Below, one piece after another: positions 1 through 64,000 of a DNA stretch of 64,000 nucleotides (positions within the stretch are counted from its first letter, which is position 1; every line of letters begins with the position of its first letter). Both the position numbers and the translations under genes were made by a program. Origin of the DNA: a virus. The notes under the pieces are model-generated. The model was given only the letters and a program-made list of their open reading frames with translations. It was not told the DNA's origin and did no database searches. Location: IMG/VR virus record IMGVR_UViG_3300045988_105143, positions 722 to 64,721 of that record; one strand, given 5' to 3'.

Positions 1-567
1 GGACCTAAGGGTGATACAGGATTACAAGGTTCTAAAGGAGAACAGGGGCTAACAGGCGAACGAGGACCTAAAGGTGATACTGGTCCAAAAGGTGCTGACG
101 GTAAAGATGGCTTGCAAGGTCCACAAGGGTTACGTGGTGAAACTGGTCCTCAAGGTCCACAAGGGTTAAGAGGTGCTGATGGAAGTGTTGGTCCGATAGG
201 TCCTAAAGGTCCTCAAGGTGAACAAGGTTTAACACCTCAAATTGAATTTCAACTTGTAAATGGTAATTTATCTGTATCAATTACAACTGGCAATGATACA
301 AAGGTGAAAAACTTAGGCAATATACAAGGACCAAAAGGGGAGAAAGGTTTGCAAGGAGAACGTGGCATCCAAGGTACTATTGGTCCAGCAGGTCCACAGG
401 GACCACAGGGTGTTGCAGGTTTAAAAGGTGATACTGGACCTAAAGGAGACACAGGTCCATCTGTCGATGTATCGACTATTCAAAACCAAATTAATACAAA
501 CCTCGAGACATCCTTACAACCAATTTTAGATGGCTTAAAACGCATACAAGAGGAGTTAAATAAATGA
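1..567 (+). CDS. collagen-like (Gly-X-Y) tail-fibre protein, 5' end outside window
   Basis: Frame 1 is open from nt 1 ([16 protein letters not shown]...). Two long uninterrupted G-X-Y tracts flank a short non-collagen insert. The stop overlaps the next start (ATGA at 564-567). Confidence 0.8.
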
Positions 568-1511
568 TTATTAATGATATTAAAAAGGTGCTAGATAATA
601 TTGTGCAAAGTATTAAAGGTATTAAACTAGAAAATCAATCGCTCAATAATCTAATTAGCCAAATTAAACTCACTCTCACCCAACATGGTGCCAGCTCTTC
701 TGAAATAGAAAATACAAATATTTTAAATACAATATCTGCAAAATTGGATAATGCAGCTCTAGGTAATCCTGATGAGATTATTAAAAAATATCTTAATTTT
801 GAATTAGCAGTGGATATTACTCTGCCAGATAATGTTAATATCCCAGATAATTATCTGACAAGAGCATCTATTAAAACATTAAGGTATAATGGTACTGAAT
901 TACCTTGGATAAATTTAGCAAGCAATGCATCTGTTGATACAGTTGATATGCCAAATCTGGTGACTATGCGTGCCCGTTTATTAGAAAATGGTAAATGTAA
1001 AACATTAAAAGCACCCAACTTAAAACTATGTAGGGGTTTATTCCCATTCTCCAATGAGGCACCAGAAACTATCTATTTACCTAATCTGGAGCAAATGGAA
1101 TATAACGGACTGTATTATAACCAATCGACTAAATTTGTTATATTACCAAAAATTAAGAACTTATATGAAGATGCATTTTTAGCAATGACACGTGTTGAGC
1201 TAATTTATTTAGGTGGTAATTTACCAAAGGCTATTGGTACACGTGTTTCAAAAAACTATGTAGGAGAAACTAAGCCAGTATACGTAGTAATTACAAATGC
1301 TAATCCACCTCCATTGTATGACGCAAATAATATTAGACAACACAACCAACGTAGCGATGATAGGAAAACATACTTTGTAGTCCCAGATAGTACTAAAGAG
1401 TCCTATAAATCAGCAACTGATTGGAGTATGCTAAGCGATTATATTATTGGAAGAAGCGAATTGCCTGCAAAATATGAAACTATATTACAACAATATGGAT
1501 TGGGGGTATAA
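564..1511 (+). CDS. leucine-rich-repeat (BspA/LRR_5-like) protein, probable receptor-binding partner of the collagen fibre
   Basis: 315 aa. Four consecutive 22-residue repeats begin MPNLVTM / APNLKLC / LPNLEQM / LPKIKNL. The C-terminal tail ...[18 protein letters not shown] resembles BspA-type LRR proteins. Translationally coupled to the collagen ORF. Confidence 0.5.
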
Positions 1512-3014
1512 ATGGCTAAGAAAGTTGGTAAAACCCAAAAAATACAAACGGTAACTCTTGTGGATTTAACTGGCGGTATGAACGTTGCTAAATCACCAGA
1601 GTTTCTAAAAGAAAACGAATGCGTTAATCTAGAAAATTTCGAATTCGACGTAGAAGGTGATAAACTACGTACTCGTAGAGGTTTAGGTAACCCATTATAC
1701 ACTTTTGATTCAGCTATTACTTATATATACAACGATTATGAAATGAATGATTTCTTTATTTTTTTAAAAAATAAGAAAATCTACCGATATGAATTTGGTA
1801 AAACACCTCAATATATTGGGAATCTAAACGGAACAGCTGAAAGACCAACGTGCACTAAATTCGGTGGTAACCTACTTATTGCCAGCGGTTCTAAGTTGCA
1901 GAAATATAATTATCAATCACTGGCTGAAATCTCACAATCTCCAGACGCAGACATTGTATTTGTTAGGTCTGGGCGTGTTGTAGTTTCAAAATCTGGTCAA
2001 GATTTACTAATATATTCCGCCATTGGTAACGATGAAGACTGGCATGAGAACTCCAATGATGATTCTGCACGTAAAGACGTAAATGTTGGTTATAAAGATG
2101 GTGGGGATATTGTTGGTGTGGCAGAACTCGCTACAGACCTATTAGTATTTAAAACTAATGGTCTAATATATACAGTACAAAATGAACCTAGCGACTGGAA
2201 TATTATGTTACTAGGAAGTAAATCAGACTTTATATCACGGCATGCTTGCGCTAACTTAGGCAAAGACGTCGTATTCATGTCTACAACAGGATTAAAAAGC
2301 TATGCCACTTCAATGTCATATGCTAATTTTGAACCAAAAGATATTGGCGAAAAGTGCAATCCTTATATTAAGAGAAGAGTTGATAGTCCTGTAATTTCTG
2401 ACCTACGTCGGACTAAACAATTAATAGTAAGCGGAGATAGTAGAAATACGGTATATGTATATCATTATGGGCTAAAAGCGTTCACAAAGTGGACATTTCA
2501 GCATAACATCACATCAATCTGTGAAAATAGATACCATACTTTAGTGTCAATGAATGAGTCTGATGCTGTTGGCAAAATCTATGAACTGTCCTGGAATAAT
2601 AAAACTGACAATGGTCAAGTTATACATCAGGAAATTCTCAGCGGAGAAATTAGAGATACTCATGACATGAATGTATATAGAACATATATTGATGTATTAT
2701 CTGATGTAAAAGGTACAGCCGATATTTCCGTTAATAAGGTAACAATGCACCACACATGGGAGCCTAGCGATGAAACCAAAGAGTTTAAAACTCAAATACG
2801 TGCCAACAAACTACAATTCAAATTTGAAACAGATACAAATATTATATTTAAGTTTGTATCATTTGATATTGTTATGGAACGAGAATCTATGGTTTCACAA
2901 AATTCCGCATCTTCTGGTAAACGTAGAAGTGGATTTGGTGCAAAAAAACGGTCATCTCATGATGATTTCTTAAAGGGACTTAATTCTTCTAGTAGTAGCC
3001 CATACGGCTCATAG
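1512..3014 (+). CDS. hypothetical virion protein (500 aa)
   Basis: Long ORF directly after the previous stop, with a GGGGG ribosome-binding site, inside the structural block. No motif recognised. Confidence 0.6.
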   Translation: MAKKVGKTQKIQTVTLVDLTGGMNVAKSPEFLKENECVNLENFEFDVEGDKLRTRRGLGNPLYTFDSAITYIYNDYEMNDFFIFLKNKKIYRYEFGKTPQYIGNLNGTAERPTCTKFGGNLLIASGSKLQKYNYQSLAEISQSPDADIVFVRSGRVVVSKSGQDLLIYSAIGNDEDWHENSNDDSARKDVNVGYKDGGDIVGVAELATDLLVFKTNGLIYTVQNEPSDWNIMLLGSKSDFISRHACANLGKDVVFMSTTGLKSYATSMSYANFEPKDIGEKCNPYIKRRVDSPVISDLRRTKQLIVSGDSRNTVYVYHYGLKAFTKWTFQHNITSICENRYHTLVSMNESDAVGKIYELSWNNKTDNGQVIHQEILSGEIRDTHDMNVYRTYIDVLSDVKGTADISVNKVTMHHTWEPSDETKEFKTQIRANKLQFKFETDTNIIFKFVSFDIVMERESMVSQNSASSGKRRSGFGAKKRSSHDDFLKGLNSSSSSPYGS

Positions 3015-3022
3015 GAGGTTAT

Positions 3023-3376
3023 ATGGCAACTAACGAAGATATTATTAAATGGATACAAAAATACAATAAAAAAATGGGGAATTTCTGGGACGATTGGGAC
3101 CTAGAATGGTACCCGTTTATTCATATATTTGAGGACGGCTCTTTCTTTACATATGGTGTATGTGGGGAGTATTTAGAGTGCGGTCCTGTAAGCATAAATT
3201 TCAATAAGGCTTTCCCCACAATGGAAGCCTATGCTAAAAGATTAGGGCTAAAGGGGGTATCAACAATTACCCCTCATAACCCAAAAGCTTATGCCAGATT
3301 AACAAAAAGCACACTTAAAGAGAAAAAATTTTTAGGTGGACAATGGCAATATTACTTCGTAAGGGAGGTTAATTAA
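3023..3376 (+). CDS. hypothetical protein (117 aa)
   Basis: AGGAGG ribosome-binding site 5 nt upstream. Tightly packed in the structural operon. Confidence 0.6.
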   Translation: MATNEDIIKWIQKYNKKMGNFWDDWDLEWYPFIHIFEDGSFFTYGVCGEYLECGPVSINFNKAFPTMEAYAKRLGLKGVSTITPHNPKAYARLTKSTLKEKKFLGGQWQYYFVREVN

Positions 3377-4455
3377 TGGGCAAAAAAGGCGGTTCTAGTT
3401 ATCATGAACGCCCTCTATCCGAAGAGGAAAAACAGCTTTTAAGACAGCAACAAATATATTTGTCTTCCATACAGCCTAGTATTGATAAGCTAGTATCACG
3501 TGGCACTCAACTGTTAGACAATGTAGTCAACCCAGACTGGCAATCAATTTATAATAGGACAATTAATGACCTAGACGGAATCCGCAAAGAACAGTCAGAA
3601 CTAGCAACAGGCAAATTACCACAAGCGTATGCTAATGCAAAAACAGACTACTTTAACCGTATCTACGAAAATACAATGGGTCAACAATTATCAGCTATGG
3701 CTAAAAAAGGTATAGTAGATAGCTCAAGATTTAATACTGCCACAAACGACATGCAGAAAAATATGGCGGCACAAATGTCGAAAGACTATACTGACGATAT
3801 TAAAACACAAAGTGGTTTATTAGACCAAAAATATCAATTTGCACAAAATCCTATGGAATTAGCTCATAAAGCAAACAAATATTCATTTGGTAATCCTGAG
3901 CAATATTTACAACTTGCACAGGGGCAAAACAAATCAAATACAGAGGCTATCCAATCTACTGGTCAACTTAACAACGGTCGTGGTTATGTAACCCAAAAAG
4001 GTTCTGGTTTCTTTGGTGGCTTGATGCAAGGTGTTGGTGCATACTTAGCATGTTTCCCTGCTGACGTTACTATTGAAACTGATTACGGTTATATCCCTAT
4101 CAATGAAGTTCAAGTTGATGATATTGTAGTGTCTAAAGATGGTATCGAGAAGGTATTAGAAGTTGTAGAGTGCGGTGAGCATGAAACTATGGTAGTAACG
4201 ACAGACAATCACCAAGTCGAAACCACACATACTCAAACAGTCTGGACACGTGAAGGATTAAAAGCTATTGATGAGCTAGACCTCGGTATGGAAATATTAA
4301 CAGATAGTGGCTTTGAACATATCACAGGCTTTACAGGCGGTCGTATCGTGCCTGTTTATGAATTGATATGTACTGGCTCTAATTTATTCTATGCGAATGG
4401 TATCGTAGTAGAAGGTTTTAATGAGGAGGATTTAAATGCAGGTTATTCCTTATAA
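3376..4455 (+). CDS. virion protein with C-terminal Hint (hedgehog/intein-like) autoprocessing domain
   Basis: GGGAGG ribosome-binding site. From Cys226 (codon 4051-4053) the sequence runs CFPADVTIETD... (intein block A), ...TTDNHQV... (TxxH block B), ...VYELICTGSNLFYANGIVVEGFN (block F/G-like). There is no downstream extein. Confidence 0.7.
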   Translation: MGKKGGSSYHERPLSEEEKQLLRQQQIYLSSIQPSIDKLVSRGTQLLDNVVNPDWQSIYNRTINDLDGIRKEQSELATGKLPQAYANAKTDYFNRIYENTMGQQLSAMAKKGIVDSSRFNTATNDMQKNMAAQMSKDYTDDIKTQSGLLDQKYQFAQNPMELAHKANKYSFGNPEQYLQLAQGQNKSNTEAIQSTGQLNNGRGYVTQKGSGFFGGLMQGVGAYLACFPADVTIETDYGYIPINEVQVDDIVVSKDGIEKVLEVVECGEHETMVVTTDNHQVETTHTQTVWTREGLKAIDELDLGMEILTDSGFEHITGFTGGRIVPVYELICTGSNLFYANGIVVEGFNEEDLNAGYSL

Positions 4456-4861
4456 CCCACAGACTGACCCTTGGTACCAATTTGGTAATGCATTGGCAAA
4501 TGGTCTTGGGTTACTTGCTGACAATAGACTAGCCAGAGGGGAAGCTAAAAATATTAATAGCGAATTAGCATCTGACCAAGCAGGCAAAATGCAAGGTTTG
4601 TTTGACCAAGTACGTTCTATGGATTCTATTGGTCCAGATGATTCCAAAGCGTGGAATGAAGCTACTGCTAAATTAGGTTCTATGGGCTATAATGGACCGA
4701 CTATTACAAGAGATAATAGAGCACAAATTCAAGATGGTCTATTAAAACAACAAGAATATTGGGGTAATTTTGATAGATTTAATCAAGGTAAGAGATTCCA
4801 TGATAGTGAATATCAAGATTATAATAAATATAAATTAGGTATGCCAGGACTTTTAGGTTAG
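4436..4861 (+). CDS. hypothetical protein (141 aa)
   Basis: GAGGAGG ribosome-binding site. Overlaps the previous gene by 20 nt in the structural operon. Confidence 0.6.
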   Translation: MQVIPYNPQTDPWYQFGNALANGLGLLADNRLARGEAKNINSELASDQAGKMQGLFDQVRSMDSIGPDDSKAWNEATAKLGSMGYNGPTITRDNRAQIQDGLLKQQEYWGNFDRFNQGKRFHDSEYQDYNKYKLGMPGLLG

Positions 4862-4871
4862 GGGGGATATA

Positions 4872-6233
4872 ATGGACTGGTCACAATACGGTGATGTATC
4901 ACCGAATGTACAGGATGCTATTATACAAGCCTCTAACGCTACTGGTGTAAGTCTGCCTTTGTTAGCTAGGATTGCAAATCAAGAAAGCGGATTTAACCCA
5001 TCAGCACAAAGTGAAGCTGGTGCTACTGGTTTATTTCAAACTATGCCAGAAACTGCTAGTGAGTTAGGCATCGAAGATATGACAAACCCATACCAAAGTG
5101 CTATGGGTGGAGCCAAATATATCGCACAACAATTACAAAGATACGGTGGCAATCTAAATAAGGCTCTCGCCGCATATAATGCTGGTCCTGGTAATGTAGA
5201 TTCTTGGATTAGTAATGGTTGGGATGGTTCACCAGACTCAATACCTATTGACGAAACACGTAACTATGTGAAGAGTATAGGTGGTGGATTTGATAATTCT
5301 ATCCAAGCGAATTATACTCAAGCCAATGGAAAGAACCCAATCAACCTACAAGCTATGTTTCAATTAGACGACCCAAATGAAAAAATTGATTTTGGTAAGG
5401 TTATGGGTATTTTAAACGCCCCACAACAAAACGTAGCCTCCGCTAGTGATGAAGCGTTACGTAGTGCCATAGCACGACAAGCAAGTCACACTGCTAGAGG
5501 TAGATGGGCTTCTCCATTTTATACTCAAAGTGACAAGCAATTAATGCAATCAGCTATTGCACAGGCACAAGAGCAAGCTAAAATGCAAAATAAAGCTACC
5601 CAATTAACTGGTGCAGGAGAACTTGCACAGATGATTGCTAATAGTAAAAACAGTTCTAATGCTGGTATGTTAGCAAGTTTAGGTGCAATGTTGGGTGTTA
5701 AATTAGACCCAATGGCTAACCGCTACATGAGTCAAAATGACATGGCGAAAATGGCAACAAGCTTTGCTAGGGAAGATAAAAAACTTGCAGACGAACGAGC
5801 TTTCAAAGCACAACAAGCAGAATTACAACGTGATTTTACTCGTGAGATGACAAACAACAAATTAGCTCAACAATTGGCTATTGCAGAAGCTAGAGCTAGT
5901 GGTAAATCTGGCGGTTCTGGTAGTTCTACAGGTCTACTGTCAAGCGATAAATCAGTTGACAAAATTATAGAACCTATGTCTGGTCTGTTACAAGAATTAT
6001 CAGACAAACCAGAGTTCTCACAAGGTGACGTTGATAGCTTAAATAGAGCGATGGAAGATGTAGCACTTAAATTATCATCTGCACAAGCTACCCCATATGC
6101 TCAACAAGTATTACGTCGTCAAATTAACGATTATGAATACGCTATCAGACATATGCAACAATCTGCATCTGGTAACAAATTAGACTATTCAGTAAATCCA
6201 GACGTACAAAAAATGTTTGAAAAGAAGGAGTGA
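4872..6233 (+). CDS. virion-associated lytic transglycosylase (SLT domain) with coiled-coil C-terminus
   Basis: N-terminal motifs NQESGFNPSAQS (catalytic E-S), GLFQTMPETA and AAYNAGPGNV match goose-type/SLT family 1. GGGGGG ribosome-binding site. Confidence 0.85.
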   Translation: MDWSQYGDVSPNVQDAIIQASNATGVSLPLLARIANQESGFNPSAQSEAGATGLFQTMPETASELGIEDMTNPYQSAMGGAKYIAQQLQRYGGNLNKALAAYNAGPGNVDSWISNGWDGSPDSIPIDETRNYVKSIGGGFDNSIQANYTQANGKNPINLQAMFQLDDPNEKIDFGKVMGILNAPQQNVASASDEALRSAIARQASHTARGRWASPFYTQSDKQLMQSAIAQAQEQAKMQNKATQLTGAGELAQMIANSKNSSNAGMLASLGAMLGVKLDPMANRYMSQNDMAKMATSFAREDKKLADERAFKAQQAELQRDFTREMTNNKLAQQLAIAEARASGKSGGSGSSTGLLSSDKSVDKIIEPMSGLLQELSDKPEFSQGDVDSLNRAMEDVALKLSSAQATPYAQQVLRRQINDYEYAIRHMQQSASGNKLDYSVNPDVQKMFEKKE

Positions 6234-6237
6234 TTAA

Positions 6238-9200
6238 ATGCCTACTTTAGGTCAACTATATGGTAACGACTATTTCCGTGTTGCCTATGGTCCTCAATAT
6301 AACGCTTATAAATATAAGCAAGCATTAGACCAGTCAGGTTACATCCCAAATGAAAATGATGGGCTTATTGATAGCTTTCAATCTGGTTTTGCTGGGTCTA
6401 TGGGTGGGCTATTCGGCGAAGTTGCTGGTTGGTCTAAGGAGAACGGTTACGACTGGGTAAATAATAATGCAACATGGGCGGCAAACAAAATGGGTGATAT
6501 TGCCGCTCGTAATGCTTATACTGGGACTCAAGATAGCGATGGCATCATGTGGTATGGTGCTAACCAAGCCGCATCAGCTCTAGGTTCATCTGTACCTAGT
6601 ATCGCCGCAGATGTAGCCGCTACAGCCGCTATGGATGCAGCTATTGGTACTGTTGTAGGTCCTGAAGGTACAGCCGCTGGTGCTATCGTAGGTGCGGTAA
6701 GTGGTGTAGGTAAAGGCTTATATAATTTATATAAAGGAACTCGTGCACTACAATACGCTGGTAAAGCCGCTAAAACGGCTGGTGCTATTGCCGCTGGTGG
6801 TCTCATCGAAAACGCATCTAACGCTGGTGATACATACATGACTGGTTTAAGTCGTGGTATGAGTCATGAAGATGCATGGAATGCTAGTAATGAAGCCTTA
6901 GATGAAGGTTGGGCTCCTGCTGTTATTAACTATGCATCTGACCGTGCTATGTTAGGACGTGGCATGAAAGGTATTTCTGGTGCTATGGCAGTTGGTGCTG
7001 GTGGTAAAGTATTAGCTAAAACTGCTGGGGCATGGGCTGGTAATGCTATGATTGGTGCCGCTGGTGAAGGTTTAACCGAAGCATGGCAAACACAAATTCA
7101 AGAACAAGCACTAGGTAATGAGGCATATGCTAATACACATATCTATGACCCATTCACATGGACTCAAGATATGAAAGACCAAGCATACGATGCCGCTATC
7201 GGTTCAGCTATGCTAGGTGGTATTACTGGTGGAGTACAATCAGCACGTGGGTATTTAGCTAATAGAGCAAATACAAATGTCAATGCTGATACTGTAGATA
7301 CAAACATTCAACCTCAAGTACAGCCACAAGAAGATATCCAATCCCAACCAGTTGTTGGTGAAATCGAAGATTTATCTGCTGTTGGAGCTATGCCAAACGA
7401 CAGTATAGACTTAGGCAGTGTTACACCAGAAGCATTCGTACAACCAGAACGTGGGGACTTTGATAACGTATTTGAAACTATGGGCAAACGATTTGCTCGT
7501 GGCAAATATACTAATGACGAAATCGACGCTAAAGCTCAAGCAGTTCAAGATACTGTAGCTCGTATTAATGACCTTTGGGATAATCAAATTGACGAAAATA
7601 AAGCTCCAGCTACTCTTCGAGCTAACGACTTTATGGAAGATTTTGTAAATGCTGGTTTGACTCCTAAAGAAGCACATGAAGCTTCTAAAGAAACTGTTAA
7701 GGCATTACAAGCAAAATCTCCAAAACAAGATACATCTATACCTGGTTCTGAATTAATCAGACGTGCAGAATCCGTTGGATTAAATCTAACAGACGCCCAA
7801 AAGAATGATTTACTATCTGAAAATCCTATTCGTTCAAACTATAATGCTGTAGCTGACGCTATAGAAGATAAGACTGTAGAAAATCAACGTAAAAATGCGG
7901 AATTAAATAGACGTAGAGCTGATACACGACGTCGTAATACATATTCTACTAGATATGATGATTCCATTAATAAACCTTTCCTAGATAAAACTCTAGGTAA
8001 GAAAAAATCAGAAGAAACTGGTTATCGTATTCACAATGCGATGAAACAACGTAAAGAGGATATTAAATCTGGTAAGAGAACTAAGTCATTAGAAAAATAC
8101 CTTGCTGACGCTGGTATTAATAATAATAACTACTCAAAAGAAGAAATGAATAATATTAAAGCTCATATTAAGTCCATTGATGATGGTATTAGAAACCGTG
8201 GATACAATAAAGAAGAGCTTAAAAAACTTAGCAAAGAAAATGTAGACGTGCAGAAAGCTAACGCTACATACGCAGAAGCTACACGTAAATATGACGCTAA
8301 GGACCCTCGTAATTCTGCTAAAATCGAGCAAATTAATAATATGATTGCCGATAGTATTATAGACCAAGGTAAACGTGGTAAACCTATTTACCGTTACGAT
8401 AAATATAAAGAATTTAAAAACAAAAACCGTAAATTATATAATCGTATCAATGAAGCTGTGTATGGGAATAAAAAAGAAGAACAAACTATTGCCAAACAAA
8501 ATACCGAAGCTCCTAAAACTGTTAAGGTTCAATATATTAAACCAAAATATAAAAAAGGTAGTTTAAGCGATAAAATAGCTAAAAACCCAGATAAAGCTGA
8601 AGAAATTAAAGCTAAGGCTTTGTCTAAAATAGAGCCAACTATACAAAAAGAAAAGGCTGTAAAGGAAAAACCTACTGGACCTATCCCATATGAAGATAGA
8701 CATAAAGGGTTTAATAACCTAACAAATGAACAATTAGATGCTCGTAGAGCTGATAGAGAACAACGTGCTATTAAATTAAAATCGTTACAACTACAAAAGT
8801 CAGAAAGTACTGATACAGCGTCATCAAAATATCAAGGTCAACCAGCACCTAAGTTTAACAAAGATGGTTCTCGTGCTAAAGTAATTGAGCCAACTGAAAC
8901 AGTAAAGCCTGTAGTAGAAGAGACTCAACATGCAGAACCTAAAACAGAAGTAAAACAAACTCCTGTAAAAAATACAAAAAAAGCAGAACCTAAAGAGGCT
9001 CAAAAATCTAGTAAGCAAGACGAAGTAAACGTACTTGCTAAAGCAGTTATGGTTGGAAAAATCAAACCTAAACAAGCCAGAGATATTCTAAATCAATTGT
9101 CTAAAGAAGCAACTGACAAAGAAAAAGAAAAATACCAAAAACTTAGTGAAAAAATTAAATATAACACTAATAATAAAGGTGAGTTAATTAGTCGTGACCG

Positions 9201-12200
9201 TAGTGATGAGGGTCGTGAACGAGATGCTCAAATCCTTAGAGATAGATTAGATAAATTCAAAACACGTCTTTCTAAAGAAAGAATGTCTGACTCTGAATAT
9301 AATGCTGAAGTGAAATCTATCGAACATCAAATTGAGAGATTCCGCAATACACACTTTGTTGAGGAAAGCAACTATAAATTTACTATACCTAAAAATAAAG
9401 TAGAAAGCAGACGTGAATTCCTTAAAAAACACGAGAACAAAGAGGTAGTACACCCACAATACTTATCTCTAGCTTTACTTCGTAATAATTATGATTTAGA
9501 TAGTGGTTTAAAACGCTGGATTGCTAAAGAAATTGGCTCTGAGTCTAACTTTGAAGATGGTGAACGCTCTCGTCATATTAAAGCAATGCTTATACATGAA
9601 TACGAACATATGATTGACATGTATGATAGTGAAGAAAATGCTTTAAAAGAAAAGCCTATGTTAGTTAAAAACCTAGCATCAGCTATCGCTGGTTCTTTCC
9701 CTAAAGAATCATTTGGTACTGAAGGTAATAAAGTTAGAAATAGACGTAATGAATTAATGTTCGGCGGTACAAAAGCACTTACCCCATTTAAGTTTAAAGA
9801 GCGTGATACTCTAATTAACTTCGCTAAGAAATATTTTTCTGGCGAACTTGAAGGTAAAAAGAAAGAAGTTAAACGTGAAGTAAAAGTTGATAATCGCAAA
9901 AACAATGGTAAAGAAATTGTTTATGATGTTGTAAGCGATAGCGTAAAACCTCTTGGTGGAGGTCAATTCAAGTTTAAAGCCAAAATAAACAACGACAACG
10001 AAGAAAGTTTTAACGAGTATTTACAAGAAGTTGGTATTGGTGAACCTGAAAATATTGTTAAAAAAGATGGGTATGTAGAATTCACATCTGATATCTATCT
10101 AAGCTATTTAACATTTACAGATATTACTGATAGTACAAAAAGTAAAACTGGTAAGGTTAATGTCAACATTTACAAAGCTAGGGGAGACTTAATTAAAGCA
10201 ATCCTAGCGGATAATGACACTGGTTCTTTTGCTATGTGGCTTAAATACTCATACGAAAAAAAGGGTAACGAAGGTTACGACATGGCTACTAAAAAGAAAA
10301 ATGTTAAAAAGCGTCTAGCTGAATTGACTGGTGAAAGTTATAGTTCCGCAGAATATGACGATGGTGCTACTTTATTCTATCCAAGTAAGGTTGAAGAGGT
10401 AGAAGCCGAGGATAGTATTCCAGATTATGGTATCTATCAATTAGGTTCTGAAGAAGATTTTAACGCACCTACATCTAAAAATTATAACACATTCAAACTA
10501 GCCGATGAATCACAAGAATTAACCTTACACAAAGGTCTCGAAAATAGACTTGGGGATGCTTATAATGATGTTAAAGAATATCTAACTAATGGAAAAGATA
10601 TTACTATCCAAGTAACTAAAAAAGGTACTGTGCCAATGTACATGCCTAAGACAGATACAATCTATTTACCAGAAGATAGAATTAATGTTACCAGTACATC
10701 ATTCCAACATGAATTAATCCACTCTGCCTTGCGAGATGTTTTGCTAAATCAAAAATCATCAGAGGGCGCTATTAAATTTGCTGTAGATATGGCTAATTAC
10801 ATCAAGGGAGAAATCAATGCTTACAAACAAAGTAATCGAGCAGACTCTAATACAAATGAAATGCCCGAAAAACCAACTTCAACCAATGAAGGAGAAACTA
10901 GCTCAATTCAAGGACAAACAGGAAATGACTCCACTACAGGTAGCAATACAAGTAGCAAAAGTGTGTCTAATGGAAGTAGCACAGAAGGACTTCAATTCAA
11001 CAGTCAAAAGTTGGAAGACTCTAGCGTGGGAGAAAGTGGTCAACGGAGAGAGTCTCAACCACAAGAACAAACAATTCAAGACAATTCCAGAAATCAAAGC
11101 ATGGTTCAAGGAAAGGATTCCACGCTCCGACGCAAAATGGGGGACGAAAAACTTCTTCGAGAATGGAACCTTGCAGAAGAACGCCTAAACACTATAACAG
11201 AAGATACTCTATTTGAAGATAGTGTTGGTTTAAAAGATGCAGTAGAAGACATTATTACAGACCCAGTAATGAATGTAGAAGATAAGAGTAACAAACTTTT
11301 ACCTCTACTTTGGACAGCAAACGAGATTGATAAAAAATTTGGATTAGATGAACGTGATAGTTTATTACGAGCAATCTATACAGACAAACTTATCAACCTT
11401 GAAGAAACTATGGCATATACTCTACAAAATGATTTGTCTCCTGCACATACAAGTGCATTATTTAGAACTGCTACACGTATACTACAAAATAAAAGAAAAG
11501 AAGATGTATCAACAAATACATATAACCAAACTGGTACTGAAACTCACCAACCAAATATCATGGAAAGAGCTGTAGGTTCTCTCAATACACTGATTAATGA
11601 GTTTAATAAGAAACACGACAACATAGAATTTGAAGCACGTGATGCCAAAGAAGGTAATATCTCTGGTTATGATATTAAAAAATGGTTAGCTTCACCAACT
11701 AAGTTTATTGAAAAATATATTCCTCAAATGAAACCTATTATCTATTGGGCAGAAGAAACGGCTGTTAAACAAAACAAGTTACAGAAAAATTTCATCAAAG
11801 CGTTAGATAAAATTAAAACTAACTTAGGCGAGGAAAATATTCATCAATTCAATAAATTAGCAAAAGAAGTTACTGACTTAGGTCGTGAATTTGTACAACC
11901 AGCTAGTGTAATGTTAAAAGATAAAGAGTTATATATTAACTTAAAACATGACGATATATTCAGAGAATTTAAAGATGAAATCGACGCCAAAAATCTTTAC
12001 AGCGAATTAAAGAAAGCTGGTAAGAATGTATTTATGGACTATAAAGATGGAAACTTCCGAGTATTTGGTAGCGACCATACACTACGTACATTTAATACAT
12101 TTGACGAAGCTGAAAAAGCCGCTCAACCATTACGTGACAGTATAATGAAGTCTAAGGGATATAATTCTAAAGTTGTTAAAGCATATAATGACTGGAGAAA

Positions 12201-14553
12201 GCTAGATAATAAAGTATTTGAATTATCTGTTAAAGCATGGAGAAACGCTGGTGCTGACCCTGACTACAAGCCTAGACGACTATGGGCTCACATTCCTATG
12301 CTTCATAGCAAATATGGAGTGTATATAGTTAAAGATAACGTAGACGAAGACGGTAACCAATACGAACAACGTGAGAAAATCGCTTCCTTCCATACATACA
12401 GAGATGCAGAAAACTGGGTAAAAAAAGAACAAATCAATGGAGATGCTCGTGTAGTAATTACAGAACGTAATCCAAAATATGACGAGTATAATGCAGGCTC
12501 AGATGTATACGATGGTGCGAATGAATCAGCATATGACGATATCGTATATGAAGGCGAAAGCCGTGAATCTCAAGAGAAACGCTTTGCTCGTATATCACAC
12601 TCTTACCCAGAAGTTTCCAAAATCATTAATGAATTTATAGGCGATAAAGAACACGTAACACGTGAAAAACTTATGGATTTAATTAATGATAAAGATAAAC
12701 AAAAAGATTTAGATATTAATCCAAAAGCCCTAAAAGATGAACTAAAATTTGCTAATCTTGATGAGTTATTCCGTAGACGTAATGTAATTACTAGACAAGA
12801 CATGATTGCCCATCTGTTAATTGGATACGGTAATCAAAAGAAAGATAAATATAACAATACAAGAATGAATGCTAAAGGTGCCAACCCTAATACATTTGAA
12901 AATATGGAAAACTATTTAAGATATAAAGCAAACTTTATACCAGCTCAAGAGTTTTATCATAAAGCAACCGCACTTTACCGAGATAAAATAGGGACAGATT
13001 ATGCATCCCAATTTGGTATTGGTGGTGAAGGTGCTAGACGTGATGTAGAAGACGTATTGCATAAGTTTATATCTAGTGTAGTAGGTGTTCCTAATACATT
13101 TGACAAAGCTATCAATAGAACATTCAACGAACTTGTTGGTGATGGTTGGATTAAACAACAATACGGAGATACTTTTGCTACAGACCTAATGAACCGTAGT
13201 ATGGAAGCTGTATCAATAGCAAAACTAGGTTTATTTAGACCTACTGCCGCTATTGCTCAGTTAGGTGCTTTACTAAATATTGGCACAAAAGCTGGTTATG
13301 GTAAAGACTTCCAAAAAGCATTGCGTGATGCTACTACTCATGGTAAAGTTGGAGCTCATATCACATTCTCTGAACAAAAAATGTTCAACCGTATAGGTCT
13401 TAATCTAGAAGATACTGCGTTAGAAACACAGTCTTTGAAAAATAGAAAAAGTCTATATAACCTTAAAGTTGGTAAGGTTAAATTAGGTAAAGCATTTGAA
13501 AAGTCTATGGATATGTTCAATAGAACTGACAAGTATACACGTCGTGTAGCCGCTCTTATTGCTTATAGAAAAGCTATTAGTGATGGTAAATCACAAACAG
13601 AAGCAGAACATATTGCATCTGATTTTGTAAGAGAAACTAACTTTAACTACAATGATAGAGATGCATCTCAATTATTTACGAAGTTTGGTACTCTTGGTAA
13701 ATTAGTGTTGCAATTTAAGAAATATCCAGTTAAAGAACTTGAATTTATGACAAGTGTTATTAAAGGTGGAAACAAGAAAGAAATTGCTCGTTTCTTTGGT
13801 TCTTATATCGCAATGGCTGGTCTTATGGGCGTACCTGGTATGACAGCCGCAGATACTGTAGCAGAATGGATTAGTAATAAATCTATTTCTCACAGAATCA
13901 AAGAATCATTAATGGAATGGGCAGATGGAGACGACACCAAGAAAAAACTAGCATTATTAGTTATGTATGGTTCTCCAGCACCCACACTTGGCGTTGACTT
14001 TAGCCGTAATATTGGTATTGGTGACTTAATTCCTACAGATAGTTTAGCTGGTCCTACATTTGGTACATTAGCTAACTTAATAGAATCATTTAAGAATGAT
14101 AATTCTTCGAATGGTATGCTATTGTCTATGGGACATGATTTATCACCTGCCTTTGCTAACTACTATCAGGCAATTACTGGTCACAAGCAAGACTGGAAAA
14201 AAGGTGTACAAGGTAGAGAATATAGTGATAAAGAACGTATTCTTAAAGGTATTGGTTTCAGACCTATACTTGATGCGGTTGATGCTGATGTTAGCCAAAT
14301 TAACTATATCAATTCACAAGAATCTAAAAACCGCAAAAAAGCATTAATATACCAATATATTAATGACCCTAGTTCTGTATCTGTAGAAGACCTAAAAGCA
14401 AATAATATTACTAAGAAAAATATCGCAGACGCCAAGAAAAACATAGGTTCTTCATCTATTGAAAAGGCAAAAAGATATAGTTCGAAAGCAGATAGAATTA
14501 AAAACGCTGATAAGTTTGATAATATGAGCGAGTTTGAAGAGGACCTCGATTAA
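6238..14553 (+). CDS. giant (2771 aa) internal/ejected virion protein, polyvalent-protein-like, with two zincin-type HExxH motifs
   Basis: Uninterrupted ORF with an AAGGAG ribosome-binding site. Gly/Ala-rich hydrophobic N-terminus and a Lys/Glu-rich middle. HEYEH lies at 9595-9609 and HELIH at 10708-10722. An S/T/N/Q-rich linker is followed by a large helical C-terminal region. The gene follows the SLT gene, as in podovirus-type ejection modules. Confidence 0.6.
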   Translation: MPTLGQLYGNDYFRVAYGPQYNAYKYKQALDQSGYIPNENDGLIDSFQSGFAGSMGGLFGEVAGWSKENGYDWVNNNATWAANKMGDIAARNAYTGTQDSDGIMWYGANQAASALGSSVPSIAADVAATAAMDAAIGTVVGPEGTAAGAIVGAVSGVGKGLYNLYKGTRALQYAGKAAKTAGAIAAGGLIENASNAGDTYMTGLSRGMSHEDAWNASNEALDEGWAPAVINYASDRAMLGRGMKGISGAMAVGAGGKVLAKTAGAWAGNAMIGAAGEGLTEAWQTQIQEQALGNEAYANTHIYDPFTWTQDMKDQAYDAAIGSAMLGGITGGVQSARGYLANRANTNVNADTVDTNIQPQVQPQEDIQSQPVVGEIEDLSAVGAMPNDSIDLGSVTPEAFVQPERGDFDNVFETMGKRFARGKYTNDEIDAKAQAVQDTVARINDLWDNQIDENKAPATLRANDFMEDFVNAGLTPKEAHEASKETVKALQAKSPKQDTSIPGSELIRRAESVGLNLTDAQKNDLLSENPIRSNYNAVADAIEDKTVENQRKNAELNRRRADTRRRNTYSTRYDDSINKPFLDKTLGKKKSEETGYRIHNAMKQRKEDIKSGKRTKSLEKYLADAGINNNNYSKEEMNNIKAHIKSIDDGIRNRGYNKEELKKLSKENVDVQKANATYAEATRKYDAKDPRNSAKIEQINNMIADSIIDQGKRGKPIYRYDKYKEFKNKNRKLYNRINEAVYGNKKEEQTIAKQNTEAPKTVKVQYIKPKYKKGSLSDKIAKNPDKAEEIKAKALSKIEPTIQKEKAVKEKPTGPIPYEDRHKGFNNLTNEQLDARRADREQRAIKLKSLQLQKSESTDTASSKYQGQPAPKFNKDGSRAKVIEPTETVKPVVEETQHAEPKTEVKQTPVKNTKKAEPKEAQKSSKQDEVNVLAKAVMVGKIKPKQARDILNQLSKEATDKEKEKYQKLSEKIKYNTNNKGELISRDRSDEGRERDAQILRDRLDKFKTRLSKERMSDSEYNAEVKSIEHQIERFRNTHFVEESNYKFTIPKNKVESRREFLKKHENKEVVHPQYLSLALLRNNYDLDSGLKRWIAKEIGSESNFEDGERSRHIKAMLIHEYEHMIDMYDSEENALKEKPMLVKNLASAIAGSFPKESFGTEGNKVRNRRNELMFGGTKALTPFKFKERDTLINFAKKYFSGELEGKKKEVKREVKVDNRKNNGKEIVYDVVSDSVKPLGGGQFKFKAKINNDNEESFNEYLQEVGIGEPENIVKKDGYVEFTSDIYLSYLTFTDITDSTKSKTGKVNVNIYKARGDLIKAILADNDTGSFAMWLKYSYEKKGNEGYDMATKKKNVKKRLAELTGESYSSAEYDDGATLFYPSKVEEVEAEDSIPDYGIYQLGSEEDFNAPTSKNYNTFKLADESQELTLHKGLENRLGDAYNDVKEYLTNGKDITIQVTKKGTVPMYMPKTDTIYLPEDRINVTSTSFQHELIHSALRDVLLNQKSSEGAIKFAVDMANYIKGEINAYKQSNRADSNTNEMPEKPTSTNEGETSSIQGQTGNDSTTGSNTSSKSVSNGSSTEGLQFNSQKLEDSSVGESGQRRESQPQEQTIQDNSRNQSMVQGKDSTLRRKMGDEKLLREWNLAEERLNTITEDTLFEDSVGLKDAVEDIITDPVMNVEDKSNKLLPLLWTANEIDKKFGLDERDSLLRAIYTDKLINLEETMAYTLQNDLSPAHTSALFRTATRILQNKRKEDVSTNTYNQTGTETHQPNIMERAVGSLNTLINEFNKKHDNIEFEARDAKEGNISGYDIKKWLASPTKFIEKYIPQMKPIIYWAEETAVKQNKLQKNFIKALDKIKTNLGEENIHQFNKLAKEVTDLGREFVQPASVMLKDKELYINLKHDDIFREFKDEIDAKNLYSELKKAGKNVFMDYKDGNFRVFGSDHTLRTFNTFDEAEKAAQPLRDSIMKSKGYNSKVVKAYNDWRKLDNKVFELSVKAWRNAGADPDYKPRRLWAHIPMLHSKYGVYIVKDNVDEDGNQYEQREKIASFHTYRDAENWVKKEQINGDARVVITERNPKYDEYNAGSDVYDGANESAYDDIVYEGESRESQEKRFARISHSYPEVSKIINEFIGDKEHVTREKLMDLINDKDKQKDLDINPKALKDELKFANLDELFRRRNVITRQDMIAHLLIGYGNQKKDKYNNTRMNAKGANPNTFENMENYLRYKANFIPAQEFYHKATALYRDKIGTDYASQFGIGGEGARRDVEDVLHKFISSVVGVPNTFDKAINRTFNELVGDGWIKQQYGDTFATDLMNRSMEAVSIAKLGLFRPTAAIAQLGALLNIGTKAGYGKDFQKALRDATTHGKVGAHITFSEQKMFNRIGLNLEDTALETQSLKNRKSLYNLKVGKVKLGKAFEKSMDMFNRTDKYTRRVAALIAYRKAISDGKSQTEAEHIASDFVRETNFNYNDRDASQLFTKFGTLGKLVLQFKKYPVKELEFMTSVIKGGNKKEIARFFGSYIAMAGLMGVPGMTAADTVAEWISNKSISHRIKESLMEWADGDDTKKKLALLVMYGSPAPTLGVDFSRNIGIGDLIPTDSLAGPTFGTLANLIESFKNDNSSNGMLLSMGHDLSPAFANYYQAITGHKQDWKKGVQGREYSDKERILKGIGFRPILDAVDADVSQINYINSQESKNRKKALIYQYINDPSSVSVEDLKANNITKKNIADAKKNIGSSSIEKAKRYSSKADRIKNADKFDNMSEFEEDLD

Positions 14554-14572
14554 GAGGTCCCTTCTTATTTTA
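14541..14572 (+). terminator. putative intrinsic terminator/attenuator after the giant gene
   Basis: GGACCTC (14541-47) pairs with GAGGTCC (14554-60) across loop GATTAA, followed by the interrupted T-rich run CTTCTTATTTTA. Confidence 0.45.
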
Positions 14573-14583
14573 TAGGAGGTTAA

Positions 14584-15114
14584 ATGATTTATTCACTTAA
14601 TGATATTGAATATATGGCAAGTAAATGTAATGCACAAAGCATTACGCTCCATTGGGGAGCAAATTGGTATGATAATACCTCTGAACATTATCATATTAAC
14701 ATCCTTGGAGATGGAACAATCTATTCAGACTATGATAATCTTGATGTTACTTGTAGCCACACTTGGCACAGGAATACTGGTAATATTGGTATTTCTTTAT
14801 CTTGTATGGGTGACGGTAGCATTTGGGCTGATGGTACTATCCAATGGGGTTCGGCACCTCCAACAGATGCTCAAGTTGATAAAATGGCGATGGTTGTAAA
14901 CGCTATTTGTAAAGCCAAAGGTTGGGATATTAATTATGACCGTGTAAAGACTCATGCAGAATGGGCTGATATCGATGGATACGGCATCCATGATAATGAC
15001 CCAGATATGCGTTGGGACTTACTAGCTATTCCGCAAGAAGCTGGAGACGGAGGTGACATTCTACGTGGTAAAGCAATTTATTTCCAACATCACCCAGAAT
15101 TATGTAAAGACTAA
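14584..15114 (+). CDS. N-acetylmuramoyl-L-alanine amidase (PGRP/Amidase_2-like) endolysin
   Basis: AGGAGG ribosome-binding site. Motifs HYHINILGDGTIY, SHTWHRNTGNIGISL and KTHAEWA resemble the T7-lysozyme/PGRP fold. Confidence 0.6.
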   Translation: MIYSLNDIEYMASKCNAQSITLHWGANWYDNTSEHYHINILGDGTIYSDYDNLDVTCSHTWHRNTGNIGISLSCMGDGSIWADGTIQWGSAPPTDAQVDKMAMVVNAICKAKGWDINYDRVKTHAEWADIDGYGIHDNDPDMRWDLLAIPQEAGDGGDILRGKAIYFQHHPELCKD

Positions 15115-15655
15115 TATAAGACTAATCGGTTTTGTATTTATTCTTTTAATTGCGATATTTGCCCTGTATGGTGGTTATAAATTATTCCATAGGGAAACTA
15201 TCGAGGAACATATTAAAACGCCTCCTATGGGCAAAATAACGAATTTTATGGGTACTCAAAACACCAAGACAACAGTTGGATATGTAAAAAAAGAATTTAT
15301 TAATGGGATTAAAGAAGATACTGATGTCGAGGCAAATATAGAGCAGCCTAAAGTCACAGTTAAAGTTAATGGTAAAAAACAACAATTTGACTTGAAGCAA
15401 ACAGAAACAAAAAAATTTGAAGATGGTAAGGTTGTGGTAGACCAAAAATCAGAAGTTACATTTGATGTAAAGGTTCCAGACCGCCATGAATTAAATGTAT
15501 ATGCTCAAGAAGAATTCCGTGCAGGCAAATTTCATCATCAAGTAGGTGTAGAAAAGGAAAATGGTAAATTTGTATATGGGGCAAAATATGACTTTGTAGA
15601 CAAAGAACCTTTCTACTATGCACGCTATAACCTTGTAAAGATGTACACAAATTAA
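15053..15655 (+). CDS. membrane-anchored protein after the endolysin (possible lysis accessory)
   Basis: GTG start with GGAG 6 nt upstream. N-terminal transmembrane helix IRLIGFVFILLIAIFALYGGY. Overlaps the endolysin 3' end. The start is uncertain. Confidence 0.45.
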   Translation: MTFYVVKQFISNITQNYVKTNIRLIGFVFILLIAIFALYGGYKLFHRETIEEHIKTPPMGKITNFMGTQNTKTTVGYVKKEFINGIKEDTDVEANIEQPKVTVKVNGKKQQFDLKQTETKKFEDGKVVVDQKSEVTFDVKVPDRHELNVYAQEEFRAGKFHHQVGVEKENGKFVYGAKYDFVDKEPFYYARYNLVKMYTN

Positions 15656-15656
15656 T

Positions 15657-15683
15657 GGGGACGATATGTCCCCTCTTTTTTTT
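15657..15683 (+). terminator. rho-independent terminator
   Basis: GGGGAC (15657-62) pairs with GTCCCC (15668-73), followed by TCTTTTTTTT. Confidence 0.8.
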
Positions 15684-15699
15684 ATGCCCATTTTAAAAC

Positions 15700-15708
15700 T
15701 TCATCAAA
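15700..15708 (+). promoter_or_regulatory. TTCATCAAA upstream box
   Basis: One copy lies 17 nt upstream of the -35 at 15726. The same 9-mer recurs at 15789-97, 30985-93 and 30996-31004, with the variant TTCATCGAA at 15778-86. Confidence 0.4.
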
Positions 15709-15725
15709 TCTTCACAAAAAAGTAT

Positions 15726-15754
15726 TTGACAACCGAAAAATTTTATGGTATAAT
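15726..15754 (+). promoter_or_regulatory. sigma-A-type promoter (first of a tandem pair)
   Basis: TTGACA 15726-31, 17-nt spacer ending TGG, TATAAT 15749-54. Confidence 0.75.
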
Positions 15755-15777
15755 ATGAATATACAATATTAGAAAAC

Positions 15778-15797
15778 TTCATCGAAATTTCATCAAA
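15778..15797 (+). promoter_or_regulatory. paired TTCATC(G/A)AA boxes, 11-bp phasing
   Basis: TTCATCGAA 15778-86 and TTCATCAAA 15789-97, immediately upstream of the -35 at 15805. Confidence 0.4.
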
Positions 15798-15804
15798 TTT
15801 TCAC

Positions 15805-15833
15805 TTGACAAACCATTTTCGTTATGGTATAAT
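15805..15833 (+). promoter_or_regulatory. sigma-A-type promoter (second of a tandem pair)
   Basis: TTGACA 15805-10, 17-nt spacer ending TGG, TATAAT 15828-33, then ACAG as in most other copies. Confidence 0.8.
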
Positions 15834-15865
15834 ACAGACAAGGAAAAGTGAAATGAGGTGACAAA

Positions 15866-16072
15866 ATGTCAAGAAGAAAATACAAAATCAACAAAAACAC
15901 TGGAGTTCATTTAGTAACTCATACTAGACAAACTGAAAAAATTGAGGTATGCTCAGTATGTAAGTTTGGAGAATTAACAAAAAATAATAAAGAAGTATTT
16001 TGCATTAAAAAGGGTATATTCAAGCCGTGCAAGTCTTCTCGTATATTAAAATGCTTTGTTCACAAGCAATAA
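15866..16072 (+). CDS. small Cys-rich protein (68 aa), possible zinc-binding
   Basis: GAGGTG ribosome-binding site. Basic protein with CxxC plus three further Cys residues. Sits directly upstream of the structured non-coding element. Confidence 0.55.
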   Translation: MSRRKYKINKNTGVHLVTHTRQTEKIEVCSVCKFGELTKNNKEVFCIKKGIFKPCKSSRILKCFVHKQ

Positions 16073-16083
16073 ATAAGTGAACC
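16072..16083 (+). repeat. 12-nt direct repeat AATAAGTGAACC (left copy)
   Basis: Exact copy at 16651-16662. Together they bracket the G+C-rich element. Confidence 0.7.
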
Positions 16084-16470
16084 TCGAACCTATCTTGGAA
16101 TACGGCATAGCGTTACTTCCGAACGGCAAACCAAGGCACTACGAAGTAAACGTATGATAGGTAAGAGTAAAGAAAACGCACTAATCAAGCGTAGCATATG
16201 GTGGCATACAATTATGCAAACATCGAGGTCCTGGTAAAACCGATGTAAAAGAAATAACAGCACCCGTTTAGCGAGCGTGGTGATAGGCGTTATAGGCTCG
16301 GCGGTACAGCTACCTCGATTCCTTAGTTCCCCGTCCTGGCGTGGCAACGATGAGAGCCTATGTGATAAGGCACCAGATAAAGACAGACCGAGGCTGGTTC
16401 GCTTGAAGCGAGAATCATCGTAAGGTGCACAAACACCAAGCCCCCGAACATGGGGGCAGTGCACCCAGAC
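16084..16470 (+). ncRNA. candidate large structured RNA (class unknown)
   Basis: About 390 nt, visibly much richer in G+C than its surroundings, with no credible ORF. Many complementary segments: 16094-98/16131-35, 16222-29/16312-19, 16372-76/16394-98, 16399-16411, and nested 16424-30/16459-65 enclosing 16440-45/16452-57. Downstream of tandem promoters. The 3' boundary is uncertain and may extend to about 16660. Confidence 0.45.
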
Positions 16471-16650
16471 AGAGATTAAAAGATATTATATAAAGTAAAT
16501 AAAAAAATACACGAAGTGTTTCATGAACGAAGTGAATGAACAATAACAACTACTCACAAACAAAGTTTGTTCGTATTCTCGTTACGAGCTAAAGCTCTAC
16601 TCGAAGTATTTCTTTATAAGTTAAAAATTAGATTATCAACATTAGTTGAT

Positions 16651-16662
16651 AATAAGTGAACC
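16651..16662 (+). repeat. 12-nt direct repeat AATAAGTGAACC (right copy)
   Basis: Exact copy of 16072-16083. Preceded by the 8-bp hairpin TTATCAAC-ATTA-GTTGATAA (16633-16652). Confidence 0.7.
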
Positions 16663-16836
16663 AAATACGTCAATAAGTGTTTGGTGAACGTAATCCTCGC
16701 AAACAAGTTTGCTACGTATCACTAATTTAGATAATCTACTTTTACCTAAATTATATCATTAGTATTAAATAAGAACAAATATTAATTACGAAGTCTTTAG
16801 ACAAAGTAATTATGTGAACGAAGTGAGCAAAAGAAC

Positions 16837-16865
16837 TTGACATATAAAAGCAAATGTGGTATAAT
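16837..16865 (+). promoter_or_regulatory. sigma-A-type promoter
   Basis: TTGACA 16837-42, 17-nt spacer ending TGG, TATAAT 16860-65, ACAG. Confidence 0.8.
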
Positions 16866-16886
16866 ACAGTTATCAGGAGGTGAAAG

Positions 16887-17114
16887 ATGTATAATCTAAC
16901 TTTAAAATTCAATTTAAAAAGCAATAAAACAGCAATTTTACATTCCCAATTAAAAAGTATGGCTGATATTACATCTGAAGTTAAATATGTGATAGCCTGC
17001 ATTAACGCAAAGAAAACTATTTGGACATGCGGAACTAGCATTGATACTAATATTATCAAATCATTCGAATGGGAATATGAAGAAGACATGTTTAAGGAGA
17101 ATAAAAAGGAGTAA
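16887..17114 (+). CDS. hypothetical protein (75 aa)
   Basis: AGGAGG ribosome-binding site 7 nt upstream. First gene after the promoter. Confidence 0.6.
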   Translation: MYNLTLKFNLKSNKTAILHSQLKSMADITSEVKYVIACINAKKTIWTCGTSIDTNIIKSFEWEYEEDMFKENKKE

Positions 17115-17118
17115 AACC

Positions 17119-17328
17119 ATGATATTTAAAATAGCATTTTTCGCAGTACTGGGAATATTATTTATTGTAGAGTCTACTTTTATAGTAAATTATATTAACG
17201 GGATAAGAATTGGATGTCCAGGTGTATTTTTTGGTATAGGTATAGTATTTGTTTATATGTTGACGTGTATACCTGATTTAAAAAATTCGAATAAACCAGA
17301 TAAATATAGATATAGATATTATATGTAA
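17119..17328 (+). CDS. small membrane protein (69 aa)
   Basis: ATG at 17119 preceded by AAAGGAG. Two hydrophobic helices. The longer 17041 start lacks a ribosome-binding site. Confidence 0.55.
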   Translation: MIFKIAFFAVLGILFIVESTFIVNYINGIRIGCPGVFFGIGIVFVYMLTCIPDLKNSNKPDKYRYRYYM

Positions 17329-17342
17329 AATAGGAGTATGTT

Positions 17343-18470
17343 ATGAATTTCTGTGATTTACATAGCCATAGCGACTACTCAATATTTGATGGGTTCGCCA
17401 CTATAGATGATAAGATAAAAAGAGCAAAAGAGTTGGGTTATACAGCATTAGCTATGACAGAGCATGGGACAACCACTGGACTAATGGAATTCTATCTAAA
17501 ATGCAATAATGCAGGCATTAAACCAATACTAGGTTATGAGGGATATTTAAGTTTAGAACCAGATGTACAAGGAGGAGAAACATATCACATACTTCTTCTA
17601 TGTAAGGATTTAACTGGTTACCGCAACCTTATGAAAATAGCTACATATGCTTCTGAACATTTCTATCGAAAACCACGATTAGGTTTTGAAATCCTTAACG
17701 AATGCAAAGAAGGTATTATTTGTAGTACAGCTTGTATTGCTGGTGTTTTAAGTTCTGAAAGACCAGACAATATGATTTATGACCTGCATAAAATATTTGG
17801 TGATGATTTCTACTTAGAGGTCCAACCACACAAGTTTAAGGAACAATATGAATACAATAATATGGTATTTGACCTAAGTGAGAAATACAATATTCCTGTA
17901 ATTATCACTGGCGATAGCCACTATGTAATGCCAGAAGATGCAAGTACTCATAGATTATGGTTAAGTTTAGCGGAAGATAGCGAATACTATGGTAGTGGTG
18001 ATTACCATATGATGAGTAAGTCAGAAATGGCTGAGTTCTTTAAATTCAATACAGATGAATACTTCCAAAATGTATCTGACATTATAGGTAAATGTAATGT
18101 TGAAATTCCTATGGGTGGAGAAAACTTCCCTAAATTTGACACACCAGACCCTCTTAGATTTATAAAGGATAAATGTAACGAAGGTTGGAAGAGATTAGGT
18201 ATACAAAACAAGCCTAATTGGAGGCAATATAAAGAACAGGCTATGCACGAATTCGAAGTATTAGATAAATGCCATTACACAAATTATATGTGCATTATTT
18301 ATGATATGTTAGAATTCTGTAGAAATAACAGTATCCCAATTGGTCCTGGTCGTGGGTCAGTAGGTGGCTCTCTAGTAGCATACCTTATGGGTATTACAGA
18401 AGTAGACCCTATTAGATTTAACCTTGTATTTGAACGATTTGCCAATCCAGAACGTGTCACATTGCCAGAT
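17343..18470 (+). CDS. dnaE: DNA polymerase III alpha-type replicase, exon 1 (PHP domain + start of core)
   Basis: MNFCDLHSHSDYSIFDG...MTEHGT is a PHP motif. The exon ends ...FERFANPERVTLPD, matching DnaE ...RFLNPERVSMPD. The frame then hits a stop 3 codons later. Confidence 0.85.
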
Positions 18471-19228
18471 AAACAATAAAATGTCGAGCTATATAGAAAT
18501 ATATAGTGTTAAGCCTCGTGAACCTTATAGCAAAAAGGGTGTGCCGAAAGGTGCTAACGGTGAAACTCCTTATAGGACAACACCGTGCTAAGAATTCACA
18601 GTCACGGATTGGAGGTTTACATGAAAAATGTAAAAGGATATGAAGGGCTGTATGCTATCACAACAAACGGTGACGTATGGAGTTATAAGTCAAATAAGTT
18701 TTTATCTACATTTGCAGGTAAAACTTCAAATTATTTGCAAGTAAAATTAACTAAGAACGGCGTAAGGAAACATCATCTAGTTCATCGTTTAGTTGCTTTA
18801 ACTTACATTGATAATCCAGATAATTTACCTGAAGTTGACCATATTGATAACGACATACTTAATAACAATGTTAGTAATCTAAGATGGATAACCAGAAAAG
18901 GTAATTTATATAAGTCTTATAACACGATGGGACCGACTAGGAACCATAGGGTATGTTATGTATATAAGGACAATAAATTTATTGGGTTATTTAACTCTGT
19001 TTTAGAAGCGGCTAGATTTTGTGCAGAAGAATTTGGTTTATCTAAATCTTCTTTAGCAAAATATAGAAAAGTTAAAAATGTTAAAATAGTGGCTGTGAAT
19101 TAAAGTGTAACGACTAGCCCAAAGGGGCGTAGGGTGGGTATTGCTCCATTCGAAGTGCGAGGGACCTAAGTCATTTATGATATGGTTAAGAGATAGTCTA
19201 CTCCTTATGGTAACATAAGGTATTAAGG
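18471..19228 (+). mobile_element. group I intron interrupting dnaE (boundaries +/- a few nt)
   Basis: Exon 1 ends in U (..CCAGAT) and the insert ends in G (..TAAGG). Joining 18470 to 19229 restores LPD|IDCDV, conserved in DnaE. The insert is G+C-richer, carries an S-like element AAGAGATAGTC (19188-98) with a possible P7 partner GACTA (19112-16), and contains an HNH ORF. Confidence 0.75.
18621..19103 (+). CDS. intron-encoded HNH homing endonuclease (NUMOD4 + HNH_3 type, I-HmuI-like)
   Basis: GGAGG ribosome-binding site. GYEGLYAITTNGDVWS is a NUMOD4 motif. HHLVHRLVALTY...VDHIDNDILNNNVSNLRW is an HNH motif. Confidence 0.85.
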   Translation: MKNVKGYEGLYAITTNGDVWSYKSNKFLSTFAGKTSNYLQVKLTKNGVRKHHLVHRLVALTYIDNPDNLPEVDHIDNDILNNNVSNLRWITRKGNLYKSYNTMGPTRNHRVCYVYKDNKFIGLFNSVLEAARFCAEEFGLSKSSLAKYRKVKNVKIVAVN

Positions 19229-20968
19229 ATCGACTGCGACGTCTCTTCAGATAGACGAGGCGAGGTTATTGAATACATTAGACAAAAATATGGTACTGTT
19301 CATCAGATTAGAACTATTAGCTACATGCAACCTAAATCATCTGTTCAAAGGGCTGGTAAAGCATTGGGGTATGAACCATCTGCTATAGATGAAATTTCAA
19401 CTAAGATACAAACGTTAGATGAAGTAAAAGACGATAAGCTTAGAGAATTGGCTAAAAAATTCGATGGGCATATTGAAAAATATAGCGTTCACGCATCCGC
19501 CGTTGTCGTGTTCCCTAAAGATGTCTCAAATTGGTGTGCTATTGAAAAGAGTAAAGACTCATTCTCAGCGGCACAAGACTTCCACTTATTAGAAAAACAG
19601 GGAATTATGAAGCTTGATATTCTGGGATTAAAGAACTTAGATATTATAGATTGGACTATTAAACAAGTAGGTAAAGATAACTTATCTATTAGAGATATTC
19701 CATATCAAGATGACTATACATCACGTATGTTAAGAGCTGGCTTTACAGAAGGGTGTTTCCAAATAGAATCTAAAGGTATGACCGATATTATTAAGGCTAT
19801 TAATACTTCTAAAGTAGAAGACCTTATCGATACAGTTGCTTTACATAGACCAGGACCACTAGATTCTGGTATGGTAGAGGTATTTGAGCGACGTAGGCAG
19901 GGCATAGAGCCAGTTACATATCTACACCCTAAGCTAGAACCAATTCTGAAGGATACAGAGGGTATTATTTTATACCAAGAACAAATTCTACAGATTGCTC
20001 GTGAGTTGTGTGGGTATACATATGGTGAAGCCGATAATCTTAGACGTATTATTGGTAGAAAAATTGTTGATGAAATGCAACCAGCTATAGATGAGATGGC
20101 GAAGAAGGGTTTAGAAAATGGAATTCCTAAAGAAATTATGCAAGAGATATGCGACGAGATTATCACTTTTGCTAATTATGGATTTAACAAAGGTCATTCT
20201 GCGGCGTATGGGCTTCTTGCGTGGTATACGGCGTATTTAAAAGCTCATTATACACCGGAGTATATGGCATCATTGATAGAAATGGCTTCAAGAGATACTC
20301 AATCTCGTGATAAGTTGGTGTTCTTTATAGAACACTGTAAAAGAATTAACGTGAATGTTTCAAAGCCAGATTTATTAAGAGGAAGTATGCAATGTACCAC
20401 TAATGGCAGAACTGTTGTTATGGGTTTTAATACCATTGCTGGTGTTGGTCGCATTGAAATAGAACCGTCCAATAATGCTTTACAATTCTTAGAAAATAAT
20501 TTACACTTAAATAAAACGATGCTTAAAAACATTATCAAGTCAGGTGCTTGTGATGATTATACAGATAAAACTAGGTGGGAATTATTAGAATATGTCGATT
20601 GGTTAAAGGATAAGCGTAAATCAAAAGGCGAGTTTAAATACTCTGGCGAACAGGAACAGTCATATGGAGAGATGGAATATGATGTTTTACGTTACACATT
20701 CACTGATATATTTAAAGAATACGATACGAGCATAGTAGATGGAAGTACAAATGTTATAGCATTGGTTACTAAAACCAAGGCACATAGAACAAAAAAAGGT
20801 AAACCTATGGGCTTTATAGAAATATATACACCTAGTAAAGGTGCTATTAAGGCTGTAATGTTTGAGCCAAAATTTGAACTACTCAATAAAGGTCAAGTGT
20901 ATATCATGAGAATGGATAATACAGTAATACAAGATTTCATTGTCGCTAAAAAAACATTTGACAAATAA
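19229..20968 (+). CDS. dnaE: DNA polymerase III alpha-type replicase, exon 2
   Basis: The frame opens at 19214. IDCDVSSDRRGEVIEYIRQKYG...QIRTISY... continues the DnaE palm/fingers. ...FNKGHSAAYG is a conserved DnaE motif. Confidence 0.85.
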   Translation: MDCDVSSDRRGEVIEYIRQKYGTVHQIRTISYMQPKSSVQRAGKALGYEPSAIDEISTKIQTLDEVKDDKLRELAKKFDGHIEKYSVHASAVVVFPKDVSNWCAIEKSKDSFSAAQDFHLLEKQGIMKLDILGLKNLDIIDWTIKQVGKDNLSIRDIPYQDDYTSRMLRAGFTEGCFQIESKGMTDIIKAINTSKVEDLIDTVALHRPGPLDSGMVEVFERRRQGIEPVTYLHPKLEPILKDTEGIILYQEQILQIARELCGYTYGEADNLRRIIGRKIVDEMQPAIDEMAKKGLENGIPKEIMQEICDEIITFANYGFNKGHSAAYGLLAWYTAYLKAHYTPEYMASLIEMASRDTQSRDKLVFFIEHCKRINVNVSKPDLLRGSMQCTTNGRTVVMGFNTIAGVGRIEIEPSNNALQFLENNLHLNKTMLKNIIKSGACDDYTDKTRWELLEYVDWLKDKRKSKGEFKYSGEQEQSYGEMEYDVLRYTFTDIFKEYDTSIVDGSTNVIALVTKTKAHRTKKGKPMGFIEIYTPSKGAIKAVMFEPKFELLNKGQVYIMRMDNTVIQDFIVAKKTFDK

Positions 20969-20986
20969 TCTGTTTTGTGGTATAAT
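20958..20986 (+). promoter_or_regulatory. sigma-A-type promoter (overlaps dnaE stop)
   Basis: TTGACA 20958-63, 17-nt spacer ending TGG, TATAAT 20981-86, ACAG. Confidence 0.8.
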
Positions 20987-21041
20987 ACAGGTAAAGGAAG
21001 TAGATAACCTTTATTTATATTTTAGTTTACAAGGAGACACT

Positions 21042-21839
21042 ATGAATCAAGAAAAAATCAAAGAAGTTTTCGAAGTATTGAAAGCTCCATTCCACCCAGA
21101 TGATATTGAGTGGAGACCTCAACGCTTTGTTAAAAATGGTAAAACGCAAGCACTAGCTTACGTTACTGCTCGTGCAGTTATGGAAAGACTGGACGAAGCT
21201 GTAGGTCCTGCAAATTGGGATATGGGTTTAGAGCCTATTGATATGGGCGTTACATCTAAACTCGATAAACAAGGGAATACCACAGACCTTAAAGGCTTTA
21301 AGTGCACTCTAATTCTCCGTATTGAAGACGAAGATGGTAATGTGCAATTTGTACAGCGTGCTGATGTAGCAAATCTAACAGATTTTGAGGCTATTAAGGG
21401 TGGTGCTTCTGGTGCCATGAAACGAGCGGCAGTCCAATTTGGTATTGGTCGATACCTATACGGTATTGGTGATACTTGGGCTGAAACAGACGACTACGGC
21501 CGCATCAAGTCAGCCCCTAGATTACCAGACTGGGCATTGCCAGATGGTTTTACCTATCCAAATACGCCATCTAATGTAAAATATCCTACACAACCAGCTC
21601 ATGACAGTGGGGATATTCCAGTTACTGGGTTTGACACTGATGCTGACGACGAATATGGTGGCTCAGATGATAACCCATTAATTACGTTTGGTAAACATAA
21701 TGGCAAACGTTTTAGCGATATCCCATTAGATTATATCCAATGGCTATCTAATAATGCTCAAAAACCAGACATTAAAGAAGCGGCTAAGCGATGGGTAGAA
21801 AAACATGGTGGCTCTGGTTCTGAGGATGCTCCATGGTAA
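21042..21839 (+). CDS. Rad52/22-family single-strand annealing protein with a DUF3820-like C-terminal tail
   Basis: ATG at 21042 with a GGAGA ribosome-binding site. ...AYVTARAVMERLDEAVGPANW... and ...GGASGAMKRAAVQFGIGRYLYG match Rad52-fold annealases. The C-terminal FGKHNGKRFSDIPLDYIQWL motif is DUF3820-like. Confidence 0.8.
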   Translation: MNQEKIKEVFEVLKAPFHPDDIEWRPQRFVKNGKTQALAYVTARAVMERLDEAVGPANWDMGLEPIDMGVTSKLDKQGNTTDLKGFKCTLILRIEDEDGNVQFVQRADVANLTDFEAIKGGASGAMKRAAVQFGIGRYLYGIGDTWAETDDYGRIKSAPRLPDWALPDGFTYPNTPSNVKYPTQPAHDSGDIPVTGFDTDADDEYGGSDDNPLITFGKHNGKRFSDIPLDYIQWLSNNAQKPDIKEAAKRWVEKHGGSGSEDAPW

Positions 21840-22147
21840 TCTCAATGGAAGTAGCTAAAGAGCTAGGTGCTGTATCTGCTATTTTTCACGGATATATTCA
21901 TGAAAAATCTAGAAAAGGGATTATGGTAAAAGGGGTTCTAGTAACCCCTATATCCCATAAAGAATTACTAGCTCTAGGTATTATAAGAAAAAGTGCTATT
22001 ATTAGCCATTTAAGAAGCTTGATTGAACATGGCTATATTGTTATGACATCTAAAATAAATACACCTGATGATAAAGTACCATTTGCTAAATTGCAAACAT
22101 CAAAGGGTTATTTATATATGGGTACAACTGATAAGGTTAAATTATAG
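21833..22147 (+). CDS. hypothetical protein, possible winged-helix DNA binder
   Basis: GAGGA ribosome-binding site. Overlaps the previous stop. ...SHLRSLIEHGYIV resembles a wHTH recognition helix (weak). Confidence 0.4.
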   Translation: MVISMEVAKELGAVSAIFHGYIHEKSRKGIMVKGVLVTPISHKELLALGIIRKSAIISHLRSLIEHGYIVMTSKINTPDDKVPFAKLQTSKGYLYMGTTDKVKL

Positions 22148-22201
22148 ACTACTCAATATTAATAAAGATATAAAATATGTGCCATAAAGGAGAGTGATAT
22201 A

Positions 22202-22525
22202 TTGACATATGCTGGTAAACTGCAAAAGGTTGTTACATTGTATCTAAAGAAATGTTCAGATAAGCCTGCTTTCACACGAGGTAAACCAAGCCAAGATTAT
22301 TGGAGAATACGAGGATACTTTTTTAAACAAGACCCTGACATTGTGAATATAGTATATGACTTTCTTTTAGAAATGCCTAATCGAGATATTGTTCCTCCAT
22401 GGACAATTATAGATAGGGCTAGGGCGTATCAAACAGAATTAAGATGGAAAGAAGTTAAGGAGGAAAAAGTAAAGAAACATGAGGCAGTCAACCCTTATTC
22501 ATTTGATAGTTTAATGAATCTATAG
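22202..22525 (+). CDS. hypothetical protein (107 aa)
   Basis: TTG start with an AAAGGAGAG ribosome-binding site 7 nt upstream. Confidence 0.5.
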   Translation: MTYAGKLQKVVTLYLKKCSDKPAFTRGKPSQDYWRIRGYFFKQDPDIVNIVYDFLLEMPNRDIVPPWTIIDRARAYQTELRWKEVKEEKVKKHEAVNPYSFDSLMNL

Positions 22526-22537
22526 GAGTTGATATTT

Positions 22538-22696
22538 ATGAATAACAAACAAGAAATTTTACAACGCTTGACATCTATTATTGATTATGCTACACTGTCT
22601 AAGAAGCAAAACGAACTTGGACAAGGGGTTTATATTGCAATCATTAAGGATTTATGTGTTGAAATTGAAGAGCTGTTAGGAGTAAAAGAAGATTGA
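22538..22696 (+). CDS. hypothetical small protein (52 aa, below ORF-track cutoff)
   Basis: ATG 22538 with a TAGGAG ribosome-binding site. The stop overlaps the primase start. Confidence 0.4.
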   Translation: MNNKQEILQRLTSIIDYATLSKKQNELGQGVYIAIIKDLCVEIEELLGVKED

Positions 22697-24660
22697 GTGT
22701 AGAAAACCTATTAAAAACAAAAGTAGACATAGTAGAATATATCGGTAGAACAACAGAATTAAGACATAAAGGCTCGCTATTTGAAGGAAGATGCCCAATT
22801 CACGGGAGTGATGAGGGCACTCCTTTAGTAGTTTATCCACAAACTAATAGTTATTTTTGTTTCGCTTGTGAAAGCGGAGGAGATATTATACAGTTCGTCA
22901 GTGACTATGAGGATGTATCTCGCACAGTAGCTATAAAGAAATTAGCACAAGAGTGTAATATTAACTTAGACTCTGATGAAAACTGGAATAAATCAGTTAA
23001 GGTAGAAGAAGATTGTAAACGCATTATTGAACGCTCGGTAAAGCAATTGCCTAAAATACATGAGTACCTAAAGAAACGTGGTTTTACAGATGAAACTATT
23101 GGTGACTTTAAATTAGGATTTGACTCTGATTGTCTTGTAATTCCTATTTACAACGAATATGGTCAGCCAGTTGCTATAGCTAAACGGCAATTTGACCGTA
23201 GTCCTAAATACATTAACACACGCAACAATATAATGTATGATAAATCCGCCTTGTTATATAACTTAGATAAGGTTATCAAGCAAAAGAAAAAAGATACCCT
23301 ATATATGGTCGAAGGATATATGGACGCTATTAGTGGACATCAAATGGGTTTGTCTACAGTTGCGTATTGTGGTAATGAAGTACATAGGGACCAATTACGT
23401 ACACTACAGCGGACTTTACGAAAAATTCCTACTATTATATATTGCCCAGATAATGATGTGGAAGGTATTAAACGTGTCCCACGTGTGCGTGACTATTTCA
23501 AAGAAATTTTACCACGTGCAACAGTTAGAATACTAGAACTGCCAGATGGTATTAAGGATTTAAATGATGCATTGTTGGCTGGAGTTGATATTGATTCTTT
23601 ACCAAAAACACATATTGATAAATATGTATTGTGGTTTATGTTAGATAGTTGTAAATCTCCAGAGGAGGAATACGATGTAGCTCATAACTTTTTAAAAACT
23701 GTAAGCAATCCACTATTTAAGGCGGATATAATTAAAAAGCTATGTGAACGTTGGAAAAGAGAGTTCTCGGAGTTAAAGGATTTCTTTGAAAACTATCAAG
23801 AAGATACAGACGAACTCGTCCAAAACGCGGCGACAACACAAGAATCTATTGATGATTTAAAAAACTTATATCTTCGAGGAGAATATAAGACACATTTTAA
23901 GTGCTTAGATAATTGTATCGGTGGTATGGTCAAATCTCATGTGATGATTGTAGGGGCATATTCATCATCTGGTAAAACTGATTGGCTTATTGAGTATATC
24001 TTGCGACAAGTTGTTGCTAATAAGGCTAGAACTATATTCTTTTCCTTAGAAATGTCTAAGGGTAAGGTTATGGAACGTATTATTGCTAAGATTCTCCAAA
24101 TCCCTTTACGTGATGTAAGAGACTTGGTTCTAAATGGGGATGAACGTATAGCTCAGGTTGAAGCTAAATTAGCTGAACGATTAATTATCTATGATGATAA
24201 TGGTCTATCAATCGATGATATAAAGGCTCGTATCATAGCTTGTAACCGTAAAAATACTTTAGGTGGACCAGTTGATATTGTGGCTGTAGACTATTTCACG
24301 TATCTCAAAGGTGCTAACACATATGAAGGGGCTTCGGAACAGGCTTTAAAAATGAAAGGCATAGCAAAGGAATTAAATATTATCTTTGTAATGCTCAGCC
24401 AATTAAACCGTGGAGCTAATACATATAATGAGCCTACTATGGATTTACTTCGTATGACTGGCGATATTGAAGCTAGTGGCGATGTTATTATTATGCTATG
24501 GAGACCCGAGAAAGAACCAGGTCTTTCATTACAAAAGCAGGAAGAATTAAAAAACATTACTCGCATGAAGGTGGAGAAAGCACGTGATGGTATATACGGA
24601 CCAATGCGTATGGAGTTAAAATATAATTCTAATACATCAAGATTAGAAGAAATCGCTTGA
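22693..24660 (+). CDS. bifunctional DnaG-type primase / DnaB-like helicase
   Basis: CHC2 zinc finger CPIHGSDEGTP...CFACESGGD. TOPRIM motifs EGYMDAIS and DNDVEG. Helicase Walker A GAYSSSGKT, Walker B VAVDYF, and SQLNRG. Confidence 0.9.
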   Translation: MSVENLLKTKVDIVEYIGRTTELRHKGSLFEGRCPIHGSDEGTPLVVYPQTNSYFCFACESGGDIIQFVSDYEDVSRTVAIKKLAQECNINLDSDENWNKSVKVEEDCKRIIERSVKQLPKIHEYLKKRGFTDETIGDFKLGFDSDCLVIPIYNEYGQPVAIAKRQFDRSPKYINTRNNIMYDKSALLYNLDKVIKQKKKDTLYMVEGYMDAISGHQMGLSTVAYCGNEVHRDQLRTLQRTLRKIPTIIYCPDNDVEGIKRVPRVRDYFKEILPRATVRILELPDGIKDLNDALLAGVDIDSLPKTHIDKYVLWFMLDSCKSPEEEYDVAHNFLKTVSNPLFKADIIKKLCERWKREFSELKDFFENYQEDTDELVQNAATTQESIDDLKNLYLRGEYKTHFKCLDNCIGGMVKSHVMIVGAYSSSGKTDWLIEYILRQVVANKARTIFFSLEMSKGKVMERIIAKILQIPLRDVRDLVLNGDERIAQVEAKLAERLIIYDDNGLSIDDIKARIIACNRKNTLGGPVDIVAVDYFTYLKGANTYEGASEQALKMKGIAKELNIIFVMLSQLNRGANTYNEPTMDLLRMTGDIEASGDVIIMLWRPEKEPGLSLQKQEELKNITRMKVEKARDGIYGPMRMELKYNSNTSRLEEIA

Positions 24661-24685
24661 CAAAGTGTATCATTTATGGTATAAT
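24657..24685 (+). promoter_or_regulatory. sigma-A-type promoter (overlaps primase-helicase stop)
   Basis: TTGACA 24657-62, 17-nt spacer ending TGG, TATAAT 24680-85. Confidence 0.8.
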
Positions 24686-24704
24686 ATGGGTAAGAGGTGA
24701 TGAT

Positions 24705-24890
24705 ATGACAGTAGGCGAATTAATAGAAAAACTACAAAAATATGACAAACACCAAAAAGTCATACTAGATATCAACGATAATTGGGATAATCATAGTCGT
24801 GATATTGAGGCTATATATGAAGATTATCTTATTGATATGCATGGAATCTCACATAACGAAAAATGCGTATATTTAGAAACAGAAATTTAA
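24705..24890 (+). CDS. small protein, paralog 1 of MTVxxLIEKLQ family
   Basis: ATG 24705 with a GAGGTG ribosome-binding site. N-terminus MTVGELIEKLQKYDKHQKV. Confidence 0.6.
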   Translation: MTVGELIEKLQKYDKHQKVILDINDNWDNHSRDIEAIYEDYLIDMHGISHNEKCVYLETEI

Positions 24891-24909
24891 AAAGAGGAGA
24901 AACTATATC

Positions 24910-25116
24910 ATGACAGTAAAACAATTAATAGAAAAATTACAAGAATACCCTAAAAACACCGTTGTTCAGGTAGGTGCGAGTTACTCTTGGGATTATTGTC
25001 AAGGTAATATAACTGATATTATTCCAGATAAACCCCGTACCGAATATAGAAAGTCAGATATCGGTAAAACATGTATATTGTTATTAGCTGACAATGATAA
25101 GGAATTGGGAAAATAG
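24910..25116 (+). CDS. small protein, paralog 2 of MTVxxLIEKLQ family
   Basis: GAGGAG ribosome-binding site. N-terminus MTVKQLIEKLQEYPKNTVV. Confidence 0.6.
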   Translation: MTVKQLIEKLQEYPKNTVVQVGASYSWDYCQGNITDIIPDKPRTEYRKSDIGKTCILLLADNDKELGK

Positions 25117-25118
25117 TT

Positions 25119-25307
25119 ATGACTGTACGACAATTAGTAGACTTGTTATCAGACTATAGCCCCAATACATTAGTTAAGTTTGAATATTATGATGGTGATA
25201 TACAGCTTGACAGTAATATATCAGACGTGTATATGGGGAAAATATCGGATTATGGTAGTAATAATAGTAATATAGAATGTATTTATCTATACGGAGATGA
25301 CTCATAA
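25119..25307 (+). CDS. small protein, paralog 3 of MTVxxLIEKLQ family
   Basis: N-terminus MTVRQLVDLLSDYSPNTLV. Tandem with the two preceding genes. Confidence 0.6.
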   Translation: MTVRQLVDLLSDYSPNTLVKFEYYDGDIQLDSNISDVYMGKISDYGSNNSNIECIYLYGDDS

Positions 25308-25505
25308 ATGAAAGTACATGAACTACATAATATTTGGTATGACGGGAATAGAAGCGACCCGATGTTTATGATTATCTGTAAGAATATGCTTGATTATATG
25401 CGTATTGAAACAACAGAAGATAGTATTTTATACGAAGTTATGAGAGATGATGTCAAGTATAATACCGAGGATTGTTTGCGTCTACTTACAGAGGAGGAGG
25501 AATAG
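25308..25505 (+). CDS. hypothetical protein (65 aa)
   Basis: GGAGA ribosome-binding site. Abuts its neighbours. Confidence 0.55.
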   Translation: MKVHELHNIWYDGNRSDPMFMIICKNMLDYMRIETTEDSILYEVMRDDVKYNTEDCLRLLTEEEE

Positions 25506-26414
25506 GTGCCATATACAAAGTATATTTGCCCAGACGGACACGAGGTCGGTATAGATGAATGTCTTACAGCTTGTAGATTAGAAGGGCAAATCAATCCAAA
25601 TACTGGAGAATTATATTGCCCAGCTGGTAGGTGCCTTTCTAAACGTACTCTTATTGCTATAGCAGACCAGAGAGAGTGGACTGGTACTCCTAGTACTACT
25701 CAGCTATTAGCTGGTACCAGGGAAAATTATTTGAAAATTACACAGGATTATGCAATAAATCCGATGGATTCACTCTTTATGTTACATGGAACCAAGGTAC
25801 ATGATTATTTAGAAAAATACACAGATGAAGACGGTATTTCAGAAGTAAGAATTGATGATGGTACTTCTACTGGTGCGTTTGACTATTACTCATCTGAGAA
25901 CGGTGGGACATTATATGATAATAAGACGTATGGCTCTTGGAAAGTAGCTAAGGTTTTAGGCTTATATACAAAGCGTGTTCCAACAGGAGAGGTGTATAAG
26001 ACTGGAGCTAAGAAAGGTCAGCCGAAATTTCGGAATGAAATTCGTACTGACGGAGCTAAACATAGGTTAGACCTAGCAATCCAACTTAATGATTATCGGA
26101 TGAAGATAGAAAAAGAATTAAAGAAACCAGTAAATAATCTGGTATGTGAGGTAATCGTGCGCGATGGTAATACATATATTGCAACACAACGAGGTATCAC
26201 TAGCCCTGGTTATTTAGTTCCTATTAATAAGATAAGTGATAAGTGGATTGAAAGGTACATGAAAAAGAAAGCCAATGATCTAACAAAGGCTTTAGAAACA
26301 GGTACGTTACCCCCTCCATGTAGGAATTCCGAATGTTGGGGTGGTATGAAATGTGAACGCTACTGTAATGTAGCTAAGTTTTGTGATAAAGGAAAGAAAA
26401 ATGAAAACGATTAA
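25506..26414 (+). CDS. PD-(D/E)XK nuclease, Cas4/RecB-like with Cys clusters
   Basis: GTG start after GGAGGAGG. Motifs HDYLE, GAFDYY, LYDNKTYGSWK (D-x-K) and QLNDY (QxxxY). Cys-rich N-terminus and C-terminus (PPCRNSECWGGMKCERYCNVAKFC). Confidence 0.55.
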   Translation: MPYTKYICPDGHEVGIDECLTACRLEGQINPNTGELYCPAGRCLSKRTLIAIADQREWTGTPSTTQLLAGTRENYLKITQDYAINPMDSLFMLHGTKVHDYLEKYTDEDGISEVRIDDGTSTGAFDYYSSENGGTLYDNKTYGSWKVAKVLGLYTKRVPTGEVYKTGAKKGQPKFRNEIRTDGAKHRLDLAIQLNDYRMKIEKELKKPVNNLVCEVIVRDGNTYIATQRGITSPGYLVPINKISDKWIERYMKKKANDLTKALETGTLPPPCRNSECWGGMKCERYCNVAKFCDKGKKNEND

Positions 26415-26733
26415 TTTAGATAAGTTTGACGTATTGTCGGCTAACCATCTGACACTCATTGGCCAATTATTCCTAATGAAAAATAAACAATATGCCAGTG
26501 GTAACGATGTGTTGTCAGCTTTTAAAGAAAGTGCTAAACGACAGTTTGGTGAATTGACACAAGACGGCGCATTTAAGGCTTGTATGCAATTTAAAGATAA
26601 ACACGATTTAGCTTTGTTACAGCATGGTACATTGCTACCAGATGCGAAAGAGCGTTTGTATGATATTGTAGTTTATTGTTTGTTGGGTTTAGCAATTTTA
26701 AGTGGTGAAGATGAAGAGTTGCAAAGTATCTAA
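26401..26733 (+). CDS. hypothetical protein, possibly DUF1599-like
   Basis: ATG 26401. ...KNKQYASGNDVLSAFKE... and ...KDKHDLALLQH... give only a weak recollected resemblance. Confidence 0.3.
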   Translation: MKTINLDKFDVLSANHLTLIGQLFLMKNKQYASGNDVLSAFKESAKRQFGELTQDGAFKACMQFKDKHDLALLQHGTLLPDAKERLYDIVVYCLLGLAILSGEDEELQSI

Positions 26734-27388
26734 AAACTGTTTAACAACTAAAGACCAGTGTTGGATATGCGACGATTATGGGTTATATAGACCAAAAAAT
26801 AAATCTATATTATCACCAAGACAAGAGGAAAATAAAATCGCACGTAAGCTAGAAAAGAAGGTTAAAAAACAATCTTCTGCTAGTAAACGTGGGAAAAGCA
26901 ACAGGCGTAACGGAAGAAATGCCGAAAGAGAACTGGTTGCTTGGTTTGATAAGATTGGATTAACATCTAACTTAGTACCGATGTCAGGTGCATTAAAATC
27001 AGCTAATATAATTAAGGCTTTAGCTAATGATGAAATGGTTGAAAAAATGCGTGGAGACATCAAGGTAGAAATTAATGGTAACACATTTACAGTTGAGTCA
27101 AAACGCAATGTAAACTCGGATGCGTGGTACAAGAAAGCTGAGGACGGTATCGTCCACATTGATGGTTTTGCTTACTTACTAAGGCAGGATTTGTTCCATG
27201 CACTAATAAATGGTGTTAAATTAGACATAGCCAACACGATACCTGATAAAGGGTTTAAAATAGTTCACACTTATTTTAACCAAGATAATAGCGACATTGT
27301 GGTAATATCAAGACCATATTGTGATAGGTTATTTTACCTAAAGGAGGAAACATATGAAAAAATTATTAGACAAAGAAAAAGGTCTTAG
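26702..27388 (+). CDS. PD-(D/E)XK endonuclease, Holliday-junction-resolvase-like
   Basis: N-terminal Cys motif. ...NAERELVAWFDKIG... then GDIKVEINGNTFTVESK gives a D...E-x-K arrangement. Confidence 0.4.
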   Translation: MVKMKSCKVSKNCLTTKDQCWICDDYGLYRPKNKSILSPRQEENKIARKLEKKVKKQSSASKRGKSNRRNGRNAERELVAWFDKIGLTSNLVPMSGALKSANIIKALANDEMVEKMRGDIKVEINGNTFTVESKRNVNSDAWYKKAEDGIVHIDGFAYLLRQDLFHALINGVKLDIANTIPDKGFKIVHTYFNQDNSDIVVISRPYCDRLFYLKEETYEKIIRQRKRS

Positions 27389-27620
27389 CGTATCTTTAAA
27401 GGCAACTATCGAAGACAACAAGGCTAAAGTGGACTCTGATGTCCAAGTACAAGAAGCTACTATTATTGAAGTAATTTCACTATTACTCGCAATGAATGAA
27501 GCTATTATTAGTGGTCTTGAAGTAGACTTTATTAAGCCAGCTGTTATGAAAACTCTTGGTAACGCTTTGATTGAAATGGCTAATGGTAATTTCAAGGAAG
27601 ATAAAAAACTTTTAAGTTAA
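27354..27620 (+). CDS. hypothetical protein (88 aa)
   Basis: AAGGAGG ribosome-binding site. Confidence 0.55.
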   Translation: MKKLLDKEKGLSVSLKATIEDNKAKVDSDVQVQEATIIEVISLLLAMNEAIISGLEVDFIKPAVMKTLGNALIEMANGNFKEDKKLLS

Positions 27621-27645
27621 TAGTATAATTAAGGAGAATTGTTCA

Positions 27646-27876
27646 ATGTATATTTTATCAGACGATAGTAAAAAATTAATTAATGCTTGCTCTTTGTTTG
27701 TAAAACCTAAAAAGGACAAAACAGATTTAAATAAAATTACAAGTTATATGGTATTGGGTTCTATTGCAAACGGCGTGAGTGTTAAAATTAAAGAATTCGA
27801 CACTGAAGAAAAAGCACAAGCATTTATCGAGCAGGTGGCAGTTGATATTTCTGCCAATAAAAGAGCAAAGGAATAA
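27646..27876 (+). CDS. hypothetical protein (76 aa)
   Basis: AAGGAG ribosome-binding site. Confidence 0.55.
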   Translation: MYILSDDSKKLINACSLFVKPKKDKTDLNKITSYMVLGSIANGVSVKIKEFDTEEKAQAFIEQVAVDISANKRAKE

Positions 27877-27879
27877 TAA

Positions 27880-28314
27880 ATGAAAAATCTATCAGAATTA
27901 AAGGCAAGTTACGATAAGCTAAAACTCTGGTATGATGATTTAGAAGATACTGATGCAAGCTCCGCATTCGGCATTATGAAAGAGGCTTCTGCACTGCAAT
28001 CTAGCTTTGAGTTCTTGTCAGCGGATTTAGGCAAAGAATTAAGCGATGCTGAGCGTAGTGCGAAAGCTACTCATGCTACAGTTAGTAGCTCATTGTCAAC
28101 TAAGGTAAATGAGGGAGATAGGTTGGCTACAAAGTCGATTGAGGTATTGGAAGCCTGGGAACACGTATCTTCAATACAGCGTTCTCAGCGTTATATTGAT
28201 GCCATATCTAAGCACTTGTCTCGCATATACTTTGACTCAAAATTGATATTTGAAAATGCTTGTAGAGCTATGCGTCAGCCAGTAGGAGTTGATAAGCTTG
28301 TTGGACATGTTTGA
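27880..28314 (+). CDS. hypothetical protein (144 aa)
   Basis: AAGGA ribosome-binding site. Helical composition. Confidence 0.55.
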   Translation: MKNLSELKASYDKLKLWYDDLEDTDASSAFGIMKEASALQSSFEFLSADLGKELSDAERSAKATHATVSSSLSTKVNEGDRLATKSIEVLEAWEHVSSIQRSQRYIDAISKHLSRIYFDSKLIFENACRAMRQPVGVDKLVGHV

Positions 28315-28339
28315 CAAATTAACAGAATTAGCGTATAAT
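28311..28339 (+). promoter_or_regulatory. sigma-A-type promoter
   Basis: TTGACA 28311-16, 17-nt spacer, TATAAT 28334-39. Lacks the TGG extended -10. Confidence 0.65.
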
Positions 28340-28464
28340 ACTGGTGAAGAGATTTTTGAGATGTATAGGACTCCAATAGATGTAATTGTCTCGGAACCCT
28401 ATATGGCTTTCATCATCATTATGGATAATAAAATAGTATTTAAATATCAGATAGGAGACAGATT

Positions 28465-28710
28465 ATGAAGGATAAAATATTTGGGTTCTTGTATTTGTTA
28501 GGCAACTCTGTAATGAGAGCTGTATGCATCGCCTTAATATTGATGTGGGCTGTACTTGTACCATATTTATACTTTACATCTAACCATAGCTTAGCGGAGT
28601 GGTTTATTCCATTAGTATATGGCTGTTCCTTTGTTAGCATTATGAAGTGCTTACGAGATTTATTAAACGACGACTTTGGAGAAAATGACGATGAGTTCCC
28701 AAAAGTTTAA
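28465..28710 (+). CDS. small membrane protein (81 aa)
   Basis: TAGGAG ribosome-binding site. Two hydrophobic helices. Confidence 0.55.
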   Translation: MKDKIFGFLYLLGNSVMRAVCIALILMWAVLVPYLYFTSNHSLAEWFIPLVYGCSFVSIMKCLRDLLNDDFGENDDEFPKV

Positions 28711-28870
28711 AAGGTATGATAAAGTAAAAACTCCAAAAGGCATTATTGTAATCCAATCTATACAATACGACCCTAAGAGTGATGAATACTCTTATTCTAT
28801 CTTAGGTCCTAAGAGCCATTTTTGGAGGCAAAGTGAGTGTGAATTGGTAGAAAGGTATAAGAAAGCATGA
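28691..28870 (+). CDS. hypothetical small protein (59 aa)
   Basis: ATG 28691 lies 8 nt after GGAG. The upstream TTG and ATG alternatives are too close to the ribosome-binding site. Confidence 0.45.
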   Translation: MSSQKFKRYDKVKTPKGIIVIQSIQYDPKSDEYSYSILGPKSHFWRQSECELVERYKKA

Positions 28871-30915
28871 GTCTATTAAGCGAAGAATTTATTTCGACAT
28901 TTCCAGATTTCCCAAAGCATATGGGGAATCTAGCCAAGCTCGTTTACTACCGTACGTATTCACGTTGGTTACCAGATGAGGGTAGACGTGAAACGTGGCA
29001 AGAAACTTGTGTGCGTGCAGTAGAATATAACTGCTCGTTAGCTAATACATCTGTGTATGAAGCACAGAGATTATTCACAAATATGTTTAATCTCAAACAA
29101 TTTATAAGTGGTCGTTCATTGTGGATTGGCGGTAGCGAAGCGAGTAAGAAAACTAAATTAGCAAACTTTAATTGCTCGTTTGTAGTCATTGATAGTATTA
29201 AATCTATTTGTGATTTATTCTATTTACTAATGGTCGGTACTGGCGTAGGTGTCCGCATACTACCAGGTGATGTTTTTAAATTACCAACATTTAGAGATGA
29301 TGTAATCCTACATTCTCAATACAACACACATTCCACTAAGCAACGTGGTAGAGAGCAAACCATCACAGAGCAAGAAGATGATATATTCATTATTAGAATT
29401 GGTGATAGTAAAGAAGGTTGGGTAGATGCTTTGCGTGCATATCTAAACTTCATGGCTTCTGATACAGCATGTAATCATATTCTAATTGATTATACTGAAA
29501 TTCGTGTTAAAGGTTCTACCTTATCTAATTTTGGTGGCACAGCAAGTGGCTATGAGTCTATTATGGATATGTTCACAAAAATCCACCATGTAATTCAAGA
29601 TGGAAAATTCTCTTCTAAACCTGATGGTGGTAAACTACGTCCTATTCACTGCTTAGACATCTGCAATTTAATTGGACAAAATGTAGTTGTTGGTGGCGTG
29701 CGACGTACGGCGGAAATTGCTATTATAGACCCTCATGACAAAGAATGTGTACATGCTAAGGATAATATCCAGCCTGGCATGGAACATAGATATATGAGTA
29801 ATAATAGTATCTATCAAGAGGTAAAACCTAGTCGTGAAAAAATTCATGAACTATTTGACTCTATCCGTAAGTCTGGTGAACCTGGTATTATTAATGTAGC
29901 AGAAGCAAAACGCAGACGTCCAGACTTTGCAGGCGTAAATCCTTGCTGTGAAATTATATTACCACCTAATGCTGTGTGTAATTTGACAACAGTTAATATG
30001 GTAGCGTTTGTAAATGATGACGGTTCTGTAGACTGGGATGGGCTTGAATTAGCCTTTATATTATCTACTCGTGCTGGTTATCGTATGACATGTGTAGATT
30101 TAGAACTAGACGGGTGGAACGAAGTACATCATAGAGACAGATTAACTGGTTGTTCTATGACTGGTTGGCAAGACTTTATTGCTAAGATGAGTAACGGAGT
30201 TTTAAGGCGTGCTGGTGGCAAGGTTGGCATTCTTAAATGGTTGCGTGCTATTGTTCACGACGCTGGTCATACTATTTCAGATGAGTTAAAAACTCCTGTA
30301 CCATTATTGATGACGGCTTTAAAACCAGAGGGTTCATTAAGCTTAGTAGCCAATGGTGTTTCTCCAGGAGTTCATTGGCAACATTCCCCATATTTCATTA
30401 GACGTATTCGTGTAAACGCACATGACCCATTAGCTTTAACCGCTAAGGAACTTGGCTGGCAAATCCATCCAGAAGTTGGTCAAGATATGGAGACAGCTAC
30501 AACTATTGTAATTGATTTTCCAGTGCATAGCCCAGCTACTGTAACTAAAGCAGATGTACCTGCTGTTGAACAATTAAAAGAATATATTCTGTTCCAAGAG
30601 TATTATACAGATATGAATACGTCTAATACCATTACTGTTAAACCAGAAGAGTGGGAAGAAGTAGAAGATTTTGTATATAATCATTGGGATAGTATGTTAG
30701 GTGTTACATTCCTAGAATTAAATTCTACATATTATCCTCTAATGCCATACGAGGAGTGTACAAAAGAAGAATATGAAGAACTAAAATCTAAAATGAAAGA
30801 ATTTGACCCAGTATTACTTAACCAATTAGAATTAAGTACAAGAAATATGGGTAAAGAATTTGAAATTTTAGACGATAGAAGTGAATGTGCGTCTGGTGTT
30901 TGCCCTATCAGATAG
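28867..30915 (+). CDS. nrdJ: class II (adenosylcobalamin-dependent) ribonucleoside-triphosphate reductase, monomeric RTPR type
   Basis: N-terminal LAKLVYYRTYSRWLPDEGRRETWQET resembles Lactobacillus RTPR. Active-site NPCCEI. C-terminal redox pair CASGVCPI. Confidence 0.8.
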   Translation: MSLLSEEFISTFPDFPKHMGNLAKLVYYRTYSRWLPDEGRRETWQETCVRAVEYNCSLANTSVYEAQRLFTNMFNLKQFISGRSLWIGGSEASKKTKLANFNCSFVVIDSIKSICDLFYLLMVGTGVGVRILPGDVFKLPTFRDDVILHSQYNTHSTKQRGREQTITEQEDDIFIIRIGDSKEGWVDALRAYLNFMASDTACNHILIDYTEIRVKGSTLSNFGGTASGYESIMDMFTKIHHVIQDGKFSSKPDGGKLRPIHCLDICNLIGQNVVVGGVRRTAEIAIIDPHDKECVHAKDNIQPGMEHRYMSNNSIYQEVKPSREKIHELFDSIRKSGEPGIINVAEAKRRRPDFAGVNPCCEIILPPNAVCNLTTVNMVAFVNDDGSVDWDGLELAFILSTRAGYRMTCVDLELDGWNEVHHRDRLTGCSMTGWQDFIAKMSNGVLRRAGGKVGILKWLRAIVHDAGHTISDELKTPVPLLMTALKPEGSLSLVANGVSPGVHWQHSPYFIRRIRVNAHDPLALTAKELGWQIHPEVGQDMETATTIVIDFPVHSPATVTKADVPAVEQLKEYILFQEYYTDMNTSNTITVKPEEWEEVEDFVYNHWDSMLGVTFLELNSTYYPLMPYEECTKEEYEELKSKMKEFDPVLLNQLELSTRNMGKEFEILDDRSECASGVCPIR

Positions 30916-30918
30916 GTG

Positions 30919-30947
30919 TTGACAAACAATCACATTTGTGGTATAAT
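30919..30947 (+). promoter_or_regulatory. sigma-A-type promoter (first of a tandem pair)
   Basis: TTGACA 30919-24, 17-nt spacer ending TGG, TATAAT 30942-47, ACAG. Confidence 0.8.
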
Positions 30948-30984
30948 ACAGGTATAGTCAAGTTGGTGAGGCACAAAGCAAAAC

Positions 30985-31004
30985 TTCATCAAACTTTCAT
31001 CAAA
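30985..31004 (+). promoter_or_regulatory. paired TTCATCAAA boxes, 11-bp phasing
   Basis: TTCATCAAA at 30985-93 and 30996-31004, directly upstream of the -35 at 31011. Same arrangement as 15778-15797. Confidence 0.4.
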
Positions 31005-31010
31005 TAGGGG

Positions 31011-31039
31011 TTGACAAGCACCTCTGGATGTGGTATAAT
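31011..31039 (+). promoter_or_regulatory. sigma-A-type promoter (second of a tandem pair)
   Basis: TTGACA 31011-16, 17-nt spacer ending TGG, TATAAT 31034-39. Confidence 0.8.
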
Positions 31040-31114
31040 ATGGGTGTAGGTTGAGCTAAAGGGTGTCCACGACCTAGTGCTCACGAGTTATGATTAAATA
31101 GTAGGAGGTATACT

Positions 31115-31780
31115 ATGAACAAAGAAACAATGACAATTAGAAAAGCACTAACACAAAAGAAAGTACTAGATAAACAAATTGCAGAATTATCTTCTACTAA
31201 ATTTGTAGCTATTGCGACCTCTAACCGTACAGTTATTGACGGTATGAAACAAAAGGACTGGGTGGTAGACGCTCAGGCACGTTTTCAGTCTCTTAATGAT
31301 AAGCTAAAGAGACGTGAAGCTATCACTAATGCTATTATGAGTGCTAACGCAAATCATACGATTACAGTAAAGAAATTTATCGGCATTGATAAGCAATCTG
31401 ATGAATATGAATCTATCTCTTTTGCGTCTGCTATCGCTCGTAAAAAGTATTTATCTGATTTGCTGGTATCTATTGTCAAACGGATGCAAAAAGCAATCCT
31501 TGATAACTCCAATGCGTACCAAGCAACGGAACGTCAAATGGATGAAAAAATTACAGAGAGACTATATCAAGAGTTCTCTGCTGTAACTCAGGCATCAGGT
31601 AAGGCTCGTCAAGAAAGAGAGGCAGAGTTACGTGAGCAATACTCAGTCGAGCTTCTTGACCCTAATAAACTAGCGGAAAATTTAATGTCTTTCAAGGAAT
31701 ACATTGAAAATTATTTAGCTGAAATTGACTCTATTTTAGGTCATGCAACTGAGGTTACTGAAATCACAGTTGAATATTAA
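31115..31780 (+). CDS. hypothetical helical protein (221 aa), probably highly expressed
   Basis: AGGAGG ribosome-binding site. Behind two tandem consensus promoters. No motif recognised. Confidence 0.6.
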   Translation: MNKETMTIRKALTQKKVLDKQIAELSSTKFVAIATSNRTVIDGMKQKDWVVDAQARFQSLNDKLKRREAITNAIMSANANHTITVKKFIGIDKQSDEYESISFASAIARKKYLSDLLVSIVKRMQKAILDNSNAYQATERQMDEKITERLYQEFSAVTQASGKARQEREAELREQYSVELLDPNKLAENLMSFKEYIENYLAEIDSILGHATEVTEITVEY

Positions 31781-32195
31781 TTAGTATTGCTATAGTATCG
31801 TTCAACACTAAGAGTGATACGGAGGTATTTGTTTGTTGGTTGTTTCTACTCTAAAACAAATGAAAGCATACCGACACACCTACTTGAAATGGGTATAAAG
31901 ATGAAAATTGGAGTGGCTGTGCCCACAACGCTTATAGAGACTGGGACTAAAGCGTCTAAGGTAATCTTTAATCTTTAAGGATTAATATTAAGTACTTAAT
32001 CATTAAACTAGATTAATCATTACTATCAAGCTCTCAATCTTCAATCTCTAATCGCTTATAAAATCCATGAACTCATTGTTTCGCCAGTATCTGGCACAGA
32101 GTTGACAACATGGCTGGTATTATAGCAATATCATACTTCTCTTTATTGGTGTAGTTATTCTCAATAATTTACAGCTCCGTAAGGGGCTGTTACAT

Positions 32196-32268
32196 GGGTG
32201 ATTAGCTCAGCTGGGAGAGCACCTGCCTTACAAGCAGGGGGTCGCAAGTTCAAACCTTGCATCGCCCA
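32196..32268 (+). tRNA. tRNA-Val (UAC)
   Basis: Cloverleaf drawn by hand. Acceptor GGGTGAT/ATCGCCC, anticodon loop CTTACAA, T-loop TTCAAAC. CCA is encoded. Confidence 0.85.
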
Positions 32269-32278
32269 CCATTTACAT

Positions 32279-32365
32279 GGGTGGTTGACAGAGAGGCTTA
32301 TTGTATCTCTTTGCTAAAGAGACGTCGTATAAAAGCGACCACAGGTTCGAATCCTGTACCATCCT
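32279..32365 (+). tRNA. tRNA-Ser (GCU)
   Basis: Acceptor GGGTGGT/ACCATCC, anticodon loop TTGCTAA, long variable arm GTCG..CGAC, T-arm ACAGG-TTCGAAT-CCTGT. CCA is encoded. Confidence 0.85.
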
Positions 32366-32372
32366 CCAACAT

Positions 32373-32445
32373 GGCTCGTTAGTCAAGTGGTTAAGACATC
32401 GCTCTTTCACAGCGAGAACGGTGGGTTCAATTCCCCCACGAGTCA
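32373..32445 (+). tRNA. tRNA-Glu (UUC)
   Basis: Acceptor GGCTCGT/ACGAGTC, anticodon stem TCGCT/AGCGA, loop CTTTCAC. One T-stem mismatch. CCA is encoded. Confidence 0.75.
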
Positions 32446-32603
32446 CCATTCGGTACTTATATACTATTGTTAAAGGCTTGCCATACCATGGGTGTTTTGC
32501 TGTATATACCATTCAACAGCTATATATTAGTTTACAGGTAAAACAAAGCCCTTGTGGGCGGAGACGGTGGGTTCGATACCGACCATATATAGTGGTGTTA
32601 TAT

Positions 32604-32675
32604 TCTTGGGTAGTTCAATGGTAGAGCATCTGGCTGTTAACCAGAATGTTGGGGGTTCGAGTCCCTCCCCAAGAG
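32604..32675 (+). tRNA. tRNA-Asn (GUU)
   Basis: Acceptor TCTTGGG/CCCAAGA, anticodon loop CTGTTAA, T-arm GGGGG-TTCGAGT-CCCTC. CCA is encoded. Confidence 0.85.
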
Positions 32676-32679
32676 CCAT

Positions 32680-32762
32680 GTCGTTGTAGTCAAGATGGAT
32701 AAAGACAACAGACTGTAAATCTGTCGCTTATAGCTTCGGAGGTTCGAATCCTCCCAACGGCA
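32680..32762 (+). tRNA. tRNA-Tyr (GUA)
   Basis: Acceptor GTCGTTG/CAACGGC, anticodon loop CTGTAAA, long variable arm, T-arm GGAGG-TTCGAAT-CCTCC. CCA is encoded. Confidence 0.85.
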
Positions 32763-32768
32763 CCACAT

Positions 32769-32843
32769 GGAGACTTAGCTCAGTAGGTAGAGCAACAGGT
32801 TGAAGCCCTGTGTTTAGCATTGGTTCAATTCCAATAGTCTCCA
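32769..32843 (+). tRNA. tRNA-Phe (GAA)
   Basis: Acceptor GGAGACT/AGTCTCC, D-arm GCTC..GAGC, anticodon loop TTGAAGC, 7-nt variable loop. CCA is encoded. Confidence 0.8.
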
Positions 32844-33004
32844 CCATAAGGTGTAGTCAACCTTAAATCACTTCATCTAAAATGACTCTAAATCCATTCA
32901 TTTAATGGTCGGTATTTTGAGTTTGCCGTTAAGAAGATAACGATATACACTGTTTTTCTGAATTTAAAGAACGGATGTATTTTGTTTTCTTAACTCATGA
33001 ACAT

Positions 33005-33091
33005 GGAAAGTTGGCAGAGTCTGGTTTAATGCAACAGTCTTGAAAACTGTCGAGCAGAAATGCTCCGTGGGTTCGAATCCCACACTTTCCT
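33005..33091 (+). tRNA. tRNA-Ser (UGA)
   Basis: Acceptor GGAAAGT/ACTTTCC, anticodon loop CTTGAAA, long variable arm, T-arm GTGGG-TTCGAAT-CCCAC. CCA is encoded. Confidence 0.85.
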
Positions 33092-33169
33092 CCAGAGCCT
33101 TGATATTGAATTACGGTTTAATATCGCCTATCGGGTTACTTACGGGTTTCTTGGTAGGATAGGCATGTT

Positions 33170-33240
33170 ATGGGTATAGTGTAATGGAAACACGTTGGTC
33201 TCCAAAACCAAAGATAGAGGTTCGATTCCTCTTACCTGTG
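33170..33240 (+). tRNA. tRNA-Trp (CCA)
   Basis: Acceptor ATGGGTA/TACCTGT (two G-U pairs), D-stem GTGT/ACAC, anticodon loop CTCCAAA. CCA is encoded. Confidence 0.75.
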
Positions 33241-33247
33241 CCATATA

Positions 33248-33321
33248 CCCCCTATGATGAAACTGGCAAACATACTGGACTTAGAATCCAGGTTCTGTAG
33301 GTTCGAGTCCTACTAGGGGTA
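33248..33321 (+). tRNA. atypical tRNA with anticodon UAG (Leu codon family) but a short 5-nt variable loop
   Basis: Anticodon stem CTGGA/TCCAG, loop CTTAGAA, T-arm GTAGG-TTCGAGT-CCTAC. Acceptor CCCCCTA/TAGGGGT has a C1:U72 mismatch. 3-bp D-stem. CCA is encoded. Confidence 0.6.
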
Positions 33322-33328
33322 CCAACAT

Positions 33329-33399
33329 TGTGGTGTAGTGTAATGGTAACACAGAAGACTTTGACTCTTCTATTCTAGGTTCAATCCCTAGCACCACTA
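33329..33399 (+). tRNA. tRNA-Gln (UUG)
   Basis: Acceptor TGTGGTG/CACCACT (U1:U72 unpaired), D-stem GTGT/ACAC, anticodon loop CTTTGAC, T-arm CTAGG-TTCAATC-CCTAG. CCA is encoded. Confidence 0.75.
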
Positions 33400-33406
33400 C
33401 CAATAT

Positions 33407-33480
33407 TGCGGAGTAGTCCAATGGCAGAGACACGAGTCTCATAAGCTCGTATGGTGTGGGTTCAAGTCCCATCTCCGCTT
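33407..33480 (+). tRNA. tRNA with CAU anticodon (elongator Met or Ile2)
   Basis: Acceptor TGCGGAG/CTCCGCT (U1:U72 unpaired), anticodon stem CGAGT/GCTCG, loop CTCATAA. Lacks the three G-C pairs of initiator tRNAs. CCA is encoded. Confidence 0.7.
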
Positions 33481-33486
33481 CCACAT

Positions 33487-33559
33487 GGTCTCATGGAGTA
33501 AGGGTTATCTCGTCACCCTGTCAAGGTGAAGACTACGGGTTCAAATCCCGTTGAGACCG
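33487..33559 (+). tRNA. tRNA-Asp (GUC)
   Basis: Acceptor GGTCTCA/TGAGACC, anticodon stem TCACC/GGTGA, loop CTGTCAA, T-arm ACGGG-TTCAAAT-CCCGT. CCA is encoded. Confidence 0.85.
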
Positions 33560-33707
33560 CCAGACCTCTTGGGGGCTTACGATACTATAAATCTTTTCTC
33601 CTTTCAATTTATAGTCGTATCCCCCTATATGAGGTGTATCATGGTGAGATTAAGGTAACACCTTATGAACGCCCTTATAAAATTAAATTTATTAAAGGAG
33701 GTTTTAT

Positions 33708-34019
33708 ATGAAGAAGTTATTTATGATTATGGCAGTATGTGTCCTGTCCCTGTGGGGACAAAGTGCTGACGCTAGAATGATGGAAGTGAGTGCGTATACG
33801 CATTCTGGTGGTGTTATGGCAAATGGCGAGTACCCATATGTTGGTGCTGTCGCTAGTGATGACCTACCATTAGGTACTACAGTTATTATTAATGGCTATC
33901 AGTATGTTGTAGCCGACCGTTTTGGTGGCGGTTATACTGATATGATTGATATTTTTGTAGACACGGAAGACGAAGCTATACAGTTTGGCAGGCAGTATTT
34001 AGATGTCACTGTAGTATAG
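33708..34019 (+). CDS. secreted 3D-domain (MltA/RlpA-fold) peptidoglycan-binding/lytic protein
   Basis: AAGGAGG ribosome-binding site. Signal peptide MKKLFMIMAVCVLSLWGQSADA. VSAYTHSGGVMANGEYPYVGAVASDDLPLGT...VADRFGGGYTDMIDIF matches the 3D (Asp-Asp-Asp) domain pattern. Confidence 0.75.
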   Translation: MKKLFMIMAVCVLSLWGQSADARMMEVSAYTHSGGVMANGEYPYVGAVASDDLPLGTTVIINGYQYVVADRFGGGYTDMIDIFVDTEDEAIQFGRQYLDVTVV

Positions 34020-34142
34020 GTGTTCCCATGGACTTGTTTGAAAGAATAATCTTTTGGTGTATTTCTGGTGTTTGCATATTAAGTATTTTGCAAATACTCA
34101 TAACATTATATGTGATATCTGGTGGCAGAATTGGGTAGTGTT

Positions 34143-34298
34143 ATGTACATAGAAAAAGAAACGCATCGCAAGGTAAAAGCTCGACAGAGCATCATATTTG
34201 ATAGTATTTTTTGGATTATCGATTACGTTGATGAGCCACCAGTGAATTATGTATATTCAGATAGTGAATTTAAAAGACTTTTTGAGGAAGGAAACTGA
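34143..34298 (+). CDS. hypothetical small protein (51 aa, below ORF-track cutoff)
   Basis: Fills the gap on the coding strand, and its stop lies 1 nt before the next ATG. The ribosome-binding site is weak. Confidence 0.3.
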   Translation: MYIEKETHRKVKARQSIIFDSIFWIIDYVDEPPVNYVYSDSEFKRLFEEGN

Positions 34299-34299
34299 T

Positions 34300-34530
34300 A
34301 TGAGTAAAGTAGTAATTACCCCACAAACTGAAGAAGTATTAACATTAGTAATGGTCAATGGGCAACTGGCATCCTTAAAAATTATGTTAGAAGAGTGCCT
34401 AGATTGTAGTATGTATTTAGGGGATTCGAGCAGGGAATTAATTGAGGAGACTTTAAACGACGTATTGGTCCATATGGATAAACTCCGAGATATTTTCGAT
34501 GAAGTTGCAGAACTTGGTGGTGAGGAATAA
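34300..34530 (+). CDS. hypothetical protein (76 aa)
   Basis: ATG 34300 preceded by GAGGAAGGA. The longer 34249 start lacks a ribosome-binding site. Confidence 0.5.
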   Translation: MSKVVITPQTEEVLTLVMVNGQLASLKIMLEECLDCSMYLGDSSRELIEETLNDVLVHMDKLRDIFDEVAELGGEE

Positions 34531-35180
34531 TGGATTGCGATACTAGCAGTCCAATTCACCTCGTGGAGTACACAAAACCAGATGTAGCCATTAGAGCGAT
34601 GAGCAAGTGTTATGGCAAACAATGCACGCTTGATTCCTTAGTCAATGCGTGCAAGTCTGGTCATTGGTCGTTGTTAGAGCACATACATGTTTCTATGGAT
34701 GTATTGTGTAGCCAAAAGGTTCTTGCACAATTAAGCAGACACAGACATTTTAGTTTCACAGTTCAGTCAACACGTGGTTCTAATATTATTACCAATGGGT
34801 TTTATAACGGGTTTGACACAGAAAACGGAATGATGAGACAGGCGTATGGCATTATATCTGTGATGTTTAACAACTTGTTGGCTAGAGGCGTACCTGTCGA
34901 GCAGGCTTCTTATATTTTACCATTAGGTGTAAAAGTAAGATTGAATATGAGTGGTAACTTACGTTGTTGGCTTGAGTATCTGAAACAGAGACTATGTAAA
35001 AGAGCAAGTAAAGAGCATCAAGAAATTGCTCGTGCTATTTATAGTAGGTTGAACTTACTTTATCCTAGTTTGTGTAACCTAGAAATGCTTGGTATGTGCG
35101 AGAACTGTAAGGAACTATCGTGCGATTTCACATCACATAAAAAGAAACAAAAAGAACCAGTAAGAAAGGAATTACAATGA
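34530..35180 (+). CDS. thyX: flavin-dependent thymidylate synthase
   Basis: Signature RHRHFSFTVQSTR matches the ThyX motif RHRxxSxxxxSxR. Size is typical. Confidence 0.9.
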   Translation: MDCDTSSPIHLVEYTKPDVAIRAMSKCYGKQCTLDSLVNACKSGHWSLLEHIHVSMDVLCSQKVLAQLSRHRHFSFTVQSTRGSNIITNGFYNGFDTENGMMRQAYGIISVMFNNLLARGVPVEQASYILPLGVKVRLNMSGNLRCWLEYLKQRLCKRASKEHQEIARAIYSRLNLLYPSLCNLEMLGMCENCKELSCDFTSHKKKQKEPVRKELQ

Positions 35181-35341
35181 AATACTTAAAGATTAAAGAA
35201 GAAGAATGGCATAATTTGTTGGAAGGTTACCTATATAATATTGGTACATGGAAGAATGACAGGGAAAAAGCAGAATTTTATCAACAATTATTTGAGAGTG
35301 TGGCTTCAATGATAGAAGAATCTAATGGGGATTGGCAATAA
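35177..35341 (+). CDS. hypothetical small protein (54 aa, below ORF-track cutoff)
   Basis: ATGA overlap with the thyX stop and TAATG overlap with the next gene, the classic pattern of translational coupling. Confidence 0.4.
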   Translation: MKYLKIKEEEWHNLLEGYLYNIGTWKNDREKAEFYQQLFESVASMIEESNGDWQ

Positions 35342-35781
35342 TGAGAACATACAATATTGTAGATACAAATATTTGTATCGGTAATCTATATAAAGATAAA
35401 ACTGGAGACCATATCGTGATTGATATGGCTGTGGATTGCTTTGGTGATATAGGTAATATCTCACTTCTAAAACTGCGTACGAGTAGTGGAATTGTTGAAG
35501 TAAAACAACCTCAAGAAGTTCTGGAAATGGAGTATATGGGCAGAGTTAATATGCAACCTTTTTATGACGAGGTTGACAGAGCTCAGTTTATGTATTATAG
35601 TAAGAAACGGAATAGTACTGAAGTAGTTGAACTATATAAAAAATACAAAACGTATCTGAATAATGAAGAAATAGAAGTTGAGCGTGTACTTAGCGACCAA
35701 ATCACAGAAAAAGAATTTTTACGTCAACGCTGGATGGAGCTTGATAAAATAATGCGTGAATACTTAGGAATGGAGGTGTAA
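35341..35781 (+). CDS. hypothetical protein (146 aa)
   Basis: ATG 35341 is preferred over the TTG at 35332. Confidence 0.55.
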   Translation: MRTYNIVDTNICIGNLYKDKTGDHIVIDMAVDCFGDIGNISLLKLRTSSGIVEVKQPQEVLEMEYMGRVNMQPFYDEVDRAQFMYYSKKRNSTEVVELYKKYKTYLNNEEIEVERVLSDQITEKEFLRQRWMELDKIMREYLGMEV

Positions 35782-35782
35782 T

Positions 35783-36181
35783 ATGGAACCTATTATTAGT
35801 CCTTGGTTAATATATCTGGCTGGTATCGCAAATCCACTTAAATTCTCTCTAGGTTTAATAGCATTTTTTGGTACTATCGCTTGCTTTATTATTGGTGGTT
35901 ACTATTTTATAGAGTCGCCTTGGGAAGGTTGCAGTACTGAAGAACGCCAGCGAGCTGAAGCTAAGCAAAAAGCATCTTTAAAGTTAATAAAGATAGTTAT
36001 TCCAATTACATTTGTGTCATTCCTGTTGCAAGCCTTTATCCCAGATAAAGATACATTGATAGCTATGGCTGTAGCCAATGTTGTCACCGTTGATAATATT
36101 CAAGGTGCTAATGCGTTTGTTAAAACAAACGTCCAAGATTATATCAATATGATTACAGATGCTGTCAATAAAGTAAAGTAG
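35783..36181 (+). CDS. membrane protein (132 aa)
   Basis: GGAGGTG ribosome-binding site. Two or three hydrophobic helices. Confidence 0.55.
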   Translation: MEPIISPWLIYLAGIANPLKFSLGLIAFFGTIACFIIGGYYFIESPWEGCSTEERQRAEAKQKASLKLIKIVIPITFVSFLLQAFIPDKDTLIAMAVANVVTVDNIQGANAFVKTNVQDYINMITDAVNKVK

Positions 36182-36190
36182 GTGACCATA

Positions 36191-36307
36191 ATGTTATGGA
36201 CTATCTTTATACTATTTATTGTTTGGTTGTTATTGGCAACTGTGTACCAAGAAGAGATATTCGACATATTAGACTATATAGTTAATCGTATCAAGGAAGG
36301 AAAATAA
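36191..36307 (+). CDS. small single-pass membrane protein (38 aa, below ORF-track cutoff)
   Basis: AGGTGA ribosome-binding site. MLWTIFILFIVWLLLATVY is a transmembrane helix. The stop abuts the next ATG. Confidence 0.35.
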   Translation: MLWTIFILFIVWLLLATVYQEEIFDILDYIVNRIKEGK

Positions 36308-36308
36308 A

Positions 36309-37172
36309 ATGAAATTTTTAGGTTTGAAATTAGCTGGGCTGGGTGTCTTAGTCCTGTTAGCATTTGCCCTTATCTATAATACTACGTATATGATTTCTGC
36401 TGGTCATGCTGGTGTAGTATTTAACAAAATGGACGGTGGTATTCAACAAGAAACACTTGACCAAGGTTGGCATGTAGTGGCTCCGTGGAAACGTGTTACA
36501 GAATACCCTGTTAGCACAGAGTTAGCATACTACATTGACGGTAATCACGAAGACCGTAAAGACGTAGACGATAGTATCGTTATTGGTACAAAGGACGGTA
36601 AAACAATTAAGGTGGATGCACAAGTTACATATCATATGAATCAAGATTCTTTGCCTCATATCTACAATAAATTTAAAGGTCAAGACGATAGTATTATTGA
36701 ATACGGCTACATGAAACAAAACTTCCAACGTATCGCTAATGATATTTCTTCTCATTATTCTATGATGGATATTGTAGGCGAAAAGAAAGAAGCTTTTAAC
36801 CAAGAATTACTTAAAGAAGTATCCGAATTCTTCGACCAAGATGGTATTATCATCGAGCAAGCTTCACTTGGTAAAGTAGAGCCAGACAATGCGACTAAAG
36901 AAGCTATCCAAGCGGTAGCAAATGCTCAATATAAACAACGTCAAGCAGAATATGAAAAGATTGCCGCTGAAGCTGAAGCTAAGAAAAAAGTGGCAGTCGC
37001 TGAGGGTGATGCACAAGCCAAACGTATCCAAGCAGATGCTGAAGCATACTATAATGCACAAGTGGCTTCTAGCTTAACTCAAGAAATGGTACAACTTAAA
37101 CAAGTTGAAAAATGGGATGGCAAATTGCCTACATATTCTGGTATTGCTAGTGGTTTGTTTAATTTTAAATAG
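36309..37172 (+). CDS. SPFH/Band-7 (prohibitin/HflC-like) membrane protein
   Basis: N-terminal transmembrane helix, then ISAGHAGVVFNKMDGGIQQETLDQGWHVVAPW...VIGTKDGKTIKVDAQVTYH (SPFH core). Ala/Glu/Lys coiled-coil tail. Confidence 0.8.
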   Translation: MKFLGLKLAGLGVLVLLAFALIYNTTYMISAGHAGVVFNKMDGGIQQETLDQGWHVVAPWKRVTEYPVSTELAYYIDGNHEDRKDVDDSIVIGTKDGKTIKVDAQVTYHMNQDSLPHIYNKFKGQDDSIIEYGYMKQNFQRIANDISSHYSMMDIVGEKKEAFNQELLKEVSEFFDQDGIIIEQASLGKVEPDNATKEAIQAVANAQYKQRQAEYEKIAAEAEAKKKVAVAEGDAQAKRIQADAEAYYNAQVASSLTQEMVQLKQVEKWDGKLPTYSGIASGLFNFK

Positions 37173-37182
37173 GGGGTAAAGT

Positions 37183-37653
37183 ATGGAAGATTATCTAGTG
37201 CCTTATACTCCATATAGAAGTTTTGATGTGGTATCTCTATATAAGGGGACAGACATTAAAATTCCACAACGTAGTACGCAACAAAGTGCTGGCTATGATT
37301 TAGAGTCAGCTGAAACTGTGGTGATTGGGGCAGGTGAAACTGTCCTAGTCCCTACTGGATTAAAGGGGCTCTTCCCACCAGATGAATTTATGGCTATATA
37401 TCCACGCTCGTCTTTAGCTGGTAAATATGGTATCACATTAGCTAATTGTGTTGGTATTGTAGATAGTGACTATGCTAATAACCCAGACAATGAAGGTCAT
37501 ATCCAAGTATTATTAAAAAATACTACAGATAGTGATTATGTTGTTAAAAAGGGAGATAGAATAGCACAGGCAATCTTCCAGCCATATATGATTACTGACC
37601 ATGATAGACCTCGTGGTACTCGTACTGGTGGGTTCGGCAGTACAGGTGAATAA
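37183..37653 (+). CDS. dut: dUTP diphosphatase (trimeric)
   Basis: Motifs SAGYDL, GIVDSDY and RTGGFGSTG. Confidence 0.9.
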   Translation: MEDYLVPYTPYRSFDVVSLYKGTDIKIPQRSTQQSAGYDLESAETVVIGAGETVLVPTGLKGLFPPDEFMAIYPRSSLAGKYGITLANCVGIVDSDYANNPDNEGHIQVLLKNTTDSDYVVKKGDRIAQAIFQPYMITDHDRPRGTRTGGFGSTGE

Positions 37654-37654
37654 A

Positions 37655-38164
37655 ATGGAGGCACTAAATAAGATAACTGAAATGTTAGAAAGGGAAACAG
37701 TACAAGAGCACACTCATTTAGCTGGTATTCTAGTACAGTTACGCACTGTTGGATACACGCATGTAGAATATACAGGCAATAATTATTTGGTATTTACTGG
37801 TCCTCATGTGCAAAGGTTCAAAGCAGAATTACCACGGATTATTAGTGCGAACTTAGCTTCTATTTTTGGTAGAGGTCCTAGAAATATTGATGACTTATTA
37901 GTCTTCAAGTATTTCCAAATCGGTATGAATATCTACCAATCGAATATCGAGCAGAATCACGATAGTGGGTATCTTATTCAACATAAACCGAATATATTAC
38001 GTGCCCGTATTTCTAAACATGGCGGTGAGTATATTGCGACACTGAACGGAGTTATCAAAGTTAATCCAGGTGATTGGATTATTACGGGTGTTAATGGTGA
38101 GCAATACCCTTGTGACCCTGAGATATTCAAAAAATTATATGATGTAGTAGAACAGGAGGTTTAA
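37655..38164 (+). CDS. hypothetical protein with PGDYG-like C-terminal motif
   Basis: ATG 37655 with an AGGTGA ribosome-binding site. C-terminal ...VNPGDWIITGVNGEQYPCDPEIFKKLY. Confidence 0.4.
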   Translation: MEALNKITEMLERETVQEHTHLAGILVQLRTVGYTHVEYTGNNYLVFTGPHVQRFKAELPRIISANLASIFGRGPRNIDDLLVFKYFQIGMNIYQSNIEQNHDSGYLIQHKPNILRARISKHGGEYIATLNGVIKVNPGDWIITGVNGEQYPCDPEIFKKLYDVVEQEV

Positions 38165-38412
38165 TGGTACATTATTTCGTAGTTGACTACGGTAATATAG
38201 GAGACCTCTACAACATCGGTGTATTGGGTGAAGATAAAAACCTAATTAAACAATACTTAATGGAACATTCAAGAAACGTGCGATATTTAAAATCGTGTGA
38301 GAGAAAAAAGAAGACAGGTAAAGATATTGGGGTTGGTATCATTGTTAGTTGTAGATACCTCCCCAAGTGCCCAAAAGGACTAGCACCAGATGAACGAGGT
38401 ACTGTCCTATGA
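38164..38412 (+). CDS. hypothetical protein (82 aa)
   Basis: AGGAGG ribosome-binding site. TAATG coupling. Confidence 0.5.
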   Translation: MVHYFVVDYGNIGDLYNIGVLGEDKNLIKQYLMEHSRNVRYLKSCERKKKTGKDIGVGIIVSCRYLPKCPKGLAPDERGTVL

Positions 38413-38858
38413 AAGAATCAATGATACAAGAAGCCATCACATTATTTGAACATTCTGGTGAAAAGGCTTTAGAAGAAATCAACTTTGCTATGAAGTCATG
38501 GGAATATACGAATTCCGTAAACGAATATAGAAAAGTTGATAAACTTTCTCAATTATTTTTTGAGAAATATGGTAAATCTCCAGAAGAGATTTATATTAAA
38601 AAAGAAGAACAGCTGGTTTTGCTACATTTTGCGATGTGGTTAAAACAGTACTTATCCTCTATGGACCCAGTAAGTTGGGGGATTTGGAGAGATACAATTA
38701 TATACGGTTTGTCTACAAAAGAAATGATGAAAAAATACGGTATTACACGTGACAGTAAATTGTATCAACGTCGTAAGAAAATATTAAAATATATAAAAGC
38801 AGGATTACCGTTATATTATGAGCAGTATTTAAATTTAGAAGAGTATATGAAAGGTTAG
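38409..38858 (+). CDS. possible sigma-70 region-4-like / late transcription regulator
   Basis: C-terminal ...IIYGLSTKEMMKKYGITRDSKLYQRRKKILKYIK resembles a region 4.2 helix-turn-helix (weak). Confidence 0.3.
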   Translation: MKESMIQEAITLFEHSGEKALEEINFAMKSWEYTNSVNEYRKVDKLSQLFFEKYGKSPEEIYIKKEEQLVLLHFAMWLKQYLSSMDPVSWGIWRDTIIYGLSTKEMMKKYGITRDSKLYQRRKKILKYIKAGLPLYYEQYLNLEEYMKG

Positions 38859-38861
38859 GTA

Positions 38862-39665
38862 ATGAAGATTAAATCACTTGAGGATAGTTATAAACCTCAT
38901 ATTATAACGTGTCGTCTAAATACTGATTATGCACAGTTAGCTGTATTATCGGATGTCCATGAAGGGCTAAATAATAGAGCTTATCTCAAACAAACGGTTA
39001 GCAACCTATTAAACTTAGGTCCAAATTGCAAAGTGATTCTAGGTGGAGATAGCACTAATACAACGACCAAACACTCAAAAGGTAGCGTACTAGAGGAATC
39101 CTTAGTTGGAGATGAGCAGGTTTACGCATTGGTAGAAGATATTCAACCATTATATGAGAGCGGTCAATTAATCGGCGTGATTGGTGGTAATCATGGGGCA
39201 AGAGCGTATAACGATGCATATATTAGCGTAGAGCAAATGATCTGTGCTTTATTAGGTGACCGTACCCTATATAAGGGTGAGTTTGGTCTTGTATATTTTA
39301 ACGTAAATAAGAACTGCTATGTACATCATATTCTCCATAAGAATAGACGTACTAAAAACTATTACGACTATTTCAATGCTGATGTTACTTGGTTTGAACA
39401 TTTTCATGAACCTAGTGCTACTCCGAAAATAGCCATTGAACATAATAAGTATTCTAAAAAACCTATTGTTAAAGAGGTTTGGGAATTACGGCAGTCTTCT
39501 TTCCAAACGTATCCTAGCTATATTAAAGCTAGTGGTATTAGACCAAATTTGAGTGGGTTCTGGATTACTGAAATGACAGGAAATGAGAGAAACAGAAAAG
39601 TGACTCCTTTTATTGGGGATACTTATTTTGATTTGAGAGGTAGGGGATTGAATGTTAGTCAATGA
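38862..39665 (+). CDS. calcineurin-like metallophosphoesterase
   Basis: Motifs LSDVHEG, GGDSTN, GGNHG and HFHE in canonical order. Confidence 0.7.
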   Translation: MKIKSLEDSYKPHIITCRLNTDYAQLAVLSDVHEGLNNRAYLKQTVSNLLNLGPNCKVILGGDSTNTTTKHSKGSVLEESLVGDEQVYALVEDIQPLYESGQLIGVIGGNHGARAYNDAYISVEQMICALLGDRTLYKGEFGLVYFNVNKNCYVHHILHKNRRTKNYYDYFNADVTWFEHFHEPSATPKIAIEHNKYSKKPIVKEVWELRQSSFQTYPSYIKASGIRPNLSGFWITEMTGNERNRKVTPFIGDTYFDLRGRGLNVSQ

Positions 39666-39936
39666 TATGTTCCTAGACCTTGGGTTTGGATATAAGGTAG
39701 CGATGAAAGAGATTTTTGCAATCATGCCTATGAATGTATCTAGTTCAAAAGAACTCTTCCGTCGATACTTCCGTGAAGGCAAGGTTCTACGAGCCACCAA
39801 AGGGCGTAAAGCTCGCTCCTATTTATTGCTTAATAATGGAATGGTATTTGCTTCTACTTATACGACTGATGAACTTACAGAACGTGTATGGGAATTAAAG
39901 CGTATAGCAAGGGCTATTGATTATGCCGAGGTATAA
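39652..39936 (+). CDS. RemA/DUF370-like small DNA-binding protein
   Basis: FLDLGFGYKVAMKEIFAIMPMNVSSSKELFRRYFREGKVLRATKGRKARSYLLLNNGMVFAS parallels the Bacillus RemA pattern (...IVAI...S.P.KR......G.LIDAT.GR..RS.I......V.LS). Confidence 0.55.
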   Translation: MLVNDMFLDLGFGYKVAMKEIFAIMPMNVSSSKELFRRYFREGKVLRATKGRKARSYLLLNNGMVFASTYTTDELTERVWELKRIARAIDYAEV

Positions 39937-40360
39937 ACCAGGGAGGAGAAAGGCTCGTCCTTTAACTCATAAACAGCATGTTTATGTACAGACAAAGATA
40001 CTTACAGGCAGTAAAAAGGAGGCTCTAAGAGTGGCAGGTTATCCAAAGGAAGGATACAACGTTGAAGATAGCAAGGCTGTACAAAAAGCATTGGCGGACT
40101 ACAAAGACCGTATGGATAAAAAATTCAGAGACAAAGCTGACAAGGTGGCTAATATCTTATTAGATATTATAGAAAACCCTGATACTCCTGCTAAAACGAA
40201 GGTATCCGCAATTAAAGACTGGCTCGATAGAGCAGGCTTAAAACCTGTTGATAAACAAGAGGTAGAAGAAAAACGTTCTATCGATACATCGAGCCGATTA
40301 AGTAGAGACTTAATCAATAAACTAAATATGCTACCAGAAAAAGAAAAAGGCGAGGTATAA
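39923..40360 (+). CDS. terminase-small-subunit-like HTH protein
   Basis: ...LTHKQHVYVQTKILTGSKKEALRVAGYPKEGYNVEDSKAVQKAL resembles Terminase_2 N-terminal helix-turn-helix domains. The start could be the TTG at 39917. Confidence 0.4.
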   Translation: MPRYKPGRRKARPLTHKQHVYVQTKILTGSKKEALRVAGYPKEGYNVEDSKAVQKALADYKDRMDKKFRDKADKVANILLDIIENPDTPAKTKVSAIKDWLDRAGLKPVDKQEVEEKRSIDTSSRLSRDLINKLNMLPEKEKGEV

Positions 40361-40378
40361 TAACCTCGCCAATTTTTA
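40349..40378. terminator. bidirectional rho-independent terminator at the convergence point
   Basis: GGCGAGGT (40349-56) pairs with ACCTCGCC (40363-70). An A-run lies upstream and a T-run downstream, so a U-tract follows the stem on both strands. Confidence 0.75.
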
Positions 40379-40381
40379 TGT

Positions 40382-40594
40382 TTAATTATTTATATATAGG
40401 TTTTTAATAATATATAGTCTATTTTTATCTGCACGAAAATTAATTAAATGCGTAGTGTATGAGCTTGTCAGTTCTTTAACGTCTGTGGTGTCGTAAAATA
40501 AAACGTGAGTTTTACCATTTAATATCCTATGGGTATTGCAGAACTCATAATAGCTACAGCCTGATTGGTATATATAATTAGTTTTTTTATTCAT
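40382..40594 (-). CDS. small protein, YxIKxxY-family paralog
   Basis: GAGGGA ribosome-binding site. C-terminus ...NRLYIIKNLYINN. Confidence 0.6.
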   Translation of the reverse strand: MNKKTNYIYQSGCSYYEFCNTHRILNGKTHVLFYDTTDVKELTSSYTTHLINFRADKNRLYIIKNLYINN

Positions 40595-40796
40595 ATTGTT
40601 CCCTCACAATGTATAAATTACGACAATACGCTAAATGGTCTCCGTCCCAATATGCTTTTCCTGTATCCAGTTCTTGTTTAAGGAATATACCTTCAAATTC
40701 AACAACATCTGTATGCATTTTTAATGGTAGTGTAGTTGTTGTAATCAAGTTATATGCACTAGGCAATGTATCGATATATTTATATTTCATGTACAT
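40587..40796 (-). CDS. small protein, YxIKxxY-family paralog (variant YIVREQY)
   Basis: AAGGAG ribosome-binding site. C-terminus ...RNLYIVREQYE. Confidence 0.55.
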   Translation of the reverse strand: MYMKYKYIDTLPSAYNLITTTTLPLKMHTDVVEFEGIFLKQELDTGKAYWDGDHLAYCRNLYIVREQYE

Positions 40797-41005
40797 AACT
40801 CCTTATATAATTCCTGTATTGTATATATGTGATATTCACGTGTATGTATTAGATATTTACTACGAATCTGGTGAGTGTGTGAGTTGGAATACCTGTATAA
40901 GTCACACCATTTCATAAAAACACTCTCACCTTCTATTACCATGTCTTTTGCTCTAATTAACCAACAGTCATTTCGATTAAATACGTGATATACTATGTAG
41001 TCCAT
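40787..41005 (-). CDS. small protein, YxIKxxY-family paralog (variant YTIQELY)
   Basis: AAGGTG ribosome-binding site. The N-terminus MDYIVYHVFNRNDCWLI parallels the next paralog. C-terminus ...HIYTIQELYKELCT. Confidence 0.55.
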   Translation of the reverse strand: MDYIVYHVFNRNDCWLIRAKDMVIEGESVFMKWCDLYRYSNSHTHQIRSKYLIHTREYHIYTIQELYKELCT

Positions 41006-41021
41006 TTTTAGGCACCTTTTA

Positions 41022-41249
41022 TCATATCATTCTGTACTTCTTTTTAATTTGGTACATATATTTGAGATTTGTATATATCGTACCAGAGATACCATCATAA
41101 CACGTTGTCGTTCCTTGATAGTTGGACACCATTACATTAGTCAGGTATACCGAGTATTTAGTCCCAAATTTATTAACTTGTATCTTATGATTAGTTTTTA
41201 ATATGTAACAATCATCACGACTAAAGATTTGATACGCAATTATTTCCAT
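41022..41249 (-). CDS. small protein, YxIKxxY-family paralog
   Basis: AAGGTG ribosome-binding site. N-terminus MEIIAYQIFSRDDCYIL. C-terminus ...KYMYQIKKKYRMI. Confidence 0.6.
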   Translation of the reverse strand: MEIIAYQIFSRDDCYILKTNHKIQVNKFGTKYSVYLTNVMVSNYQGTTTCYDGISGTIYTNLKYMYQIKKKYRMI

Positions 41250-41250
41250 G

Positions 41251-41403
41251 TTATATCACCTTATATTTTCGTTTAATTCTATACGTCTTATCTCTATCTG
41301 TTGTAATACGTTTTGATTTTGTTCTTACTGTGAGTCTATTTATTCTGGACGGTTTAAATTGGTACAAATCGCAAAATTGCATAAACACAAATTTTTCATC
41401 CAT
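41251..41403 (-). CDS. small protein (50 aa, below ORF-track cutoff), YxIKxxY-family paralog
   Basis: ORF found by hand. C-terminus ...DKTYRIKRKYKVI. The stop lies 1 nt before the next ATG. No clear ribosome-binding site. Confidence 0.4.
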   Translation of the reverse strand: MDEKFVFMQFCDLYQFKPSRINRLTVRTKSKRITTDRDKTYRIKRKYKVI

Positions 41404-41423
41404 GTCAAAATGATCACATTCAA

Positions 41424-41708
41424 TTATCCAACAATCGGACGTATTAAAACCTCCATATCACCACGTAGATTTATAACACGACCATTGATAATCACTTCAT
41501 CTTTGTAAACTTCTTTAACTTGATAAAGATACGCTGTAGTAAATCTAAGACCACTGAGATAGTGTTCGCTATATCCTGAAATCATGTTAGTATATTTTAT
41601 ACATGAAGGTGCTACCATCTCTAAATTACCAGTATGACATTTAATAAATGCTTGGTCTGTAATGATAAATCCAAACGTATCTCCGTTTGCGTGATGTATA
41701 TATAACAT
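41424..41708 (-). CDS. small protein, YxIKxxY-family paralog with C-terminal extension
   Basis: TAGGAG ribosome-binding site. Internal ...AYLYQVKEVYKDE. Confidence 0.55.
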   Translation of the reverse strand: MLYIHHANGDTFGFIITDQAFIKCHTGNLEMVAPSCIKYTNMISGYSEHYLSGLRFTTAYLYQVKEVYKDEVIINGRVINLRGDMEVLIRPIVG

Positions 41709-41709
41709 T

Positions 41710-42009
41710 TTATTCTCCTATATGTTTTAATATTGTTAATGATTTTTGTTCAGTAAATGAACCGTTATAATATTCTTTAATATCATACAGGTTATTGGAC
41801 ATTTGCGAAAAATTAGACCCTATACTAAGTCTATAGTTAGTACCTACATGAGGGGAATACAAAACTACCATGTGTTCAGCTGTATATTCTAATATTTCTC
41901 CGACGTCTATCCTATGACGGCTTTGTTTTAAGCAATTAATATATAATGCAACTGTGTTAGAACCACCAGGATTTGTTAATAAGAATATAATATCGTTCAT
42001 ATTATTCAC
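41710..42009 (-). CDS. small protein, YxIKxxY-family paralog with C-terminal extension
   Basis: Internal ...NNLYDIKEYYNGS. Confidence 0.55.
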   Translation of the reverse strand: MNNMNDIIFLLTNPGGSNTVALYINCLKQSRHRIDVGEILEYTAEHMVVLYSPHVGTNYRLSIGSNFSQMSNNLYDIKEYYNGSFTEQKSLTILKHIGE

Positions 42010-42409
42010 TCTCTTTCAAAATTTTAGATAGTAACTTTTCATCTAGCACCTTTGGTGTATACGTTCTACCGTTATCCATAATTTCCTTATATTTTATCAT
42101 ATCTTCAATAGCCTTAATAAGTGGATAATCTTCTTTATAGACATTATATACTGGTAAGAATAATTCTTGCATATCTTTATTTCTTCTACGTTCCTTAGAT
42201 ACTTCATACAATACCTTAGCGTAGGTATCACCCTGTTCCTGGTCTCCGTCATAGTGATTCTCTACTAAGTGACGGATGTCAGAAATGGCTTTGTCCATTT
42301 CTCCAACACCTTGATACCACTCCATACGAGCTGAGTAAATATAATTCATTACTTCATAAAAACCTATAATCACATTAAACATTTCTTCTTTAGTAAAAGT
42401 CTTTTCCAT
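42002..42409 (-). CDS. hypothetical protein (135 aa)
   Basis: AAGGA ribosome-binding site. Helical, acidic. Confidence 0.55.
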   Translation of the reverse strand: MEKTFTKEEMFNVIIGFYEVMNYIYSARMEWYQGVGEMDKAISDIRHLVENHYDGDQEQGDTYAKVLYEVSKERRRNKDMQELFLPVYNVYKEDYPLIKAIEDMIKYKEIMDNGRTYTPKVLDEKLLSKILKESE

Positions 42410-42420
42410 AGTTTTATTCC

Positions 42421-42654
42421 TTATTCGTTATTAATAATTTCACCATTAATATTTGCAATTTGTACTATACATTTTTTTGCTAACACGTCCTCAGTAATTT
42501 TTAATATATATGGTCTTTGCCTAATGTCTATATAAGTTTTGACCGCACGTGAACCACATACATACGCAAGTACTACTGGAGGCTCTTTCCTACCAAAATA
42601 TTCTGTTAGTGCTTTATTGGTTATCTCTTCTATTTCTTGTAATGTTTTACCCAT
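42421..42654 (-). CDS. hypothetical protein (77 aa)
   Basis: ATG 42654 preceded by GAGGAGAGG. The longer 42672 start lacks a ribosome-binding site. Confidence 0.55.
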   Translation of the reverse strand: MGKTLQEIEEITNKALTEYFGRKEPPVVLAYVCGSRAVKTYIDIRQRPYILKITEDVLAKKCIVQIANINGEIINNE

Positions 42655-42655
42655 T

Positions 42656-42934
42656 TTACCTCTCCTCACCAAATAATATATATTGTAATTGTCCCCATAA
42701 TACCCTAATATCTTGTGTTTTGTATGGTAGTAGGCTGTTAGTGTCTACTATATCAATAATAGTAAATTTCTTTTTATTCCTCATTAACCATTGTAGATAG
42801 TCCCTTGGTAATTGATATCTCTTTTTAAGACTCATACAGTATTGCTCTGCCACTGCCTCTGCAACATATTCTCCGTAGATATAATACAATACTTTATTAG
42901 TCCCTTTCTTCTTGACGGCTAATTTTTTCTTCAT
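42656..42934 (-). CDS. hypothetical basic protein (92 aa)
   Basis: ORF on the coding strand of the leftward operon. Weak ribosome-binding site. Confidence 0.5.
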   Translation of the reverse strand: MKKKLAVKKKGTNKVLYYIYGEYVAEAVAEQYCMSLKKRYQLPRDYLQWLMRNKKKFTIIDIVDTNSLLPYKTQDIRVLWGQLQYILFGEER

Positions 42935-43000
42935 ATCCTTGAGACAATCATTATAATTATTATCAAATTCTTCACTTAAATATCTGCCAAAAAAATCCCA

Positions 43001-44185
43001 TTATAATATTCCTTCGTCTATAATATAATCAATAACAGCTTTTTTAAAACTAGAAGTATTTAATCTATATTCATCAATACTTCCTTTCCCATATAGATAA
43101 AATATAAACACGTCTTCATTTTGCCCTAGTCTATGTATACGGTCTTGAGCCTGTGCTAGTAAAGCAGGCGACCAAGGGTATTCTATAAATACCGCACATC
43201 TACTAGCGGTAAGTGTTAGACCAACAGCACTAGCTTGTAAGCTACAAATAATGATTTGAGTGTCGTGTAATTGGAAGTTATCAATGTTAACTTGCCTTTG
43301 TATTACTGATTGACCACCAACTACTACACTGGCGTTAGGAAAATGCATATGTAATGCTTTGCCTATACTCTTATGATGTACGAATACAACTACTTTTTCT
43401 TCACGCTCTAATAACTGTTTAATAAAATCGATAGAATAGTTTATTTTTTTATATAACACCGCCTTATCTAATCTTTCAATATCGTGAAAACTTCTAGGTG
43501 CAGGTTGATTATACTCAATAATCGGTATTGGTACTATAGTTTTGTTTGGTAATTTGTTTTCTAAATCTCCTTTCGTGCGTCTAAGCCAGATACTATTCAT
43601 CGTATCGTGTAGTTCCTGGATATTTGAACAGCCACTATAATCAACGCCATACTGGCTATATCTAGGATTACAATACGTATCTAGGAATTTTTCTCTACCA
43701 CCTACCTTGTGTATATTATTGAGAATTTCCATTTGTGTAACAAGTTCACGAGGTCTATTTAACATCGGAGTACCACTAATCAATATCTTATATGGTATTT
43801 TCTTAGACCATTCTAATGCTAGTTGAGTTCGTTTACTTGTTTCATTTTTAAATGCATGACTTTCATCAAGCACTAATTGTTTTATTGGTAAACGCTGGAT
43901 AATAAATTTATACTTATTCATTCTTTCATAGTTCGTAATAATAATATCTTGTGTCAAGTTATCTATCGGTATTCTTCTACCAGTCCACCTCTCAATCTCC
44001 TTGCTCCAGTTTAATTTAAGGGAGCTAGGACAAATTACTAAAATCGGGAATTGATTACGAATAATCATAGCTTCTATCACAGTCCTGGTTTTACCCATTC
44101 CCATGTCATCACAGACAAAAGCTGACGAATTATTTAATATAAAATTTACACCCTCCTTTTGATGGGGTAATAGTGGCGATTTCAT
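43001..44185 (-). CDS. minimal SNF2-family ATPase/helicase (394 aa)
   Basis: Motif I DDMGMGKT, motif II LVLDESHAFKN, motif III SGTPMLNRPRELV, motif VI QAQDRIHRLGQ. Confidence 0.9.
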   Translation of the reverse strand: MKSPLLPHQKEGVNFILNNSSAFVCDDMGMGKTRTVIEAMIIRNQFPILVICPSSLKLNWSKEIERWTGRRIPIDNLTQDIIITNYERMNKYKFIIQRLPIKQLVLDESHAFKNETSKRTQLALEWSKKIPYKILISGTPMLNRPRELVTQMEILNNIHKVGGREKFLDTYCNPRYSQYGVDYSGCSNIQELHDTMNSIWLRRTKGDLENKLPNKTIVPIPIIEYNQPAPRSFHDIERLDKAVLYKKINYSIDFIKQLLEREEKVVVFVHHKSIGKALHMHFPNASVVVGGQSVIQRQVNIDNFQLHDTQIIICSLQASAVGLTLTASRCAVFIEYPWSPALLAQAQDRIHRLGQNEDVFIFYLYGKGSIDEYRLNTSSFKKAVIDYIIDEGIL

Positions 44186-44238
44186 ATATACACCCGCTTT
44201 ACTTTGTAAAAAATTCTTTCATCACCTGGTTCTAATTT

Positions 44239-44457
44239 TCATGCACTCAGTTGTTGAATATAAACATCAGAAAAGCCACTATCACTAATATACAATATCC
44301 CAGTACCATCATTAAAGCTGTCAACATAAGCCCCGTAATAGCCCTTCCCAATATTAATAATAAATTCATCACAAGCCTCCGTCCCCATAAACGCTAATAG
44401 TGTTTGTCTATGTCTATGTTCATGCTCCATGAATAGATGATATAAATCCATATCCAT
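44239..44457 (-). CDS. hypothetical protein (72 aa)
   Basis: GAGGTGG ribosome-binding site. Confidence 0.55.
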   Translation of the reverse strand: MDMDLYHLFMEHEHRHRQTLLAFMGTEACDEFIINIGKGYYGAYVDSFNDGTGILYISDSGFSDVYIQQLSA

Positions 44458-44466
44458 ATTACCACC

Positions 44467-44700
44467 TCATTTGTAGAATTGTTTAATTTTATATACCCTA
44501 GGAATGTCTGCTGTGTATTTGGTAAATATATTGCTATAGAACATACCCGCTCTATGGGTGTTACATATTTCTATATCGCCTGAACCTGGATTCATATAAG
44601 TTATTTTTAATACATAAATTCTATCAGCAGACTGCATATATATAAAGCAATCATTCTCCTTAAAATAATTGTCGTATCTACGTATACTCATTCCACTCAT
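44467..44700 (-). CDS. small protein, YxIKxxY-family paralog
   Basis: AAGAGG ribosome-binding site. C-terminus ...PRVYKIKQFYK. Confidence 0.6.
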   Translation of the reverse strand: MSGMSIRRYDNYFKENDCFIYMQSADRIYVLKITYMNPGSGDIEICNTHRAGMFYSNIFTKYTADIPRVYKIKQFYK

Positions 44701-44930
44701 TTGAATAACCTCTTTATTTCGTATAGTGACTTAAAATCGTGATGGTATTTCCAAAATGCATTACGGTAGTAATTGTCATATATACATATAGAATCAATTT
44801 CCATTACTAAAGAACCAATATTTACATCTAGTACTGTAAATATGCACCTCGCTATATTATTATTTGTGTCATAATATAGTAGCCTATCACCTGATTGAAT
44901 ATTTTTGTCATATAATTTTATGTCATACAT
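44697..44930 (-). CDS. small protein, YxIKxxY-family paralog
   Basis: AAGGAGG ribosome-binding site. C-terminus ...KSLYEIKRLFK. Confidence 0.6.
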   Translation of the reverse strand: MYDIKLYDKNIQSGDRLLYYDTNNNIARCIFTVLDVNIGSLVMEIDSICIYDNYYRNAFWKYHHDFKSLYEIKRLFK

Positions 44931-45153
44931 TATAAGCCTCCTTTATTTTGAATAAATTATAATAATCATCTTGCTCCTTCCAAAAGGTATATTCTATTAC
45001 ACTTGGCGTACCTGATAAAATCAGAACCTTGAGATAGCTATAACTTAGCCTTTTATCTATCACTTTGAGTTTAAAATATTTACCGCTTTGTGATATAAAC
45101 ATATATTCTTTATTTTCTATAAGAGAATTATCATAAAGTCCTATGGATATCAT
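44923..45153 (-). CDS. small protein, YxIKxxY-family paralog
   Basis: C-terminus ...YNLFKIKEAYNV. Confidence 0.6.
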   Translation of the reverse strand: MISIGLYDNSLIENKEYMFISQSGKYFKLKVIDKRLSYSYLKVLILSGTPSVIEYTFWKEQDDYYNLFKIKEAYNV

Positions 45154-45154
45154 G

Positions 45155-45454
45155 TTAATACCTTTCTTTCAATCTAAGCATATTTTTAATATCTATTATG
45201 TTTTTAAAGAAATAGTCGCGAGAATGTCTGTGATATAATGGATAATGCTCGATACGCATAGCTCGTTCGAGATTATTTATTTCAGTTATCACAAAACTTT
45301 TCCAACCAACATCTGAATCCCATAATATAATATCACCATTTTTGAATAGTTTGTTATAGATATCTCTTTCCTTGTCCTTGTTTAACAGCCCTATATCTAT
45401 GAAGTCTGGGTATGAATATTGAAGTTTTTTCCAACTTTTAAATATCTCACTCAT
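45155..45454 (-). CDS. small protein, distant YxIKxxY-family member
   Basis: C-terminus ...IIDIKNMLRLKERY (degenerate motif). Confidence 0.5.
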   Translation of the reverse strand: MSEIFKSWKKLQYSYPDFIDIGLLNKDKERDIYNKLFKNGDIILWDSDVGWKSFVITEINNLERAMRIEHYPLYHRHSRDYFFKNIIDIKNMLRLKERY

Positions 45455-45612
45455 TGTCTTGCCTTTCTGATAGCCTCATCTATCAAATCTGTTAGTTTTT
45501 CAAAACCCACTGAAAATGTTTCAAAGTCGTCATATCATGTAAAGTCTAAACTATCTTCTACATCATGGACAATTTTATTATATTTCTTTTCATCAATTTG
45601 TATCGTAATCAT
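45451..45612 (-). pseudogene. 53-codon ORF interrupted by one in-frame TGA (codon 26, nt 45535-45537)
   Basis: AAGGAGG ribosome-binding site and TAAATG junction at the start. ATGA overlap with the next gene at the end. The second half has no start codon of its own. Confidence 0.45.
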
Positions 45613-45837
45613 TTAGTATACCTCCTTTATTTTAAATATATAATTTTGTGTTCGACTTGTTTTCAGAAAATGAGAATTACAAAAAGAATCATCTCTAAAT
45701 CTTCTAAATGATATTTGCATATATTGGGATTCTGGCTGTAGATTTTCAACACGAACCTCATAGACCAAATAATTATCGAGAGAGAAAGATTCATATATAA
45801 ATTTATCACCATTTTTGAAAAATTCCTCGTGTGTCAT
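45613..45837 (-). CDS. small protein, YxIKxxY-family paralog
   Basis: GGAGG ribosome-binding site. C-terminus ...NYIFKIKEVY. Confidence 0.6.
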   Translation of the reverse strand: MTHEEFFKNGDKFIYESFSLDNYLVYEVRVENLQPESQYMQISFRRFRDDSFCNSHFLKTSRTQNYIFKIKEVY

Positions 45838-45861
45838 ACTAACCTCCAGAGAGGAAAGGGG

Positions 45862-46869
45862 CTATTTCGCCCCTTTATATTCCTTGTCACCAGCAAAAAC
45901 AGTTTTATTTTGAATACGCTTATTAATCACAGCACTAGGATAATCCACCCAGAATACAATACTGTAGTCTTTAATAAGATAATCATATACAGATGTGTAA
46001 TTATCATAGGCAAATTGATTAAACTCGTCGATAAATTCCTCAATAGCGTCGTCGTCCATTTTACCAAAGAATACTTCTACAGGGTAATATTTACGAGCTA
46101 CACCGTCATCGTCAATTGTATCAACGATACCTTTTAAACAATCTGGGTATGTCTTTTTGAGGAACTCCTCATATGTCTTAGTTGTTTGGTTAAGATGTTC
46201 CGACGCATCATCATAAGCACTATCATAACTATAGTTACCGTAGCCATACAAATCATAGTCATAGTAAGATGTTTTCCATGTTGTACGGTAAGTTTTATAA
46301 GAGGTATTGGAATACCAAGCACCGCTTTCTTTGCTTTCTGTGAACTCGCCTAACATAGCCACACATCCGTTATTACCAAGGAATACTAGTTTATTGCCTC
46401 TTGTATGTTGTGCCAGTAATTCTTGTACTTGTTTTTTCCAAATAGCGTTACCTAAAGGGTAAGCCATTTCTTTAATAAACTGCATGGTATCGCTATGCTT
46501 GGATGCCATACCTAATTTAGGCGTGTAATCACTAAGAATACCGTTGTGAACCATACCAACATCACAATATGTATTTGCTTTCCCCATCGCTTTATAATCA
46601 TCACTCACAGCGAATGGGTGACAAGTTGAAGGGGCAATAGCACCACTTGTTGCAATACGGAAATGGAATACACGGTGAATATCTGACGGGATTTTTATAG
46701 CTTCAGCCCAGAACTCTTCGAAAGTAAAGAACCCTTTTTTAATATGGGTTTTACCTTTGGCGGAGTCCCAATACATAAGACCAGCACCGTCATTATTATA
46801 ATCAAAACAATTTTTTAATTCTTTTTCATTCAATTCTAAACCTGCTTCATATACTGCAATTACGCACAT
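45862..46869 (-). CDS. class II (Ntn-type) glutamine amidotransferase-like protein with Tyr/Asp-rich C-terminal half
   Basis: AAGGAG ribosome-binding site. N-terminal MC nucleophile (MCVIAVY). ...FHFRIATSG...CHPF...VHNGILSDY matches the Gn_AT_II pattern. Confidence 0.7.
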   Translation of the reverse strand: MCVIAVYEAGLELNEKELKNCFDYNNDGAGLMYWDSAKGKTHIKKGFFTFEEFWAEAIKIPSDIHRVFHFRIATSGAIAPSTCHPFAVSDDYKAMGKANTYCDVGMVHNGILSDYTPKLGMASKHSDTMQFIKEMAYPLGNAIWKKQVQELLAQHTRGNKLVFLGNNGCVAMLGEFTESKESGAWYSNTSYKTYRTTWKTSYYDYDLYGYGNYSYDSAYDDASEHLNQTTKTYEEFLKKTYPDCLKGIVDTIDDDGVARKYYPVEVFFGKMDDDAIEEFIDEFNQFAYDNYTSVYDYLIKDYSIVFWVDYPSAVINKRIQNKTVFAGDKEYKGAK

Positions 46870-46921
46870 AATATTTCTCCTTTTTCTAAATATAAATTAT
46901 AATATAAAACCAAACCAAGAA

Positions 46922-48607
46922 TTACATGTTCAAGTTATCCATTCTTGTTAGCAACTCTTTATATTGACGCTCTTCCGCTAATTTACGGACATTTGCGAAT
47001 GTAAAATCTTCCCATTGCCCATTAGCTAAGTCCGTTAAGACATCTGTCATTTGGATAAAGCTCCGAATAACATCAGCTTCATATGTAGAGTTCCACAATC
47101 GAATTTCAATCGTTGCGGAATTTTGAACATTTACGGCACTATACCGTTCGCAACGAGCTTCACTATAGCAACTTTCAAAAGTAGAGCAACACTCTACATC
47201 TGTAGGTCTAGCCCATTGATGAGCATCACTGCTGTTACGTTTGGCAAAACGTACTAGCTTGTCATAATTTTCAGCGAAGAACCGTACCAGTTTACCGATA
47301 TGGGAACGACTTTCAAAGTGGTCTCTGGATACATGGATATGTATACCAGCACCTTCAGGTTCGTTATACCCTGCATTATCTAATGTTTCTACGAGGTTTT
47401 CCCAGTCAATATTATTTAGCATGAACTGTGTTGTACAAGGGTGAGTCACTGCTTCAAACCCATCTTCCAACGAGCCGTCATATTTGCAATACCAATGAGG
47501 ATACTTGCCGAAAATTTTTCTTGCTGTATGGTCGGAACAGCCACCGCCTTGCACCTCATATTCTAAGCCAAGATATTTATTGGTGCCCTCACCGAAAAAC
47601 TTAGCGTCAGGCTTATAAGAATAAGAGCGGATAAACTCTGTTTCTCCGTGAAGATAATAGTTATCTTCATCAACGATGTCATCGTCATCGTAACAGCGGT
47701 CACAGATAACATAATCATTTTCTGTGACGTTGGTATTATCTTCTAAATAATACTCACCACAATGAGCACATTGTCTGAAATAGGCATTTAAAGAACGATA
47801 GCTGACATAATCTTCGATAGAACCTACATAGACACAATCACCTCTACTATAATAATTATTGTCATAACTAGACCAGTGGTAGTTTTCTAAGCAGGAACTA
47901 CAAACATTTTTATCGTAATTATCCAGGTACTCTGTATCTGAATCATGATGAATACATCCACAGTCTGCACAGATAAAATACTCATCTGTGAGCCCGTTAG
48001 CCACATCTTGACGAGTAATAATATCACCGTCTTCTGTAGTAACATAATTCTCACTATTTTTAATAACAATGTCATCAGACAAAGACGAGCAGGCAACTTC
48101 TTCTTTATTTAATGGCATTAGGTCAACGCCGACTTTCACTTTAATATTGCCGTCTACAACACGCCCTGTTAAGACTGACACTGGTACTGTTAGTTCAGTC
48201 CAGAGCGAAGTGGATTCTTTATTAAACTCGTTTGGGGAATTCGGAATTTTCACTACACCGCCCTCGGAGTCAATATAAATAATAGCACCGTCCACGTTGT
48301 AGAATTTTTCCGTTTCTACGAAGTCGCCAGTTTTGGTTTTGTAAATATGTTTATTGCCAAACCCTACGTCTACAACGGTTTCATCTATAGTCATTTTTAC
48401 AATACCATTAGCAAAATAAATGACATTAGGTGGTAACGTAACGTTTTCCTCATGGTAAGGTTTAGGAAGGTCAGCGACTGGAATACGCTTAATATTAGTA
48501 CTATCAGCCGTATCTCGCAAAAAATAAAAATCCTCACCACTTGACATTTGTGTAGCCAATGCTTCAAGTTCCATTAATTTCCCATCAATTACATAAAGTT
48601 TTTCCAT
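46922..48607 (-). CDS. amidoligase (Amidoligase_2 / glutamine-synthetase-like COOH-NH2 ligase) with two CxxC zinc ribbons
   Basis: GGAGG ribosome-binding site. Ribbons CADCGC...CSSC and CAHCGE...CDRC. C-terminal LGLEYEVQGGG...KYDGSLEDGFEAVTHP...GAGIHIHVS fits the amidoligase family signature. Confidence 0.65.
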   Translation of the reverse strand: MEKLYVIDGKLMELEALATQMSSGEDFYFLRDTADSTNIKRIPVADLPKPYHEENVTLPPNVIYFANGIVKMTIDETVVDVGFGNKHIYKTKTGDFVETEKFYNVDGAIIYIDSEGGVVKIPNSPNEFNKESTSLWTELTVPVSVLTGRVVDGNIKVKVGVDLMPLNKEEVACSSLSDDIVIKNSENYVTTEDGDIITRQDVANGLTDEYFICADCGCIHHDSDTEYLDNYDKNVCSSCLENYHWSSYDNNYYSRGDCVYVGSIEDYVSYRSLNAYFRQCAHCGEYYLEDNTNVTENDYVICDRCYDDDDIVDEDNYYLHGETEFIRSYSYKPDAKFFGEGTNKYLGLEYEVQGGGCSDHTARKIFGKYPHWYCKYDGSLEDGFEAVTHPCTTQFMLNNIDWENLVETLDNAGYNEPEGAGIHIHVSRDHFESRSHIGKLVRFFAENYDKLVRFAKRNSSDAHQWARPTDVECCSTFESCYSEARCERYSAVNVQNSATIEIRLWNSTYEADVIRSFIQMTDVLTDLANGQWEDFTFANVRKLAEERQYKELLTRMDNLNM

Positions 48608-48657
48608 GATATACCTCCATTAATAAATTAAAATACTAAAAAACAGGTTCAGACTCG

Positions 48658-48834
48658 CTACTCCTGCAATAAAAAGATAGCGTTTTGTAAATTCCACACG
48701 CAACTACGGTAGTGCTGTGAAGTCTTTACCATAACACGATGTTCCCCGCCAGTACGGTTTGCAATACGTGTTATATCACGTGTGTCTAACTTACGACCGT
48801 GATTGTCGTCATATGTGAAATACACGGTATCCAT
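48658..48834 (-). CDS. possible small protein (58 aa, below ORF-track cutoff)
   Basis: Hand-found ORF on the coding strand between two genes. Weak ribosome-binding site. Confidence 0.3.
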   Translation of the reverse strand: MDTVYFTYDDNHGRKLDTRDITRIANRTGGEHRVMVKTSQHYRSCVWNLQNAIFLLQE

Positions 48835-48931
48835 ATCTTCGTATACATGGCTCGCAAGGGGAATAACTTGCTTACCCTTTAGTACAGTAAATCACCTGGT
48901 CTTTGCTATACTCTGACAAGCTTTTAACGAC

Positions 48932-49171
48932 TTACTTAGAAGTTTTTTGTTTCACGCTCTCAGGTGTTGAATATTTACAAGAAAAGGCGATAGTTCCTGG
49001 TGAACCACTAAAACTAGTGACTGGGAATACTTTTCCACTACCTAACTCAATAATTTGCCATACTGAGTTCATTGGTTTTTCATTACACATTTTGATTACA
49101 TCACTGCTTGTGTCTGCTGGGACTATTAAAAATGGCTTGCCATTAATTTGAGACTTCAAAATACAATACAT
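48932..49171 (-). CDS. hypothetical protein (79 aa)
   Basis: AGAGGAG ribosome-binding site. Confidence 0.55.
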   Translation of the reverse strand: MYCILKSQINGKPFLIVPADTSSDVIKMCNEKPMNSVWQIIELGSGKVFPVTSFSGSPGTIAFSCKYSTPESVKQKTSK

Positions 49172-49175
49172 GAAA

Positions 49176-49298
49176 TTACTCCTCTTTCATCACACGCTTA
49201 ACTGTGTGGTATACGAGCATACCCATTAAAAAATAGCCTACTACAAGGATAGACCAAGCCACAATGTGACCTACAAATTGCACAATACTAATATCCAT
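49176..49298 (-). CDS. small membrane protein (40 aa, below ORF-track cutoff)
   Basis: AAAGGAG ribosome-binding site 7 nt upstream. MDISIVQFVGHIVAWSILVVGYFLMGMLVY is hydrophobic. First gene after the leftward promoter. Confidence 0.45.
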   Translation of the reverse strand: MDISIVQFVGHIVAWSILVVGYFLMGMLVYHTVKRVMKEE

Positions 49299-49394
49299 AC
49301 TGCACTCCTTTCAATAAAAAATACAGGACATACCTATCACCTAGTACCAGGTGAGTAGGTACTCCGTTGGGTTCGTTCCTCAACGGCTGACACC

Positions 49395-49423
49395 ATTGTA
49401 CCACATGGACACGATTTTATCAA
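49395..49423 (-). promoter_or_regulatory. sigma-A-type promoter for the leftward operon
   Basis: On the minus strand: TTGATA (49423-18), 17-nt spacer ending TGG, TACAAT (49400-395). Confidence 0.65.
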
Positions 49424-50118
49424 ATTCCGCTTATTTCCTGGGCTCGTTGCACCTCAACCCTGGAACACACCCATTCATTCTCATCAATTCTCATTATCCG
49501 TTAGGTCGTGCCTGCACGATATAAAAAATCCGAAAACGAGGAATAAGAAAAATAAAATTCCAACTATCAATACTAAGGTAATAAAATAATCTATGAAGTA
49601 ATACTATATATAAATATAAAAAACACTATTATAACTCAAATAAACGAATTATAATAGTAATACAGAAATATAGATATATCTCTAAAATTGATTTAAATCG
49701 CCTATAAGGCTAGTTTAATATAATTAGGGTATGTCAGTACCCTATAACACGTTAAAGCGTGTTAGAACTCAAATAAATGAATTTTAGGACTAGTTTATGC
49801 ACAAAGATACATCACAATCGACGGCGAGGGAAATAAAAAAATAAATTCCCATTCCTTCTATAATACAGTAATAAGGAATAAGAATATAAAGTATAAGAAT
49901 AAAAGATATAAGATAACTAAAATTAAGATAGTATCAATTTGAAAATTAATAAGTGATCATGTTTATCATTATGATTAATAATAAATAGTAGATTATATTA
50001 TATATGTGCATTCTCAATGAATATCATTCTCAACCAGTAAGTAAAAAAATAATTGATGTGTTAATGATAATGATAATCAATATGTATCTATTATCGTACA
50101 TATGTTCTGTTAATAAAT

Positions 50119-50148
50119 AAAAAAAAAGAGGGACGTATAACGTCCCCC
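50119..50148 (-). terminator. rho-independent terminator (leftward)
   Basis: On the minus strand, GGGACGT pairs with ACGTCCC (50130-46) followed by a 9-T run (plus-strand A-run 50119-27). Confidence 0.8.
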
Positions 50149-50225
50149 ATAAGGCTATCTAAATAGTCTAGGTGAGCAGAATATTCATTTAAAGTCCAAT
50201 TATGGAATCCTATTCATCACCTCCA

Positions 50226-50477
50226 TTAAAGAATACGATACCAGTTAAAACTAGGTAAATGGCAAGATTCGTTAAAGCTACCATGTTTACGCTTAAAGCA
50301 GTAGCCTTTTAATTCGTGCCAGTTATCAGCTAAATCCTGGCTCATGTTAGCAACTAGGGTTGAAGCCTCTTTATGTGGCATACCCAAGTCTACTAATTGA
50401 GAAACGCTTTCAACTAATTGGCGTTTTTCTGAGTCACGTAATTCCTTAATTAAAGCGTAATTGATAAATACTTTCAT
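50226..50477 (-). CDS. hypothetical protein (83 aa)
   Basis: AGAGG ribosome-binding site. Confidence 0.6.
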   Translation of the reverse strand: MKVFINYALIKELRDSEKRQLVESVSQLVDLGMPHKEASTLVANMSQDLADNWHELKGYCFKRKHGSFNESCHLPSFNWYRIL

Positions 50478-50609
50478 TTTTTACCTCTTTCATTAAAAAT
50501 TTGAGAATTACAAACCTATACTAATTGTATAACGGAGTGCGAAAAAACACGGCTTTATACTTCAAATACTATGCTAATCCTATAACATTGTATTTTTAAG
50601 TATATGTTT

Positions 50610-50639
50610 AGGTGATCGACCTTGATACACCGCCTAACC
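50610..50639. repeat. 30-bp inverted repeat, arm A (just 3' of the 119-aa gene)
   Basis: AGGTGATCGACCTTGATACACCGCCTAACC. Its reverse complement matches 51053-51082 at 26 of 30 positions. Confidence 0.8.
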
Positions 50640-50652
50640 ACTAATTTATAGC

Positions 50653-51012
50653 TTATTTACTCATTTTTTTGAGCAACAACTCGAGCATTTTTTGCTCATC
50701 GTCGCTCAATTTTTCTGTTGCCTTGCTAAGGTCTACGCCCTTAATGCTTTCTTTCACAACTGGCTCATAGTTAAAGCCTGTTTTGAATAAGAAAATTTGG
50801 TTGCCTTTGGTATCGGTGAATACCATTTTTTGGTATTCTTTCCCCTCAACCTTTTCTAAATGCGTAGCCTTTAAGGCTGTACGTGTCTTATTCCATTCAA
50901 CAGATAATTCCAATGTTAAAGTCATAGACTTTTCATTTAGTTTGAAGGAATTTACAGCTTTTTTAGTAGTAGTTTTGGATTCAGTATTGATAGATTTTTT
51001 AATAGTTGCCAT
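50653..51012 (-). CDS. hypothetical Lys-rich protein (119 aa) flanked by an inverted repeat
   Basis: GAGGT ribosome-binding site. No motif recognised. Confidence 0.65.
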   Translation of the reverse strand: MATIKKSINTESKTTTKKAVNSFKLNEKSMTLTLELSVEWNKTRTALKATHLEKVEGKEYQKMVFTDTKGNQIFLFKTGFNYEPVVKESIKGVDLSKATEKLSDDEQKMLELLLKKMSK

Positions 51013-51052
51013 GATATTTACCTCGCTTATTTAATAAAAATTAAATCTGAAA

Positions 51053-51082
51053 GGTTAGGCGGACTATCAAAGTCAATCACCT
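51053..51082. repeat. 30-bp inverted repeat, arm B (5' leader of the 119-aa gene)
   Basis: GGTTAGGCGGACTATCAAAGTCAATCACCT. Partner of 50610-50639. Confidence 0.8.
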
Positions 51083-51360
51083 GCGTTATTAAGTTTTCAA
51101 AGAGCTAAGCACTCAACCACTAGCCGTGGTCGTTTGCCTTGACTACACTACACCATATTACCTAAAAACATAGAAATCCGCTTATTTACTGGCTTTATAG
51201 CACCTTTTGTATGGTTATATCATTCTATATATTATTCTCATTGTATTAGCCACTATTATTAGGGTATTTTACCGTATTGATATTGATTATCATTCTCAGC
51301 CAAGGGTGGGGCTTCGCATACAGCGGGTCCCATATGTACGCCCCCATATTTAGAGACCCT

Positions 51361-51417
51361 TCTTCCAAAAATATAACTCCATTCCAGTCTATTACCTACC
51401 TCTTCCAAAAATATAAC
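51361..51417. repeat. 17-bp perfect direct repeat TCTTCCAAAAATATAAC, two copies 40 bp apart
   Basis: Copies at 51361-77 and 51401-17. Flanked by imperfect G-rich repeats CAAGGGTGGGGCTTCGCATA (51301-20) and CAAGGGGTGGGGGTTCATATA (51417-37). Confidence 0.8.
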
Positions 51418-51575
51418 AAGGGGTGGGGGTTCATATAAAGGGCACCCCATTATAATATATTAACATGTGCAAAAAATTTTTTATAAAAAATAAAGTAGTC
51501 TTTTGGTTTATGGCATTGTTTGGAATAATACAGATAATAAATACGGAGATTGTAGGTTAATTTTATAAGGAAGGA

Positions 51576-53024
51576 GTGGTCAATATATCTAATGAAGTAG
51601 ATGCGAAGATTGCAGAAGCCTTTAGACGTGGGAAAGAGAACCTAGTTACATTCCATAGGTTGTTTTTACCAGTTGAAGATGAAGTTGAGCCTGCTTGGTT
51701 CCATTATACATGGAGTGATATTCTATTACATGGGGATAAACACTTTGCCATTGAAGGGTTCCGTGAAAGTGCGAAGAGTTCGTTTGTATTGCGTGCGTTT
51801 CCGTTGTATCGTTTAACATATCCAACTAAGAAAGCCAATTATATTGTTTTTATCATGGCTAACCAAACTAAGGCTAGTAAGCAATTAAAAGAAATTGCTG
51901 ATACTTACGTATCAAATGAATTTTTAAGTCTCAACCTAGTTAAGGTCAAACAACAATCCGATAAAGCATTCGAATGTATTGTCACTGACGAAAAGGGAGA
52001 AGAAATACGTGTTCGTATGGAAGCATATGGTAAAGGTTCTTCTATTCGTGGTTTGTTATGGGGGGATAAACGCCCTGATATTATTATCATAGATGACCCT
52101 CAAGACGTAGAAGATAGTCTTTCTGATACTATTCAAACAAACGACTATGATTGGTTTTTGTCTGATGCTTATTTCTTAGGTAAGAAAACACGAATCTTTA
52201 TGATTGGAAATAACCTTGGCGAAAAATGTTTGATTGAGCAAGTTATTAATAATAAAGACTTATTGAAATTCAATGCTTTACGTATCCCTGTTATGAATGA
52301 ACAAGGTGAATCAAACTGGGCAGAGAGATTCCCAGTATCTGAAATACTAGAGGAAAAAGAAGCTTGGAGAGCTTTGGGTAAACTGGATATTTGGGAAAGG
52401 GAGAAAATGTGTATTGCTATTTCCCCAGAACGCCAAATGTTTAAAAAAGAATACTTTATGTATTATGCTCCTAACGAGCTTAAACTGGAAGATTGCTCTA
52501 TTTATACCACAGTCGATTTAGCTATTTCAGAAAAGGAAAGTGCCGACTATACAGTAATATGTACAGTAGCTGTTAATCCAGATAACAAATGGTTTATCTT
52601 AGATATTGATTTTGATAGGTATGACCCTTCCCAAACTATTGACGGTATCTTCCGTGCCGTTCAAAAGTATAAACCTATATATGTAGGTGTAGAAAAGGTT
52701 GCTTATCAAGCATCTGTAAAACATTACTTAGAGAAAGAAATGCCTAAGCGTAATATTTGGTTTACTGTAAAGGACTTGGAAGCATCTAGTCGAAAGGAAT
52801 TACGTATTGCTACTCTCCAACCACGGTTTAAAACTGGTAATATCTGGTTCCCTATGGGAGCCAAATTCCTTACTGAATTAGAGAGTGAATTACAATCATT
52901 CCCTAAAGGTTTGCATGACGACTTAATCGACGCCTTGGCTTATATCTCTCAAATTGCATTACCGCCTGTAGGTAATTTTAATTCTGTCAGTACTGCTGAC
53001 ATCCCATTAGGAGGTGCTATGTAA
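51576..53024 (+). CDS. terL: terminase large subunit
   Basis: GTG start after AAGGAAGGAG (the start is uncertain by a few codons). ATPase motifs FRESAKSS and DIIIIDDPQD. Nuclease-domain LHDDLIDALAY. Confidence 0.9.
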   Translation: MVNISNEVDAKIAEAFRRGKENLVTFHRLFLPVEDEVEPAWFHYTWSDILLHGDKHFAIEGFRESAKSSFVLRAFPLYRLTYPTKKANYIVFIMANQTKASKQLKEIADTYVSNEFLSLNLVKVKQQSDKAFECIVTDEKGEEIRVRMEAYGKGSSIRGLLWGDKRPDIIIIDDPQDVEDSLSDTIQTNDYDWFLSDAYFLGKKTRIFMIGNNLGEKCLIEQVINNKDLLKFNALRIPVMNEQGESNWAERFPVSEILEEKEAWRALGKLDIWEREKMCIAISPERQMFKKEYFMYYAPNELKLEDCSIYTTVDLAISEKESADYTVICTVAVNPDNKWFILDIDFDRYDPSQTIDGIFRAVQKYKPIYVGVEKVAYQASVKHYLEKEMPKRNIWFTVKDLEASSRKELRIATLQPRFKTGNIWFPMGAKFLTELESELQSFPKGLHDDLIDALAYISQIALPPVGNFNSVSTADIPLGGAM

Positions 53025-53293
53025 TGAAATTATTACATGACAACGTATTGGTTATTCCTGAAGTAAAAGAAGAAACTACTGAAAGTGGAATTATTCTTGG
53101 CTCTACCCCAAAAGCACAGCATATTGGTAAAGTATATGCTAGTGGGGAAGGTAAATTTGAATCTGGTAAATGGATTCATAATGAGGTAACTGAAGGTGAT
53201 ATTGTACAATTTGGTCCATATACAGAAGAAATTGTCATTGAAGGTCATAAATATCTCCTAATGAAACATTCTAATATTATTTGTATCTTATAA
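53024..53293 (+). CDS. groES: GroES/Cpn10-like co-chaperonin
   Basis: KLLHDNVLVIPEVKEETTESGIILGS...GKVYASGEG...VTEGDIVQFGPY...IEGHKYLLMKHSNIICIL parallels the GroES layout. TAATG coupling to terL. Confidence 0.7.
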   Translation: MKLLHDNVLVIPEVKEETTESGIILGSTPKAQHIGKVYASGEGKFESGKWIHNEVTEGDIVQFGPYTEEIVIEGHKYLLMKHSNIICIL

Positions 53294-53302
53294 GGAGGTT
53301 AA

Positions 53303-55399
53303 ATGGATAGCGAGTCTGTTTTACAGGACTTAAACAAAACGGTAGTACGATATGTCCAAAATGATATCAAACGTGCTGAAGCATACAGTGCTAGTGTTAT
53401 CGAGCCAGTAGTTAAAGAACGTTATGAAATCTATTACGCCGATAAAGACTATTACCGTAATAAGTTCCCTATTTTATCTAAAACTTCTGACCTCGTATCC
53501 ACTGACGTTGCCGATACTATCGAATGGGCTTTACCTTCTCTTATGAAGGTATTCACTGGCTCTGATGAGGTTATTACCATCGCTGGTGTAACCGAAGAAG
53601 ATGATACTAAAGCTGAGACTATGCAGGAATTGCTGGTATATCAGCTCCAACGTCAAAATAAGTTTTTCCCTATCCTATATAATTGGATTAAGGATTCCCT
53701 TATTACTGGCTTAGGTATCATTAAATGCTATTGGGAACGTACCGAAGGATACACTACAGAACAAACAAAACTGAATAATGAAGCTTTACAAGCTTTAATC
53801 CAAACTGGTGTGGAGGTTACCAACATTGATGGTCCAGATATATATGGAGACTTTCTAGTAACATATCAATCACCATATTATGTTAAAAATGCACCTAAAA
53901 TTGAGAATATTTTGATTAGCGAATTTATCTATTCTCCAGATGCTAAGAGCCTAGAGGACGCTAATTTTGTTGCACATAAACGTAAAGTTACTATGAGTTA
54001 CTTACGTGAACGTGAAGCACAGGGTGTATACGCTAATATCGATGATATCAAAGTAGATGCATACAAGGGTAACCTATATGACCCGATTGAAGAAGTAATC
54101 GGTGATAGCTATAACGACATCACATACGAAGAGCAACAAGCTCGCCAGGAAGTGATTATTTATGAATGCTATACTAAGATTGATATTAATGGTGATGGCA
54201 TCTTAGAAGATATGATTATCACTATTTGCGGTGACACAATCATCCGTATGGAGCAAAATTATATGGGTAGACACCCATTCTTTGCTATTTCCCCTACTAA
54301 AGACCCGCACCGTATCTGGGTAAAACGCTCTTATGCAGAGTTAATTGGCGAATTACAGGACTTAAAGGTTGCTTTAACACGCCAAATTATGCAAAATGTA
54401 GCGTTAACCAATGACCCTAAGATGTTATTAGACGAAACAGCTATTAATATTGATGATTTTGTCCAAGGTCGCAAGGTTGTTCGTATGAAATCAGGACATT
54501 CACTCAACGAAGTGGCTATGCCAATGCCAGTGAGCCCATTATCTCCTCAAACATTCACGTTTTTAGAATGGCTGGAAGGGCAAAAAGAGAACCGTACTGG
54601 TATTACACGGTACAACCAAGGTCTTGACGCTAACAGCCTTAACAAAACGGCTACTGGTATATCCGCTATTCTCGGACAAAGCTCACAACGTCTTGAATTA
54701 GTAGCACGTATGTTCGCAGAAACTGGTCTTTATGAATTATTCCGATTCATGGTTAGCTTAAACCAGAAATTTATAGACCAAGCCACTGTAATTCGCTTGA
54801 CTAACAAGGAAATGCGTATTACCCCAGAAGATTTGGACGGTAGTTTTGACCTTATTGTCAATGCAGGTATTAGTATCGCTACTAAAGAATCCACAATTAT
54901 GGCGACTCAAACGCTATTAACTGCTATTATGCAGGCTAACGCTGGTGGCTATATGATTTCAACTCCAGAAAACATCTATAATTTGTTTAAAAAATGGATT
55001 GAAAGTATTGGATTTAAAAACTATGGTGACTATATTACCGACCCTGCTATTACACAACAGCGTATGTTAATGGAAATGCAATTGAAACAACAAGTATTGT
55101 CTCAATTACCTCCTGATGCATTACAGTACTATGCTCAATTCGGTATTCTACCACCAGAATATTTAAATATGTTACCACCTCAATTGCAGGTATTATTCCA
55201 AGGAGCAGGAAATGAACCAGGAACAAATGAACAACAAAATGCTGGAAGTCAGTTTGGGGGAACAGGCTTCGGCGGTGCTAACCTTTCTGGAGGATTGGCT
55301 GGCGGCTTATCACGAATGGATAATCAACAACCTCAAAACGTGCAACGAGGACCGTCTCAGGGACCTTCGGAACCTCCTAGTGGTATCGGAGGATTTTAA
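53303..55399 (+). CDS. portal protein
   Basis: 698-aa ORF directly after terL/groES, with an AAGGAGG ribosome-binding site. Size and position are typical. Gly/Gln/Pro-rich disordered C-terminal tail. Confidence 0.7.
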   Translation: MDSESVLQDLNKTVVRYVQNDIKRAEAYSASVIEPVVKERYEIYYADKDYYRNKFPILSKTSDLVSTDVADTIEWALPSLMKVFTGSDEVITIAGVTEEDDTKAETMQELLVYQLQRQNKFFPILYNWIKDSLITGLGIIKCYWERTEGYTTEQTKLNNEALQALIQTGVEVTNIDGPDIYGDFLVTYQSPYYVKNAPKIENILISEFIYSPDAKSLEDANFVAHKRKVTMSYLREREAQGVYANIDDIKVDAYKGNLYDPIEEVIGDSYNDITYEEQQARQEVIIYECYTKIDINGDGILEDMIITICGDTIIRMEQNYMGRHPFFAISPTKDPHRIWVKRSYAELIGELQDLKVALTRQIMQNVALTNDPKMLLDETAINIDDFVQGRKVVRMKSGHSLNEVAMPMPVSPLSPQTFTFLEWLEGQKENRTGITRYNQGLDANSLNKTATGISAILGQSSQRLELVARMFAETGLYELFRFMVSLNQKFIDQATVIRLTNKEMRITPEDLDGSFDLIVNAGISIATKESTIMATQTLLTAIMQANAGGYMISTPENIYNLFKKWIESIGFKNYGDYITDPAITQQRMLMEMQLKQQVLSQLPPDALQYYAQFGILPPEYLNMLPPQLQVLFQGAGNEPGTNEQQNAGSQFGGTGFGGANLSGGLAGGLSRMDNQQPQNVQRGPSQGPSEPPSGIGGF

Positions 55400-55508
55400 A
55401 AGCTTTTTAGAGCAACATGTAGTTAGTGGCAAATTATCTGGTGCCGAACTAAAAGAAGCTCTTGAAAAGGAAAATTATTTTAAACAGCGTGGGTATTACC
55501 CAGAATAG
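55212..55508 (+). CDS. 98-aa ORF overlapping the portal 3' end in the +1 frame
   Basis: ATG 55212 preceded by AAGGAG at 6-nt spacing. 188 nt overlap the low-complexity portal tail. The helical, charged product extends 109 nt past the portal stop. Confidence 0.4.
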   Translation: MNQEQMNNKMLEVSLGEQASAVLTFLEDWLAAYHEWIINNLKTCNEDRLRDLRNLLVVSEDFKSFLEQHVVSGKLSGAELKEALEKENYFKQRGYYPE

Positions 55509-55516
55509 GAGATTGA

Positions 55517-56404
55517 ATGAACATTAAATTCGCAAATTGGAACGGTAACGCTCCATCACCTATCGCTATGGAACTTGCTAAGCGTGCAGGGGTTCAAGAA
55601 GCCCCTGTCAATTACCAAGACTACATGGCTAGTCAAGAGCCTATTAATAAAGCAAAGGCTCGTATGGAGGCTAACACAGAGTATCAAATGCCAGACAAAG
55701 GCAAATTTGCACCTAGTCAAGATTATACCTCTGTAAGTATGTCACCTAAATTTGAAACGAATGAGCAAGCGAAAGCACGTGCAGATGAAGCAGATACTCG
55801 TGCATACCAGCAATCACATCCTGGTTTAAGCTCAGACTTTGCTTCTAAAATTGCCGAAATCTTGCGACAAGGCAAAGCTATGGAGCAATCTTATCGAGAT
55901 AGTGCTAATGGTACGTTTACCCCAAAAACTATGGGTCAAATTGCGCAAGAGCGTATGGCTAATATTCCAGCAGACCAAAAATGGCGTCGCCAAAACCCAT
56001 TTGCTGAAGGTATGGGCTACGTATGGGCTGATGATGCTAAGATGAAAGCCGCAGGCTGGGGGGACGACGACATTGCTTCAATGAAAGCACGTACAGAGTT
56101 CGAACCACAAGAGGTCTTAAATTTGGTAGACCAAGGAATAATTCGAGCACCTTATGCGGAGTATTTGAAAGAACAGGAGCGTTTACGCCAAGAAGCACTA
56201 GCTAAGGCGGCTCAAGAAGCATATGACTATAGCGAGCCAACTTATTATGAAAAACCAGCTTCTAGCGTATCTGCATCTGTTCCAGCATCACAACCATCAT
56301 ATGGTGTGGGTTTTGACCAATTAGACAGTGATAGTATGGCAGATTTCAAAAAAGGTAATCAAGCTGGCTGGAACTGGAATCCAGGTCGCAATAATTTCTA
56401 TTAA
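55517..56404 (+). CDS. hypothetical head-module protein (295 aa)
   Basis: TAGGAG ribosome-binding site. Lies between the portal and scaffold genes. Confidence 0.55.
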   Translation: MNIKFANWNGNAPSPIAMELAKRAGVQEAPVNYQDYMASQEPINKAKARMEANTEYQMPDKGKFAPSQDYTSVSMSPKFETNEQAKARADEADTRAYQQSHPGLSSDFASKIAEILRQGKAMEQSYRDSANGTFTPKTMGQIAQERMANIPADQKWRRQNPFAEGMGYVWADDAKMKAAGWGDDDIASMKARTEFEPQEVLNLVDQGIIRAPYAEYLKEQERLRQEALAKAAQEAYDYSEPTYYEKPASSVSASVPASQPSYGVGFDQLDSDSMADFKKGNQAGWNWNPGRNNFY

Positions 56405-56446
56405 TTGACATTCACCAACCCTACGGGGAGTGAGGAGGAAAGACAC

Positions 56447-57481
56447 ATGGACGAATTGAAGTTCAAATTTGATTTGCAGACATTTGCTGACGGTGACGCA
56501 GGTGATGCAACAGAGACTGGTTTGGAGCAACCTGTAACGGACTCCAATGCCGAAGATGATATTCCAGATTTTGGTATTGATGAAGACGGCAACCCAGTAT
56601 TCTTTAATGAAGGTGCGTTTGGCTCTGATGACAGTGAAGAAGGAGACGAGAACCCTGATGGTGAAGCTGACCAACCAGGACAATCTGCCGAACCTGAAAC
56701 ATTTGTTGTTAAAGTGAACGGACAGGAACAAGAGGTAACACTAGACGAATTACTTCATGGATACATGCGTAACCAAGATTATACTCGTAAGACACAAGCC
56801 TTAGCTGAGGAACGTCGTAATTTACAGTATAACCAAGCACCGCAAGTACAACCACAACAAGTAAACCCTCAAAATACACCTAATGTTCCAGAGCAACCAC
56901 AAATTACTCAACGTGATTATTATACTCAACTTGATGCATACGCTCGTAAAGAAGTACAAAATGCATTAGGTGAGGAATATGATGAGTATAACCCACTCCA
57001 TCAAGCGGCTTATGCAGATAGTATTGCTAATGTTAAAGCTGAAATTTTTTCTGCTCGCCAAGCTGAGGCAGAACGGGCGCGTGTGGTTGATAATTTCAAT
57101 CAAACTATGAGTAAGTATTTCCAAGACCCTCACTTCCAAGAGATTAACCACTTGGCGTTGGAAAAATTAAATAACTTACCATATGCACAAGCAGTGCAAA
57201 TTAAACAAGCTATGGACAACTTTGATACGCAAACTGTTGATGCGTATATGAGTGCTGTCCGTAATGAATATTATGGTGCTAATAATGTGCCAACAATTCA
57301 GCGTAAGAATGCGGCTATGCCACAGAAACCTGTTGTGAAACCTCCTTTCGTAGAAAGTGCTGGTGCTTCAACGCAGTCCCCAGGTAATCCTACGGCACAA
57401 ATTGATTATTCTAAACTAAGTCGATTATCTAACGATGAACAGGCACAGCTTATAGCACAATTAGGTTACTTTTCTAAATAG
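56447..57481 (+). CDS. putative head scaffolding protein
   Basis: ATG 56447 lies 8 nt after GAGGAGG. Acidic N-terminus, Gln-rich helical body. Immediately precedes the capsid gene. Confidence 0.5.
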   Translation: MDELKFKFDLQTFADGDAGDATETGLEQPVTDSNAEDDIPDFGIDEDGNPVFFNEGAFGSDDSEEGDENPDGEADQPGQSAEPETFVVKVNGQEQEVTLDELLHGYMRNQDYTRKTQALAEERRNLQYNQAPQVQPQQVNPQNTPNVPEQPQITQRDYYTQLDAYARKEVQNALGEEYDEYNPLHQAAYADSIANVKAEIFSARQAEAERARVVDNFNQTMSKYFQDPHFQEINHLALEKLNNLPYAQAVQIKQAMDNFDTQTVDAYMSAVRNEYYGANNVPTIQRKNAAMPQKPVVKPPFVESAGASTQSPGNPTAQIDYSKLSRLSNDEQAQLIAQLGYFSK

Positions 57482-57494
57482 GAGGACTATTTAA

Positions 57495-58655
57495 TTGGCT
57501 AAGGAAATGGCTGTAAAGTCTTATAACGTGGTTGGTAAAGTAGAAGATATGAATGACTTCATCACGAATATCGACCCTGACCAAACACTTTTAACTTCTC
57601 GTTTCGGTAAACTTACCGTAACAAGTACAGAGCACGCATGGTTATGCGATAGCTTACGCCCTGCGATGGATAACGCTACACTTGAAGTACATGACTTCAA
57701 TACTCGTCAAGCTACTCCACGTAGACGTGAATCTAACTTCACACAACAATTCGAACATGGTTACACAGTATCTGATATCACTCAAGCTATCAAGAAATAT
57801 GGTGTACGTGACGAAAAATCTTATCAAATGTTGAAAGCTTCTAAAGAAATTGGTCGTGACTTAGAGTATGCGATTGTTTCTAACAAAGTAAAAACTCCAT
57901 TTGATGAAGTTACACCTGGTCGCTTTGGTGGTATCCCTTACTTCTTGGACAACTTCTCTGAAGTAACTGTAGATGCACAAGGTGTCGTAACACTTAACTC
58001 TCACCGTTTCGTAACTGGTGATAAAGTTATTGTTCGTGGTAAAGGTGCTAATGCACTTGATTCTAAATTCTCCCCGAACACTCAATATTTCGTTAAACCT
58101 AAAGATGCTAATACATTCACATTGCATTTGACAGCAGAAGATTCTGCGGCAACTCTTGGCACACCAGTAAAACCATCTGCCGCTGTTACTGCTGGTAAAA
58201 TGGAATTGACATATTGCAATGCTATCGATGCTGGTAAACTTGCTTCTCAAGGTGAGTTCACTATGGAAGCATTGAATGATGCTATGCAAGCAGTATGGGG
58301 ACGTGGTGGTAATATCGACATTGCCGTTATGTCTGGTAAGAATAAACGTAAAGCATCTACATTCACAGCTAACTCTCAACGTAACGTAGCTATGGAAGCT
58401 AAGAAATTAACTCAAGTAGTTGACGTTATCGAAACTGACTTCGGTGTTGTTGAGTTGGTTGCTCATCGTATGTACGAAAACGATGTTGTTGATTTGCTTG
58501 AATTGCAATACTGGAAACTTGGTTACCTTATTCCATTCCATAACGAAGATTTGGAACGTAAAGGTACTTACAAAGAGTCCGTAATTACAGGTACAGCTAC
58601 TCTCGAATGTACTGCACCAATTGCCAACGCTCGTTTGTACGGCATTACAAAATAA
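57495..58655 (+). CDS. major capsid protein (HK97-fold, SU10/N4-like family suspected)
   Basis: TTG start 9 nt after AGGAGG. 386 aa. Followed by a strong terminator. ...TSTEHAWLCDSL... resembles the xEWxEDxL capsid motif. Confidence 0.7.
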   Translation: MAKEMAVKSYNVVGKVEDMNDFITNIDPDQTLLTSRFGKLTVTSTEHAWLCDSLRPAMDNATLEVHDFNTRQATPRRRESNFTQQFEHGYTVSDITQAIKKYGVRDEKSYQMLKASKEIGRDLEYAIVSNKVKTPFDEVTPGRFGGIPYFLDNFSEVTVDAQGVVTLNSHRFVTGDKVIVRGKGANALDSKFSPNTQYFVKPKDANTFTLHLTAEDSAATLGTPVKPSAAVTAGKMELTYCNAIDAGKLASQGEFTMEALNDAMQAVWGRGGNIDIAVMSGKNKRKASTFTANSQRNVAMEAKKLTQVVDVIETDFGVVELVAHRMYENDVVDLLELQYWKLGYLIPFHNEDLERKGTYKESVITGTATLECTAPIANARLYGITK

Positions 58656-58662
58656 ACCATTT

Positions 58663-58692
58663 GGGGGTAGTTAATTCTACCCCCTTATTTTT
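58663..58692 (+). terminator. rho-independent terminator after the capsid gene
   Basis: GGGGGTAG (58663-70) pairs with CTACCCCC (58677-84), followed by TTATTTTT. Confidence 0.85.
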
Positions 58693-58712
58693 GTTTCTAA
58701 AGGTAGGTATTT

Positions 58713-59021
58713 ATGTTAATTAGTTCACAAGTTACAGTAGATAAAGATACCTGGTCTATTCAACATACGTTTGATGAGACAGAAGTATTAGAGCAGGCTA
58801 GAGAAGAACGTAATAGTGGGCTTGAAGGAGATATGGGTGGTGGGCAAGGTAAAGTCATTGCTCGTATCCCAAGACATCGATTCTTTAGCGACTTTGAGTT
58901 GATTATGGCTCAAAAATGCCAAGGTATTGACAAGAAAGAGTATGAAATGTGGATACGTAAATGGATTATGAAAAACCCAGAATTCCGTACAACTACAGGA
59001 AATACTAAGAGGTATTTATGA
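58713..59021 (+). CDS. hypothetical protein (102 aa)
   Basis: AAGGTAGG ribosome-binding site. Confidence 0.55.
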   Translation: MLISSQVTVDKDTWSIQHTFDETEVLEQAREERNSGLEGDMGGGQGKVIARIPRHRFFSDFELIMAQKCQGIDKKEYEMWIRKWIMKNPEFRTTTGNTKRYL

Positions 59022-59527
59022 TTGAAGTAAGAGATGTAGTGACATCAGTCCTATATGGACTTGGAGAAAACGCTACTCGAAAACATAGTGACCCAGAAAT
59101 CATTGATTCTCTAAATATGGTTTTACGCTATATCAATCTAGCCTTGATTAATACTAAATCATACTGGATTGCTAAAGAAATTAAATTAAAGCCCAAAAAC
59201 GGTAAAGCTAAACTACCAGAAGATTTTGGTGGATTTAAAGAGTTTGAAAACTACGATGGTAAATATAAATTTACTAAAGACTCTATTAAAATTGATAAAG
59301 ACACCAATATGACATATCTCTATATCATTGACCCTATTGAAAATATAGACGATGAAATAGATTTGCCATATGTTCTATTCGATATGTTTAGCCGATACTC
59401 TATAGGACTGCTCAATGGTAATTTTGGGTCCGACACAGTGGCAGGTTTGATATCTGCCGAAATTCAAAAATTGGTGGCAAATGAGTCTAGCGGACCTATT
59501 GATAGACCTATGCCATTCTTTGTATAG
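59018..59527 (+). CDS. head-tail connector/adaptor-like protein, paralog 1
   Basis: N-terminal pattern ...SDPEIIDSLNMVLRYINLAL...LPEDF is shared with the next two ORFs. Confidence 0.4.
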   Translation: MIEVRDVVTSVLYGLGENATRKHSDPEIIDSLNMVLRYINLALINTKSYWIAKEIKLKPKNGKAKLPEDFGGFKEFENYDGKYKFTKDSIKIDKDTNMTYLYIIDPIENIDDEIDLPYVLFDMFSRYSIGLLNGNFGSDTVAGLISAEIQKLVANESSGPIDRPMPFFV

Positions 59528-59535
59528 GAGGTATA

Positions 59536-59997
59536 ATGACAGCTAACGACTTATTAATTCTCGTTCGGCAACGTTTAGGAGATATGCAAAAGCTTTCTCT
59601 ATCTGACGAAGAATTAATTATGAGTTTAAACGTGGCTATCGACCGACTTAGCGAAGAACTATCTCAGAATAATAATCCAGAATTAGTTAAAGAACTGACT
59701 TTAACAGGTAATAATAAAACTGCACGACCAGATGATTTTATCGAATTGTGCGGACAGTTCCCTGTTGTTTTCAGTCAAGATACTGATGGTATTAAAATCC
59801 AGCACATGAATCCTAATTATACTGGGACTATGACTATTCGCTATTTCGCTAGTAGACCTCACGTAACAAATTTATCCGATAAGATACCTTTTGACAAAAT
59901 ACTACAACAACGTCAATTAGTAACTTACACGGTATATGATATTAAATCTATCACAGGGGAGGTAAAAGAAAATGACGGTGCAGGAGCTAATGGATAA
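59536..59997 (+). CDS. head-tail connector/adaptor-like protein, paralog 2
   Basis: ...SDEELIMSLNVAIDRLSEEL...RPDDF. Confidence 0.4.
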   Translation: MTANDLLILVRQRLGDMQKLSLSDEELIMSLNVAIDRLSEELSQNNNPELVKELTLTGNNKTARPDDFIELCGQFPVVFSQDTDGIKIQHMNPNYTGTMTIRYFASRPHVTNLSDKIPFDKILQQRQLVTYTVYDIKSITGEVKENDGAGANG

Positions 59998-60430
59998 GGC
60001 GGCTCTACGAGACCGTTTAAGTGACAACCTCCAAAGTGGTTATGAAGATAAAGAGTTAATTGCTTATATGAATGACGCCATTAACTTTATGTGGCATGTC
60101 CTTATCCAAAAAGGATATTATGAGGTGATTGGAGATATTGAATTTGCTCAAGAAAACAATGATTTGCCAACTGATTGGTATAGGGCTACAAATCAAGCTC
60201 CTGTACTTATTAAACCACCTAAAGCAATTGTTTACGGCAAAGTACCGTTAAAGGTTCGATATTATAAACGCCCACCACAACTTTCACAAAAAACAGATTC
60301 ATTACCATTCACAAATAATGCGTTTAATAACCTTATTGGGCAATTAGTGATTATCTTAGCCATGTCAAATCACGGCTTTAATATGGACGTCGAACAAGAT
60401 ATGCTAGAGGCTATTGTTGGTTTATTATAG
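59972..60430 (+). CDS. head-tail connector/adaptor-like protein, paralog 3
   Basis: ...EDKELIAYMNDAINFMWHVL...LPTDW. Confidence 0.4.
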   Translation: MTVQELMDKAALRDRLSDNLQSGYEDKELIAYMNDAINFMWHVLIQKGYYEVIGDIEFAQENNDLPTDWYRATNQAPVLIKPPKAIVYGKVPLKVRYYKRPPQLSQKTDSLPFTNNAFNNLIGQLVIILAMSNHGFNMDVEQDMLEAIVGLL

Positions 60431-60438
60431 GAGGTAAT

Positions 60439-62346
60439 ATGGCAGAAAATGCTACTAACAACTTGCCGTCTACTATACAAGGTGACGGTAGTAAATTTAT
60501 CTCCTTGCTTAAAAAATATCTAAAAGATATAGCTTCTGAACTTAACGAGCAAATCCAAAAAGTCGAGCGTATCTTTAATGCCACAGCAGATAACCCAGAC
60601 ACATTCCCAGAGCAAGTCTACGGGATTACCATAGAAGAGAAAAATGAACAAGGTAGTGTGTCTCTGCTAGTTAAATGGAACTCTGACCGCATAAAACAAT
60701 ATGCAGGCGTTGGTATTGACGTTAAAGTTGGCGATTTCTCAACTACCACAGAGCAATTTGAAAAAATTGCATGGACACGTCATTATGATACTACAAAAAC
60801 AAACTCGTATATGATACAAAGCCTAGCAGTTGGCAAAAAATATCTTATCCGCATCAGGGCACGAAATATTGTTAATGCTATTTCGGAAGAAAAGAAAGCC
60901 CCAACAAAGACATATTATATATCTGAGAATAATCACACACCTAACGGACCATATCAATTTACAGTGGTATTTGATAAACGTGGCGCATATTGGTCTTGGA
61001 AACAATATGACCAAAACGATTATGAATGGTCAGAACTACGCCTTGACAACAATGTTGGTAGTTTACAAAATAGACTTGAAATAACCACAGGTTTATCTTC
61101 TACTGCTATACCTATAGCACGCAGTGGTACTGCATACTTGTATAATAAGGGCATTGGTAATTCGTGGTCCGCTCCAGCTACATTACAATATAATAAACCA
61201 GTGCCACATGCCCCACGTAATATCATCATCGAAAAGTTTTACGAAGGCTTAAAGGTATCATTTGACAGTATTCCAGAAGACTGTAATGGTGCTACTATAT
61301 ATGTTAACAACGAACCATATAAGATATCATCAAATGTATTTACATTTAATTGCTCTACAGGTACTTACAAAATTAAAATTTGCTATACCGATATATTTGG
61401 AGAGGGCGAAATGTCAGCAGAAGTCTCTGAATCTACAGTAGAGCAAATACCTTCTAATGCTGTCCATATCACAAAGAAAACAGTATTTGATGATGGCGTT
61501 ATTGTTGCTAAATATATTGGAGACAAAGCTGTAGTTGGTACTAAGATACAGGATGGTGCAGTTACTACCGACAAATTGTCAGCTAATGCAGTAACAGCTA
61601 ATAAAATTGCCGCCAATGCAATTACAGGCGACAAAATCAAAGCAGGAGAAGTTCAGTCACAACATATGAAGGCGAACTCTATTAGTGGTGACAAAATTAC
61701 TACTAATACACTGAGCGGCAGTGCCATTAAAACTGGTACATTGACTGGTGATAGAATAGCAGCTGGGACAATTACTGGCGACCATATTAAAGCACGCAGT
61801 ATTAAGGGTGACAATATTGAAAGTAAAACTATTACATCGGATAAATTGGTAGTTAACGAACTTGCCGCTATTAGTGGTAAACTTGGCAAGGTAGAGTCTG
61901 GTGAGGTTGTAGCTAGTAGTATACACAGTGCTGACAACTCATTTAATATTGATAAAAGTGGTAATATTAGAGGTGCTAACTTAACTGGTGTTACTATTAG
62001 TGGTTCTCGTATTGATGCTGAAAGCATTTACCAAGCAGGATTCCATATTAGAAATGTCGAAATCATAATACAAGAATACAATCATGGAGATACTATTTAT
62101 CTTCCACAAGGGTACACATGGGATAAGTGTGTAGCTTTACCTATGCATATTACAGGATTTGTGAATACACCGAAGAAAAGCGTTGTAAAACCAGAATTAT
62201 CATGGTTTTTGCCAGGTGGTAGCCAACACCCGTACATTGCAATTGACTCGTCACATCGTGTGTTCGCATCACTCACTTGGCAAGATGACCCAAACAATAA
62301 ATTCACCTTTAAAGTAAAGGTAGTTTTAATTTTATTTCAAACATAG
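60439..62346 (+). CDS. tail fibre/spike protein with tandem ~11-residue fibre repeats
   Basis: AGGAGG ribosome-binding site. Central run ...DKLSANAVTANKIAANAITGDKIKAGEVQSQHMKANSISGDKITTNTLSGSAIKTGTLTGDRIAAGTITGDHIKARSIKGDNIESKTITSDKL. Confidence 0.7.
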   Translation: MAENATNNLPSTIQGDGSKFISLLKKYLKDIASELNEQIQKVERIFNATADNPDTFPEQVYGITIEEKNEQGSVSLLVKWNSDRIKQYAGVGIDVKVGDFSTTTEQFEKIAWTRHYDTTKTNSYMIQSLAVGKKYLIRIRARNIVNAISEEKKAPTKTYYISENNHTPNGPYQFTVVFDKRGAYWSWKQYDQNDYEWSELRLDNNVGSLQNRLEITTGLSSTAIPIARSGTAYLYNKGIGNSWSAPATLQYNKPVPHAPRNIIIEKFYEGLKVSFDSIPEDCNGATIYVNNEPYKISSNVFTFNCSTGTYKIKICYTDIFGEGEMSAEVSESTVEQIPSNAVHITKKTVFDDGVIVAKYIGDKAVVGTKIQDGAVTTDKLSANAVTANKIAANAITGDKIKAGEVQSQHMKANSISGDKITTNTLSGSAIKTGTLTGDRIAAGTITGDHIKARSIKGDNIESKTITSDKLVVNELAAISGKLGKVESGEVVASSIHSADNSFNIDKSGNIRGANLTGVTISGSRIDAESIYQAGFHIRNVEIIIQEYNHGDTIYLPQGYTWDKCVALPMHITGFVNTPKKSVVKPELSWFLPGGSQHPYIAIDSSHRVFASLTWQDDPNNKFTFKVKVVLILFQT

Positions 62347-62355
62347 GAGGCTATT

Positions 62356-63225
62356 ATGGCTGAAACACAAAACTTACACATTACATTTGGACCATTACCA
62401 GAAGGTTTCCGTGGTCCTCAAGGTCCCGCTGGTCCTATTGGTCCACAAGGTCCTCAAGGTCCTCAAGGTCCTAAAGGAGATAGTGTAGACAACACTAAAT
62501 ATCCAAACGTAGCAGGATATTTAAAACGTCAAAACGTATATGCTACCGATGATTTAGAAAGTATTTTATATGCTTTAATTGACAATTTAGGTAAACCATT
62601 ACCAAAAATTCCAGCATCCTTCTCTTTTAATCAACCAAATGCAGGTGATACATCTGTATATGTATATGGAGAATCCCACTTCTTTGTAATGCTTGCAGGT
62701 CAAGAAAATACTAAGACAGAAATTATTGGCGGCGTAGCATCCTTAGCATTACCACAACCATTTGGCACAGATACATTAGTACTTGATTATCTTGATATGA
62801 CAGGCTCTCGTGTTGAAACATATCGTATCACTCCAGATGTTAATGTTACTACTGTAGCTAAAGCTGGTCAATATTATAATATCTATGGCGTAGATACATT
62901 AGAATTACCGCATGTTACAACTGTAGAAGAAGAAGCAATTACATTTAGTGGTTATCGTGCTATTAAGTTACCAGAATGTACATCTTGGATTAAAGGTCCT
63001 ACAAATTGCAGTAACCTCGAAGAAGTATATTGCCCTAAATTAGCATTAACACAAGAAATGAGATGGAACATGAATAACTTACCACAAGGCGGCTGTGAAT
63101 TTGTATTAAGTGAAGCCAGCGACGTTGAAGCATTAGCGAAAGGTTTAGTGCCTTGGACTAAACTTTACAACGCCGATAAAACAAAGAAATTTAACTTTAA
63201 TACTAAAACTTGGGTTACAGTATAA
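62356..63225 (+). CDS. collagen-like + LRR fusion fibre protein
   Basis: N-terminal GPQGPAGPIGPQGPQGPQGPKGD. The C-terminal half has ~22-residue repeats (LELPHVTTVEEEAITFSGYRAIK / LPECTSWIKGPTNCSNLEEVYC / PKLALTQ...) like ORF 564-1511. Confidence 0.55.
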   Translation: MAETQNLHITFGPLPEGFRGPQGPAGPIGPQGPQGPQGPKGDSVDNTKYPNVAGYLKRQNVYATDDLESILYALIDNLGKPLPKIPASFSFNQPNAGDTSVYVYGESHFFVMLAGQENTKTEIIGGVASLALPQPFGTDTLVLDYLDMTGSRVETYRITPDVNVTTVAKAGQYYNIYGVDTLELPHVTTVEEEAITFSGYRAIKLPECTSWIKGPTNCSNLEEVYCPKLALTQEMRWNMNNLPQGGCEFVLSEASDVEALAKGLVPWTKLYNADKTKKFNFNTKTWVTV

Positions 63226-63235
63226 GGAGTAATTA

Positions 63236-63625
63236 ATGGCAAAAGGAAAATTTATTACACCTCAGTTAGATATTAATATCAACAAGGGTGATGATACATT
63301 TTTCCAAGTCAATATTACAGGCGAAGATGGGCAACCAGTAGATATTACTGGTTGTCTCTTCAAATGTAAAGTTAAAGAATCGGCTACGTCTAGTAATGCT
63401 ATATTTGAAGGTAAAACCACAATTATTGATGCACCTAAAGGCATTATTGAAATTCATTTTTTAAATGCAGATGGTTCTAAAATTAATATTGACGGGGAAA
63501 ATTTTTCTGAACTAACACAATATACATATGACATCATTATGAAAGATAAAAATGGCTATATTACACGTATCGCTAATGGCTATGTATTTGTAAGTCCAAG
63601 TGTTACATGGGAGGAAGGTATTTAA
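63236..63625 (+). CDS. Ig-like beta-sandwich tail/baseplate accessory protein (BppU_N/DUF2479-like suspected)
   Basis: ...GDDTFFQVNITGEDGQPVDITGCLFKCKVKES...GIIEIHF...YTYDIIMKDKNGYITRIANGYVFV follows the pattern of phage Ig-like domains. Confidence 0.35.
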   Translation: MAKGKFITPQLDININKGDDTFFQVNITGEDGQPVDITGCLFKCKVKESATSSNAIFEGKTTIIDAPKGIIEIHFLNADGSKINIDGENFSELTQYTYDIIMKDKNGYITRIANGYVFVSPSVTWEEGI

Positions 63626-64000
63626 TGGTAGAAAGATTTTTACCCCCTCCTCCTATGCCACCTTATGATATAAGCACTGGTGCTTTTGTGTATGGGTTAC
63701 TATACCATAATACGCCACTAAGTGCCGTTGATGATATTATGGTAGTCATTATGGCTACCTGTTTTTTGCTATTTATAGACATAATGCTACGCTTTATTAT
63801 CGAAATCATTGAATTTAATAAAGCTAGAAAAAAACCTAATACTATAAGGTATATTATTACGGCATTATGGTTTGGTTGGGGTTCCGTAGAACTCCCTAAC
63901 GGGAAGCGAAAACGCTTTTTGATTAGTAAGAGATTTAGAATGTCTCTATTTAATAAAGTAGCATTTACATACCCAATATTCTTCACTTTAGCGGCGGCGT
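63625..64000 (+). CDS. membrane protein, possibly holin-like, 3' end outside window
   Basis: TAATG coupling to the previous gene. Frame 1 is open to the window end, checked by hand, and is missing from the ORF track because no stop is reached. Hydrophobic segment VVIMATCFLLFIDIMLRFII and a basic loop. Confidence 0.45.
   Translation, partial: MVERFLPPPPMPPYDISTGAFVYGLLYHNTPLSAVDDIMVVIMATCFLLFIDIMLRFIIEIIEFNKARKKPNTIRYIITALWFGWGSVELPNGKRKRFLISKRFRMSLFNKVAFTYPIFFTLAAA

Follow-up and report, generated by a model that had tools for sequence, protein, structure and literature searches.

What is encoded in the roughly 790 nt of gene-free DNA that separate the lysis and replication modules of an uncultivated phage? 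The interval lies in a 64,000-nt stretch of DNA (hereafter the window) from an essentially complete genome of ~65 kb, and it follows the stop codon of an open reading frame (ORF) for a 68-aa protein. A reading made from the letters alone had found no credible ORF there and had proposed a new, large structured RNA. Comparison with related loci agrees that the interval holds no conserved ORF, and resolves it into a structured RNA that was already catalogued and an AT-rich module that recombines on its own.

Genomic setting and expression signals

Upstream of the interval, a lysis-side operon that includes an endolysin (14584-15114) and a membrane protein (15053-15655) is closed by a + strand intrinsic terminator at 15657-15683 (GGGGAC-GATAT-GTCCCC followed by a T-run). 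Two tandem + strand promoters come next, P1 at 15726-15754 and P2 at 15805-15833, both of the form TTGACA-17-TATAAT. A third, P3, at 16837-16865 on the same strand, serves downstream small ORFs and the replication module. All three match the consensus at 12 of 12 positions and carry a TG-extended -10 element; the sequence-only reading had already called them consensus promoters. It had also noticed upstream boxes common to this locus and a distant tRNA locus, and these can be written as TTCATCRAA, a motif found eight times against an expectation of 1.8. Three + strand copies stand here (15700-15708, 15778-15786 and 15789-15797) and are common to the promoters at 30919 and 31011; others, at 30985 and 30996, lie upstream of the tRNA locus, which likewise has tandem 12/12 promoters. 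Genes for Pol III alpha, a Rad52-like protein and a primase-helicase follow immediately downstream of the RNA and the AT-rich region. BLASTN of 15650-16900 in distant mode against INPHARED phages gave no match, and among cultured phages the closest polymerase has just 38% identity, so that neither a host nor an annotated relative was obtained. The contigs of the phage group come from human-associated samples.

Two Rfam families in one RNA

A scan against Rfam, which had been proposed as a check on the original reading, returns two + strand matches above curated gathering thresholds. EGFOA-assoc-1 (RF02970) is matched over its full model (positions 1-250 of 250) at 16049-16298, with 293.6 bits against a threshold of 224.5 and E = 1.9e-86. 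The EGFOA core (RF02955) is matched over model positions 1-108 at 16308-16422, with 50.8 bits against a threshold of 37.7. These scores, together with base pairing that is kept in relatives, bear out the large non-coding RNA predicted for this strand. A clean match to a known family had itself been named as the outcome that would leave the element real but not new, and RF02970 and RF02955 supply exactly that; the claim of novelty is withdrawn. The proposed start at 16072 or 16084 also has to move, since the RNA begins at 16049, within the 68-aa ORF. The description of the element as G+C-rich is accurate (0.44-0.505 over ~16100-16500, compared with ~0.26-0.34 in the flanks).

The segment 16049-16465 is one composite structured RNA of ~417 nt on the + strand, in which EGFOA-assoc-1 is followed 9 nt on by the EGFOA core and then by a GC-rich hairpin clamp. 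It was already catalogued in Rfam, as two families of unpublished function. EGFOA begins 9-10 nt 3' of assoc-1 in the window and in 12 of 12 uncut relatives, and the pair has the same order and spacing at three uncut IMG/VR loci and at nine of nine further loci. RF02970, RF02955 and a 3' hairpin that neither models thus behave as one RNA.

In its likeness to the EGFOA-assoc-1 motif (Weinberg et al., 2017; PMC5737381), which is known solely from metagenome-type sequence, the 5' part of this RNA departs in no structural respect: the match is full-length, all model helices form, and it sits directly 5' of an EGFOA RNA. What the window adds is a placement in an uncultivated ~65-kb phage and an overlap of the model's start with a conserved small gene. 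The EGFOA copy is more divergent (50.8 bits, compared with 72-85 bits at other loci). It has the core CCGUC...UAAAG..A.ACC..GG, of which CCGUC, UAAAG and ACC..GG are invariant columns (alignment A2), as well as the closing helix, two hairpins and the unusually large gene-free interval of the family, but lacks the model's first hairpin and has an extra one at 16399-16411. No copy of the phage group, the window's included, has the missing hairpin (model ~28-41), but Bacillales copies do; it is a variable element, so that its absence is compatible with membership at this score.

Within 15650-17000, the Rfam scan at E ≤ 10 gave only chance-level matches beside the two EGFOA families, with none for OLE, raiA, HEARO, group I/II introns or riboswitches. 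The reported absence of RNase P and tmRNA signatures is upheld in the same search, and ARAGORN found no tmRNA. The suggested kinship with GOLLD and ROOL fails, as neither these nor manA give a sequence or structure match even at E ≤ 10. All are ornate RNAs of phages and mobile elements, large or self-assembling and often phage- or prophage-borne, and the present genome also carries a tRNA array while relatives of its RNA self-assemble in vitro. The RNA described here is, however, much smaller and lies 16 kb from the tRNA array instead of adjacent to it.

Comparative support for the fold

Across ten variants, the proposed pairs are kept in 97.8% of 852 cells, against 30-40% in slid controls, a percentage that comes largely from invariant columns, the window-type variants being close relatives. 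In eight pairs both partners change, and wherever one partner alone changes the outcome is a G-U wobble on the + strand. Fold energy in the GC-rich half is unremarkable and near-equal on the two strands (z = -1.76 on +, -1.67 on -), so the wobble pattern was used as the strand discriminator. The nine assoc-1 helices are 94-100% paired in the ten variants, helix 7 with two covarying pairs; the first forms a hairpin (GUUCAC/GUGAAC, 16058-16082, + strand) with the UAA stop codon of the ORF in its loop (16070-16072). In EGFOA, the closing helix and internal hairpins are 100% paired, with five covarying pairs.

A well-supported 5-bp pseudoknot, missing from the Rfam structure line, closes the EGFOA core. 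Its + strand arms are CCUCG at 16313-16317 and CGAGG at 16389-16393, the latter within the large EGFOA loop, and both are identified by covariation: all 16 of 16 sequences are paired, with two covarying positions, and seven covarying states occur over independent lineages (phage, bacterial and environmental copies). The extra + strand hairpin at 16399-16411 (UCGCU-UGA-AGCGA) is an insertion specific to the phage group; it covaries (a UA pair becomes CG), and in sister alleles its stem takes many other sequences. The 3' end is occupied by a nested + strand hairpin at 16424-16465, in which GGUGCAC/GUGCACC encloses GCCCCC-GAACAU-GGGGGC. A C-run/G-run hairpin of this kind lies 3' of the EGFOA core at every locus examined, outside both the Rfam structure line and the model. 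The inner hairpin (16440-16457) is followed by AGUGCACCCAGAC, not by a U-tract, which places it outside the definition of an intrinsic terminator and agrees with the earlier remark that the structure is not merely a terminator.

Five helices had been picked out by eye. ACCAG/CTGGT, TCGCT/AGCGA and the nested terminal hairpin are kept in relatives, and the other two are lost: CTTGG/CCAAG has one pair broken in eight of ten variants, and the 8-bp ATCGAGGT/ACCTCGAT helix has its three outer pairs broken in two to five of ten, in both cases uncompensated. The invariant 5-nt CCUCG core of the latter is the 5' strand of the EGFOA pseudoknot, and the alternative partner offered for it, ACCTCGA at 16081-16087, overlaps another helix of the Rfam model.

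A small cysteine-rich gene exchanged with the RNA

The gene at 15866-16072 (+ strand) encodes a small basic protein of 68 aa with four conserved cysteines (CxxC-13-C-16-C). In every cassette type the gene stands immediately 5' of the RNA, and no member of the protein family occurs outside this phage group. The RNA starts 24 nt inside the ORF, so that the first 24 nt of the assoc-1 model are the last codons and the stop. No promoter or terminator separates the two, which puts the RNA in the 3' untranslated region of the gene; this small Cys4 gene had previously gone unnoticed.

The 68-aa ORF and the RNA are an exchangeable accessory cassette with boundaries at ~15862 and ~16505. Among phages with polymerases 94-96% identical, some have this allele and others one whose structured 5' domain is of another kind; in sister phages the small ORF and the RNA are swapped together for such an allele. 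The alternative 5' domain (L007 type) has no Rfam match at E ≤ 1, EGFOA-assoc-2 included; counting assoc-1, at least two 5' domains can take each other's place. Assoc-1 is also the most conserved segment of its neighbourhood, with 89-90% identity compared with 66-75% for flanking genes (66-67% for the lysis gene, 69-75% for the small ORF). Gene callers leave 800-1,100 nt blank 3' of the small ORF in relatives. Two phage-type matches were found on contigs of 0.53 and 0.95 Mb (BNJS01001657.1 and BNJT01000377.1), where the flanks examined consist of phage genes.

A matched pair in which the basic Cys4 protein binds the adjacent RNA would explain this joint exchange. Such a ribonucleoprotein is in keeping with the confinement of the protein family to the phage group, with synteny that is strict in more than 30 loci (233-258 nt from ORF stop to EGFOA core), with a hairpin at or over the stop codon in every allele type, and with the divergence in step of the protein and the 5' RNA domain. 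Simple linkage could account for the last point, however, and in L008 and L034 the protein is truncated while the RNA is intact. The protein itself gives little to build on, with no match in Pfam, PHROGs, NCBIfam or PDB sequences and an AlphaFold2 model of too low quality to search by fold (pLDDT 55.6). The idea that the 68-aa ORF accompanies EGFOA everywhere was rejected, since the ORF is absent from Bacillales, Paenibacillus, Thermoleophilaceae and environmental loci, and its absence from these bacterial and environmental loci tells against the matched pair as well, which is considered rather unlikely.

The AT-rich module

The 3' part of the interval, 16505-16836 (+ strand), is a separate module that recombines independently of the RNA. 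It spans ~330 nt at 25-31% G+C and contains repeated boxes and an array of + strand hairpins (16520-16540, 16546-16579, 16586-16597, 16633-16652, 16656-16689, 16728-16748 and 16783-16812). These are conserved with compensatory changes, and the block has a stable fold (z = -3.73). Positions 16524 and 16815 hold the only two copies of the box TGAACGAAGTGA in the 64 kb. Both palindromic boxes and the 8-bp hairpin at 16633-16652 reported earlier are present. Six copies of (A/T)CGAAGT had been counted, and all six are found on the + strand between 16141 and 16824 (expectation ~0.1 for a stretch this size, scaled from 10.5 per 64 kb), with the one correction that the copy placed at 16528 sits at 16527. 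The GC-rich and AT-rich halves had been treated as a single element. They are two modules that assort independently: the AT block can stay constant through a swap of the RNA allele, and the converse also occurs.

Possible functions of the RNA

EGFOA is one of many orphan RNAs, with a conserved fold and an oligomeric structure solved in 2026. No function has been published for it, and the main text of Weinberg et al. (2017; PMC5737381) does not discuss EGFOA. Outside this phage group it adjoins integrases, recombinases and transposases, and the family as a whole resides in mobile DNA. In Bacillales mobile elements, it stands at the 3' end of an operon of excisionase-type small genes, convergent with an integrase, and thus has no downstream gene to regulate, which favours action in trans over a 5' cis-regulatory role. 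Cryo-EM of two other members, each without assoc-1, showed EGFOA RNA assembled in vitro as a trimer or as a strand-swapped dimer (bioRxiv 10.64898/2026.07.01.735769). Against this background, the window gives an EGFOA member a readable expression context within a near-complete phage genome.

The explanation favoured here, that a composite + strand RNA is carried in an exchangeable ORF+RNA cassette and transcribed from P1 and P2, is probably correct, with action in trans as its less certain part. P1 and P2 would transcribe the RNA together with the 68-aa Cys4 gene, and the folded RNA would be the functional product, acting in trans as a compact particle. Self-association of this particle would be likely by analogy with the cryo-EM oligomers. 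The RNA may be abundant early in infection, its GC clamp could protect or define its 3' end, and the particle would presumably engage a host or phage factor. That all these features hold together, from action in trans, self-association and early abundance to a clamped 3' end and a bound factor, is put forward as a tentative model, possible but short of probable. The locus does not reveal the function of EGFOA, but it offers concrete constructs and hypotheses for work on the family.

A different role would follow if the RNA, with the AT hairpin array, made up a long 5' leader acting in cis. Such a leader might control read-through into the replication operon, or how its mRNA is processed and how stable it is; processive antitermination and a barrier to nucleases are examples of possible means. 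The terminator scan lists no + strand terminator in 16072-16886, that is, from the end of the small ORF to the next genes. The RNA may consequently exist only within a longer transcript that runs through the AT-rich block into the replication genes, as would suit a cis role. Type B and C relatives have no consensus promoter between the 3' block and the next ORF, and the stable, compensated folding of that block points the same way. Yet in the window the downstream genes have P3 to themselves, and in type D relatives a clear, strong intrinsic terminator closes the unit after the 3' block and before the next promoter. The independent assortment of the RNA cassette and the 3' block, and the Bacillales copies that face an integrase, also argue against a leader, for which the chances are judged to be low, on a par with those of the matched protein-RNA pair.

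The trans-acting RNA of the favoured explanation can be extended into a bolder proposal: the Cys4 gene and the EGFOA RNA may form a matched, exchangeable specificity cassette, an early phage ribonucleoprotein made from the tandem promoters, whose alleles, of the assoc-1 type or with the non-Rfam 5' domain, replace one another among near-identical phages under diversifying selection. Such a cassette might counter host defences by means of RNA, serve to take over the host or determine immunity. If true, it would give the EGFOA family its first biological role and would mean that some lineages have a protein partner concealed in their 'empty' EGFOA intergenic regions, but the proposal is speculative and decidedly unlikely.

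Less probable still is a transcription-primed origin comparable to the T7 primary origin or to ColE1 RNA II. Here the tandem promoters would send a pre-primer RNA into an AT-rich stretch where the duplex unwinds. The likeness to these systems lies in strong promoters, a structured RNA or AT-rich stretch with repeated boxes and hairpins, and the Pol III alpha, Rad52-like and primase-helicase genes immediately downstream. The AT-module hairpin tips have a C-GAA-G core, which resembles the stable DNA mini-hairpins at single-strand phage origins. The differences weigh more heavily. Cumulative GC skew climbs smoothly through 16 kb without an inflection there, and neither an iteron array nor DnaA-type boxes were recognised. 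The separate swapping of RNA allele and AT block speaks against a primer matched to its origin, and EGFOA is also found next to integrases and transposases, where the stretches examined showed no replication genes.

Two rejected readings: repeat-bracketed insertion and antisense coding

The exact 12-nt direct repeat AATAAGTGAACC was read correctly, occurring at 16072 and 16651 and nowhere else in the window. Its interpretation as the duplicated target site of an inserted mobile cassette is contradicted by the alleles and is highly improbable: exchange takes place at ~15862 and ~16505, not at the repeats, and a sister allele retains 16505-16650 and the second copy without having the first. In the conserved assoc-1 P1 hairpin the first copy makes up the 3' arm, and in half of the variants it reads AATGAGTGAACC.

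A missed protein-coding region has practically no chance of being the explanation, since the longest ORF of the interval, a 124-aa antisense frame at 16090-16464, is shortened by indels to 89 codons in L003 and has no counterpart in the L007 allele, where stop-free stretches reach at most 68 codons, and its substitutions track base pairing rather than codons, with G-U wobbles tolerated on the + strand only.

EGFOA-family RNAs at a phage module boundary

A large, novel structured RNA had been proposed for window positions 16072-16865 by the sequence-only reading, along with a cmscan search against Rfam. Run with the Rfam 15 models, this search matches 16049-16298 to EGFOA-assoc-1 (RF02970; 293.6 bits, threshold 224.5) and 16308-16422 to EGFOA (RF02955; 50.8 bits, threshold 37.7), both over the full model. 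Apart from these two, Rfam gives only chance-level matches for 15650-17000 at E <= 10, and no tmRNA was found at the locus. The element is therefore a member of known families, real but not new, as that reading had said such a match would mean; the contribution here lies in its context and anatomy, not in a new RNA class. Both families originate in a 2017 survey of 224 candidate RNAs (PMC5737381), the main text of which discusses neither. The only other EGFOA-mentioning paper found, a 2026 preprint, treats the family as putative small RNAs from intergenic regions of unusual size, resolves two of them by cryo-EM, one as a trimer and one as a strand-swapped dimer, and assigns no function (bioRxiv 10.64898/2026.07.01.735769).

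The interval between the stop of a 68-aa Cys4 ORF (15866-16072) and a promoter at 16837-16865 contains no conserved ORF, and its first ~400 nt have a G+C content of 44-50%, against about 26-34% in the surroundings. Upstream lie genes for an Amidase_2 endolysin and a membrane protein, downstream those for DNA Pol III alpha, a Rad52-like protein and a primase-helicase, placing the element at the boundary of the lysis and replication modules. The lysis-side operon ends in a + strand terminator (15657-15673 plus T-run), followed by tandem + strand promoters (15726-15754 and 15805-15833) 5' of the small ORF; these and the + strand promoter at 16837 all have 12/12 consensus positions and an extended -10 TG. 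A terminator scan found no + strand terminator between the tandem pair and the 16837 promoter. A second tandem 12/12 pair lies within 30919-31039, with two TTCATCAAA boxes (30985 and 30996), 5' of a 221-aa ORF and a 12-tRNA-gene array (32196-33562), which suggests a common promoter class with an upstream regulatory box. Neither BLASTN of 15650-16900 against INPHARED nor comparison of cultured polymerases revealed a close cultured relative.

A conserved, pseudoknotted fold

Pairing was scored jointly for the Rfam helices of both families, a pseudoknot and the nested terminal hairpin in 10 window-type variants. Paired cells make up 97.8% of 852, a figure that drops to 30-40% once the partners are shifted by 1-3 columns. 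Both sides change in eight pairs, and every one-sided change yields a G-U on the + strand, which would equal an A·C mismatch on the opposite strand. Fold energy alone distinguishes neither the GC-rich half nor its strand. The pseudoknot joins the EGFOA 5' tail CCUCG (16313-17) to CGAGG in the large loop (16389-93); it is paired in 16/16 diverse sequences, with two covarying positions, and takes seven forms across all loci (CCCAG/CUGGG, CCUAG/CUAGG, CCAUG/CAUGG, CCUCG/CGAGG, CCCGG/CCGGG, CCACG/CGUGG and CCGUG/CGCGG). It is absent from the Rfam structure line, the one published structure compared. These data show an RNA fold that is conserved, contains a pseudoknot and is read from the + strand.

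The observation behind the sequence-only reading was thus largely correct: together with the Rfam matches, pairing and both-sided changes uphold a structured RNA, albeit one of known families, and two of the proposed helices fail. One CTTGG/CCAAG pair is broken in 8 of the 10 variants, and the 8-bp ATCGAGGT/ACCTCGAT helix is disrupted at its three outer pairs, uncompensated, in 2-5 variants; the five nucleotides inside these form the pseudoknot strand. The nested terminal structure is real. A hairpin whose arms carry a C-run (5') and a G-run (3') stands ~10-70 nt past the EGFOA core in phage, Bacillales, Paenibacillus, Thermoleophilaceae and environmental copies, one of the last (GCCCCC-AGAACAU-GGGGGGC) having almost the window's loop, and is therefore a family-wide accessory beyond the 108-nt model.

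Position 16378, the A before the invariant UAAAG, covaries with the pseudoknot middle pair 16315/16391: the nucleotide is G with C-G, A with U-A and U with A-U in ~32/34 unique sequences. This could reflect a base triple or an alternative pairing register.

Alleles and exchangeable modules

Searches with four probes (a conserved assoc-1 stretch, the EGFOA core pattern, the neighbouring polymerase and the small protein) all led to contigs of a single phage group, mostly 62-69 kb, from IMG/VR, ENA, Logan and JGI. EGFOA-assoc-1 is present in 5/5 IMG/VR pattern loci and 9 further loci, always starting 24 nt upstream of the small ORF stop, and EGFOA starts 9-10 nt past it in every uncut locus. Sister phages whose polymerase is 94-96% identical keep this locus and architecture with a different allele, comprising a small-protein homologue (64-66 aa, 34% identity, E = 5e-11), a GC-rich 5' domain of ~215 nt, an EGFOA with a higher score (72.7 bits) and a GC hairpin. 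The alternative 5' domain (L007:1138-1355; also L016, L017, L021, L028 and others) precedes the EGFOA core and has no Rfam match at E <= 1. Its long closing helix (UGUGUACGG.../...CGUGCAC) and both-sided changes in 14 of 38 predicted pairs show it to be structured too, making it a candidate third 'EGFOA-associated' motif. Two phage-group-type EGFOA matches lie on very long metagenomic contigs, L091 (BNJT01000377.1, 951,776 bp) and L095 (BNJS01001657.1, 526,736 bp), which may be integrated or host-linked phage forms or chimeric assemblies, and could point to the phage host.

Compared with contigs L047 and L053, the window is 66-67% identical in the lysis-side gene, 69-75% in the small ORF, 89-90% in EGFOA-assoc-1, 76-78% in EGFOA and about 39% in the AT-rich block, a level that means no homology. 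Against the sister contig L007, the flanks are 73-88% and the cassette 35-44% identical. Recombination thus affects the RNA cassette (about 15862-16505) independently of the AT-rich block (16505-16836); two modules replace the single element first envisaged, and the RNA behaves as an exchangeable unit at a fixed position after the small gene.

Compared with shuffled sequence, the AT-rich block folds well (z = -3.73). Its fold comprises about seven + strand hairpins, with both-sided changes in 11 of 59 predicted pairs; the best, at 16586-97, reads GAGC/GCUC versus GGUC/GACC, CAACC/GGUUG and UCACC/GGUGA. The (A/T)CGAAGT boxes noticed earlier are strongly enriched locally, and some form hairpin tips on a stem ending AC-GAA-GU. 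The alternative 3' block of other phages starts with this same paired motif; a clear intrinsic terminator closes it, and a promoter comes next. Small ORF, RNA and 3' block would form one transcription unit in those phages. The 12-mer TGAACGAAGTGA occurs in the 64 kb only at 16524-16535 and 16815-16826, at both ends of the block, the second copy 11 nt 5' of the -35 of the 16837 promoter. Since it is conserved by sequence and not by covariation, it may be a protein-binding site.

Possible roles of the RNA

What the wider EGFOA loci share is a setting in mobile DNA. In Lysinibacillus and Solibacillus, genuine copies scoring 82-85 bits come after an excisionase-type HTH gene plus two small ORFs and are convergent with a tyrosine integrase. 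Paenibacillus copies neighbour a serine recombinase and an IS110 fragment, and environmental ones lie close to transposases of the IS66 and Mutator families and to a methylase of phage/plasmid type. Environmental contigs also carry a recurrent 300-338-aa protein (VYHCPFGTIIRNHYTGGEVVQKK...; L059:1105-2043 and 3860-4762, L072:2056-2850, L084:1476-2492) with no Pfam match, sometimes as two diverged copies flanking the RNA.

Presumably transcribed from the tandem promoters, the phage RNA would accumulate as a discrete species with the GC hairpin as its 3' end and, tentatively, might act in trans as a compact, possibly oligomeric particle. Action in cis, as a leader for the replication operon, is rather unlikely: in the Bacillales loci EGFOA closes a small-gene operon at its 3' end, and this placement speaks against a classical 5' cis-regulator.

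A ribonucleoprotein of the RNA and the small protein, compatible with action in trans, is about as doubtful as the leader. The small ORF looks like a real gene, with a ribosome-binding site, four near-invariant cysteines, a length kept over 27 differing codons (13 synonymous) and presence in all cassette types. Its unnamed family comprises 28 clusters among 5.8 billion proteins, all within this phage group; Pfam, PHROGs, NCBIfam and PDB hold no match, and the AlphaFold model is too poor for use. In L008 and L034 the ORF is cut short beside an intact RNA (a nonsense codon ends one copy at 53 aa, an A-run frameshift disrupts the other), reflecting either sequencing error or a dispensable protein.

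That the element serves as a transcription-primed origin is improbable. An inserted cassette bracketed by the 12-nt repeat is more improbable still: the copies lie at 16072 and 16651, away from the exchange boundaries (about 15862 and 16505), and the first is the 3' arm of the first EGFOA-assoc-1 hairpin (16058-16082), whose loop holds the ORF stop codon. A coding role can be practically dismissed, as indels interrupt the 124-aa antisense ORF in contig L003 and the other allele lacks an equivalent.

Downstream, comparison with L007, where the 955-aa gene is intact, shows DNA Pol III alpha split between codons 378 and 379 by an exact 757-nt insertion (18472-19228) containing an HNH/NUMOD4 endonuclease ORF (18585-19103). 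The Rfam Intron_gpI model scores 33.3 bits over 18991-19220 (E = 1.5e-6), below its threshold of 50. The insertion is polymorphic in the phage group, being present in L046 and absent from L007, and is very likely a mobile group I intron. Elsewhere, GC skew is negative solely at about 40000-52000, probably a block of - strand genes in an otherwise + strand genome.

What the first reader, a model, noticed from the sequence alone, without database searches (positions are those of the whole stretch)
40382..45837. Twelve-member family of ~50-100-aa proteins with a conserved C-terminal [YF]x[IV]Kxx[YF] motif, in two arrays flanking a minimal SNF2 helicase
The leftward operon carries seven members at 40382-42009 and five at 44467-45837. 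Their C-terminal regions read:
- LYIIKNLY
- LYIVREQY
- IYTIQELY
- MYQIKKKY
- TYRIKRKY
- LYQVKEVY
- LYDIKEYY
- VYKIKQFY
- LYEIKRLF
- LFKIKEAY
- IFKIKEVY
- a degenerate LRLKERY

Several members also share N-terminal features, for example MEIIAYQIFSRDDCYIL against MDYIVYHVFNRNDCWLI, and an ...ND/GD-x-hydrophobic strand. Apart from these anchors they have diverged almost completely.

Genes are packed with overlapping or abutting stops and starts. The arrays surround an SNF2 ATPase and sit downstream of a host-type promoter, so expression is probably early.

Tandem, fast-diverging small paralogs in an early operon fit host-takeover or anti-defence arsenals. I do not recognise the family.
Basis: seen in the sequence. 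Interest (0 to 1): 0.65.

Follow-up and report, generated by a model that had tools for sequence, protein, structure and literature searches.

The report
Orphan small beta-barrel paralogs flanking SNF2
A roughly 65-kb human-gut phage carries 13 tandem copies of an undescribed, clade-restricted family of 50-100-residue proteins, probably small beta-barrels, whose shared "motif" is the last strand of the fold; the family is real and turns over fast, but its function is untested and this kind of gene array is already familiar in phages.

Summary
All 12 ORFs exist at the stated coordinates with the quoted motifs, and the motif is far above chance. A 13th member (44182-44457) is interrupted by a TGG->TGA nonsense change.

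The five genes upstream of SNF2 are clear full-length paralogs. The seven downstream genes fall into five subgroups that match them, by sequence, mainly over the C-terminal 10-35 residues.

AlphaFold models of one member from each side give small beta-barrels with the motif as the final strand: m8 at pLDDT 88.7 and m2 at 74.4. Fold matches (Tudor, PWWP, KOW, Sm) are all weak.

The family has no Pfam, PHROG, NCBIfam or PDB match. Only 34 clusters among 1.84 billion representatives match it, two of them repeat-protein false positives. Every small hit whose contig or context was seen lies in this one phage clade, next to the SNF2 gene.

Copy number ranges from 13-14 to 1-7 per genome. Members are 28-67% identical where neighbouring enzymes are 84-91%. 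In-frame chimeras, a cassette swap, a truncation and a nonsense allele show birth-and-death turnover. Pooled dN/dS is 0.34 against 0.12 for the enzymes, which means relaxed purifying selection rather than gene-wide positive selection.

Early expression and a host-takeover or anti-defence role are plausible but untested. Verdict: a real, new orphan family of a familiar kind, of moderate interest.

The parts
40382..40594 (-). m1, 70 aa, motif LYIIKNLY; subgroup g1
   Evidence: ORF. Ranks first in the leave-one-out HMM test, E=0.023. Three 67-aa orthologs in L036-L038.
40587..40796 (-). m2, 69 aa, motif LYIVREQY; subgroup g2, the most widely conserved downstream type
   Evidence: ORF. Weak in the leave-one-out test (rank 122), but 110 database relatives. 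AF2 all-beta model at pLDDT 74.4 with the motif as last strand. Profile-profile P=2.4e-4 against gB.
40787..41005 (-). m3, 72 aa, motif IYTIQELY; subgroup g345
   Evidence: blastp to m5 2.4e-5 and to m4 7.6e-4. jackhmmer group.
41022..41249 (-). m4, 75 aa, motif MYQIKKKY; subgroup g345
   Evidence: jackhmmer from m4 reaches m3, m5 and m11, linking the two arrays.
41251..41403 (-). m5, 50 aa, motif TYRIKRKY; N-terminally truncated g345 member
   Evidence: Orthologs are 77 aa and carry the N-terminal IAYxVFxxxDCW segment that m5 lacks.
41424..41708 (-). m6, 94 aa, motif LYQVKEVY followed by a 25-residue tail; subgroup g6
   Evidence: Ranks first in the leave-one-out test, E=0.0027. Orthologs.
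41710..42009 (-). m7, 99 aa (GTG start), motif LYDIKEYY followed by an 18-residue tail; subgroup g7
   Evidence: Ranks first in the leave-one-out test, E=0.025. 95-aa database orthologs.
42002..42934 (-). Three non-family genes between array A and SNF2: 135 aa, 83 aa and 92 aa
   Evidence: The 135-aa protein matches phrog_2717, of unknown function. They serve as negative controls in hhalign. The 135-aa gene is conserved at 54-84% across the clade.
43001..44185 (-). SNF2-family ATPase, 394 aa, the conserved anchor between the two arrays
   Evidence: Pfam SNF2-rel_dom 2.6e-32 and Helicase_C 6.3e-12. phrog_62 DNA helicase. 64-87% identical in relatives.
44182..44457 (-). 13th family member, interrupted by an in-frame TGA at 44239-44241. 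The frame continues ...KLEPGDERIFYKVKRVYI* and overlaps the SNF2 start.
   Evidence: Relatives encode an intact 93-aa protein with TGG (Trp) at that codon and the motif FYKVKEVY.
44467..44700 (-). m8, 77 aa, motif VYKIKQFY; subgroup gB
   Evidence: AF2 pLDDT 88.7, pTM 0.75: helix, four strands, short helix, then the motif strand.
44697..44930 (-). m9, 77 aa, motif LYEIKRLF; subgroup gB
   Evidence: blastp to m8 6.7e-8 over the full length.
44923..45153 (-). m10, 76 aa, motif LFKIKEAY; subgroup gB
45155..45454 (-). m11, 99 aa, motif LRLKERY ([YF]KLKERY in orthologs); subgroup gB with an N-terminal extension
45455..45612 (-). Small non-family ORF with an in-frame TGA
   Evidence: Relatives encode an intact protein of about 53 aa with Leu (TTA/CTG) at that codon.
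45613..45837 (-). m12, 74 aa, motif IFKIKEVY; subgroup gB
45862..48607 (-). Upstream operon partners: a 335-aa protein with an N-terminal Cys (MCVIAVY...), and a 561-aa Amidoligase_2 protein with zinc-ribbon-like CxxC pairs
   Evidence: Pfam Amidoligase_2 2.2e-7. phrog_2443 amidoligase. GATase_4 only at E=0.092. The gene order amidoligase, 309-335-aa gene, family, SNF2 is kept in the three relative contexts inspected.
49395..49423 (-). Best sigma-70-like promoter candidate for the operon: TTGATA, 17-nt spacer, TGgTACAAT
   Evidence: It lies in an intergenic stretch downstream of the terminator at 50128-50148. This is a consensus match only.
40349..40370 (.). Bidirectional intrinsic-terminator-like hairpin that ends both the leftward operon and the convergent rightward genes

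Best explanation
The 13 genes are a lineage-specific, tandemly expanded family of small (50-100 aa) soluble proteins, probably with an SH3/Sm-like small beta-barrel fold.

What the motif is. The conserved [YF]x[IVL]Kxx[YF] 'motif' is the terminal beta-strand of the predicted fold. That it completes the barrel and supplies core aromatic and aliphatic side chains, and is therefore the one segment kept while the rest of the sequence drifts, is inferred; no coordinates were examined.

Where the genes sit. They lie in the non-structural leftward operon. gB-type genes are upstream of the SNF2 ATPase gene and five other subgroups are downstream.

How the family evolves. It follows birth-and-death dynamics: duplication, in-frame recombination between neighbouring copies, cassette replacement, truncation and nonsense loss. 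Selection on orthologs that remain at least 70% identical is purifying but relaxed.

Most likely function (inferred, not shown). Each paralog is a small binding module whose variable surface engages a different host or phage macromolecule during the non-structural phase of infection. That would make the family a diversified accessory, host-interaction or counter-defence repertoire rather than an enzyme or a virion part.

Shown here: the genes, the family, its restriction to this clade, the predicted fold class, and the turnover. Inferred: expression timing, binding function and targets.
For: The family is real:
- Motif enrichment and shuffle control.
- Full-length paralogy of m8-m12.
- m4 links the two arrays.
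- All 15 subgroup pairs align the motif in register at P=4e-4 to 0.09, while control pairs give 0.03-0.9.
- Deep profiles of gB against g2 give P=2.4e-4 with a co-linear alignment.

The genes encode proteins under selection:
- Synonymous variation within the motif.
- Pooled dN/dS of 0.34.
- More than 240 database relatives.

Fold:
- The m8 model has pLDDT 88.7, and the motif residues 69-76 begin the last strand, E69-72.
- The independent m2 model, built from g2 sequences only, has pLDDT 74.4 and is all-beta with the motif as last strand.
- Foldseek returns only small beta-barrels (Tudor, PWWP, KOW, myosin SH3, Sm, EF-P domain I) plus many uncharacterised small phage proteins.

Orphan status:
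- No Pfam, PHROG, NCBIfam or PDB-sequence match.
- Only 34 clusters of 1.84 billion representatives match, two of them repeat-protein false positives.
- Where a full-length contig is recorded it is mostly about 63-67 kb, and the three contexts inspected all show the same operon.

Turnover:
- Family genes are 28-67% identical where SNF2, the Ntn-like gene and the 135-aa gene are 84-91% and terminase is 98%.
- Group-HMM counts run from 12-13 down to 1-7 per locus. Adding the intact ortholog of the 13th member gives 13-14 in the closest relatives.
- A 38%-identical cassette sits between 81-98%-identical flanks.
- Four clean in-frame chimeras, for example 32/32 identity to one parent and 35/35 to the other.
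- A nonsense allele and a truncated copy in this window.

Variable surfaces: pI ranges from 5.0 to 10.4.
Against: - No functional or expression data exist.
- Similarity between subgroups outside the last 10-35 residues is not statistically secure. m2 fails the leave-one-out test.
- The two models differ in detail: m8 has an N-terminal helix and five strands, while m2 has seven strands.
- All fold matches are weak (E>=5e-3, TM about 0.45-0.6).
- g345, g1, g6 and g7 were not modelled.
- Gene-wide dN/dS below 1 gives no direct sign of an arms race.
- Conservation of the terminal strand could also reflect a shared partner rather than a purely structural role.
Confidence: 0.5

Rival explanations
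1. The motif is a shared docking element. All members use the conserved strand to bind one common partner, and their variable parts recruit different targets. The partner could be the SNF2 ATPase they flank or a host hub protein. The family would then be a set of adaptor or regulatory subunits.
For: The family lies within -1.9 to +3.9 kb of the SNF2 start in the loci surveyed, with a fixed upstream/downstream split of subgroups. The motif is the only element shared by all subgroups. A conserved Lys and exposed aromatics are typical of interfaces.
Against: Both models put the motif in a beta-strand of the fold, not in a free tail. The Lys is replaced by Ile, Arg or Gln in many members, for example YKVIELY, YIVREQY and YTIQELY. 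Synteny within a single clade cannot separate functional linkage from simple inheritance.
Confidence: 0.2
2. This is not one family. Two or more unrelated sets of small ORFs (gB on one side; g345, g2, g1, g6 and g7 on the other) share a short Tyr/Lys/Ile-rich strand by convergence or by exchange of a C-terminal segment.
For: Between-subgroup profile matches are confined mostly to 10-35 C-terminal residues, with probabilities of 44% or less. The m8 and m2 models differ in secondary-structure layout. Chimera formation shows that C-terminal segments can be swapped.
Against: jackhmmer from m4 reaches m11. The gB-g2 alignment is co-linear with N-terminal, middle and C-terminal anchors. Both models fall in the small beta-barrel class with the motif in the same topological position. 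Lengths and operon position are the same, and the motif is in register in all 15 pairs.
Confidence: 0.15
3. The small proteins are substrates or tags of the adjacent amidoligase plus Ntn/amidotransferase-like pair. This would be a Pup/PafA-like or peptide-ligation system in which the conserved Lys or the C-terminus is modified.
For: An Amidoligase_2 gene and an N-terminal-Cys gene sit immediately upstream of array B in the window and in the three relative contexts inspected. PafA-type ligases belong to the carboxylate-amine ligase superfamily (my own knowledge, not tested here).
Against: C-termini are not conserved: they end 0-32 residues after the motif with varied residues. The Lys is not invariant. 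The segment is predicted to be folded, not a flexible tail. Co-occurrence is seen only within one clade, so it carries little information.
Confidence: 0.07
4. The proteins are packaged into the capsid and injected with the DNA. The conserved motif would act as a packaging signal, analogous to the capsid-targeting sequence shared by the otherwise divergent T4 internal proteins.
For: The overall pattern resembles the T4 ip genes: small, hypervariable proteins that share only a short terminal segment (my own knowledge).
Against: The genes lie in the non-structural operon, on the opposite strand from the head and tail genes. The motif is C-terminal or internal and part of the predicted fold. No protease-site pattern is evident.
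Confidence: 0.05
5. The motif is a nucleotide-level or compositional artefact. It could be a Shine-Dalgarno or translational-coupling element embedded in gene ends, or a chance result of Lys/Tyr/Ile-rich composition.
For: In m10, m9, m11 and m2 the K-E/R-E codons (AAGGAG, AAGAGG, GAAAGG, GAGGGAA) lie 6-10 nt before the next start codon and resemble a Shine-Dalgarno. The family is aromatic-rich, 16% against 9.4%.
Against: Shuffles give 0.45 motif-bearing proteins against 11 observed. The motif is kept 9-32 residues before the stop in m6, m7 and many relatives, where it cannot serve the next gene. The Tyr, Ile and Tyr positions are not explained by a Shine-Dalgarno. Synonymous codons vary.
Confidence: 0.03

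Closest known systems
SH3-like / Sm-like small beta-barrel domains (Tudor, PWWP, KOW, myosin N-terminal SH3, LSm)
   Same: Size of about 60-80 residues. Predicted five- to seven-stranded all-beta core. These are the top Foldseek matches for both modelled members.
   Different: All matches are weak (E>=0.05 against PDB, TM 0.4-0.55). There is no sequence-profile match to any of these Pfam families. m8 has an extra N-terminal helix. No Tudor aromatic cage or Sm1/Sm2 signature was demonstrated.
Uncharacterised small phage barrel proteins such as DUF1642 (Listeria phage LP-114) and DUF2187 (Listeria phage LP-031)
   Same: Best BFVD structural matches, at E=4.9e-3 and 1.4e-2 with TM about 0.5. They are small phage-encoded proteins of unknown function.
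   Different: No Pfam hit to DUF1642 or DUF2187 at E<=1. They come from different phage groups. The [YF]x[IV]Kxx[YF] strand and the tandem arrays are not known features of those families.
Hypervariable arrays of small accessory or host-takeover genes in other phages, for example the T4 ip (internal protein) loci and the SPO1 host-takeover module (my own knowledge)
   Same: Clusters of small, fast-turnover, clade-restricted ORFs in non-structural regions. For the T4 ip genes, members share only a short terminal segment.
   Different: There is no homology. Here the shared segment is C-terminal and part of the fold, not an N-terminal cleavable targeting peptide. Members are true tandem paralogs, split into two arrays around an SNF2 gene.
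Pup/PafA-type small-protein conjugation (carboxylate-amine ligase plus a small tag)
   Same: An amidoligase-superfamily gene and an amidohydrolase-like gene lie next to small proteins.
   Different: The members are predicted to be folded, not disordered. There is no conserved C-terminal Gly-Gly-Gln/Glu, and the C-termini vary.

Membership tests
   Met for m8-m12 and for m3/m4/m5. m4 reaches m11. For m1, m2, m6 and m7 against the rest, only the C-terminal 10-35 residues are supported, at P=4e-4 to 0.09.
   The motif is in register in all 15 subgroup pairs. It forms the last beta-strand in both independent AF2 models.
SH3-like / Sm-like small beta-barrel fold class | Compact barrel of at least five strands, recognisable by structure comparison | tested here: inconclusive
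   The models are confident to moderate (pLDDT 88.7 and 74.4). The top Foldseek hits are exclusively small barrels, but none reaches E<=1e-3 and TM is 0.4-0.6.
Tudor / PWWP (Royal family) | Sequence-profile match; aromatic cage that binds methylated Lys or Arg | tested here: not met
   No Pfam hit at E<=1. No PDB sequence-profile hit below E=0.68. Cage geometry could not be examined because no coordinates were available.
Sm / LSm | Sm1/Sm2 sequence motifs (Pfam LSM); ring oligomerisation | tested here: not met
   No Pfam LSM hit. The m2 model resembles SmE only at E=0.16. Oligomerisation cannot be tested with these tools.
DUF1642 / DUF2187 phage proteins | Pfam profile match | tested here: not met
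   No Pfam hits for any member. There is only a weak structural resemblance.
Any PHROG or NCBIfam family | Profile match at E<=0.1 with sensible coverage | tested here: not met
   Searches give only isolated hits far below cut-off.
Pup-like conjugated tags | Intrinsically disordered protein with a conserved C-terminal GG[QE] | tested here: not met
   The models are folded. C-terminal residues vary: Y, K, NV, E, INN, or tails of up to 32 aa.
T4 internal-protein-like encapsidated proteins | N-terminal capsid-targeting sequence with a prohead-protease cleavage site; presence in virions | not testable with these tools
   The shared segment here is C-terminal and structured. Virion content is unknown.
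Known anti-defence proteins (anti-CRISPR, anti-restriction and others) | Homology to a characterised inhibitor, or a demonstrated inhibitory activity | not testable with these tools
   No anti-defence library is on hand. There are no named homologs among more than 240 database relatives.

The most novel reading that the evidence does not exclude
The family is a diversified set of interchangeable specificity subunits. All would dock through the conserved terminal strand onto one phage enzyme of the same operon, either the SNF2 translocase or the amidoligase/Ntn pair. Each would direct that enzyme to a different host target, such as nucleoid or defence proteins. The phage would then carry a modular, recombination-shuffled targeting system rather than a collection of independent inhibitors.
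Probability: 0.1. Interest if true: 0.75.

Novelty: new member of a known kind. Interest (0 to 1): 0.38.

Why it matters
Tandem, clade-restricted, fast-turnover small phage proteins are a likely place to find new host-takeover and counter-defence functions. This family offers 13 natural variants in one genome and hundreds across a human-gut phage clade, all apparently built on one small predicted scaffold. Natural chimeras mark tolerated recombination points.

If the members bind distinct targets, they would form a compact natural library of binding modules and a way to map what this uncultured gut phage manipulates in its host. The family also shows how a 'conserved C-terminal motif' can turn out to be the last strand of a rapidly diverging fold.

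As it stands, this is a well-documented orphan family with no demonstrated function, so its immediate impact is modest.

Tried and rejected
- Megablast of the region against GenBank phages found nothing. Protein-level searches with SNF2 and portal found only relatives at 33% identity or less, and none identified the host.
- Pfam, PHROGs, NCBIfam and a PDB sequence profile gave no family for any member.
- Two long hits in the exhaustive profile search, P0142 (Big_2 repeats) and P0143 (FG-GAP repeats), are repeat-summed false positives and were rejected.
- The motif hit at 32289-32624 lies in the tRNA cluster and was rejected.
- Stop-codon recoding was considered as the cause of the two in-frame TGAs and rejected. 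They replace different amino acids (Trp and Leu), there is no suppressor tRNA, and TGA ends 12 of 79 long ORFs.
- A Shine-Dalgarno or composition origin for the motif was rejected.
- Contigs of 135-213 kb were checked for host flanks. The stretches read carry only the same phage operon and gave no host information. The 952-kb contig listed for P0253 was not among the places returned.
- The first dN/dS script timed out and was rerun with a faster aligner.
- The first chimera analysis, using local alignment, was uninformative. It was redone with per-half scoring.
- Two literature searches found no description of this family.
- The g345, g1, g6 and g7 subgroups could not be modelled.

Full report
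OBSERVATION

They carry the quoted C-terminal strings and the quoted N-terminal similarity between m3 and m4. A 394-aa protein with SNF2-rel_dom and Helicase_C domains lies between the two arrays.

The motif [YF]x[IV][KRQ]xx[YF] occurs 19 times in 58,630 residues of six-frame ORFs. Eleven of those are in the candidates, which total about 930 residues. One outside hit, at 32.3 kb, falls in a cluster of 12 tRNA genes and is spurious. Shuffling each candidate gives on average 0.45 motif-bearing proteins and at most 4, against 11 observed. The twelfth member (m11, LRLKERY) reads [YF]KLKERY in all its orthologs.

IS THE CONSERVATION AT PROTEIN LEVEL?

The host uses strong Shine-Dalgarno sites. Where genes abut, the Lys-Glu codons of the motif (AAG GAG G) double as the next gene's ribosome-binding site. 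That cannot explain the motif, for three reasons:
- The Tyr, Ile and Tyr positions are unrelated to a Shine-Dalgarno.
- Synonymous codons vary freely.
- In m6, m7 and many relatives the motif lies 9-32 residues before the stop.

Pooled dN/dS among close relatives is 0.34, so these are expressed proteins under purifying selection.

ONE FAMILY OR SEVERAL?

The five genes upstream of SNF2 (m8-m12, subgroup 'gB') are clear full-length paralogs. Pairwise blastp gives 7e-8 to 7e-3. A profile of the five picks out nothing else in the window, and jackhmmer from any one of them recovers the other four plus about 80 relatives.

The seven downstream genes split into five subgroups: g345 (m3, m4, m5), g2 (m2), g1 (m1), g6 (m6) and g7 (m7).
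- jackhmmer from m4 reaches m11, which links the two arrays.
- In leave-one-out profile tests, 8 of 12 members rank first among about 890 ORFs. m2 fails.
- Profile-profile comparison of orthologous-group alignments aligns the motif in register in all 15 subgroup pairs, at P=4e-4 to 0.09. Six unrelated small proteins from the same operon give P=0.03-0.9 at scattered positions.
- With deep alignments, gB against g2 gives P=2.4e-4 and a co-linear 70-column alignment, but only the last 20 or so residues align confidently.

A shared C-terminal module is therefore secure. Full-length common ancestry of all subgroups is likely but not proven by sequence.

FOLD

An AlphaFold2 model of m8, built from 119 sequences, is confident (pLDDT 88.7, pTM 0.75). 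It has an N-terminal helix, four strands, a short helix, and a final strand that starts at the motif, residues 69-72.

An independent model of m2, the weakest member, was built from g2 sequences only. It has moderate confidence (pLDDT 74.4) and is all-beta with seven strands. The motif again forms the last strand.

Foldseek finds nothing at E<=1e-3. Even so, every plausible match is a small beta-barrel:
- Tudor, PWWP, NusG-KOW and myosin SH3 for m8.
- Sm/LSm, the NOT-box, EF-P domain I and SH3 for m2.
- DUF1642, DUF2187 and many unnamed small phage proteins in BFVD.

The 'C-terminal motif' is best read as the final strand of the barrel. A closing or core role for it is an inference, because no coordinates were inspected.

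DISTRIBUTION

No member matches Pfam, PHROGs, NCBIfam or PDB sequences. An exhaustive HMMER search of 1.84 billion cluster representatives finds only 34 clusters. Two of those are repeat-protein false positives.

Word-indexed searches with wide alignments return about 240 relatives. None has a name or a domain. Where a long contig is recorded it is mostly about 63-67 kb. The three contexts inspected, including human-gut samples such as a Hadza metagenome, show the same gene order: amidoligase, a 309-335-aa gene, family genes, SNF2, more family genes, then a convergent RemA-like gene.

In 28 IMG/VR loci anchored on SNF2, family genes always lie within -1.9 to +3.9 kb of the SNF2 start. gB types are upstream (with one downstream exception, in L056) and the other subgroups are downstream. 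Other lineages carry further motif-bearing subtypes.

DYNAMICS

Against the closest relatives, terminase is 98% identical. SNF2 is 87%, the Ntn-like gene 91%, the 135-aa gene 84% and the amidoligase 69%. Family genes are only 28-67% identical.

By group HMMs, copy number falls from 12-13 in the closest relatives to 1-7 elsewhere. The intact ortholog of the 13th member brings the closest relatives to 13-14.

Specific events seen:
- One position holds 38%-identical genes between 81-98%-identical flanks, which is a cassette replacement.
- Four database proteins are clean in-frame chimeras of adjacent paralogs. P0156, for example, matches one parent at 32/32 residues and the other at 35/35.
- In this window, the ORF at 44239-44457 is a 13th member cut short by TGG->TGA. 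The frame remains open through ...FYKVKRVYI* and overlaps the SNF2 start.
- m5 lacks the N-terminal third found in its 77-aa orthologs.
- A neighbouring non-family ORF (45455-45612) also carries a nonsense TGA, at a Leu codon. The two TGAs replace different amino acids, no suppressor tRNA is present, and TGA is a normal stop here, so this is decay and not recoding.

Pooled dN/dS is 0.34 for family genes and 0.12 for the three large enzymes in the same genome pairs. Constraint is relaxed, but there is no gene-wide positive selection. Much of the 'fast divergence' comes from recombination and replacement.

CONTEXT AND TIMING

The window is nearly a whole podovirus-like genome:
- Terminase, a Cpn10-like gene, an SU10-type portal and head and tail genes run rightward from 51.6 kb.
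- Replication and nucleotide-metabolism genes lie at 17-40 kb.
- Twelve tRNA genes lie at 32-33.6 kb.

The leftward operon runs from about 51.0 to 40.4 kb and ends at a bidirectional terminator at 40349-40370. A good extended -10 promoter-like site (49423-49395) follows a strong terminator (50148-50128) and precedes the amidoligase and the arrays. However, promoter-like matches are not enriched in the region (60 found, 63.6 expected) and nothing here shows timing.

MECHANISM

My best reading is a repertoire of small beta-barrel binding modules. The conserved terminal strand would be structural, and the variable surfaces (pI 5.0-10.4) would engage different host or phage macromolecules during the non-structural phase of infection.

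Rivals, in order of plausibility:
1. The strand is a common docking element for SNF2 or a host hub.
2. The subgroups are not all homologous.
3. The proteins are substrates of the adjacent amidoligase pair.
4. They are encapsidated, like the T4 internal proteins.
5. The motif is a nucleotide-level artefact. This is essentially refuted.

COMPARISON AND NOVELTY

The fold class is generic, and hypervariable arrays of small accessory genes are familiar in phages. The family itself is undescribed, unnamed and confined to one uncultured gut-phage clade. I rate it a new member of a known kind, of moderate interest.

Noticed in passing
The 72-aa ORF ends at a TGA where four relatives have TGG (Trp). 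The frame continues for 18 codons through FYKVKRVYI* and overlaps the SNF2 ATG.
   Followed up: yes
window 45455-45612 (-): The small non-family gene between m12 and m11 has an in-frame TGA where relatives have Leu (TTA/CTG). It is a second nonsense allele in this stretch. Relatives also carry an extra gB paralog here that the window lacks.
   Followed up: yes
window 41251-41403 (-): m5 (50 aa) is N-terminally truncated compared with its 77-aa orthologs, for example L036:5786-6016.
   Followed up: partly
window 44923-45153, 44697-44930, 45155-45454 and 40587-40796 (gene ends): The Lys-Glu or Arg-Glu codons of the motif (AAGGAGG, AAGAGG, GAAAGG, GAGGGAA) double as the Shine-Dalgarno of the abutting downstream gene. 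This is a dual coding and translation-signal constraint.
   Followed up: yes
P0156, P0041, P0052, P0125 (database proteins); parents in L037, L050, L055: Clean in-frame chimeras between adjacent gB paralogs. Identity switches from about 95-100% to one parent to about 90-100% to the neighbour at a single breakpoint.
   Followed up: yes
L055:6524-6751 vs L043:6537-6764: Genes at the same position are only 38% identical, while the flanking genes are 81-98% identical. This is a cassette replacement within an otherwise near-identical background.
   Followed up: partly
window 16049-16298 and 16308-16422 (+): Rfam matches above gathering score to EGFOA-assoc-1 (293.6 bits) and EGFOA (50.8 bits) RNAs. 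A 2026 preprint reports that EGFOA RNAs form RNA-only trimers and dimers, and one example is labelled 'Vei'. A phage-borne copy may hint at the host and at a role for these RNAs.
   Followed up: partly
window 17343-18479 and 19325-20968 (+): The DNA polymerase appears split. The two ORFs match the N-terminal (positions 42-444) and C-terminal (479-1049) parts of the same PHROG, phrog_405. About 850 nt lie between them and include a 172-aa ORF at 18585-19103.
   Followed up: no
window 6238-14553 (+): A 2771-aa ORF among the structural genes has no PHROG or Pfam match. It could be a giant virion or ejection protein.
   Followed up: partly
window 45855-45876: An 8-bp G+C-rich hairpin (AAAGGGGC..GCCCCTTT) lies between the Ntn-like gene and m12, and no T-tract follows it on the coding strand. 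It could be an RNA processing or stability element, or an attenuator, at the head of array B.
   Followed up: no
window 49430-50128 (-): An AT-rich stretch of about 700 nt without ORFs lies between a strong terminator and the candidate promoter. It contains repeated TTTATTTGAGTT elements and could be a regulatory region or a replication origin.
   Followed up: no
window 46922-48607 and 45862-46869 (-): An Amidoligase_2 protein with an N-terminal extension of about 340 aa carrying several CxxC pairs, followed by a protein starting MCVIAVY. The latter looks like an N-terminal-Cys Ntn hydrolase, with GATase_4 matching only at E=0.09. The pair is kept in the relative contexts inspected.
   Followed up: partly
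window 32196-33562 (+): A cluster of 12 tRNA genes: Val, Ser x2, Glu, Asn, Tyr, Phe, Trp, Leu, Gln, Met and Asp.
   Followed up: no
window 39652-39936 (+), 53024-53293 (+), 36309-37172 (+): Unusual accessory genes for a phage: a RemA-like regulator (PF04025), a Cpn10/GroES-like co-chaperonin (named from the Pfam hit on the same-position, same-length gene in relatives), and an SPFH/Band-7 protein.
   Followed up: no
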